From Anthoceros angustus (Eukaryota; Plantae; Anthocerotophyta): a stretch of DNA of 28,987 bases. The stretch covers positions 1 through 28,987 of the forward strand of contig VJWM01000372.1 in NCBI GenBank assembly GCA_010909165.1, written 5' to 3'. The position numbers and the translations under genes are program-made. The notes beneath the pieces were generated by a model. That model saw only the letters and a list, made by a program, of their open reading frames with translations. It did not search any database and was not told the DNA's origin. Positions 1 to 28,987 of this stretch are shown here, one piece after another; position 1 is the first letter of the stretch, and every line of letters begins with the position of its first letter.

Positions 1-96
1 CTTTTCACTCTGGGAGCCTTTTCCTTCACGTCCGAGCTTGTCGATCGTGCATCTGGGGCGTTTAGGCGAGATTTTTTCCTCATACGCTTTGGGCGA

Positions 97-273
97 TTAA
101 GACCCGGCCGGTGCCGTTGAGCCCACCACAATGTTCAAGAAGCCCATGGCCTTTATTATCTCGATCGATTCCGCCATGGGAATCTTCATATCCACACGCA
201 GCCGGCACATACCGTTAGGCAGGGGAACTACGGTGCAGAGCTTCGGCTTGGGGAGCTGGACGATCTTCGCCAT
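97..273 (-). CDS. Small hypothetical protein (MAKIVQLPKPKLCTVVPLPNGMCRLRVDMKIP...)
   Basis: ATG at 273, open to the stop at 97. Last of a run of small minus-strand ORFs. No family recognised. Confidence 0.4.
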   Translation of the reverse strand: MAKIVQLPKPKLCTVVPLPNGMCRLRVDMKIPMAESIEIIKAMGFLNIVVGSTAPAGS

Positions 274-340
274 GCGTTTTCTCGATCCTAGAAGCCCCTG
301 AACGCCCGGGGCGAATAACCCCCGACGGGCAGGCCAGCGA

Positions 341-580
341 TCAAAAACGGCTCGTTTCTTCGCTGCGCCGTCCAATTCCATTGAGACCCAGGACAATTGC
401 TTGCCCGGCCACTACGTCTGCCAAAAAGCGATCAGATGCTTCGAGCAGAGGAAATGTCCCGCGCAAATGAATGATTGCGTCGGACGTGGTCACCATCTGC
501 CTGCCATCGCGCCTCAGGTAGGTCCAAACGGCCTCCCTGATTTCGGTCGCCAATGGCCTGTGATCGAATGCTATGTTCAT
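341..580 (-). CDS. Small hypothetical protein (MNIAFDHRPLATEIREAVWTYLRRDG...)
   Basis: GAGGAA RBS just upstream of the ATG at 580. Protein-like composition. The 3' end may be frameshifted. Confidence 0.5.
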   Translation of the reverse strand: MNIAFDHRPLATEIREAVWTYLRRDGRQMVTTSDAIIHLRGTFPLLEASDRFLADVVAGQAIVLGLNGIGRRSEETSRF

Positions 581-617
581 GTTGTTTTCCTCGTTGTGTG
601 CAGGGGTACTTGGCGAC

Positions 618-794
618 TCACCTGAGCCGATTGTCCTCGACCTGCCGTCGCATGCGTCGGCGCGTTCCGTCAGTGTCCGCCAACCGCCGCCGCTCAGCCA
701 AGGCTTCGGCCGCCTTTTGGTCTCTGGCAAGATCTGACGCTTGCAGTGTCGGCCGAGCCTGAACAGGCGGGCGCGGTTTGAAGATATCGATCAT
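618..794 (-). CDS. Small basic hypothetical protein (MIDIFKPRPPVQARP...)
   Basis: AGGAG RBS before the ATG at 794, directly downstream of rpsU. Confidence 0.4.
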   Translation of the reverse strand: MIDIFKPRPPVQARPTLQASDLARDQKAAEALAERRRLADTDGTRRRMRRQVEDNRLR

Positions 795-862
795 TGGGCG
801 CTCCTGTTCGCTGGGCCGCCTGCCCGCTAGATAAGGGAGCCGCGGGGCGTCTCGTCGTGGAT

Positions 863-1079
863 TCATTTTGGGAGGTGCCGGGGAAGACCGTCCCGCTGCG
901 CCTGCTTCCGGGCCGCTTTGCGAGCGCGTCTTACGGCTTCCGCCTTTCTCTGACGCGCCTCCGAAGGCTTCTCGTAAGCGCGACGGGCCTTCAGTTCGCG
1001 AATGATCCTCACGCTGCATCTTCTTCTTGAGCACGCGCATCGCCTGCTCGATGTTGTTGTCTCTAACGAGAACCTGCAT
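863..1079 (-). CDS. rpsU: 30S ribosomal protein S21 (bS21), probably a paralogous copy; frameshifted as read
   Basis: [24 protein letters not shown] in one frame joins [41 protein letters not shown] in another, which is the alphaproteobacterial bS21 signature. AAGGA RBS. The true stop may lie nearer 827. Confidence 0.92.
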
Positions 1080-1126
1080 CTCAATCCTTCGCTCGGGAGC
1101 TTTCCCGTGTTGCAAATTTGGTTCGT

Positions 1127-1392
1127 CTAGCGGCCCGTCGAACCAGGCTTGCTGTGACTAGAGAGCGGCTCTGCCGCAGGTACGATCTCCAGCTCCTTGG
1201 CAGTCGCTTCGATCATTTCCTCGGTGACCACTCGTTCGTGGCGTTCATCGTCACACCGAATGCGGTATTGAGGCGATCGATCTTTGACGGCATCTTGCCA
1301 GTTATGATGAAGATCATGCCGCGTGTTCTGAATGCGCCTAAGCGGTCAGGCATTCGCACAGCCTGTCCGACCGAAAAGCGATGCTCGCGCAT
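1127..1392 (-). CDS. Small rhizobial protein resembling the ORF found between cspA and rpsU in rhizobial cold-shock operons
   Basis: Rebuilt across one frameshift: MREHRFSVGQAVRMPDRLGAFRTRGMIFIITGKMP..KDRSPQYRIRCDDERHERVVTEEMIE. Immediately upstream of rpsU and absent from the ORF track. Family assignment is from memory. Confidence 0.55.
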
Positions 1393-1891
1393 ATCTGGTT
1401 TTCAGTTCGATGTGATTAGGCCCGCGCCTACAAACAAGACGCAGCCGTCATCGCAAATCTGGAAGGGATGGCGGGTCGAAGTCTCTGACACCGCAGCGAG
1501 CCAAATCGGCCCAAAAATTACGATACTTGGACGGTATCAGCGGTGCGTTGGGAACAAGGCCGACACTTCGATCGTCGCAGGATCGACCAGCCGAGCGAGC
1601 TTGCGCCGGCCGATGAGCGGGCGTTGTAAGGGCTCTCAGGCATCCGACGGTTGGGGGTACATGGCCGGGGAACAATCGTCGGCGCAACTATCTGAGCCAC
1701 GATCAGGTCACGGCTCCAATAAACAATGTTAAGCCGACCCTACCGTGATCACGGAATATCGCTTGCACTCGCGTGGTGCCCTAATGATGGCAACCGCAGG
1801 GTTAAACCCCAAGCCCCCGCCCAATCCTGCGGTGAAACTGGCCGGCGCCACGGGATGTCCCGAACAAGCTTCTTCCTTGGCGCCGGTCATT

Positions 1892-2245
1892 TCATGCCGG
1901 CGGCTTGCCTCGCTCGGCCAGGATAATCTGGTCCATGCGCTCGTGCACACCGGAAACGCTGCCCTTGATTTCCCGCACGCCGGTCATGATCTCGTCGCGC
2001 ACTTCCCGAAGGCCGGTTTTGGTCGTGTAGGTCTCGGCAACGTGTGTCCTATAGTCGGCGAGCTGGACGGCAAGAAGATGTAACGCCCGCCAGCCGCTTC
2101 AGCCTTCAGCGCAGCGGCATCGGCGACTTTAGTTGCGGAAGCTTCCGCTGCCTTGATCTTGGCCTCGATATAGCGCCAGAACGCCAGCGCGCCGACCGCG
2201 ATGGCAACTGGCGAACAGCGTCAGGACTTGCGCTTCGACACTCAT
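1892..2245 (-). CDS. Phage lysis-cassette membrane-anchored coiled-coil protein
   Basis: Rebuilt: MSVEAQVLTLF..VAIAVGALAFWRYIEAKIKAAEASATKVADAAALKAEAA...LADYRTHVAETYTTKTGLREVRDEIMTGVREIKGSVSGVHERMDQIILAERGKPPA*. One N-terminal TM segment. ATGA overlap with the upstream gene. Confidence 0.6.
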
Positions 2246-2738
2246 CTGAACAGTGGCTTCTTGGCGACAAAACGCGAGTACCAAGGCGTGATCAGGCCCG
2301 CGATGATCGTCAGGTGCGGAACGATGTCAGCCTGGAAATCTTGCGGGATGTTGTCCAGAGCGAAGCCGAGCAGGATGTACCCCTCGCCGAGGAGGCCGAG
2401 GATCGAAAAGATAAGGTTCCGGCTCTGCCAGTGCGGCTCGGCATCGTTCCTATGTTCGGCTTGCGCCTGCGCTTCCCTGATCACCTCGCGCTCTACCTCG
2501 CCGGCGACGATCGGCGCTGCCTTTTCACGTCGGCCGTGTCGGTATTGGTGTCGGGACGGCGTGCAACCTTGTCCAGCCCCTTCTTTACGGCCGACTGGAT
2601 TAGGTCGCCGCCCTTGTTGACCAGGACGCCGGTGTCGGTCTCCTACAACGGGGATTGACGTTGATCAGCAGGCCGGTGGCGACGATCACCGCCGCACCGA
2701 GCACCGAAAACGAAGATGAAGAGAAGCGCGGTGCGCAT
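2242..2738 (-). CDS. Holin-like membrane protein
   Basis: Hydrophobic N-terminus (MRTALLFIFVF...AAVIVATGLLINV) and C-terminal TM segments (LIFSILGLLGEGYILLGFAL; IVPHLTIIAGLITPW) ending in a basic tail. Starts immediately after the endolysin stop. Confidence 0.55.
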
Positions 2739-2739
2739 G

Positions 2740-3645
2740 TCAGCGCCTCCCGAAGATCAGGGACCGGAACCATGCCCACCAGCCCTGCGGCTCAGGAATG
2801 AGCGTAGGCGCCGGCTGAGGCTCATCGGCAGGCTCCGGCGAGGCCGGAGGTTCGGGAGCCGCCTCGCCGGCCGCTGGTGCATTCAGCGCCGCAAGTGGCC
2901 GAGCCCGCGATGCCGTCGACCACCAGCCCCTGCGCCTTCTGAAAGGCTTCGATAGCCTTGATGGTCTGCGGGCCACAAACGCCGTCGATATCGACCTTGA
3001 AAACCGTACGCGACGAGGCGCTGCTGAAGCGTGATCACCGTCGGATCAGCAGACTGGCGAACGACGGCAGCGCCGGTCTTCCAGCGCTTGTAGGCGGCTG
3101 CCATTTTGGTGTCGTAGGCGTTCTTGCGGAAGGCCCGGCCATTGTAGCCCTTGGCGAACGCTTCCCAATCCTTCGCCCGCAGCACGGCCAGGCCAGCCTT
3201 GTTGATGAACTTTGCCATAAGCTCGATTTGCCCGGCCGCGCCGCCGGCAGAGGTTCACCAGCTCAGTGACGGGCCGAAGCCCAGCCATTCCAATGCGCGC
3301 CGCGACCTGGCCGAGGCCCCAGGACACGGACTCGAATGCGGCCTGCGCGTTGATTTCGACAGCACGCGCCAGAAGACGCCAGCGTGCCGCCTGAGACGAG
3401 GATTAGCGACGGCGCCGGCCGTCGGCTGGCGAGTCCGGCAGCGCGCGCCTTCTCCGCTCTTCTCCGGAAAGCCGCCGATCGAAGTAATGCCCCTCGAAAC
3501 GGATCAGTGGCTCGTTCTGGCCGTCGACAACGGCGAAGACCTTGCCGCCACTCTCGACTTCGGCCACCGCCAGCAGAGCGGCGGGTTCTTGGTTTTCGCG
3601 CGCAGCAATGGCTTCGACCGCACGCACGGTCGCGTCGTCAAACAT
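2740..3645 (-). CDS. Phage endolysin: N-acetylmuramidase (DUF3380/Muramidase family) with C-terminal peptidoglycan-binding domain; frameshifted as read
   Basis: Muramidase motifs AALLAVAEVESGG, PLIRFEGHYF, SWGLGQV and DWEAFAKGYNG..NAYDTKMAAAY. LQQRLVAYGF..DIDGVCGPQTIKAIEAFQKAQGLVVDGIAG is PG_binding_1-like. AAAGGA RBS. Confidence 0.88.
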
Positions 3646-3713
3646 GTCGTAGTCCTTTGAGACGTTGATGGGATGGTGTTAGAGAGGCCGGAGGAAGATC
3701 GAAGTCGGGCGGG

Positions 3714-4773
3714 ATGACTTACCTATCCATCCAGGGATTACGCGGCGTCGCGGCCATGCTGGTCGTGATGCATCACTACAACCAGATTTTCGGGCCGCTC
3801 TCGGAACATGGCCGGGCCGAAAAGCCGTGGCTTCTTACCCTCGGCAATCTTAGCTTCTTCGGCGGATCGGCGTGTCGCTGTTCTTTGTGATCAGCGGATT
3901 TGTCATCGCCAACCAGGCTTTGAAGGAGCGGCCCGACACCTTGTCCGTTTATCTGGCGAAGCGCGTGTCGCGGGTTGTTCCATTCTATTGGCTCGTCACG
4001 CTTCTATTCGCCTGGGCGCAAGGTATGTCGTTTAACGACCAGTCTTCAGGTCCTTGCTTTTCATCGCCCATGCACCGGGCGAGGCCCTGTCATCGCACCG
4101 GGATGGACCCTCGAATATGAGATGCTGTTCTATCTGACGTTCGGCGTGTTCGTGATGTCGGGGTTCATATCGCGTGCAGCCAGGATGCTCGCGTTAGCGC
4201 GCTATTTGTGAGCATGGTTGTTGCCGGTCAGACCACCGGCAGCGCCACGTTTTCACGATTGGGGACCCGGTCCTTTGGAGTTTGTCGCCGGCGCGTCGCC
4301 ACTCTCATCAGATCGAAGAACGTCCGCCGCTTCGGCTGGCTTTATGTGATCCTTGGTTGAGCTTCGCCTTCACAACCATTGTGTACGCCGGCAGTTGGCC
4401 GTTGATCAGGACGCTATGGGGAATGGCCAGCTTCACACTCGTCCTTGGCCTCGTTTGCCTTGAGGCGCGCGGGCGAACGATCATGCGCCAACGGACATTC
4501 CAACTGATAGGCGATGCATCCTATTCCATTTACCTAGTTCATATGCCGCTCTTGCTGGTGATCCTTTCCCCACCGATTTGGCACTATGACCTCGCGGGCA
4601 TGGTAGACCCTCACATTGGCTTGGTCATTTTGATTGTGGTCGGCGCGCTCTTCGGCGTCGCCTACTATCTCCTAGAGCGGCCCGTTTGGCTTGGAAGTCG
4701 TAGGCTGCTGCTCTCTGTAATCTCTCGGCGTTCTGCCCATCGAGTGCCAGTAGTGTGGAGGCGAGATGTTTGA
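3714..4773 (+). CDS. Acyltransferase family 3 (OafA/ExoZ-like membrane O-acyltransferase); frameshifted as read
   Basis: SIQGLRGVAAMLVVMHH, GVSLFFVISGFVI, KRVSRVVPFYW, GWTLEYEMLFY and IGDASYSIYLVH are canonical Acyl_transf_3 motifs. Confidence 0.88.
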
Positions 4774-4964
4774 ACGTCTCTGCCTACGAGCCGCGCAGAG
4801 CATCGCGTCTGGCACGAGTACTCGGCCGGCGTCGTGCGATGTATCGACGGCAATATGGCGAACGGCGAGTTCGAGCCTGTGGCGGCGCTGGAATGACGGC
4901 CGCTGGGAATACCGTTGTGACGAACGGGAGAATGTCGAAGATTGGGCCGAGCGCCAATTGCTGA
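4766..4964 (+). CDS. Small Trp-rich hypothetical protein
   Basis: GGAGG RBS before the ATG at 4766, which overlaps the acyltransferase stop. Contains LWRRWNDGRWEYR...EDWAERQ. Probably frameshifted. Confidence 0.4.
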
Positions 4965-4967
4965 CAA

Positions 4968-6610
4968 CTAGAGTCCGGCCGCCGTCAGCCTGGCCTCGTG
5001 ATCCTTGATCTTGCCCCACATCACGTTGCAGACGATTGCCAGCATTTCCATCGCCAGCCATTTCCGCGAAAACTGTTCGCCTATCGACAGGTCATTGTGC
5101 ACCCAATCCACCTGAGTAGGCATGCCTGGCAGTGCCTCGTCGGCTTGCATCTTGGCGAAATACTGCTCGGGTCGCGCGGATCAAAACCGCCTTCGATCAT
5201 GGCTTTGAAGACACGGGCCGTGCGGTGCTCGCGGACGATGACAGTCTCGGGAGTGATGACCTCTTCCGTCACCGGAACGGCATCGACGCCGTTCCCTTCT
5301 TCGTCCACACCGGCTCCAGCTCGGGTAAATTCACCACCTCGATGCTTGCCTGTCTCCGCTGCACCAAAGCCCCGTCGTCGCCGCGCTCGACCGTGACGCG
5401 CTCTACCGGCATCGCTACCTCTATCGTCAGCAGAACGGTCTCGCGCTGCTCCGGCACGATCTGGTTGGGGACCAGCGCATCCCACTTGTCCAGATCGACA
5501 GTGCCGTCGTCAATGAACTCCTTCGCCATCGCCATGCAGGTCAGCAAGGTATTGTCATCATAGACCGCGCCGAAATTGATCGTGTTGTTGCCCTTGTCAC
5601 CGCCCGTCGCCGACGGATGGAACAGGCCCGCCCGATACGCAGGCGCTGGGCTGTTGCAGTGCTTCGGCTGGTCGAAAACTGAATGTAGGCATCTATGGTG
5701 CCTGACGCGATGGCGTCGGCAGCGGCTCCGAAGCTTGCGCCATTGCGCAGCACGTTCGCCGAGTCCGCGCCTTGCCACACAAAATCACCGAGAGAATCGT
5801 TGACCTGCGCGGCGGCGTTCGCTCGCGTCTTCTGAAATTAACAAAGCCCGCAGTGGCTCCGTTGTAGTCTGACCTAATCTGCATCTGCGGAAAGAATTGG
5901 GACGAGTTCTGCAGCGTGATGAATTGCCCAGAAAACGTTAGCGATTGATTGAGCATTGGAACCGTAGCGCCGCTAGTGCCGGTATCGGCCGACGCGGCGC
6001 ACCTAGAACAGCTGTGTGCTCTTTCAGCAATTTGCGTACCGTCGAACAGGGCGGGACGGTTGGCTGTCGACGAGGCCGGTCCCACTACGTCGCCAGGCCC
6101 GGTAGAACCTGTTGCGCCTACCGGTCCCGTCGGACCAACGGCGCCGCTTGGACCAGTAGCTCCAGTGGCGCCTATTCCCCTGGTCCGATCGGACCCGTAG
6201 ATCCGGTTGCGCCGGCAGCGCCTGTCACTCCTGTCGGACCCGTTGCACCGGTAGCTCCAGTCGGTCCAGTCGCCCCGAGGGGACCGGATGGCCCAGTGGT
6301 CCTCGCTCCGTTGCGCCCTCGGGTCCGGATGGACCGGTGGGGCCGGTTGCGCCTGGAGAGCCAGCGCCTCCTCCGCCGATGACTAGGCCGGGAGCAAGTG
6401 AATCCTGCGTGACGATACCGTTTTGAGCTTGCCGTCGGAACGACGAACGTCTTTGAGCGCGTCGATAGTGTCATCGGACGCGCGCTTCAGTTCGCTGAGA
6501 TCGGCCTGGAGCTGAGAGCCCGGAAACGAGTTATCTCCGAGTTCCTGCTGGAAGGAAACGTACGAATAGTCGAGTTGGGATTTTGGGGATCCGACATCGG
6601 AAGCAGCCAA
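4968..6610 (-). CDS. Phage tail fibre-like protein with collagen (Gly-X-Y) repeats; frameshifted as read
   Basis: N-terminus [25 protein letters not shown]...VRRSDGKLK, then GPTGATG repeats and the [20 protein letters not shown] motif seen in phage fibres. A beta-rich middle follows, and the C-terminus [14 protein letters not shown] resembles a fibre chaperone coil. Confidence 0.75.
6092..6365 (-). repeat. Collagen-like Gly-X-Y coding repeat (about 30 triplets)
   Basis: [38 protein letters not shown]...[27 protein letters not shown], a degenerate 9-nt period. Confidence 0.9.
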
Positions 6611-6965
6611 ACGCGCGATTGCACCTAGTCGGAGAGTTCCGACGGTTCGCGCGGCTGCTCGAGTTCCGCAGGTTTACCAGCGGAGGAACTATATAAGAAA
6701 GCGGATCGGCATGCTGGCCCGATATGAAAATATTCCTCGGGCGGGATGCTTGCCTTCCGCCTTGACCTTAGCTCCGCTCTTCCGCCCCAGGCCCATTTCT
6801 TCGCGAGTTCCACCGGGTCGCCGCGTAGTTTGGCCGCCGGCATCCTTGTCGGACTCTTCTCTGGCGCAAGCCGCCGGATCCGGCGTCGGGTGGTGCCACG
6901 CCAAAACGAAGTCGGCGTGGTCAGCGCAGGAAGCCCAGTCACGTCTCAAATGGTCGTGTAATCTT

Positions 6966-7764
6966 TCACAGCCCAGCTTCCACGTTGTAGATACCCGCCG
7001 TGCATCAGGGATTCATCTGACGCCAAAAGAGAACTAAGCGCGCGACGTGAATGGGTTGAACCGGGTCTGGAAGGCATTGGCGCTGCAAGTGGTGCTTTAG
7101 GGCGTCACCCATAGCTGCTTCTGTCGTTCTGTCGCCAGCCAGGGACGACCGTGTTTACGGATACGGTGCTTGCCCAGTTCCCGCGCGAAGGAACGTGTCA
7201 GCCCATGAACGGCAGCCTTCGCTGCAGAATACACCGCGAGCCCTCTGCCACCTTCCAGCGACGTAATGGAGCCCAGATTGATGATCGATCCTTTTCCGGC
7301 TGCAATCATTCCTGGCGCGACTGACTGGATAGCGAAGAAGAAATGGCGGAGATTGGTCGCGACACGCTCGTCAAAATAGGCCGGTGTAACTTTCGTCCAA
7401 TCGTACCTGTCGTCGTCGGCTGCGTTATTGACCAGAACGGTTACGCGCCCGAACGCTCTTGCTAGGTGGTCAGCTGAGGCCTTCAGCGCATCAATGTTCT
7501 TGAGATCGCACGAAAGGAACATTGCCGAATGCCCAAGCCCTGCAATTCATCCTGTAGCCGCGCTCCACGCTCGGTCTGGACGTCAATGAAGCCAACCGTG
7601 CGCCCTGAGCTGCAAACGATCGAACAATCTCCTCCAATCCCCGACGCGCCTCCAGTCACCAACACCACTTGGTCCGTTAAGCTTGTATAGAGCGCTGGTC
7701 TTGATTTCTGAGGTGGAACTTCCCGCGCGTTTTGAGACGAATGCTCTCGATCTTGAGCAGTCAT
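6966..7764 (-). CDS. Short-chain dehydrogenase/reductase, Caulobacter XylB (xylose dehydrogenase)-like subfamily; frameshifted as read
   Basis: YTSLTDQVVLVTGGASGIG (TGxxxGIG), LVNNAADDDR, YFDERVATNLRH, YSAAKAA (YxxxK), and a C-terminus QCLPDPVQPIHVARLVLFLASDE...YNVEAGL*. Confidence 0.85.
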
Positions 7765-7807
7765 TCCGAATGCCTTTCGCCAGGACAGACGCATCGTTCT
7801 CTTCCGT

Positions 7808-9315
7808 TCAGGATTTCGGAACCTTGCCTGATAGCGCGGCGGCCGAGCAACGTTGAAACAGGGGCGGCTTTCGGTTACTCCGAGCCAGCGGCAGACGCCT
7901 CGACCGAAGTTTTACAATACGAAACGGCACCGCACCGTAACGGTCGGTCATTTGCAGATGCATCACTGTTGAAGCTACGTGAGCGACCAGAACTGGCGGT
8001 TCCTCATCCGGCCTCAGTTGTATTGGAACCTGAAATCTCAGCATCCGTTCCCGCGGTCCCCGATTTAGAACGACGGCACGCAAACGAGCCAAGTGCCTGG
8101 CTTCCGAATTAACCTCGAAATCCACCGTCTGGACGCAGCTGGAAGCGCGACCAGCATCGTTATGTCAATTGTTCCGTTCCAAGTTTGACCCGGGCGCCGA
8201 TCTGACACGGGAAGCGATTGCTTCAACACCAAGGGTCCAGCAGAGCGCTACGCGGCCAAAAACTGGAGACGGTAAGACCGTCTTCGAACGCGAACGGGCG
8301 GCGCGGCCTCGAAGAAGCCGACTCTGTTTGGCCAATGCTCGGACGATCCAGAAAGGACCTATCCTTCTTTCTTTGGTCTCATCTCACTTAGCGAGGCGAG
8401 CAACGCAAGCGGGCGACGGGCGGTGGCTTCAGCCTTTCTAGCAGCGAAGCGGGTACCGGCCGCTGGAGCCGATCGTGAACATAGCGCAAGGCCAGGGTGG
8501 CGGGAGCTTGCAGGCGGCAGTCCTTGACAAGGGTCTCGAATAGATTCCAGTCAACACCGCTGTCTATCGCAGCGGCAATATCAGCCAGCCAGTCGCTACT
8601 CTTATGGGCGTCGAGCGCACCGTGCGCGATCGCAATGGTCACGACGTCCGTCGCCGAAGGACCCACACCGGCACATATCCGAGTTTCGATGGCGAGGCGC
8701 GGTCCAGATCGCTGTCTTGTTCGCCGTTGAAGTGTAAGGCGGCCGGAAAGGTGAGTTGTGCAGATCGAGGTTTCCAAACCGACCGCGCACAAGGTTGATG
8801 CCACCGCTTTCTCCAGAAAAGTCCGGTGATAGAGAACTGTCCCAGATCCAGCGGGCTGCCAGCCTTCCGGGTGAGCAGGTCGAAAGCACGAGTCATGTCG
8901 CCGGAACGGACAACAATGTCGACGTCGTTCAACAAGCGTCCGCGCTGCTGGGTCGCTGGAGGCGATCCGGGCGGCGCCCTTGATGAGCAGCATGTCGATG
9001 GATGCCGATGCGAGCGCTCGCATTCCTTCCGGCGGCGGCGCCGATCGTGAGCTGGCTTCGCGACCAGTTCGCCCGCTCTATTCCTGCAATGCGCCCCAGC
9101 ATTGGGCTGTCAGGCGCGAAACTCGCTACGCGCAGCCAGACCGATCAATCGCATCTCGCCTGGGGTAAGATGGTCAAAATCCGCCTCGGCCTCGAATTGC
9201 CGCCAAGCTACTGCGGCGGTTGCGATGTCCTCGAGTGTTGCGGCGCGCAAAAGTCGGTCGAGCGATTGGTTCGGCCATGCCTTGCGAAAACGAAGCTGAG
9301 AAACCTGTCGCGCAT
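7808..9315 (-). CDS. Nucleotidyltransferase family protein (NTP_transf_5-like); frameshifted as read
   Basis: LASASIDMLLIKGAA, xxDVDIVV (DxD), NLDLH, IAHG...WLADIA and VDWNLF are motifs of the uncharacterised nucleotidyltransferase family. The ATG at 9315 overlaps the GT2 stop (TGATG). 7808-8125 is taken as the C-terminal extension. Confidence 0.8.
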
Positions 9316-10013
9316 CAGGAGGACGATCCCGAACTTTGCTTAACGGCCAGAGCCTTCCTGCGCTCGATGGCTTTATGAACTGCGATCAGATATCCCCTGC
9401 TGCGTTCCGCATCGAGCCCGCTGGACAGACTGCCAGCACGAATCCTCCGCATCGCCAGGATCTCCTCAACCATGCCATGTCGATGGCCGAGATCGAGGCT
9501 TCGCGCGAGCCAGTCGACCAACTCCCCGAGATAGCCGGGCAGGTCAACCATATCGCCGACCTCGCGAGCCGCATCGGTCCGAAAGACCAGGGTAGAGCGG
9601 GTCCACAGACGGCGAACCGCGCCTTGGCCCTCCGGGTCCGGCATCTCGCCATTCCGAAACAGTCTGGCCAATGTGAAAACTCCAGCCAAACCTGGATCAT
9701 CGTCTAGGGCGCGGAGCTGCCGTGCGATCTTGGTGGGAGCCAAAGATCGTCTGCATCGAGCGTGGCCACCAACGGTGTAGAGACGCTGTTGAAGCCTACC
9801 GTTGTGGCAGTGCCTGGACCTTGGTTTTTGGCTGATGACCGTAATCGGACCTGCGATCTCGGCGACGACTGACAATGTGGCGTCGGTAGAGCCGTCATCA
9901 ACGATGATGACCTCCTTCGCGCGGACCGTTTGGGCTAGGACAGACGCAACGGTGTCTTTGATCGTCAGCGCAGCATTGTACGCTGGGATAACCACTGAAT
10001 AAGCGCTGGTCAC
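9315..10013 (-). CDS. Glycosyltransferase family 2
   Basis: YSVVIPAYNAA, VIIVDDGSTD, NQGPG and ATLDADDLWLP. The GTG start at 10013 appears to overlap the previous gene's TGA. Confidence 0.88.
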   Translation of the reverse strand: MTSAYSVVIPAYNAALTIKDTVASVLAQTVRAKEVIIVDDGSTDATLSVVAEIAGPITVISQKPRSRHCHNGRLQQRLYTVGGHARCRRSLAPTKIARQLRALDDDPGLAGVFTLARLFRNGEMPDPEGQGAVRRLWTRSTLVFRTDAAREVGDMVDLPGYLGELVDWLARSLDLGHRHGMVEEILAMRRIRAGSLSSGLDAERSRGYLIAVHKAIERRKALAVKQSSGSSS

Positions 10014-10759
10014 CGCCCTTGGCCTTTTCGATTTCGTCTCGTCGCAGGAAAGGTCAGCGAACACGGAGGGAGCGCCGGCTTTCCGCTCATTCGGTTTCGG
10101 ACTGCCCATTTGAGACTGGCGAGCATGAACTCGCGTTGCATCTCCGGTACATTCAGCGTGACGTTCGATCGTGCCGGCGATAGTAAGCTGCCAAGCCATC
10201 GTCCAGCACAAGTTTGAATTCCTTTTCGACGACGCGAAGCACGAAATCTGTGTCACATCCTTGGCGAAAACTCTCGTCGAACGGGCTGACGCGTCTCACC
10301 ACTTCCGGTCGGTACATCGCCGATTGAAGATAAGGCCCACGAATTATTTTGGTCTCGCTCCCGACCTCAGGCGCGTCGCCCGACTTGTTGGCAATCGTGA
10401 ACAGCTCCATCAGACCGTATAGTGCATCGATAGTGGGATCGCTGAGGAGAAGGGATCGCTGACGCTCAATCCGCCCGGGATACGAAAGGTCATCTGCATC
10501 AAGAAAGGCGATGAACCGGCAGTCGGTTCGGACATTATCGATACCGGTGTTGCGTGCCGCAGCGATGCCCTTACGGGGTTCCGAAGTAGCCGGACCTCGT
10601 GAAAGTCCTGGGCCAGCATATTCACAATATCTCTCGTCTCATCAGTCGAGCCGTCATCGACCACAACGATGTCCAGGTTGACTGCTGCGCGCTCAGCGGG
10701 AGTGCGGCCTCGATAAAGCGGGCCGCATTGAAAGCCGGCATGATGACACTAACCGGCAT
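10010..10759 (-). CDS. Glycosyltransferase family 2; frameshifted as read
   Basis: VSVIMPAFNAARFI, VVDDGSTDET, AARNTG, FLDADD, FDESFRQGCDTDFVLR and YYRRH. Confidence 0.88.
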
Positions 10760-11831
10760 GGCCCGCTCCCGTGCAAGAAACGATCCTATCGCATCTGCGA
10801 TCTCGGCCGGGTCCTCCGACAGGATTACGCTGAAGGCTGGTAAGCGCTTTACCAAGGATGCAAAGAACCGAAAACCTTCAGACGCATCGCCCGAGCTGGA
10901 GGACCGCTGAAGGGTGCAAGCGCTAGAGCCGCGGTATGGCTAGCCACGGGCTCTATACTGGTGCGCTTTGCCCGAGCGATCCGTGGGATCAAAATTGCGC
11001 GGATTTCCATCCTGTCCTTGAAGGCATGTGGGCATCAGACTTGCGGCGTCAAACTCGACCTTGCCGTGCAAGTTCCGTTTCGCGCCGATCAAGTCTGTTG
11101 CTTGAATTCCTGCCCGACGAAGTCCGTCCTCATCTTGCTTAAAGGTCTTGAAGGCCGAATAGGCTGCCACCGCCGCACCTTGTTCGACGAGGACATAGTC
11201 GTCGCCGACGCTGTCAAGCCATTCATGAAGCCCGCTAGCGTAGTGCCAGATTTTCCCGACCCGCTCGGGCCGACGATCAGGCTCCGTTGATCCCAAGCGT
11301 AGCAGCGTGCGTTAGGCGCTTGCCAATCCTCGCCTGAGCCCAATGCACGAAGAGGCGCAGCGGCGATCCAAGCTCCCAGGGGAATGTCCAACGGTCCGGG
11401 CAATGTATGAACACCAACGGCGGCGCCACTATCGTAGAATTGCCAAGACGGAGCGTCGTGATGATAAAAGCCGCGCCTATCGCCGGCAGCCAGGATACGT
11501 TCGAATTCGCGACGAGAAACCCGATTCTTCGTCCCATATCGCTGGCGGGTCCCACTCTTCTGCTTCCGCATCCAGCGCGAAAATTTCTGCTGCTTGCTGG
11601 AAAGGCGCCTCACTGTGATGCTGGACAAGCATCGACTCACAAACCTCCGCAAGCCCCTTACTTGTAGAACCAAACCGTCATGTCGAGCCGCGCCAAGCTC
11701 AAGTCGCGCCGAATCAAGCGCTCTCTGGGAAGCGCTCGGCAGCCCTTAGTCGGTCGTTAGCGTAGGCAAGGAGATTGGCCGAGGATACCTTGAACGGGAC
11801 ATTCACTTGGTCGGTCCGTTGCCGCTGTCAT
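10749..11831 (-). CDS. HPr kinase-related serine kinase; frameshifted as read
   Basis: LTHAATLGING..LIVGPSGSGKSGTTL (conserved His plus Walker A) followed by VGDDYVLV (the DD motif of the HprK family). Confidence 0.82.
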
Positions 11832-12255
11832 ATGACTGAGGCCTCGGTGCAGGCCATCCAGCTTGCTCATCGACGTCATGAATGGGGTCGGCAAAGATAA
11901 GCTCCGCCAAATCATCGAAAATCTCGATCTTTGAGGTTCTCCGGTCCAACTCTCGCTCAAAGCGGCTGAGAGATTGGGTTCGCTACCTTCTTGCGGACGA
12001 ATTAGCTTCAGTTCAAGTAGCTTATCGATGAAACGGTTGGCCTCGTCACCCAACTCTGGCCGGTGTTGCCCGTCCTATCAAAGATGGCCTGCGGCGTTTG
12101 ACCTGCAAGCAGATTGTTCCAACGGTCGATGCGATACCACCGAGACTGAAATAACGACCATCCGACAAGTTCAATATGACAATCTGCCCGCCGAAATCTT
12201 CGGAAACGACGTCAGGCGCGCTAATCGCATATATTCTATCGGGCAGAACTGGCAT
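11803..12255 (-). CDS. PqqD-family / RiPP recognition element (RRE) protein with a C-terminal DPIHDVDxxxGWP tail; frameshifted as read
   Basis: PDVVSEDFGGQIVILNLSDGRYFSLGGIAS (RRE three-stranded sheet), ANRFIDKLLELKLI (last helix), then KIEIFDDLAELIFADPIHDVDEQAGWP. Confidence 0.82.
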
Positions 12256-13051
12256 CCCTGCCCTCTGAACCCAAGCCGAAACTCCGCAACCCGGGTATAC
12301 GACAGTTGTCGTTGCGGCAACAAGACGTGAAGCCGTTCGAAGGCAGCAGGCCAGTTAAGCGACCACCGAGGTGTTTGCCGTTACACGGTGGGAATTCAGG
12401 TGGTCTTCACTGCCGGCCAATCATAGGGGTTAAGGCGCGATGGTTTCAGATTGATATCGCATTCCGAGCGCCGCAGACGAACGGCACACGCAGCGGCGTC
12501 GAACTTCGATCGTTATGGAACGGCAAGGCAGACGCTCATCCCTGCAGTCTGTTCCTGTTCGGGAATCGTTTCACAGGGTTCCATTGGGCTTCGCTAGCCT
12601 TTGCGGCTCCTCTTTACAACGCATCACGCTTGTTCCTTGTCTCGCATACGTGGTCGATAGAACACATCAGGCGGCAAAGAAGCTGCGTGAACAAGCGGCA
12701 CCATCGATTCGTTAATAGGCACCATCGGATCGTGATCATGCGCAGTACGGCAAAGGAGGTTGCGACTCGTGCACGGGAAGCGGCTGCCTATGCACTACGT
12801 CCACGTTAACAGCCCGACCGAGTGGCACAGATGTCGTGGTCGCAGGCGATGCGAGTTGTGGAGATTTGGGCGAAAGTTCCGCTCGCGCAGGTTCTTCTCG
12901 AGTCATGGAACGAATGGAGACATGATCGGTAATACGTTGTTGTCGCAGGGCGCGTCGAGCACCGCCGATCAGCATTGCATTGCACGAGCCGTTGGCTAAT
13001 TTGCTCCTTGGGACCGGCGGGATGGCAGCTTCCGCGGTTCAAGGAGCGTCC

Positions 13052-14044
13052 ATGAATCCGCGGCATCCCGCGCAGTCGTAGTCGTGGCGAATGATGCGTT
13101 CATCGACTATTTCATCCCTTTCCTTGAAAGCTTCCGCGAACACCCGATCCTCAGGCTAATCGTCGTCCCTTTCGACGACGACACCAAGCTCGTTCGGCTT
13201 CTGGCGCCTGTCTACAATTTCGAGATGTATGATGGGCCCGTCGAGAAGATCGACCAACTTGCGGACATGATCTTCGGCGACGACGCACTCCGGCGGCGCA
13301 AAGCTGATCGCTTTGACCTGGATCTTAACGAGTTCCTCTACATCGACACGGATATTCTGGTCGGAATGGACCTCAGCGTGTTCTTCGGACACACGGTCAA
13401 TGGAGAGGCTGATCTGGTCTTCGTCACCAATGGCGGCGATTGGGTCTACAAAGCTGATACGGCGCAGCTGCTCGATTTCGATTACTCGACCCGTTTCGGC
13501 ACGGCGATGTTTGTCTCCAGCCACCGGAGAATGACGGTGGAAGACATTGCAGCAGTGATGTGCTCGCATAGGGACTTGTTCCTCGAAGTGAAGGTCGACA
13601 ATCTCTTCGATCAGCCGTTGCTCAACTTCTTTGTTCACGCGACAAAAGGACGGCGCGATCAGGGCGGGACCTCGGCGTGAACTTCGTATTTGGTGATCCC
13701 CTGTTCAACGACGCTGTCATAGTGCGCAATGGAAGCCTATGATCGGGGCAAGACAAGTCACGCTGACCCATTGGTCCGGGCCGCGGAAGTTCGCCCGCAA
13801 GGTGAGGTTTGCAAGCCTTCTGAGACCCTATGTCCGACGGGCACAGGGACGCCTGCAACACCTCCCCGAATTTAAGAGGTGGTCTCCCTTCGCCAGAAAG
13901 GGAATAGCAGCAAGACTTGCCCAGAAGGCATCGAAACTCGTGCATCGATCGCGGCTAGGCCTCGCTCAATTCAAAGCGGCTTTATCGCTCGGCGTCAGAA
14001 GGCCACGACTTACTGGAAAGGGCACTGCAGGCGTGGTCTCCACA
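13052..14044 (+). CDS. GT-A fold glycosyltransferase, GT8-like; possibly the N-terminal part of a fusion with the next domain
   Basis: AAGGAG RBS before the ATG at 13052. VVVANDAFIDYF, FLYIDTDILV (DxD), FDQPLLNF and LTHWSG match GT8-type motifs. Confidence 0.72.
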
Positions 14045-14045
14045 G

Positions 14046-14591
14046 GCGCAACTCACTCCCATGCAGGCCGAGATCATCGGCTCGCTTCTGACTTACCGCA
14101 ACTTTCGCGCCAATCTGCTCATATTCGGCGCGGGACATGACACGCCATACTGGACTGCACTGAACGCCCACGGACATACGCTGATTGTCGAGGAAGATGC
14201 CGACTGGGCCGGCAAGGTAGAGCGCAGGCTGAATTCCGGTTCACTTGTCCGTTATGTCTACCGACCACGGTCGCGGATACTGTAAAGCCAGATCCGGCAA
14301 AGCTCGACACCCTTCTGGAACCGCCGGGACTGCGCGACGCGGGTGGGACGTAATACTGATTGATGGTCCCACAGGCTACGCGGACGGCAAACCCGGGCGC
14401 GCGCTTGATCTACTGGGCATCCAAGTACGCTAATCCAACAACACATGTCTTCGTGGATGATTTTGAACGACCACTGGAGAAGACCTATTGCGAGTTCTTC
14501 TTCGGCGGCGATCCGCGTGGTTACTCTGCCCTCACATAGCGGCGCTCAGATGTTCTGGCGGGTCGGCGAGGGGCTCCTAGGCAAGGCGTGA
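14046..14591 (+). CDS. DUF579 / Polysacc_synt_4 domain (plant GXM glucuronoxylan methyltransferase-like); frameshifted as read
   Basis: NLLIFGAGHDTPYWTALNAHGHTLIVEEDADW, WDVILIDGPTGYADGKPGR and HVFVDDFERPLE closely parallel the plant GXM/IRX15 motifs as I recall them (NFLVFGLGHDS..W..LN.GG.T.FLEED..W; WD.IMVDAPTGY....PGR; VFVHD..R..E). Confidence 0.75.
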
Positions 14592-14604
14592 GCCCCGGCG
14601 TCGA

Positions 14605-14885
14605 ATGCTTGCACAGCCATTCTTGAAGCCAGTCCACGTATGGGGCGGACTTGGCTTTCCCAGGCGACTGAACACGGTTGCCGACGCCTGCCAGTTCGCG
14701 TCGGAGTGGGGCGGCAACAGTCCTGAGCAGCAGGCAGTCCGCGCCTGTAAGGCCGCACTCGCTGGCGAGATCGACACAGAAACCGCACGGGCGTGTTCAC
14801 CGCCTTCGCGAGGAGGAAAGACATTCTGGTCGAAGACGAGACGATCCCGTTCGTGGCGAAGAATTCGCGGGCACGTCACGTGTAA
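14605..14885 (+). CDS. DUF982 family protein, copy 1
   Basis: MLAQPFLKPVHVW..LGFPRRLNTVADA.QF..EW...AVRACKAALAGEIDTETAR..FTAFARRKDILVED is a typical rhizobial DUF982 pattern. Confidence 0.8.
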
Positions 14886-15320
14886 TAAAAGGGGCGTCAG
14901 CCCAATGGATGCCGCCCTTCGTTTTCTGGTCCAATGGATGGCTTCAGGAATCTTCATCATCACGCTGGCGGCCAGCCTGGCGTTGGCTGGCTACCTGCTC
15001 GCCGGGTGTTCGGCCTCATTCCATAGGCCTCAGCCCGGCCACCTTCTCACGTCTGATCGTATCTCGCCGCCGCTTGGCTCTCGAGATGATGCCGACAGCC
15101 AAGTGAGCCCACATCGCCAGCACGAGCACAACTCCACCGATCAGAATTGGGCGAATGACCTGCCATGGACATAGTGGTGAACCAGCGCTACTCGATCCAC
15201 GCTGCGGCAAGTAGCGCTGCAGCGGCTGTAAAATCCTCGATGCCCTAATTCATGCTGATCGCCCTGGTTCGATCTGGTTATTGTGCCGCAGTACGATCCA
15301 GCGCGCCAACCGAGAATCGC

Positions 15321-15485
15321 ATGAGACCGATCACGACCAATGTAGGCAAGATGCGTGAGCTTCTATCGGACGTTACGTCAGAGATGCATCCCGGCGACTA
15401 CACAGACACTCTAGTGAATTTGGTCTACTACGCGCTCGCCGAGGCAGAGCGAATTGCCAGCTGCTCAACGACAACACAGCGCTGA
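15321..15485 (+). CDS. Small hypothetical protein (MRPITTNVGKMRELLSDV...)
   Basis: Helical, protein-like 54-aa ORF with a GAGAA purine run upstream. Confidence 0.35.
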   Translation: MRPITTNVGKMRELLSDVTSEMHPGDYTDTLVNLVYYALAEAERIASCSTTTQR

Positions 15486-15901
15486 TTCATATGGTCCGAG
15501 AGATCAGAATCCGTGGCGTCAACGCACGTGCCGCCAGGTAAGCGGATCAACTGATCAGGCTGGCTTCATCATCGGCGCCGCAGGCGAGGCCCAACCTGCG
15601 ACCGGCCCTCTTCCTGCGAACGATTGCTTCGACTGCGCGGCGTCCATACCGCGCTACCCTGAATACGCCTGTTCCGACACACTTAGCTGCCACTACCGAT
15701 CTCGACTATGCGGCCGAACACGTGTGCCGTGCCGACAATGCTTTGGGCACCTACGAACCGGCTGAAGAGCGCTAAGCGGAGCGGCGACTGAACTCGAACG
15801 GCGCGCCGCTTTGCGCGCAACGCGAGCTTGCAACCACACTAGCAATGGTGAGGACATCGTTCTCTGCTTTAGCTGCTGTGTTAATTTGGAGGACTATCTT
15901 G

Positions 15902-16212
15902 GTGAGAAATCTATCGATCATGGCGATCGCTGCGTTGATGGTTGCAAGCTTCGAGCATTCTGCGTCTGGCGCGTCGATCGGTGCGGGCAATCCCTATCCC
16001 GTCAGTACACGTGCGAGGACGGCACGCGTCTGGCAGTGCGTCTTTTCGATGATCGCGCTTCGGTATCCGTCAACGACGCAGTCGCAGTCGATCTGCCCTC
16101 CATGGGGCCGGAGGGACGACCTATTCGAAGGCCAGCAGACGCTGACCATCGTACAGGGGCGCCTATCGTGGGGCGTTGGCGGAGCCGTGCCGTCCGCATG
16201 CATCGGGGTTGA
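15902..16212 (+). CDS. Exported protein, MliC/PliC (lysozyme inhibitor)-like; frameshifted as read
   Basis: GGAGGA RBS and a signal-like N-terminus (RNLSIMAIAALMVAS). YTCEDGTRLAVRLFDDRASV...VDLPSMG...QTLTIVQG...SAC has the two-Cys MliC-like layout. Confidence 0.5.
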
Positions 16213-16530
16213 GCGTCTCATTTCGCTGCAAGATATTGATATCCAGAACATCTGTTCGGCCGCGGTCTGTGTCGACTTGGAAGGTACACCCGAAAGTCGC
16301 GTCAGCCTGGCGCATCGGTCCGGTAAGTTCGGTAGTGCCTCCACCATTTTTGAGCGCGACGCGAAGCGATGATTTGAAGCCGAACATCGCGCCGCATGGG
16401 CATGCCGCGTCACAACGCGACGGAACTCATGATGCCCACTGCGGCGCTCGTAGGTTCCATGCGGGCGCCTCAGCCCGCGGAATGAAATCGCTCGGCTGCA
16501 CGAGTAACCGATCACAGTCAGTCTCGACAT
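16163..16530 (-). CDS. Hypothetical protein; frameshifted as read
   Basis: Protein-like C-terminal segment FKSSLRVALKNGGGTTELTGPMRQADATFGCTFQVDTDRGRTDVLDINIL. No family recognised. Confidence 0.3.
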
Positions 16531-16581
16531 GCTGCCGATACACCAAAAATCTAACTCTTCTGCCCGTGTTGGAACAGGGAG

Positions 16582-17041
16582 ATGCTTGATGAATCATCGC
16601 GAAATTGCGTCCTCGTTGAACGGACGCGTGTGGACATTGATCGAGAAATCAACCGGACTGCTGACGAAACCGATGAGATGATTCAAGCGGCACGCCAGCC
16701 TATGGCATTGGTTGCAGGTGGTGGCCTGGTTGAACGCCAGCGTGGCGAATGGCTGGTCGGCCGGGCCTATCTGATGGCTGGTGACGCGGTGACAGCGCAG
16801 CGTTACGCGCAGAGCGCCTGCTGGCGGCTCACACCCCATACTTTCGAAGATTTCGACCACGCGTATGCGCACGAGTTGCGCGCGTTTTTGCGATGAGCGG
16901 AAACGCCGAACTCGCTATGTCACATCACGCCCAGGCGATGCGTCTTGGGCAGGCGATCGTTGATCATGCCGATCGCAATCTTTTCTTCAAGACATCGCAC
17001 ACGGTCCGTGGTTTGGGATGACCATGCAAGCGCATGTCTGA
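16582..17041 (+). CDS. Conserved hypothetical helical protein; frameshifted as read
   Basis: RTADETDEMIQAA.ASLWHW..VGG...QRGEWLVGRAY...DFDHAYAHE...AIVDHADRNLFF.DI..GPWFG. AGGGAG RBS. Confidence 0.6.
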
Positions 17042-17246
17042 CGGGAGCGCACCTAGTCCGAGCAACGAGCCATGACGGCTTCCCACCAGCCGGACTCGGC
17101 CGATGCTGTGCTGCTTCCTCCTTCACGTCGGGATAGCCACCCCTTGAAACGGCGGAAACGTGTCACAAATTTTTCTACGGCCATGTCCTGCAAAGGCTGC
17201 CATCAAACCAGCGCCGGATCGCCGGCCAAGAGCCAAGGAGGTATCT

Positions 17247-17526
17247 ATGCTTGCACAGCCATTCTTGAAGCCAGTCCACGTATGGGTCGGACTTGGCTTT
17301 CCCAGGCGACTGAACACGGTTGCCGACGCCTACCAGTTCGCGTCAGGTGGGGCGGCAACAGTCCTGAGCAGCGGGCAGCAGTCCGCGCCTGTAAGGCCAC
17401 ACTCGCTGGCGAGATCGACACAGAAACCGCACGGGGCGTGTTCACCGCCTTCGCGAGGAAAGACATTCTGGTCGAAGACGAGACGATCCGTTCGTGGCGA
17501 AGAATTCGCGGGCACGTCACGTCTGA
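17247..17526 (+). CDS. DUF982 family protein, copy 2
   Basis: AAGGAGG RBS. Near-identical in nucleotide sequence to 14605-14885. Confidence 0.82.
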
Positions 17527-17533
17527 GTTACCT

Positions 17534-17560
17534 AAGGCGCCGGACGCTGCGGCGCCCTTC
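17534..17560. terminator. GC-rich hairpin between convergent genes, possible terminator
   Basis: GGCGCCG (17536-17542) and CGGCGCC (17550-17556) form an inverted repeat just after the DUF982 stop. Confidence 0.45.
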
Positions 17561-17654
17561 AATTTGAGTTGAACCGAGACGTATGGGCACATCCGGGCGC
17601 TTCAGCTGCGGGCGCAGTGTAGTGATCAGTGCCACCACCTGCTTTCCGAATTTG

Positions 17655-18540
17655 CTATGGCGGCGGCATGATACGCGTCCGTCGGCCAAATCGAATGCGA
17701 TGCTCCACAACCCGGCCGTGGGGCGCTGACCCGTCGCTGGTCCAAGACTCGCATTGGTGCTGCAGCCTTATGAGGCTACCCGCAACGTCTAGCCGAACGC
17801 CAGGCCGCTTGCCGAAAACCCTGAGCACCATTGCAAGCTGATGCCTTGTCCAAGTCACTTGGACTATGGGTTGAGGCACGGCTCGGGCGGCGTACCGATA
17901 TGTACCTTCCGGTTGCGCGATGGCAACGAGATCACCGGTACAGTATCTGGGCACCGCACGCCGCAACATTGTGGCGATCGCATCTTCCATAAACGTGCGC
18001 ACGTCGCTCGCATTGCTGGCATCCGACATCGCCGCCTGAGCGATAATAGGGCCTGTGTCGAATTGATCGGTCATCTCGTGCAGCGTCATGCCGCCGTATT
18101 GTTCCCACGCATTGTCCAGCGCAATCCAATGTAAAGGTTTAGGGCCGTGGTAGTGCGGAAGCAGAGCAGGATGGAAATTCAGCAGCCCATGGGGAAATAC
18201 GGAACGTATGTGAGCAGGAATGAGGCGCGGAAACCCGAAGCAGATCCCGATATCCGGCCTGTCACGTTGAAGTTGCTCGCGAAGTTGTTCCCAATCTGGC
18301 GAGGACATGTTGATGAGACGGATATGGTTGCGGCGTAGCAACTTCAGAAGCGACCATCGAATTCTTAGCCAACGGAAGGGATGCCTTAGCGCCGTGGGCC
18401 AGCGCTGCCGATAAAACACGACGGCGGCCAAGTGATGTCCTTCTTCCAGCCATGCTTTGATTATCACCGACGCGGGGAAGATAACTCAAGAAACAGGATT
18501 GCCGACAATTTCCGGCTGGGCAACGTCGACTTTGCTCCAT
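17655..18540 (-). CDS. Formyltransferase (Fmt/ArnA N-terminal-like, N10-formyl-THF dependent)
   Basis: PDIGICFGFPRLIP, LLNFHPALLPHYHGPKPLHW and GMTLHEMTDQFDTGPIIAQ are Formyl_trans_N motifs. The start is placed at the ATG at 18540 across a frameshift. Confidence 0.85.
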
Positions 18541-18584
18541 TGAGTTCAGCTCCGTGCACCGATTTTTACTCGCTTTTTGTCGAG

Positions 18585-18615
18585 GTTGACCGCGATAAGG
18601 CGGCCACATTATAGG
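18585..18615 (+). promoter_or_regulatory. Possible sigma70-type promoter upstream of the peptide gene
   Basis: TTGACC (18586-18591), then 17 nt, then TTATAG (18609-18614). Confidence 0.3.
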
Positions 18616-18699
18616 ATCTCGTTGACGAAGCTTATGACCGGTGTCCCGGACTGAGCTGTGATGTATACATAACGCTCACTGCACATATCGAGGATGCGA

Positions 18700-18831
18700 A
18701 TGAAAAGAAGCTACGAAAAGCCCGTGTTTGTTCGTCGCCAGAAACTAAGCTGTATCACGGCTTTGAGCGAGGGCTCGTTAGAGCCAAAGGTTCCGACGAA
18801 GTTTGAGCTTTCCCAGCGGCTGCGTCGCTGA
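18700..18831 (+). CDS. Putative RiPP precursor with a lasso-type leader (MKRSYEKPVFVRRQKLSCITA-LSEGSLEPKVP...)
   Basis: GAGGA RBS 5 nt before the ATG. YxxPxF RRE-binding motif and an LSxITA leader end. Below the ORF-track length cutoff. One missing base would give ...KVPDEV* ending near 18806. Confidence 0.72.
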   Translation: MKRSYEKPVFVRRQKLSCITALSEGSLEPKVPTKFELSQRLRR

Positions 18832-18892
18832 GCAGCCCGCAAGCCGATTCTGCTGGTTGGCGTCGGCGAACCGCTGTTGGTTAGTTAGAGCT

Positions 18893-19336
18893 TCAGTCGC
18901 AGTCGCTCTGAACTTCGGATACCGCGCTTTCGTATTCCGAATGCGCGGAACGCGTACGCCGCATTTCGCTTGAGCAGTCATCACTCTCAAATTCCTTGTT
19001 CTCAGCACAGCGAATTAGACGCTGTGCCGTTGAGACTAGCTGCTCGGACGCATCATCCGCGTCGTCGTAAGCGTCCTTGCACTCGGAGAGGCATTATCTG
19101 GCGCGTCGGATTCAAGCGCACGAGAGATGAACAGTACTTCTTGCCTTCAATTTCCGACAGTGACTGAAACTGAATTTCTCCGGCGAGTACTCGCCGGTAA
19201 TTCTCGTAACCCGCTGGAAATTGAACTTATCGCCAGCCGCGGACACCGGACCGCAAGTGACTGCTATTAGAAAAGTTGCCGCGATGGCGATCAACTGCGC
19301 CCTAGAGCTCGGTAATGCCCGATCGAAAATTCGCAT
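18893..19336 (-). CDS. Secreted Cys-containing hypothetical protein; frameshifted as read
   Basis: Signal peptide-like AQLIAIAATFLIAVTCGPVSA. C-terminal helical CKDAYDDADDASEQLVSTAQRLIRCAENKEFESDDCSSEMRRTRSAHSEYESAVSEVQSDCD*. Confidence 0.55.
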
Positions 19337-19358
19337 CCTGCCCCCGCAAAACACGCCG

Positions 19359-19717
19359 TCAGCCCAACGTAAACGGTCGCAAGTGATTTAGTCCACTCAT
19401 TCGCATATGGCCGAGACGCTTCTCACCCGAATAGATTTCCGACAACGGGAACATGCGCAACCGGCCGAACTGCTGCCCGGGCCTGCGATGCCGCTCGCAT
19501 CGTCTGTTAGGCTCGAAGCGCTTTATCGACTTCGGTGTCTTGAACACGAAAAGTGCCTGGCACTGCGCGCAACTCGATCGCCATAAGGCCAATTTGCTCA
19601 TGGCGCCGTCCTTCGGCGCTCATAGCGCTCGAAGCCGATGCATTCATAACGCTGGCCGTCGTACTCGCGGACCTTTCGACCTTTGCCTCGATCATCGACC
19701 CGCTCGATCACCTTCAT
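19359..19717 (-). CDS. Phage hypothetical protein with CxxC; frameshifted as read
   Basis: ATGA overlap with the upstream gene. Contains YDGQRYECIGFERYERR..GAMSKLALWRSSCAQCQALFVFKTP...PNRRCERHR. Confidence 0.5.
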
Positions 19718-22553
19718 GAGTTCGTCACCGGGCGCCGACGGTGATCTCGAGCGGGCGCCTTTCGTCCGCACCTGCCGTCTCCACCGATAGCGTCCATCAA
19801 CTCGTCATCATCGTCCAGCCAGTTGAATATCTGCGTACCGCGCACGCCGAATTTCTGCGTGATCATTTGGCGCTTGGCGGCGTAGTCGGCCGGATTGAAC
19901 TGCTCCAGCAGATCGGCCGCCAATTCCGGGTTGTTGAACGCCGCGCTGGCGAGTTCGTCGATGGCCCGGGCCTGGACCTTCTTCGATTTGTTGCGCAGCC
20001 ACGTCGACATCACGTCGACGACGGCGATCGTCGGCGACAACTGATGACGGCTCACGCTGCGAACGCGGGAAGCGATGCCGGTCGTCGTCAGGGACGGGTC
20101 CAGCTTGCCGGAGAGCGCTTGCGCGGTGCCGGAGGTGGGCGCCCGCGTGCGGATGCTGCCTTCGGCGCCAGCGAGTGCGCCGAACAGTTCCTTGATGTTG
20201 GCCAAGCCGTCGGGGTCGTCAGACCACAGTTCGTCTGCGACGGCGGCCACTTTCGGGTCGTCGAAGAAGTTTCGCTTCTTAATCCCAACGCTCGCCGCCG
20301 GCGGAATTGGGCGCGGAGAACTTCCTGGTCTTGACGAGTTCCCAGCGCCGAGCGGGCGTTGGCGCGGGCTTCCGGCGAGTTGCCTGCGGCCTCCAGCAGT
20401 TCGACTGTCGCCTGGCGGGGTTAGGGCCGGTCGTCAGATTACGCACCGCGTCGATAGTTGCCTCGTCGCCGTAGCGAAGATAGCTGGCCTGCGCCGAGCG
20501 GCCCGGCGTCGTCAGCCGACGTTGCGTCTCGGCGCTGGCGGTTTCGACACCGCCGCGGTATTCGCCGGCGGCGCGCAAGCGCGTCAGGCGGTCGCGAAGC
20601 TCGGGAACTGTCCCAGCAGGACGCCGCGCTGTTCCATGTAGCGGGTAAGCTGCTCAGGGCGCTCGGCGAGGCCGCGCGTTTGGATGTCGGACAGAACCTC
20701 ATCGGCCAGTGCGTCGCGGACGCGCGGATCGGTGCCGGCCTCGCGCAGCAACGCGTTAAGGTCGTTCAGATTGCCCTGGTCGGGCTGCGCGAAGCGGCTG
20801 GCCACCGCGCTGTCGTTCATGCGGTAGCCGCCGCCTTCGCGCGGGTGAAGCGTTTCTGCGATGCCGGTGCCGCGGCGTTCGAAGCGGTCGCCGACATCTC
20901 TGCGGATCGCTCGAGCGGCTTGGTATTGCTCGCGCAACTCGGGCGGCATGGCCTCGTCGAGGAAGGTGTCCGTCTGGTCGCGGAATTGCCGAGCGACACG
21001 GGCCTGCTGACGATTGCCAGCGGCCTCGGCGGTGCGGATGTCGTCCGACAGGCCGGAGCGCGTGCTGGTGATCTCACGCAGCGGGACCGTGGCGTCGGCA
21101 ACAACCTCGCCGGCATTATCGACCGGCAGGGGGTTGGTTTGGGATACCCGCTTCTGCCGGCAGGAAACGCTGGCGATCATTCAGCGGCAAAGGCGTTCGC
21201 GGTGCGGCCGAAACGCTCGGCAAGAGGCTGGATCGGAACTTGCGTCGGCTTCGTTGATCGGGGCGAACGCTTCCCTGCACGGTTGGCGGCGTCGTAGGAA
21301 TCCTGAAGCCCAGCACGCAAGGTCGATCCGCGGGCCGTGGCGTCGGCCAGTTGCGGCCGCGCGCCGCCTGCTGCTTCACCGAAGATCAGCCGCGCCACTT
21401 CCTCGGCGTCCGCTGCTTCGGCAAGCTGCGCGTCCCGATTGGCCGACAACGCAGCGCGGAAATGCGCGGGTCGCCGTCCGGCGAGATAGCATGCATGACA
21501 TCGGAGACGGCCGTTGCGTTGGCGACGCGGCGCGTGTTCGCCGCGCCGGGCGTCAGCATATCCTGGTTCTGCACCATCGTCATCAGGAGCGGATCCTGAG
21601 TGCGATCGCCGATGTTGGCGGTATAGCCGGAACGGCGCGCTCTACCGGCGACGGCTGGCGCAGCCGATCGGCCAGCGCTCGCGTGTCCACCGCGCCGGTA
21701 TCGGCGTATTGCGCGCCGAGATCGGTCGAGTTGTTGATGATGCGGTCGGCGACTTCCTACCGGCCACTTCGTCCATCAGCGCCGGCTTGTTGGTGGCAGT
21801 CGCATAGGCGTTGCGCACGGCCGACGCGAGGCTGTCGCCGACAGCCGTGAGTCCGGCGCCGCCGAGCGACCCCAGGAAATCGGACCAGAAATTGTCGCCG
21901 ACCTGCGGGTTACCGGCCGCCTCATTCGCGATGCCCGCACCGAGTCCGGCGCCAGTGGCGTACTGCACTTCACGCTGCGCAAGACCGACGGATTGGCAAC
22001 AGCGGGCTCGGCGAAGAACCGGGTCAAAGGGCCGGAACGCCGCACAGCGTCCGCATTCGCTCGGCCGCTACCAGCGAGCCGCCGAGTGGAACGGCCGTCG
22101 CGCCGATCTCACGGCCGACGCGACCGGCGATGCGCTGGAATGCGTCCTGCGGCACGACTTCTTCGCGGCCGGTGACTGTGCGACCGGCAGCAGCAGGAGC
22201 GCCGATAATGTCGTCGATCATCTCGGAGCCGAGAAGTGGGTACTCGCTGTCAAGACCGGCCAAGCCAAGGCCGGCGTTTACCAAGTCGACCGGAAGCCGA
22301 GAACGGACGCGACGCCGCCGCCCTGGTCCAGCATATGGGCCGCCGTGTTGTCGGCGTAATCAGCCGCGCCAAGCAAGCTCGTCAGCCACGACGATCGTCC
22401 CTGCTGCGCCGCCGGCACAGTAGGGGCCGCAGCAGCGGGCACTTCCGTAGCGGGTGCGGCGGGCTGCGACGACAGAATGCTTTCGACTTCGGCGTCAGAC
22501 GCGTCGTCGGGAACTTCGATGCGACGGCCTTCGAACTCGATGACGCGCGCCAT
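19714..22553 (-). CDS. Large putative virion internal / DNA-ejection protein (~940 codons); multiply frameshifted as read
   Basis: Starts MARVIEFEGRRIEVPDDASDAEVESIL, then Ala/Gly-rich helical segments continue over several frames to ...FNNPELAADLLEQFNPAD. Coupled to both neighbours by overlaps. Function inferred from composition and position. Confidence 0.6.
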
Positions 22554-23945
22554 TACTGCACCTTGACCAGTTTGCCGTCACGGCGCTCCCAGCGCTCGGG
22601 CGCAGCGCCACCATCCATCGTGGTCGAGGTGGTGCTGGCGGTGCGCTGCCGCCCACAGCGTCCACGCCGCCCTTCCTGGCGTTCCCCAGGATGGCTTCCT
22701 GGCTTTCGATCATCTTGATCGCCTGGTCGAGCCGGGCGAGCGACGACTGCTGGTTCGAAGTCATGCCCTCGAGGCCAAGCGCCGAGCGGGCGGTGCGGAT
22801 CATCTCGTTGGAGAGACGATCGGCGCCCTGCAGCTTCGCGTACTGGAAAGCCAGCATGTTCGACATGAGCTCAATCGCCGGGATGTTCTTATCGAACGAA
22901 CCCGCCAGATCCTGCTCTTCAAGGCCCTGCGCAATGCGCTTTGATAGCGTCGACGTTTCCGCCGAAATAGCGGCCCAGTTCGCCGCCCGTGGCGATGACG
23001 TTCTGAGCGGTGCCGCGCATCCAGCCGATCACCCCTGCGACGCCGGCGCAGTAGCGATCATGTCGCGAAGCTGTACGGCAACATCCTTTGCGACAGCGGC
23101 GTCGACAAGCTGTTTGTCGATGCGGTTTGTCGTCGACGCGCCAAGCACATCGTCTACCGCGCCCTGCGCCTGCGCCTTGAAGGTCTGCGTGCCCTGAGGC
23201 GGCGCCTGACGGGTCTGCGAATCGACCAGGCCCAGGGTCGGGTCGAATATGGCCGTTCCTGGCGACCGTCGGGCGCGCGGTAATTGACAACATCCGTGCT
23301 GCCGGCCGGTTTGTCGTATGGCGTCTGGCCGATCGCATCGGCGCGACTGACGATGCGCCCTTCTGCTGTTTGCACGCTCTCGACGTTGAGGTCGCTGCCG
23401 ACGATGGCGTTCTGCAGTTCCGGCGGAAGGCTTTCCAGTATCCCACCTTTGACTTCCGTCTCGGAGCGCGGCTTGAAGCCCATGCTCGAGCGCAGCGTGC
23501 GATCGACGCCGTACATCGACGCGATGTCCGCTGGGATCTCGGGGCGAACCTGGCCCTGGTCCAGCGGGTCGTAGAACTTCGTCAAGTTGTCCAACTGGTT
23601 CGTCTCGATCGCGCGGGCGTTGTCCGCAGCGTTGTTCGCGCGCGACGTGCTCGCCTGCGTGTCGTAGCCGTAGCGCTTCGTCGCGTCGTCCATGTCACGA
23701 GCGCCGAAGCCCTGCGTCGGAGCCCACGAGCCGGTCGCCGCACCCATGCGATCAAACGTGTCCTGATTGAAGTTCGGGTCGTTGATGTAATCGAACTGCG
23801 ATGCCAACCGCCGGCGCGCGGGCATCTGCCGTTGCCCAACCGGCTGCATCGGCGCCGCTCGGCGCTCGAACAGCGCCGAGAGATTGCTGGCGGCCTGTGC
23901 GAAGGCTGCGTTGTTGAAATAGCCGTTCGTCTTGATTGAGGGCAT
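22553..23945 (-). CDS. Putative virion internal / DNA-transfer protein (~460 codons); frameshifted as read
   Basis: GAGGT RBS. Runs MPSIKTNGYFNNAAFAQAASNLSALF ... ERRDGKLVKVQ*, with a TAATG overlap into the next gene. Confidence 0.6.
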
Positions 23946-23955
23946 GGCGACCTCG

Positions 23956-24380
23956 CTATCGCGACCGAACAGCGGATCGGGCGGCGGCTTGACCAGAGCT
24001 CCGGCCATACATTCGCGTCCATGCTTGATGAGATGCGCTCGGTGCAGTGTGATCGTCAGCTCGGCCTGAAAGATGAAAGCGTGATTCAGCGAAAAGCCGC
24101 GTTCGCGAGGCGCCATTCGTCACGAGGTCGTTGACCTGGCCCAGACCGAACCACACTTGCTCCGGCGTCAGCATGTTGGGGTGGCAGCCGTGACAATGGG
24201 ACAGGCAGCCCAAAGCTGCCGCGATATCGATCGACTGATTTCCGGGAATGCCGCCGGAACATCATCAACAAGAATTGCGGCTTTGATGATTTCCTGGGTC
24301 GCTAAGAGCGCACCACGAACAGCCTCGCCTGGCGCCGCTATGAGCTCGAGCATCCTTTGCGGTGACAAGGCAGGAATGGG
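23956..24380 (-). CDS. Hypothetical protein; frameshifted as read
   Basis: Protein-like segments SPQRMLELIAAPGEAVRGALLATQEIIKAAIL and MLTPEQVWFGLGQVNDLV lie in adjacent frames. Confidence 0.35.
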
Positions 24381-25089
24381 GATTTATGGAATGCGAACCG
24401 GTGACGGGCATAGAGCACTCTTCGGCCGGAACCCATGACGCATCATCGAGCCTTCCTCGACGTGAGACGTGCCTGATTGGCGGGTTCGTGATGGCGATTG
24501 TCGGAGGTTCCGACGGCGAGTGCAGCTGCCGAGGTCTGCGGATTTACCGGCAAGACTGAATGTATACGGCAATACGAATGGATGCAAGGAAAAAATGCCT
24601 ATCGCATTGATGGCGTTCGCGAGCGGCCAGCTGCCACTGATCGGCTCGCGACAGACGGATTTAAAGTTCCAGCGAGCCGCAGATTCCACGCGACCTCGAC
24701 GGCGCCGCGGGGCGATCAAGTTTAGTATCGGCAGGGGTCCGGCCACCCTCCAGCCGCGGGCGTGGCGGCGCGCCTGGGCAAGCCACGGCGCCAGCTCACG
24801 TCGGTCGGCAAAGGTCAGGCTGGCGCCACACCCTGTGGAGCTGGCAACAGACGTGCATGCGGGTGACGGCCTTCTGTAGCAGCGTCTCAATTGCACTTCA
24901 TCACCGAGTCAGTCCGCGCCGGCCGCCGCCGATAATGCCCGATTAAACGGCGTCGGGCGGGCCAGGACTAGATAACTCCTTCATAATACTGTTTACTTGG
25001 CTGATAGATCAGACACTTAGTGCGCGCGCGGTAGCGCTTTGCAAAGGGCTGATAACAGATCAAAATAGGACGATCGTCCACGTTACGCC

Positions 25090-25120
25090 AAAGAAAAGGC
25101 GCGCTTAGAAAGCGCGCCTT
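25090..25120 (-). terminator. Rho-independent terminator
   Basis: Perfect 11-bp stem AAGGCGCGCTT (25096-25106) / AAGCGCGCCTT (25110-25120), with a T-rich tail on the minus strand, 11 nt after the stop at 25132. Confidence 0.8.
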
Positions 25121-25131
25121 GCCGCCGTCCG

Positions 25132-25335
25132 TTACACGACGGCGTTGTACTCATCACATAGCGCCTGGAATTTCAGCGCGAGCTCTTCCGGTAGGATGCC
25201 GTCGACGAGGACGCGATCCTTGACCCTGGCGATGCCGCGAGCGATTGGGTCGTGCCAACTAATGATTTCCAGTTTGGCCGGCCGATCCTTGAGGGGCACT
25301 GGCTGGCGCGTTTTGAAGTCAATAACTTGTCCCAT
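25132..25335 (-). CDS. Small hypothetical protein (MGQVIDFKTRQPVPLKDRP...)
   Basis: Strong GAGGAG RBS, an intact 67-aa frame, and its own terminator. Confidence 0.65.
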   Translation of the reverse strand: MGQVIDFKTRQPVPLKDRPAKLEIISWHDPIARGIARVKDRVLVDGILPEELALKFQALCDEYNAVV

Positions 25336-25673
25336 TGCTGTTCTCCTCATGGTCCCGCGTTTCAAACGGGTAGCTGGGGTGAAACGTCCGACAGCGGCGG
25401 ACTCGCGGGATTTTGGGCATAAGCTTGACATGGCTGGCGCCCCGGCTGGTGATCGATTGCAGACTGTATGCGGCGTTTCAAGCCAGGCACAGATTTGCGC
25501 AACCTCAGAGTTTTGTCAAGTACCGTTGCATTTTTTCTTCCCCGCAAGCATCCGATCCGCCAATGTAAGTCGTCAGTCAGTAAAACGGACGTCGACTGAC
25601 AGAACGGACGCGGCATTGACTGTTGACTATTCTTGAGGATTGCGATGAACTCGCGGTACGGAGCGATGGGCAG

Positions 25674-25850
25674 GTGACTAGGTCAATCCCCTATCTGAAG
25701 CGGAATCCAAACGGCACCTACTACGTCCATTGGACGGAGGATCGCATCGGAAAACGCGTGACGACCAAAACGCGAGACGCCGATCGCGCGACCAGGTTCC
25801 TGGCGGACTGGATATACAAGTCGGGAATCGGCACCGATGACCGCTACCCA
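25674..25850 (+). pseudogene. Fragment resembling the N-terminal arm-binding region of a phage tyrosine integrase
   Basis: PYLKRNPNGTYYVHWTEDRIGKRVTTKTRDADRATRFLADW. No catalytic domain follows. Confidence 0.45.
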
Positions 25851-26169
25851 TCGTCAGACCGTCAGCGCCCTGGAAAACGAAGGGCTGAAGTGTCGGAAGA
25901 GGCCTCATACCGGAATTCATTTCGGAGCGCCGGGCTGCCGAATTGCTCGGCATTTCGCGGCGCCCATGGAATATCTCCGAGCTACCGGGCGCATCACCTA
26001 CTATAAATTCGGGCCGCCGCGGTACGACCGTAAGGACGTCGAGGAGTTCCGCGAGGCGGAAGCGAAAAGGCCGAGCTGGCGCAGTGGAAAGCGGATTACG
26101 CCGTCCGCGCCGCGGAGAAACGCGCGGCGCAGGAGGCAAAGAGGAACGACGCCCCTCTGTCGAACATGA
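25837..26169 (+). CDS. Excisionase-like helix-turn-helix DNA-binding protein; frameshifted as read
   Basis: ISERRAAELLGISRR + MEYLRATGRITYYKFGPPRYDRKDVEEF is an HTH_17/MerR-like Xis pattern. Confidence 0.65.
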   Translation: MTATHRQTVSALENEGLKCRKRPHTGIHFGAPGCRIARHFAAPMEYLRATGRITYYKFGPPRYDRKDVEEFREAEAKRPSWRSGKRITPSAPRRNARRRRQRGTTPLCRT

Positions 26170-26208
26170 AAACAAAATGATTAGGGCCGCGGCCTACGTT
26201 GCGTCGCG

Positions 26209-26533
26209 TCAATCGAATAGCGAGCCGCCCCGGTTTGGTCGTCGTGCTCGATTGCTTTTCGTGCCGCGAGGTCGGCCGCACTCGTCCAGCGCTTCGCTGA
26301 GCTCTTCCGGACTCATCTCGCTCGGCGGCTTCTGACTGCGGTTTGGCTTCTCGCCATAAGCCGTTAGCGCGCAACAGCGCGGCGCCTGCGGCGGACTTCG
26401 CCGGCGCGGCCGCCTTCGGATCCGCGCAGACCGCGATGAGCGCATCCACCGCGCTCTCGAGGCCTGTTGTGCGCAGCTTATGCATGACGCGCTCGGCGGT
26501 TTCGTATTCGATGTCCTTCTTAGGCTTGCCCAC
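26209..26533 (-). CDS. Hypothetical phage protein, small-terminase-like
   Basis: AAGGAA RBS and GTG start. AVDALIAVCADPKAAAPAKSAAGAALLRANG and a C-terminal SEMSPEELSEAL resemble TerS-like helical proteins. Confidence 0.45.
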
Positions 26534-27084
26534 GGCAGATTTCCTTTCGTTTGCGAGGAAGGTTGATCGCTTTCACGAATTCAGCCGAACACGCCCTTCC
26601 CTCGCGGATCGCGATCTGGATCTGGATTCGCAAAATGTCGACGCGCGCGTTGCGGTCCTGACGCGCCGCTGATCGGCGGCGCGGGCTTTCGTGCTGCCTG
26701 GCTTGTGGGTTTTCTGCCACTTATCGTAGGCGCGGCGCTTGTTGGCCGGCATCATCGCGACACGCTTCGCGCGCTTGTCGGCCGCGCGCTGCAAATCGCC
26801 GAGCTTGCGATTGAGTTTTTCATCGCGTCGGGCGCGTTCTTGTTCGGCCACCGCGGACGGTGCCAACCGTCGCCGGATGGGACGCGTCCGCCGTGCAGGT
26901 AACAGCGGCCGTTGCTCATTGCCAGTTGCTGACAAGGTTGGCCGTCGCGTTTTCGGCGCGCTCCACATTTCGGATGCTGGTGGCGGCCGCGTCGGTTCCA
27001 TCTTTGATGGCGGCGCGCGCAACGGCAATCTGTTGGGCAGCCGCGCCACCGATGCGGCCGTTTGTGTTGCGAGCGGTTCTTCAT
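26520..27084 (-). CDS. HGGxSTG-domain protein; frameshifted as read
   Basis: KCGARRKRDGQPCQQLAMSNGRCYLHGG matches the C-G-A...C...AM.NGRC.LHGG signature. Confidence 0.75.
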
Positions 27085-27204
27085 GGCAACATCCTGAAAA
27101 GGATGGGGTATCGCCCGAAAAGCTTCAGCGTTCCCAATTCCATCCGATTTCTCGCGACCCAAAACCGGAGACGGGAGGCGGCTGCGCAAGCGCGCCTCCC
27201 CGTA

Positions 27205-27365
27205 GGGGAACTTTGCGCAGAACTGAAGCGCAGCGCGCAAGCGCATGGACTTCAGCGCACTTTGCGCGCGGCTTTGCGCAGGCAAAATGCGCAAAGTGCT
27301 CGCGCGCAATGAAATCAATGGGTTACGCGGGACCCGAGCGCACTTTGCGCAGACTTTGCGCACCG
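27205..27365. repeat. Iteron-like CTTTGCGC array with an IHF-consensus site; putative replication origin
   Basis: CTTTGCGC at 27211, 27260, 27272, 27343 and 27354, inverted at 27289-27296. AATCAATGGGTTA (27313-27325) fits WATCAANNNNTTR. Confidence 0.6.
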
Positions 27366-27408
27366 TCTTCATTCCCGTCCTCACTCGAAAACCGATGCTG
27401 GAAATTCG

Positions 27409-28088
27409 TCAGACGTTTTGCAGGCAAACGACATACCCTTTTACCGGATGCCGCGAAGCCGACTTCCCAACAACGTCCTGCCGGATGATTCCTTTGCGCT
27501 CGAGCCGTGCAACGGCCGCGCCAATCTCTTCGATCGAATACGCCTGCAGTTCCTCTGGTATGCGCCGCTTCAAAATCTTCGGAGCGTAGTGCGCGCTGTT
27601 CGGCGCCGGCGAAAGCGCGATGCCGACGCATTCGTTAAGCGCCGCCAGCGTGGCGGCCTCAGCAGCATCGTCCAAAGTCGGGATCGATGTGGCAGGCCAT
27701 CCAGTCGCCGTGTCTGCCGCGGGTACTTTCCGGCGACAACCTCGAAGGCGCCACGCGACCATTTGATTTTGAGCAGCGAACCCTTGGGACCGTAGTTCAA
27801 TTTCATGCCTTCGAGCTCGCGGATGCTTCCACGCTCGGCTCGGTCCGGATGGCGAAGATACAGCCGCGATCGAACGGCGTTGCTCCACGCCGTCGAGCCT
27901 GACGTGCCGGTGCCGCTGTTCTTGCCGGCAACTGATGGGTGTCCGAGCGCGATCACGCTACCGCCGAACGAAGCAGCCAAGCCACCCAGGCAAACCTTCA
28001 CAAAGGTGACCTGAGTGCGGTTGATCTCATCGCCGACGAACACATCGGAGAGCGTGTCGATGACCACCACATCGGCGCCGAAGGTCAC
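27409..28088 (-). CDS. RecA-family replicative helicase (RSF1010 RepA / AAA_25-like), C-terminal part only
   Basis: VVVIDTLSDVF.GDEINRTQV (Walker B), IALGHPS and SGSTAWSNAVRSRLYL. Walker A and the N-terminus are missing because the frame breaks at about 28090. Confidence 0.8.
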
Positions 28089-28987
28089 TGCGTCTTAAGA
28101 CATGATCCTAAAATGGAACCACATATGTTATGTATTAGGAGCGGACGCGGCGTCACGGCGAAACGATTGGCGTTAGCGCGAACCGTTCTAGGCCCGTGCG
28201 CCGAATGCGTCTGGCGTAAAGGCGGCGAGTGGGCGGGGCGGTGGCAAATTTTCTGCAGACCGAGAGGTGGGGCAGTGCATTGGTCGTAAAGTTGTTGCTC
28301 GGGGTACCCGGCTTATAGTTCTTTTTTCTCTTGAGGATGAAAAAATATAGGTCTTTTTACTTTGGGACTTCACCTTCTTATCAAAGTTCTATCTCGGAGG
28401 AATTGTATCGAGACCACGACATCCAAAGCCACAAACTTCTTTCTTACACTATTCACAGGATGGCGGGCGACAACTGCGTGTGGCGGAATATGGTAATTTA
28501 GAAATTTTCTAATTTTGTTTGCACTCGATAGATGCAGGATACAAACCTTAATTGTATATTGACTCGTGCTCGTGTCATGGTGACCGTTTATTGTTTAGCA
28601 CACTGTCGAACCTGTTGGTAGGAAAGCAGAATGGCGTTGATCGATAAGCGTGATCAGACATCACGCATAAAAAATTTCACAGGACAACATGCATAACGGC
28701 TTATTAGGCTAGAGGCGGTATATATAGAATTTGTCGGTGATCGACCTGTCGACGAGGTTGCCAACCTTGACAAAAATTGTAAGAAATATGGGTACATAAC
28801 CAGCTCTGAGGCAATTGACTCCTAATGATTGGCTGCGGGCTCTCTCACCTCGGCTTCGGCAACTATGGACGTAAAAGCGCAAACTCTAAACACAGCCACA
28901 TCTGCGCATGGTCAACCCACATGGCGGAGGAACAACATTATCTTGATTTCATGGTCCAATGACTTAACCTTACCTTCGCTCTTTTCT

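What the first reader, a model, noticed from the sequence alone, without database searches (positions are those of the whole stretch)
6966..18831. Candidate new RiPP-like system: RRE, HPr-type kinase, two GT2s, nucleotidyltransferase and a lasso-type precursor, but no lasso cyclase or protease
Seen: a mostly overlapping minus-strand operon PqqD/RRE -> HprK-like kinase -> GT2 -> GT2 -> nucleotidyltransferase -> SDR. The same cargo block has a divergent GT8-like/DUF579 gene, a formyltransferase and a short peptide gene with a YxxPx(L/F) leader. Established: RRE plus HprK-like kinase, sometimes with a nucleotidyltransferase, act as tailoring enzymes in Firmicute lasso peptide clusters (paeninodin, pseudomycoidin), which also need an asparagine-synthetase-like cyclase and a transglutaminase-like B2 protease. 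Neither is recognisable here. Inference: the RRE delivers a peptide whose Ser/Thr is phosphorylated, then nucleotidylated and/or glycosylated, and the sugars are further oxidised, methylated or formylated. The product would be a linear phospho-glycopeptide or a peptide-primed glycan rather than a lasso peptide.
Basis: partly seen in the sequence, partly recalled or inferred. Interest (0 to 1): 0.9.

Follow-up and report, generated by a model that had tools for sequence, protein, structure and literature searches.

The report
Cyclase-less peptide phospho-glycosylation gene cluster
A soil or plant bacterium's contig carries a conserved five-gene operon (peptide-binding adaptor, serine-type kinase, two sugar transferases, nucleotidyltransferase) beside a small lasso-style precursor gene, which probably makes a linear sugar-phosphate-decorated peptide; a similar kind was described in 2026, but only in Bacillota.

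Summary
Observation: confirmed. The minus strand of 7097-12273 holds PqqD/RRE, HprK-like kinase, GT2, GT2, NTP_transf_5 and SDR. Beside it lie a GT8-like/DUF579 gene, a formyltransferase-like gene and a precursor peptide gene (18700-18831). The reading frames are broken by assembly indels, not by decay. The window has no lasso cyclase and no B2 protease.

Comparative evidence:
- The five-gene core ("module A") is a self-contained operon in 65 species genomes, mostly Mesorhizobium and other Hyphomicrobiales.
- The peptide belongs to a large family of about 30-residue peptides (598 clusters). They share a lasso-type leader, Thr at -2, a 5-22 residue core and a Ser near core position 5. They are too short for a lasso.
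- In relatives this peptide family and the formyltransferase go with a second module ("module B": RRE, B2 protease, HprK-like kinase, NTase). Module B has no cyclase and is absent from this window.
- Modules A and B lie side by side in only two loci.

Interpretation: partly supported. A cyclase-less, linear phospho-(glyco)peptide pathway is likely. Whether module A acts on this peptide is not shown.

Novelty: a new alphaproteobacterial variant of a known kind. Linear polyphosphorylated peptides were reported in Bacillota in 2026 (PMC13381572). The scan's index holds only first-reader notes on this same window and no earlier finding of this on other DNA.

The parts
11839..12273 (-). PqqD-family RRE (about 143 aa). 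It has a lasso-B1-like domain, a variable linker and a conserved C-terminal tail (leader-like strand, helix, DPIH-D/E-V..GWP motif). In the window it is split into two ORFs (12046-12255 and 11757-12053).
   Evidence: tblastn with L005 PqqD1, 44% identity. The L005 orthologue scores 29.6 bits for PF05402, above the 23.4 cut-off. AF2 model and Foldseek give TbiB1/FusB1 as best matches. Tail conservation is seen in 34-36 sequences.
10766..11857 (-). HprK-like P-loop kinase (about 320 aa), frameshifted in the window.
   Evidence: The Walker A motif GPSGSGKS and the GDDYV motif are conserved. Scores are below the cut-offs of TIGR04352, TIGR04355, TIGR04249 and TIGR00679.
10012..10750 (-). First family-2 glycosyltransferase (GT-A, about 250 aa, soluble).
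   Evidence: tblastn 60% to L005 GT2a. Pfam Glycos_transf_2 on the fragment and on the L005 orthologue.
9321..10013 (-). Second family-2 glycosyltransferase (about 235 aa).
   Evidence: tblastn 59% to L005 GT2b. Pfam 5e-16. A DADD motif is present in ORF 9704-9901.
7892..9307 (-). NTP_transf_5 nucleotidyltransferase (about 490 aa): NTase core, helical domain and C-terminal beta-sandwich.
   Evidence: tblastn to L005 NT5a. PF14907 scores 88 bits on the orthologue. The D-x-D motif is invariant and is seen as DVD in window ORF 8639-8935. AF2 pLDDT is 86; Foldseek matches ANT(2'')-Ia, MenT, LnuA and FKRP.
7097..7794 (-). Short-chain dehydrogenase/reductase, the last gene of the operon in this lineage.
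   Evidence: Pfam adh_short 1.5e-27. Also adjacent in the roughly 95% identical plant-metagenome contig. Not part of the core in other genera.
13084..14539 (+). Divergent sugar-modifying gene or genes: a GT8-like nucleotide-sugar transferase part (13084-13680) and an IRX15/GXM (DUF579) methyltransferase part (14061-14539).
   Evidence: Pfam PF21729 8e-11. Atlas embedding hits to GT8/Nucleotid_trans clusters, 0.95-0.96. A DUF579 gene is also next to the module in L002. Fused or adjacent: undecidable because of the frameshifts.
17573..18473 (-). Formyltransferase-like enzyme (ArnA/Fmt-type, about 335 aa).
   Evidence: Pfam 1.4e-18. 47% identical to L005 Fmt and 33-34% to the Fmt genes beside the peptide (L083) and inside module B (L084). 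Nearest solved structures are the ArnA formyltransferase domain and Met-tRNA formyltransferase.
18700..18831 (+). Precursor peptide gene. It has a lasso-type leader (YEKPVF, Thr at -2, ITA junction) and a core beginning LSEGS with Ser at position 5. A GAGGA ribosome-binding site lies 5 nt upstream. The C-terminal end is uncertain because of possible indel errors.
   Evidence: 49 bits against the family HMM. The family has 598 representative clusters. NCBI names members 'putative RiPP precursor'.
14605..17540 (+). Two 98% identical DUF982 gene copies (14605- and 17247-) that bracket 2.6 kb between the sugar genes and the formyltransferase. Probably not part of the system.

Best explanation
The window carries parts of a cyclase-less pathway, derived from lasso machinery, for making short linear modified peptides.

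The two modules:
- Module A (7892-12273, plus an SDR) is a self-contained, translationally coupled operon. It encodes a lasso-B1-type RRE, an HprK-like serine kinase, two soluble GT2 glycosyltransferases and an NTP_transf_5 enzyme.
- The neighbouring peptide gene and formyltransferase belong to a sister module B. In relatives module B adds its own RRE, a B2 leader protease, a kinase and an NTase.

Proposed mechanism. Only the gene content, folds and motifs are shown; every step below is inferred.
1. An RRE binds the YxxPx(L/F) leader.
2. An HprK-like kinase phosphorylates, possibly more than once, the conserved Ser at about core position 5.
3. The NTP_transf_5 enzyme couples a first sugar or sugar-phosphate to that phosphate. 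This is by analogy with PsmN of pseudomycoidin.
4. The GT2s, and here the GT8-like enzyme, extend the glycan.
5. The DUF579 methyltransferase and the SDR tailor the sugars.
6. A B2 protease encoded elsewhere removes the leader after Thr-Ala.
7. The formyltransferase caps the new N-terminus or an amino sugar.

The product would be a linear peptide of about 7-15 residues carrying a phosphoglycan.

My estimates: about 0.7 that module A is an RRE-guided phospho-glycosylation system acting on a peptide or protein, and about 0.35-0.4 that its substrate is this particular peptide family.
For: - Gene order and identity.
- The core is conserved in 65 loci with unrelated flanks.
- Overlapping stop/start junctions in the L005 operon.
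- The RRE fold and sequence are closest to lasso B1 proteins solved with leader peptides (5v1v, 5v1u, 6jx3).
- Catalytic motifs are kept in the kinase and the NTase.
- NTase fold as in ANT(2'')-Ia and FKRP.
- A GT4-NTP_transf_5 fusion occurs in L006, within a GT-rich cluster.
- Peptide family, among 145 representatives: Ser at core positions 4-6 in 131, Thr at -2 in 127, acidic residue at 7-9 in only 21, modal core length 9-10.
- Module B loci lack Asn_synthase.
- Module A, peptide and module B are contiguous in L005 and L085, although the two module A copies are only 35-59% identical.
- The peptide-formyltransferase pair recurs in the window, L005 and L083, and the formyltransferase sits inside module B in L084.
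- M. loti DSM 2626 has the peptide and module A (L040). Mesorhizobium sp. SARCC-RB16n has the peptide and module A (L044).
- Published precedent: LppK polyphosphorylates Ser3 of a linear core (PMC13381572). PsmK and PsmN give phospho- then hexosyl-Ser (PMC6993621).
Against: - Only 1 of 65 module A loci has a family peptide within 10 kb, and no conserved small ORF lies upstream of the RRE.
- Module B already has its own RRE, kinase and NTase, so module A could serve another substrate. A comparable case is the co-localised but separate LPP and paeninodin systems of Bacillota.
- The module A RRE carries a conserved, leader-like tail that the AF2 model packs onto the domain. This tail might occupy the leader groove.
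- The window lacks any protease or exporter.
- NTase is replaced by an FkbM methyltransferase in some variants.
- The complex prediction of RRE with peptide gave no verdict.
- No chemistry has been measured for any member.
Confidence: 0.45

Rival explanations
1. RRE-precursor fusion, or self-priming. The substrate of module A is the conserved C-terminal tail of its own PqqD-like protein. The tail has a leader-like strand with a P-x-(L/I/V) motif, a helix, and the invariant DPIH-(D/E)-V..GWP 'core'. The operon would then need no separate precursor gene.
For: - Module A is self-contained and has no precursor nearby in 64 of 65 loci.
- The tail is the most conserved part of the protein across Alphaproteobacteria and a cyanobacterium. 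In Crinalium it reads FEKPML before the DPIHEVD..GWP motif, close to the free peptides' YEKPTL.
- AF2 places a confident strand (111-115) and helix (118-124) on the RRE and leaves the last ~18 residues flexible.
- The Crinalium cluster has no visible YxxP precursor.
Against: - The tail has no invariant Ser, Thr or Tyr, whereas characterised HprK-like RiPP kinases are strictly Ser-specific (PMC13381572).
- The YxxP aromatic residue is not kept in most alphaproteobacterial tails.
- Such strong conservation fits a docking or autoinhibitory element as well as a core.
Confidence: 0.2
2. Module A serves a different peptide or protein substrate, not yet identified and encoded elsewhere. Its closeness to the YxxP/Ser5 peptide in this window is coincidental, within a mobile, phage-flanked cargo region. 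The peptide and formyltransferase would be a stranded piece of module B.
For: - Flanks are phage-like: muramidase, injection-protein-like, AAA_25.
- All four module B enzymes are absent.
- 5 kb with duplicated DUF982 genes separates the operon from the peptide.
- In Bacillota, two RRE/kinase/NTase systems co-localise yet keep separate precursors.
- KIN1 and KIN2 resemble each other only around the P-loop.
Against: - The same neighbourhood (module A, formyltransferase and/or peptide, module B) recurs in L005 and L085 with diverged module A copies.
- No other leader-bearing small ORF was found in any module A locus.
Confidence: 0.2
3. Non-peptide glycan pathway. The operon builds or caps a soluble or lipid-linked oligosaccharide. 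The kinase phosphorylates a sugar, as in WbdD-type chain terminators, and the PqqD-like protein acts only as a scaffold.
For: - The locus is rich in sugar enzymes: GT2 twice, GT8-like, DUF579, SDR. Relatives add GT4, GT10, GT11/GT61, UDP-sugar dehydrogenase, epimerase and FkbM.
- Variants pair kinase, GT2s and an FkbM methyltransferase without an NTase.
- An Acyl_transf_3 gene lies in the window.
Against: - No initiating phosphoglycosyltransferase, flippase, polymerase or ABC exporter is conserved with the module.
- All five proteins appear soluble.
- The RRE fold closest to lasso B1 proteins has, to my knowledge, no reported role outside peptide recognition.
Confidence: 0.12
4. Ordinary lasso peptide. 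A cyclase and a B2 protease elsewhere in the genome turn this precursor into a threaded lasso, which the operon then tailors as in paeninodin or pseudomycoidin.
For: The leader has the lasso YxxPxL motif and Thr at -2. The window's core happens to have Glu at position 7.
Against: - Family cores are mostly 7-13 residues. Only 21 of 145 have Asp/Glu at 7-9 and 19 of 145 reach 14 residues.
- None of five module B loci (L005, L069, L079, L084, L085) shows an Asn_synthase gene within about 10 kb.
- The first core residue here is Leu.
Confidence: 0.03

Closest known systems
Linear polyphosphorylated peptides (LPP) of Bacillota (Popov et al., Nat Commun 2026, PMC13381572)
   Same: Discrete lasso-type RRE, HprK-like kinase and uncharacterised NTP transferase, with no macrolactam cyclase. 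The precursor has a YxxPx(V/L) leader and a Ser early in the core (Ser3 there, about Ser5 here). The clusters are embedded among glycosyltransferase genes, and a linear product is expected.
   Different: - LPP uses a SipW-like signal peptidase (LppS) and an MsbA-like exporter; neither is present here. The alphaproteobacterial peptides go with a lasso-type B2 protease instead.
- Cores here are 5-22 residues, against 45 and more in LPP.
- Module A has two dedicated GT2s in the operon and an RRE with a conserved tail.
- The paper states that LPPs are restricted to Bacillota.
Paeninodin / pseudomycoidin tailoring enzymes (PadeK/PsmK kinase, PsmN nucleotidyltransferase; PMC6993621)
   Same: HprK-like kinase plus NTP_transf_5-type enzyme acting with a lasso B1 RRE. 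PsmN is required for adding hexose(s) to the phospho-Ser. PsmN also modelled on ANT(2'') and used a D-x-D pair.
   Different: - Those act on true lasso peptides made by an Asn-synthetase-like cyclase, and on the C-terminal Ser.
- Here there is no cyclase, the Ser is internal, dedicated GT2s are present, and sequence similarity is only distant (all HprK subfamily models score below their cut-offs).
Canonical lasso peptide clusters (A, B1, B2, C)
   Same: Leader motif, Thr at -2, B1-type RRE (31-34% identical to TbiB1), and in relatives a B2 transglutaminase-like protease (NF033537 above its cut-off).
   Different: No cyclase in any locus examined. Cores are too short and mostly lack the Asp/Glu acceptor.
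Mycofactocin glycosylation (MftB RRE, MftF GT2)
   Same: A PqqD-type RRE pathway in which a family-2 glycosyltransferase decorates a ribosomal-peptide-derived product. The GT2s here give weak hits to the MftF model.
   Different: No radical-SAM enzyme is present. Scores are far below the MftF cut-off (57 against 280 bits). Kinase and NTase are absent from mycofactocin clusters.
Haft's HPr-rel-A system, HprK_rel_B and the SynChlorMet ScmC cassettes (NCBIfam TIGR04352, TIGR04355, TIGR04249)
   Same: Uncharacterised cassettes that pair an HprK-like P-loop protein with a PqqD-family protein.
   Different: The kinases here score 16-34 bits against cut-offs of 125-200. They form a separate subfamily with a different gene set.

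Membership tests
Lasso peptide biosynthetic cluster | Asn-synthetase-like macrolactam cyclase (C protein) | tested here: not met
   No Asn_synthase among Pfam hits of the 150 longest six-frame ORFs. None in the gene lists of L084 and L085 or L005.
Lasso peptide biosynthetic cluster | B2 transglutaminase-like leader protease | tested here: not met
   Absent from the window by Pfam, tblastn and a B2 HMM. Present in relatives next to the same peptide family: NF033537 scores 58.7 and 49.7 bits against a cut-off of 33.
Lasso peptide biosynthetic cluster | Discrete B1 RRE of PqqD fold | tested here: met
   The AF2 model of the orthologue matches TbiB1 (5v1v, TM 0.79, 31% identity) and FusB1 (6jx3). 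PF05402 is above its cut-off.
Lasso peptide biosynthetic cluster | Precursor with YxxPxL leader, Thr at -2, and a core of about 14 or more residues with Asp/Glu at 7-9 | tested here: inconclusive
   The leader features are met. The core features fail for the family: 21 of 145 have Asp/Glu at 7-9 and 19 of 145 have at least 14 residues. The window's own core end is unreliable.
Linear polyphosphorylated peptides (LPP, PMC13381572) | Core set of RRE + HprK-like kinase + NTP transferase without a cyclase | tested here: met
Linear polyphosphorylated peptides (LPP, PMC13381572) | SipW-like signal peptidase LppS and MsbA-like exporter LppD | tested here: not met
   No signal-peptidase or ABC-transporter family among the window's Pfam hits, and none in the gene lists of module A or module B loci. 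A Crinalium relative does have an ABC transporter.
Linear polyphosphorylated peptides (LPP, PMC13381572) | Leader consensus YxxPxVLxHQxIxFETxxS | tested here: not met
   Only the YxxPx(L/F) part is shared. The rest of the leader follows a different consensus ending LSAVTA.
Linear polyphosphorylated peptides (LPP, PMC13381572) | Polyphosphorylation of a core Ser by the kinase | not testable with these tools
   Needs mass spectrometry. A Ser is conserved at core positions 4-6 in 131 of 145 family members.
HprK_rel_A / HprK_rel_B / ScmC / HPr(Ser) kinase (NCBIfam) | Score at or above the curated cut-off | tested here: not met
   Best scores are 33.9, 30.1, 16.5 and 28.1 bits, against cut-offs of 200, 200, 125 and 240.
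HprK-like P-loop kinase superfamily | Walker A G-x-S-G-x-G-K-S/T followed by the catalytic Asp-Asp segment | tested here: met
   GPSGSGKS and GDDYV are nearly invariant in alignment A1 and visible in the window fragments. Weak Hpr_kinase_C hits cover exactly this region.
NTP_transf_5 (PF14907) | Pfam score above the gathering threshold, and an NTase fold with a D-x-D metal site | tested here: met
   88.1 bits against 31.2 for the orthologue. D133 and D135 are invariant. Fold matches ANT(2'')-Ia, MenT and FKRP. The window fragment alone scores 25 bits because of the frameshifts.

The most novel reading that the evidence does not exclude
Hyphomicrobiales, and some cyanobacteria and other soil phyla, possess a two-module pathway without a cyclase, descended from lasso machinery.
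- Arrays of roughly 30-residue precursors, often encoded far from the enzymes, are cut by a B2 protease.
- The precursors are phosphorylated on Ser5.
- They are then used by the five-gene module A as a primer on which an NTase and dedicated glycosyltransferases build a phosphodiester-linked oligosaccharide.
The product would be a ribosomal peptide-primed phosphoglycan, a natural-product type not yet described. It may be relevant to the surface or signalling biology of plant-associated rhizobia.
Probability: 0.3. Interest if true: 0.8.

Novelty: new variant of a known kind. Interest (0 to 1): 0.62.

Why it matters
If the reading holds, phospho-peptide chemistry without a cyclase would extend beyond Bacillota. 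It was described only in 2026 and was said to be confined to that phylum. Here it would appear in plant-associated Alphaproteobacteria with a different leader protease (B2) and with built-in glycosyltransferases.

That could finally show what the enigmatic NTP_transf_5 enzymes do. LppN was silent in the published system, possibly for lack of such partner enzymes.

It would also give a function to about 600 clusters of tiny genes annotated only as 'putative RiPP precursor', and to an operon present in many Mesorhizobium symbionts.

The work offers a concrete experiment: five or ten genes plus a 30-residue peptide.

Tried and rejected
- **Plasmid DNA searches.** A near-identity search found nothing. 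A distant search hit only SDR and DUF982 pieces.
- **Rfam and tRNA.** Rfam gave no RNA family and no tRNA was found.
- **NCBIfam on window fragments.** Uninformative because of the frameshifts.
- **Complex prediction.** The module A RRE (L005, residues 1-100) with the L005 peptide scored 0.01, "no verdict". This is neither support nor evidence against binding.
- **Peptide search with the search for homologous proteins.** Replaced by the exhaustive profile search.
- **Regex searches for YxxP small ORFs in module A loci.** These found only L005. The more sensitive HMM agreed.
- **Mesorhizobium tandem small ORF clusters C1/C4 as precursors.** Rejected. C4 are small secreted proteins with a signal peptide, and C1 is their antisense frame.
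- **Crinalium 137-aa hypothetical as a precursor.** Rejected for lack of a leader motif.
- **Mapping published leader-contact residues onto the module A RRE.** Inconclusive. The acidic residue four positions before the conserved Phe is not kept in all members.
- **First core-statistics script.** It used a wrong spacing and was redone.

Full report
**What the window is.** The 28,987-base window is bacterial DNA of Hyphomicrobiales type.
- DUF982 pieces match Mesorhizobium plasmids and the SDR matches Phyllobacterium and Aureimonas.
- According to the scan's own index, the contig sits in an assembly of a plant, probably a hornwort.
- Reading frames are broken everywhere. The longest ORF is 320 aa and runs of five or more identical bases are rare.
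- Short-read contigs from the same sample lie on 7000-12400 with almost no substitutions but with 7-11 gaps per 0.5-1.2 kb. Three indels are shared by all four runs laid.
- The frameshifts are therefore assembly errors, not pseudogenes.
- A plant-metagenome run holds the whole operon at about 95% identity.

**Check of the observation.** I used the intact operon of Mesorhizobium sp. KR9-304 (L005) as a ruler. The minus strand then reads as follows:

| Gene | Coordinates |
|---|---|
| PqqD/RRE | 12273-11839 |
| kinase | about 11857-10766 |
| GT2 | 10750-10012 |
| GT2 | 10013-9321 |
| NTP_transf_5 | 9307-7892 |
| SDR | 7794-7097 |

- Pfam hits on the fragments agree. The intact orthologues pass the Pfam cut-offs for PqqD, Glycos_transf_2 (twice), NTP_transf_5 and Formyl_trans_N.
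- The kinase keeps the HprK Walker A and Asp-Asp motifs. It scores far below the cut-offs of HPr kinase, HprK_rel_A, HprK_rel_B and ScmC, so it is a separate subfamily.
- On the plus strand, 14061-14282 is an IRX15/GXM (DUF579) domain. 13084-13677 is GT8-like only by an embedding search.
- 17573-18473 (minus strand) is an ArnA/Fmt-type formyltransferase.
- 18700-18831 encodes the peptide and has a GAGGA ribosome-binding site.
- No cyclase or B2 protease is present. Pfam over the 150 longest six-frame ORFs gives 18 families and neither of these. tblastn and HMMs of B2 and of the other module B proteins find nothing.

**The operon is a conserved, self-contained unit (module A).**
- A scan of one genome per species found 65 loci. 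About 45 are Mesorhizobium species. The rest are other Hyphomicrobiales, Dongiaceae, and MAGs labelled Rokubacteria and Blastocatellia.
- The order RRE-kinase-GT2-GT2(-GT2)-NTase is kept, while the flanks are unrelated between genera. In Mesorhizobium they are housekeeping genes.
- In L005 the genes overlap or abut.
- All five products are soluble-sized. No flippase, polymerase, initiating transferase or exporter travels with them.
- Variants are informative:
  - A divergent GT4 gene accompanies the closer relatives. In L006 it is fused to a second NTP_transf_5 domain, inside a cluster with GT10, a GT11/GT4/GT61 giant and a further HprK-like gene.
  - In L001 and L088 an FkbM methyltransferase replaces the NTase.
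  - A Crinalium plasmid has PqqD-NTase-HPr kinase-FkbM-GT-A, and on the opposite strand SDR, GT-A, an NTase and an ABC transporter.

**The RRE.**
- The module A PqqD protein is about 143 aa: an RRE domain, a variable linker and a very conserved tail.
- The AF2 model has pLDDT 75. Its RRE domain matches the lasso B1 proteins TbiB1 and FusB1, which were solved with leader peptides, at 31-34% identity.
- The first half of the tail is modelled confidently as a strand plus a helix on the domain. The last ~18 residues, holding the invariant DPIH..V.E..GWP, are flexible.
- In Crinalium the tail reads FEKPML just before that motif. This is close to the YEKPTL of the free peptides.
- I could not inspect coordinates. 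That the tail occupies the leader groove is therefore an inference.

**The peptide.**
- The window's peptide aligns with a 30-residue ORF in L005.
- A metagenome scan and an exhaustive profile search show a large family: 598 representative clusters at E of 0.001 or better.
- NCBI names some members 'putative RiPP precursor' in Mesorhizobium. No NCBIfam model reaches its cut-off.
- Among 145 representatives:

| Feature | Count or value |
|---|---|
| Thr at leader position -2 | 127 |
| Core length | 5-22 residues, mode 9-10 |
| Ser at core position 5 | 102 |
| Ser at core positions 4-6 | 131 |
| Asp/Glu at core positions 7-9 | 21 |

- These peptides cannot in general be lasso peptides. The conserved Ser is the obvious kinase target.
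- Genes of the family often stand in tandem arrays of three or four, and often far from any enzyme gene. An example is M. loti DSM 2626.

**The peptide's own machinery (module B).**
- Where enzymes are adjacent, they are a 92-118 aa RRE, a B2 protease (above the NF033537 cut-off), a second HprK-like kinase and a shorter NTP_transf_5 (L005, L069, L079, L084, L085).
- With these come either the formyltransferase (L084; also L083, where it directly follows the peptide) or an ACP, an acyl-AMP ligase and a GNAT (L005, L079, L085).
- None of these loci shows an Asn_synthase gene.
- Module B kinases are common in Mesorhizobium. They are only distantly related to module A kinases.
- The window therefore holds module A plus two stray parts of module B: the peptide and the formyltransferase.

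**How strong is the link between module A and the peptide?**

For the link:
- The RRE type fits such a leader.
- Modules A and B are contiguous in L005 and L085, although the two module A copies share only 35-59% identity while the module B copies share 76-87%.
- The window repeats the neighbourhood.
- At least M. loti DSM 2626 and strain SARCC-RB16n carry both the peptide and module A.

Against the link:
- A family HMM finds the peptide within 10 kb of module A in only 1 of 65 loci.
- The gaps upstream of the RRE hold no conserved small ORF.
- Module B is already complete in itself.
- The complex prediction gave no verdict.

**Comparison with the literature.**
- Popov et al. 2026 (PMC13381572) defined linear polyphosphorylated peptides in Bacillota. 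The system has a YxxPxVL leader, a discrete RRE, the HprK-like kinase LppK that polyphosphorylates Ser3, an NTP transferase with no detected activity, a SipW-like peptidase and an exporter. It has no cyclase, sits within GT-rich capsule loci, and is stated to be restricted to Bacillota.
- Zyubko et al. 2019 (PMC6993621) showed that PsmN, of the same NTase family, is needed to add one or two hexoses to the phospho-Ser of pseudomycoidin.
- My NTase model matches ANT(2'')-Ia, as PsmN did, and also FKRP, a phosphodiester-forming transferase. Either nucleotidylyl transfer or sugar-phosphate transfer therefore remains possible.
- I found no paper on the alphaproteobacterial modules or on the peptide family.

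**Verdict.**
- Three corrections apply. A B2 protease belongs to the pathway in relatives. The peptide's cognate module is a different one. The concept has a 2026 precedent.
- The system is best classed as a new variant of a known kind. Its open question, what module A modifies, can be tested directly.

Noticed in passing
window 1-28987: The contig is bacterial (Hyphomicrobiales-like) but is filed in a plant (hornwort-like) genome assembly. It carries dense indel errors. Same-sample short-read contigs differ from it almost only by gaps.
   Followed up: partly
window 2883-4120 and 19700-28100: The flanks look like a prophage or mobile element. They hold an N-acetylmuramidase (2883-3645, minus strand), an Acyl_transf_3 fragment (3714-4120), a 320-aa ORF similar to a Rhizobium phage 'injection protein' (23154-24116), an AAA_25 ATPase (27570-28088) and a 68% GC block at 20-24 kb. 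The RiPP-like genes may be cargo.
   Followed up: partly
window 14605-14791 and 17247-17435: Two 98% identical direct copies of a DUF982 gene lie 2.64 kb apart. This is either a recent duplication or an assembly artefact. DUF982 also lies near the peptide-formyltransferase pair in L083.
   Followed up: no
L071-L077, L079, L080 (metagenome and Mesorhizobium loci): Precursor genes of the family occur in tandem arrays of 2-4 paralogues with different cores. There are two leader subtypes, ending in VTA or VVA. Many arrays are far from any maturation gene.
   Followed up: partly
L006:6814-9189 and L006:13879-18264: A 792-aa GT4-NTP_transf_5 fusion and a 1462-aa protein with GT11-like, GT4 and GT61 domains flank module A in an alphaproteobacterial MAG. 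A GT10 fucosyltransferase and an extra HprK-like gene are also present.
   Followed up: partly
L088:2874-3710 and L001:7862-10102: These are module A variants in which an FkbM/RfbT-type methyltransferase takes the place of the nucleotidyltransferase. In L001 it is fused to a GT2.
   Followed up: no
L002 (ENA metagenome contig), 918-7793 and 10541-13832: Two inverted copies of DUF579-PqqD-kinase-GT2-GT2 lie on one 15.9-kb contig, plus an NTP_transf_5 gene. The DUF579 association seen in the window recurs here.
   Followed up: no
Mesorhizobium loci, e.g. L023:4972-5804, L038:4995-6205: Tandem genes for roughly 78-aa secreted proteins (signal peptide, C-terminal GSDRNLFG motif, possibly DUF680) sit a few kb upstream of module A in many Mesorhizobium species. 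No link to the module has been shown.
   Followed up: no
L068 (Crinalium epipsammum plasmid NC_019735.1) 5896-17248: A cyanobacterial plasmid cluster holds a tailed PqqD protein, two NTP_transf_5-type genes, an HPr-kinase-like gene, FkbM, two GT-A genes, an SDR, SMP-30, a TPR protein and an ABC transporter. No obvious separate precursor is present.
   Followed up: partly
L005, L079, L085 (module B): An ACP, an acyl-AMP ligase and, in L085, a GNAT accompany module B where the formyltransferase is absent or additional. This suggests alternative N-acyl or N-formyl capping of the cleaved peptide.
   Followed up: no

Follow-up and report, generated by a model that had tools for sequence, protein, structure and literature searches.

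This locus raises two linked questions: what is encoded by a short, unannotated ORF on a bacterial contig within a plant genome assembly, and which enzymes would act on its product. The ORF lies at 18700..18831 on the plus strand of the window, by which we mean the whole 28,987-nucleotide (29-kb) stretch analyzed, and runs for 43 codons as assembled, from ATG 18700 to TGA 18829-18831. A Shine-Dalgarno-like GAGGA can be read directly at 18690..18694 (+), with a 5-nt spacer to the ATG, and re-translation returned the same 43 residues that a preliminary description of this DNA had placed behind it. A second ATG at 18694 is in frame, but in our alignment all relatives of the peptide (see below) begin at the Met-Lys-Lys/Arg equivalent to 18700. 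Direct reading also reveals a perfect 10-bp palindrome, ATGTATACAT, at 18661..18670 (no strand assigned), 30 nt upstream of the start codon, a position in which it could possibly serve as an operator.

The window is gene-dense, has approximately 59% G+C, and is rhizobial in content, and the contig is therefore a bacterial passenger in the plant assembly. Nearly all of its genes are split across frames, including that for ribosomal protein S21, and its longest ORF is 320 aa. Two DUF982 copies, 98% identical, are distinguished by indels within short runs of G and C. Window DNA is present in a short-read run at a depth of about 2.5, with patchy coverage. Comparison of short-read contigs with the window (eight pieces listed) revealed no substitutions but nine insertions and no deletions over the approximately 4 kb covered, such that nine of nine differences are bases missing from the window. 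This rate of about 1 dropped base per 450 nt is the signature of a long-read assembly, not of pseudogenes and not of another strain. When the nine read-backed insertions were placed in 15.8-17.65 kb, long ORFs were not clearly regained, coverage there being patchy. Given the dropped bases, apparent pseudogenes and gene models in the window are unsafe at face value. Megablast of 10.5-20.5 kb against plasmids and an Rfam search of the whole window gave no match, and window DNA was not found in one possible RNA run.

One reading would be that the ORF arose by chance within an intergenic gap, and the results obtained with the peptide as a single query seem at first to agree with this. The 43-aa sequence yielded no candidate in a word-indexed protein search, nothing at an E value of ≤0.001 among 1.84 billion representatives, and no match in Pfam or NCBIfam. 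These blanks can be attributed to the query being only 43 residues long and to the fact that small ORFs often go uncalled. A profile built from 186 other leaders, with the window ORF left out, and run against the 905 six-frame segments of the window recovered the ORF at 45 bits (E 3e-13), and the runner-up segment reached only E 0.23. On the strength of this leave-one-out result, we rejected the chance reading, which we consider to be of negligible probability; the ribosome-binding site and the conserved position of the ORF beside an orthologous formyltransferase gene (see below) also speak against it. The profile evidence argues firmly that the ORF is a genuine gene, unannotated here. The pattern [YW]xxPx[LIVFA], within 12 residues after a Met and in an open frame, occurs at two sites in the window, one of which is this ORF, and the ORF is the sole credible YxxP leader within the 29 kb.

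Entry to the family of relatives came through homologues of the neighboring formyltransferase. At four sites, these are adjoined by small ORFs that share the leader: in a Mesorhizobium genome (L001), on two metagenome contigs (L003 and L087), and on a Logan contig carrying three tandem copies (L004). A profile of these peptides retrieved 11 small proteins, two of which (QKC99591.1 and TPN00002.1) are named “putative RiPP precursor” by NCBI. Genome contigs were then scanned, each species being represented by a single genome; 119 matches were confirmed, and 80 loci were kept; 77 of these are titled Mesorhizobium, and the rest comprise one Aquibium and two alphaproteobacterial or Rhizobiaceae MAGs. 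A six-frame profile scan over all loci yielded 196 peptides from 84 loci, 187 of them distinct, and two to five or more precursor copies, mostly in tandem, are carried by 56 of the 84 loci. A scan of metagenomes revealed no relative closer than 48%. Precursors start with ATG in 169 of 187 cases, an SD-like 4-mer is found at −16 to −4 in 162 of the 187, and the codon-position entropy across the 187 leaders is 27.3 at third positions versus 13.6 and 12.9 at first and second positions, respectively. The twofold-greater variation at third positions, together with the ATG starts and SD-like motifs, argues strongly that the members are translated genes whose leader is under purifying selection. By its leader, the window gene adds a new member to a family for which GenBank already uses the label “putative RiPP precursor.” Most of the genes conserved beside the precursor arrays in Mesorhizobium (those for Ku, Exo_endo_phos, Abhydrolase_11, and TPR proteins) proved to be housekeeping genes in ordinary synteny and were rejected as pathway enzymes.

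The leader of the window peptide, MKRSYEKPVFVRRQKLSCITA, occupies 21 codons (18700..18762, +), and the family leader is likewise 21 residues long, with the pattern MKKxYxKPxLxxRxxLSxxTA and the consensus MKKTYEKPVLVKRxKLSAVTA. M1, K2, Y5, P8, and A21 are invariant in a 15-sequence alignment; relative to the family, the window leader carries the substitutions K3R, L10F, and A18C. The layout of lasso peptide leaders, YxxPxL(x3)G(x5)T-x, is reproduced with exact spacing by Y5, P8, F10 (for Leu), Q14 (for Gly), and T20-A21. In lasso peptide biosynthesis, it is established that split B1/B2 proteins recognize YxxP leaders and cleave after Thr-x or Ile-x (PMC10368454). By analogy, Y5 and P8 are predicted to form the RRE-binding YxxP motif, and we assume that cleavage would occur after Thr20-Ala21, the putative B2 site. 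Across the 187 relatives, Thr occupies leader position −2 in 68% and Val does so in 30%, whereas −1 is Ala in 95%.

The cores that follow this fixed leader are hypervariable, ranging from 6 to 21 aa with a median of 9; their composition favors Pro, Ser, Gly, Val, and Ala, and charged residues are nearly lacking. Ser is present in 98% of them, and its occurrence at core position 5 (56% of 183 cores, with Ser or Thr at positions 4 to 6 in 83%) is the one recurrent core feature of the family. The equivalent residue in the window peptide, Ser26, is encoded at 18775..18777 (+) and was invariant in the first 6-sequence alignment, making it the candidate modification site. The preliminary description had proposed a precursor gene with a lasso-type leader, a core atypical for lasso peptides, and core Ser residues as acceptors. 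The invariance of Y5 and P8 among the 15 sequences and the conservation of the −2 and −1 residues bear out the first of these points, the leading Leu and the family-wide composition of the cores bear out the second, and the frequency of Ser at position 5 makes a core Ser a sensible candidate acceptor.

The lasso-type leader also invites a more literal reading, in which the ORF encodes a true lasso precursor, with the cyclase encoded elsewhere and a ring formed between Leu1 and Glu7. The exact YxxPx(L/F)...Tx spacing and the Glu at core position 7 would fit this reading, and the L003 relative gives a sub-threshold match to the NCBIfam lasso_cyano model (E 5e-4). However, the window core begins with Leu rather than with Gly, Ala, Ser, or Cys, Asp and Glu are absent from 139 of 183 cores (76%), many cores are just 6 to 9 aa long, only 1 of the 183 satisfies minimal lasso core rules, and the clusters examined contain no cyclase (see below). 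We therefore regard a lasso product as highly improbable.

The C-terminal end of the peptide is a separate matter. As assembled, the core is 22 aa long (LSEGSLEPKVPTKFELSQRLRR; 18763..18831, +), which exceeds the longest core in the family (21 aa), and it contains three Arg residues, whereas no family core has two or more; a missing base has probably corrupted the sequence beyond P32. Addition of a single base between 18795 and 18796 changes CCG ACG to CCG GAC and leads into the frame K-V-P-D-E-V, closed by TGA at 18804-18806, reproducing an alternative ending already raised in the preliminary description. The probable true core would then be the 14-aa sequence LSEGSLEPKVPDEV (18763..18806, +), whose length falls inside the family range and which is unusually acidic for the family. 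The nearest relative, a peptide from L004, ends in D-L-K-V-P-D followed by a stop codon and shares the codons AAG and GTT and the CC of the next codon. The depth of short-read contigs across 18665-18855 is 0.36. Taken together, the loss of bases from the contig, the ending of the L004 peptide, and the out-of-range character of the assembled core make it likely that the 35-aa reading ending in KVPDEV is the true form.

The closest neighbor of the precursor gene is a gene of the formyltransferase family (17655..18467, −; Pfam Formyl_trans_N, E 1.4e-18), which is oriented divergently and lies 233 nt from the ORF. Its product is 48 to 59% identical to the homologues that adjoin precursors in L001, L003, and L004. 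An orthologous formyltransferase gene lies divergently beside precursors in these three loci and in L087, and in L088 a related gene lies beside a precursor on the same strand. In L134, a distant radical-SAM cluster, a related formyltransferase is found beside similar leaders and a B2 gene. The exact sequence of the window formyltransferase is not on record, and a related-locus search with this protein alone returned no relative. Its nearest solved relatives are the formyltransferase domain of ArnA and GDP-perosamine formyltransferase, ahead of the Met-tRNA formyltransferases, and genes for UDP-glucose dehydrogenase and an epimerase/dehydratase-family protein adjoin the formyltransferase in L001-L003, L085, and L086; no sugar genes were present among the ORFs scanned in L019 and L134. 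The relatives of the ArnA and perosamine type and the UDP-glucose dehydrogenase and epimerase neighbors tip the balance slightly toward synthesis of a formamido-sugar donor rather than N-formylation of the peptide itself.

Elsewhere, the relatives of the window gene keep company with a recognizable enzyme set. A PqqD-type RRE (B1), a Transglut_core3 protein (B2), and an HprK-like kinase occur together in ten of the loci fetched, and in most of these an NTP_transf_5 protein and a formyltransferase are encoded as well. Seven of these ten are among the 84 precursor loci (L001, L003, L019, L027, L033, L080, and L002); the precursor lies beside the enzymes in the first six, and none was found within 10 kb in L002. 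In the remaining three (L085, L086, and L089), which came from the formyltransferase scan, no precursor was seen. The Transglut_core3 protein scores 56 bits against the NCBIfam lasso B2 model, above its cut-off. The kinase, a P-loop protein of approximately 330 aa, has Hpr_kinase_C matches in the range E 1e-4 to 1e-5, along with weak matches to HprK_rel_A, HprK_rel_B, and ScmC. The arrangement is most compact in L019, where the precursor, B1, B2, and kinase genes lie on one strand and the formyltransferase and NTP_transf_5 genes are convergent to them, the whole being flanked by an acetyl-CoA synthetase gene on one side and by genes for Dak1 and a PEP-utilizing enzyme on the other. Among solved structures, the L019 RRE is closest to those of the lasso B1 proteins TfuB1 (E 1e-5) and TbiB1. 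No Asn-synthase-type cyclase was found in the Pfam tables for L001 and L002 (10 kb on each side), in the scanned ORFs of L019, or in those of the window, and no signal peptidase or ABC exporter families were found in the L001 and L002 tables or the scanned L019 ORFs.

These neighborhoods, read alongside characterized homologues, suggest a pathway, each step of which is proposed on that basis. The small PqqD-type RRE, of the lasso B1 type, would bind the YxxP motif of the leader (Tyr5 and Pro8), and the HprK-like kinase would phosphorylate a core Ser, here most likely Ser26 at core position 5. The NTP_transf_5 protein may then add a sugar to the phosphate, as PsmN does in pseudomycoidin, and the lasso-type B2 cysteine peptidase would cleave after Thr20-Ala21. 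Without a macrolactam cyclase, the product would remain linear, and the formyltransferase would either make a formamido-sugar donor or formylate the new N terminus. The reading that we prefer, with a probability of about 0.6, is that the ORF is the precursor gene of a Mesorhizobium-centered family processed by B1, B2, and the kinase to a linear, decorated product.

The window itself carries little of this set. The formyltransferase gene is its only member adjoining the ORF, and neither tblastn nor profile scans found a PqqD, B2, or kinase gene after 18831. In short, the copy in the window is found on a contaminant contig with many errors and does not have its usual enzymes alongside. Under the preferred reading, the B1, B2, and kinase functions would either be encoded elsewhere in the genome, as is usual in the family, or be replaced by a divergent cluster at 8.4-12.3 kb (see below). 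In 77 of the 84 loci, the precursors are distant from the enzymes and occupy conserved chromosomal sites beside housekeeping genes, so maturation in trans would be the rule.

The same absence could instead mean that this copy is stranded, that is, an intact or almost intact gene that was deprived of its downstream B1, B2, and kinase genes by a rearrangement or insertion after 18.83 kb and whose product is not matured. Consistent with this idea, the operon directly follows the precursor in L001, L003, L019, L027, and L033, whereas synteny in the window ends at the stop codon of the ORF, and from 19.7 kb onward the sequence becomes richer in G+C, with weak phage-type matches. On the other hand, distance from the enzymes is normal for this family, and L165 has a solitary precursor flanked by housekeeping genes. 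Furthermore, the leader of the window copy is fully conserved, and its ribosome-binding site and start codon are in place. We consider this account to be unlikely.

The divergent cluster at 8.4-12.3 kb deserves separate consideration, since the preliminary description had named the peptide as the substrate of an RRE/kinase operon 6.4 kb away. The cluster lies on the minus strand. It includes a PqqD-like RRE gene split over two frames (11757..12255), which gives a weak match to NCBIfam lasso_PqqD_Bac (E 0.002) and weak matches to solved lasso B1 proteins (E 0.05-0.07), and a gene broken by frame shifts that encodes a P-loop protein (GPSGSGKS), probably HprK/ScmC-like (10940..11673). On the same strand, 8388..10855 holds two GT2 genes and the C-terminal part of an NTP_transf_5 gene (Pfam Glycos_transf_2, E 5e-16; NTP_transf_5, E 1.7e-5, under the Pfam cut-off). 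A tblastn search of plasmids with the kinase-like piece gave no match. Look-alikes of the P-loop protein in the atlas include ScmC or Hpr_kinase_C clusters, an observation that we take as a lead only.

If the peptide were the substrate of this cluster, its Ser residues would be phosphorylated and/or glycosylated by the RRE, kinase-like, GT2, and NTP_transf_5 proteins, and it would have no dedicated B2 peptidase. All three functional types of the cognate set recur in the cluster, namely an RRE, a P-loop protein of the HprK/ScmC-like kind, and an NTP_transf_5 protein. The RRE fragment bears a weak resemblance to lasso B1 proteins, the window offers no credible YxxP leader besides the ORF, and LPP clusters (see below) also sit among glycosyltransferases. 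Against this, the kinase-like protein gives only a marginal match, confined to the P loop, to the profile of the cognate kinases (E 0.009), the window PqqD protein does not match the cognate PqqD profile, and the kinase assignment finds no support in Hpr_kinase_C or any other Pfam or NCBIfam match. Homologues of the window RRE and kinase-like genes are not found within 10 kb of the other 83 precursor loci, no peptidase emerged from the scans of the window, and the intervening 6.4 kb contains the two DUF982 genes and unrelated ORFs, with the ORF and the cluster on opposite strands. The assignment as it was originally framed did not hold up, since relatives of the ORF adjoin a different PqqD/B2/HprK-like set. 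Proximity is what ties the ORF to the cluster; the link is possible, and the reading built on it seems to us doubtful.

Returning to processing by the cognate B1, B2, and kinase enzymes, a broader proposal can be made about the family as a whole. The precursors and their B1/B2/HprK-like/NTP_transf_5/formyltransferase set may constitute an undescribed alphaproteobacterial RiPP class, producing linear peptides of 6 to 15 residues with either a phosphate-linked decoration on Ser (perhaps a formamido sugar) or an N-formyl cap, a suggestion that we advance tentatively, at somewhat less than even odds. Our searches turned up no publication dealing with this family or with its enzymes, with a B2-dependent pathway without a cyclase, or with a formyltransferase in such clusters, in a body of literature that is thin in subscription journals. 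If the proposal is correct, lasso-type leader machinery would trim dispersed and tandemly amplified precursors, dozens of them per genus, in a lasso pathway that either lost its cyclase or never acquired one, independent of the LPPs of Bacillota though parallel to them. The 43-codon ORF is, in any case, the entry point to a large uncharacterized peptide family of plant-associated rhizobia with at least 187 distinct precursors, which pairs a fixed leader with extreme diversity of the core and has a compact set of about five enzyme genes that could be expressed as is. Were the inferred chemistry to be true, the lasso B1/B2 machinery would serve a non-lasso product, and the NTP_transf_5 protein and formyltransferase would gain a testable role.

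Several known systems resemble parts of this one. The nearest named proteins, QKC99591.1 and TPN00002.1, have the same 21-aa leader and a 7-aa core with Ser at position 5, and what is recorded of them consists of annotation labels only; the window copy differs from them in K3R, L10F, and its acidic core. The HprK_rel A/B and ScmC/ScmD systems (TIGR04352, TIGR04355, TIGR04249, and TIGR04248) similarly pair a PqqD chaperone with an HprK-like P-loop protein and are predicted to act on peptides, but the L001 kinase scores only 20 to 30 bits against all three kinase models (HprK_rel A/B and ScmC), far under their cut-offs of 125 to 200. To our knowledge, these systems lack a B2 peptidase, and no precursor resembling those of this family has been described for them.

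Greater similarity is seen to the phosphorylated lasso peptides paeninodin and pseudomycoidin (PadeK; PsmK and PsmN), whose systems likewise combine a split B1/B2, an HprK-like kinase, a protein of the NTP-transferase family, and a YxxP...T-x leader. In pseudomycoidin biosynthesis, PsmK adds a phosphate to a Ser of the precursor, and decoration of that phosphate with hexose requires PsmN, of the NTP-transferase family (PMC6993621). Paeninodin and pseudomycoidin are cyclized by a C protein and phosphorylated on a C-terminal Ser, whereas the Mesorhizobium family is without a cyclase, most of its cores would be unable to form a ring, and its conserved Ser is internal, near the N terminus of the core.

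Of the characterized systems, the closest analogue of the Mesorhizobium system appears to be the LPPs of Bacillota. LPPs are cyclase-less (Popov et al., Nat Commun 2026), and LppK polyphosphorylates core Ser3 of these linear peptides; LPP clusters are located in polysaccharide loci, and LPPs are, according to the authors, confined to Bacillota (PMC13381572). Both systems have a YxxP leader and a discrete lasso-related RRE, together with an HprK-like kinase and an uncharacterized NTP transferase but no cyclase, a combination present here in L001, L003, L019, L027, L033, and L080. In both, the modified residue would be a Ser near the start of the core (Ser3 in LPPs and approximately Ser5 as the candidate here), and the clusters lie among polysaccharide genes, as they do around L001-L003. 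The two differ in their peptidase and export functions, LPP clusters having an SpI-like (SipW-type) LppS and an MsbA-like exporter, whereas the clusters examined here have a lasso B2 and no exporter was seen in them, and the Mesorhizobium system adds a formyltransferase. The LPP leader is YxxPxVLxHQxIxFETxxS, of which the window leader shares only YxxPx(V/L/F), the remainder being VRRQKLSCITA. LPP precursors are 35 to 200 aa long, with a 45-aa core in the one that has been characterized, compared with cores of 6 to 21 aa here. Finally, LPPs are peptides of Bacillota with a polyphosphorylated Ser, whereas the Mesorhizobium family is alphaproteobacterial, and phosphorylation of its conserved Ser is a prediction. 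Overall, we rate the Mesorhizobium system as probable LPP-like, linear relatives of the phosphorylated lasso peptides; should the proposed chemistry prove true, cyclase-less, phosphate-decorated linear peptides would reach beyond Bacillota, the only phylum from which they have been reported.

The contig that makes up the window (positions 1 to 28987) is bacterial throughout, rhizobia-like in character, and lies within a plant assembly. It lacks many bases that were dropped in assembly: over approximately 4 kb, the reads supported nine insertions, no deletions, and no substitutions. The frameshifted genes of the window are probably assembly artefacts rather than pseudogenes. Consistent with an origin in assembly error, a ribosomal protein S21-like gene on the reverse strand (positions 618 to 1115) loses its frame after the first 24 residues. 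Two copies of a DUF982 gene (positions 14605 to 14900 and 17247 to 17572), spaced 2.64 kb apart, share 98% identity over their aligned blocks and differ by short indels in runs of G and C, and both are out of frame, each at different places.

Thirty nucleotides upstream of the precursor start codon lies a perfect 10-bp palindrome, ATGTATACAT (positions 18661 to 18670), which is a possible operator. On the other side of the precursor, G+C content climbs to 0.63 to 0.68 between positions 19700 and 28100, a region that includes weak phage-type matches to phrog_5880 (positions 20587 to 21180) and to a primase/helicase-like protein (positions 27573 to 28088). This region may be a mobile element that starts just past the point at which synteny with the relatives' loci ends.

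Among those relatives, two neighbours of the precursor arrays recur. A 517-aa WD40-repeat protein is encoded divergently, approximately 335 nt from the array, in 24 Mesorhizobium loci (L040, positions 3610 to 5163, and 23 others), and a protein of approximately 270 aa is encoded on the opposite strand, approximately 430 nt downstream of the array, in 27 loci (L048, positions 10892 to 11701, and 26 others); the latter type had no match in Pfam. A metagenome contig, Ga0351945_1029 (L134, positions 1 to 7200), carries two related leaders (MKKEYEKPELIVYEDLSDVT...) divergent from a formyltransferase gene, followed by genes for a DUF362 protein, for a Transglut_core3 protein (B2), and for a radical SAM enzyme of the B12-binding type, with a further radical SAM enzyme encoded upstream. 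This gene content indicates that B2 and a formyltransferase travel together in a second, distinct cluster type.

In three other loci, the family leader and a core of approximately 10 aa are joined to a Peptidase_S74 self-cleaving intramolecular-chaperone domain: L053 (positions 3038 to 3349, reverse strand; Pfam E value, 3e-12), L065 (positions 18735 to 19046, reverse strand), which encodes the same sequence as L053, and L070 (positions 5802 to 6113, forward strand; E value, 1e-9). By domain prediction, each fusion is a RiPP-type leader carried on an autoproteolytic module, and self-cleavage by Peptidase_S74 might define the C terminus of the core.
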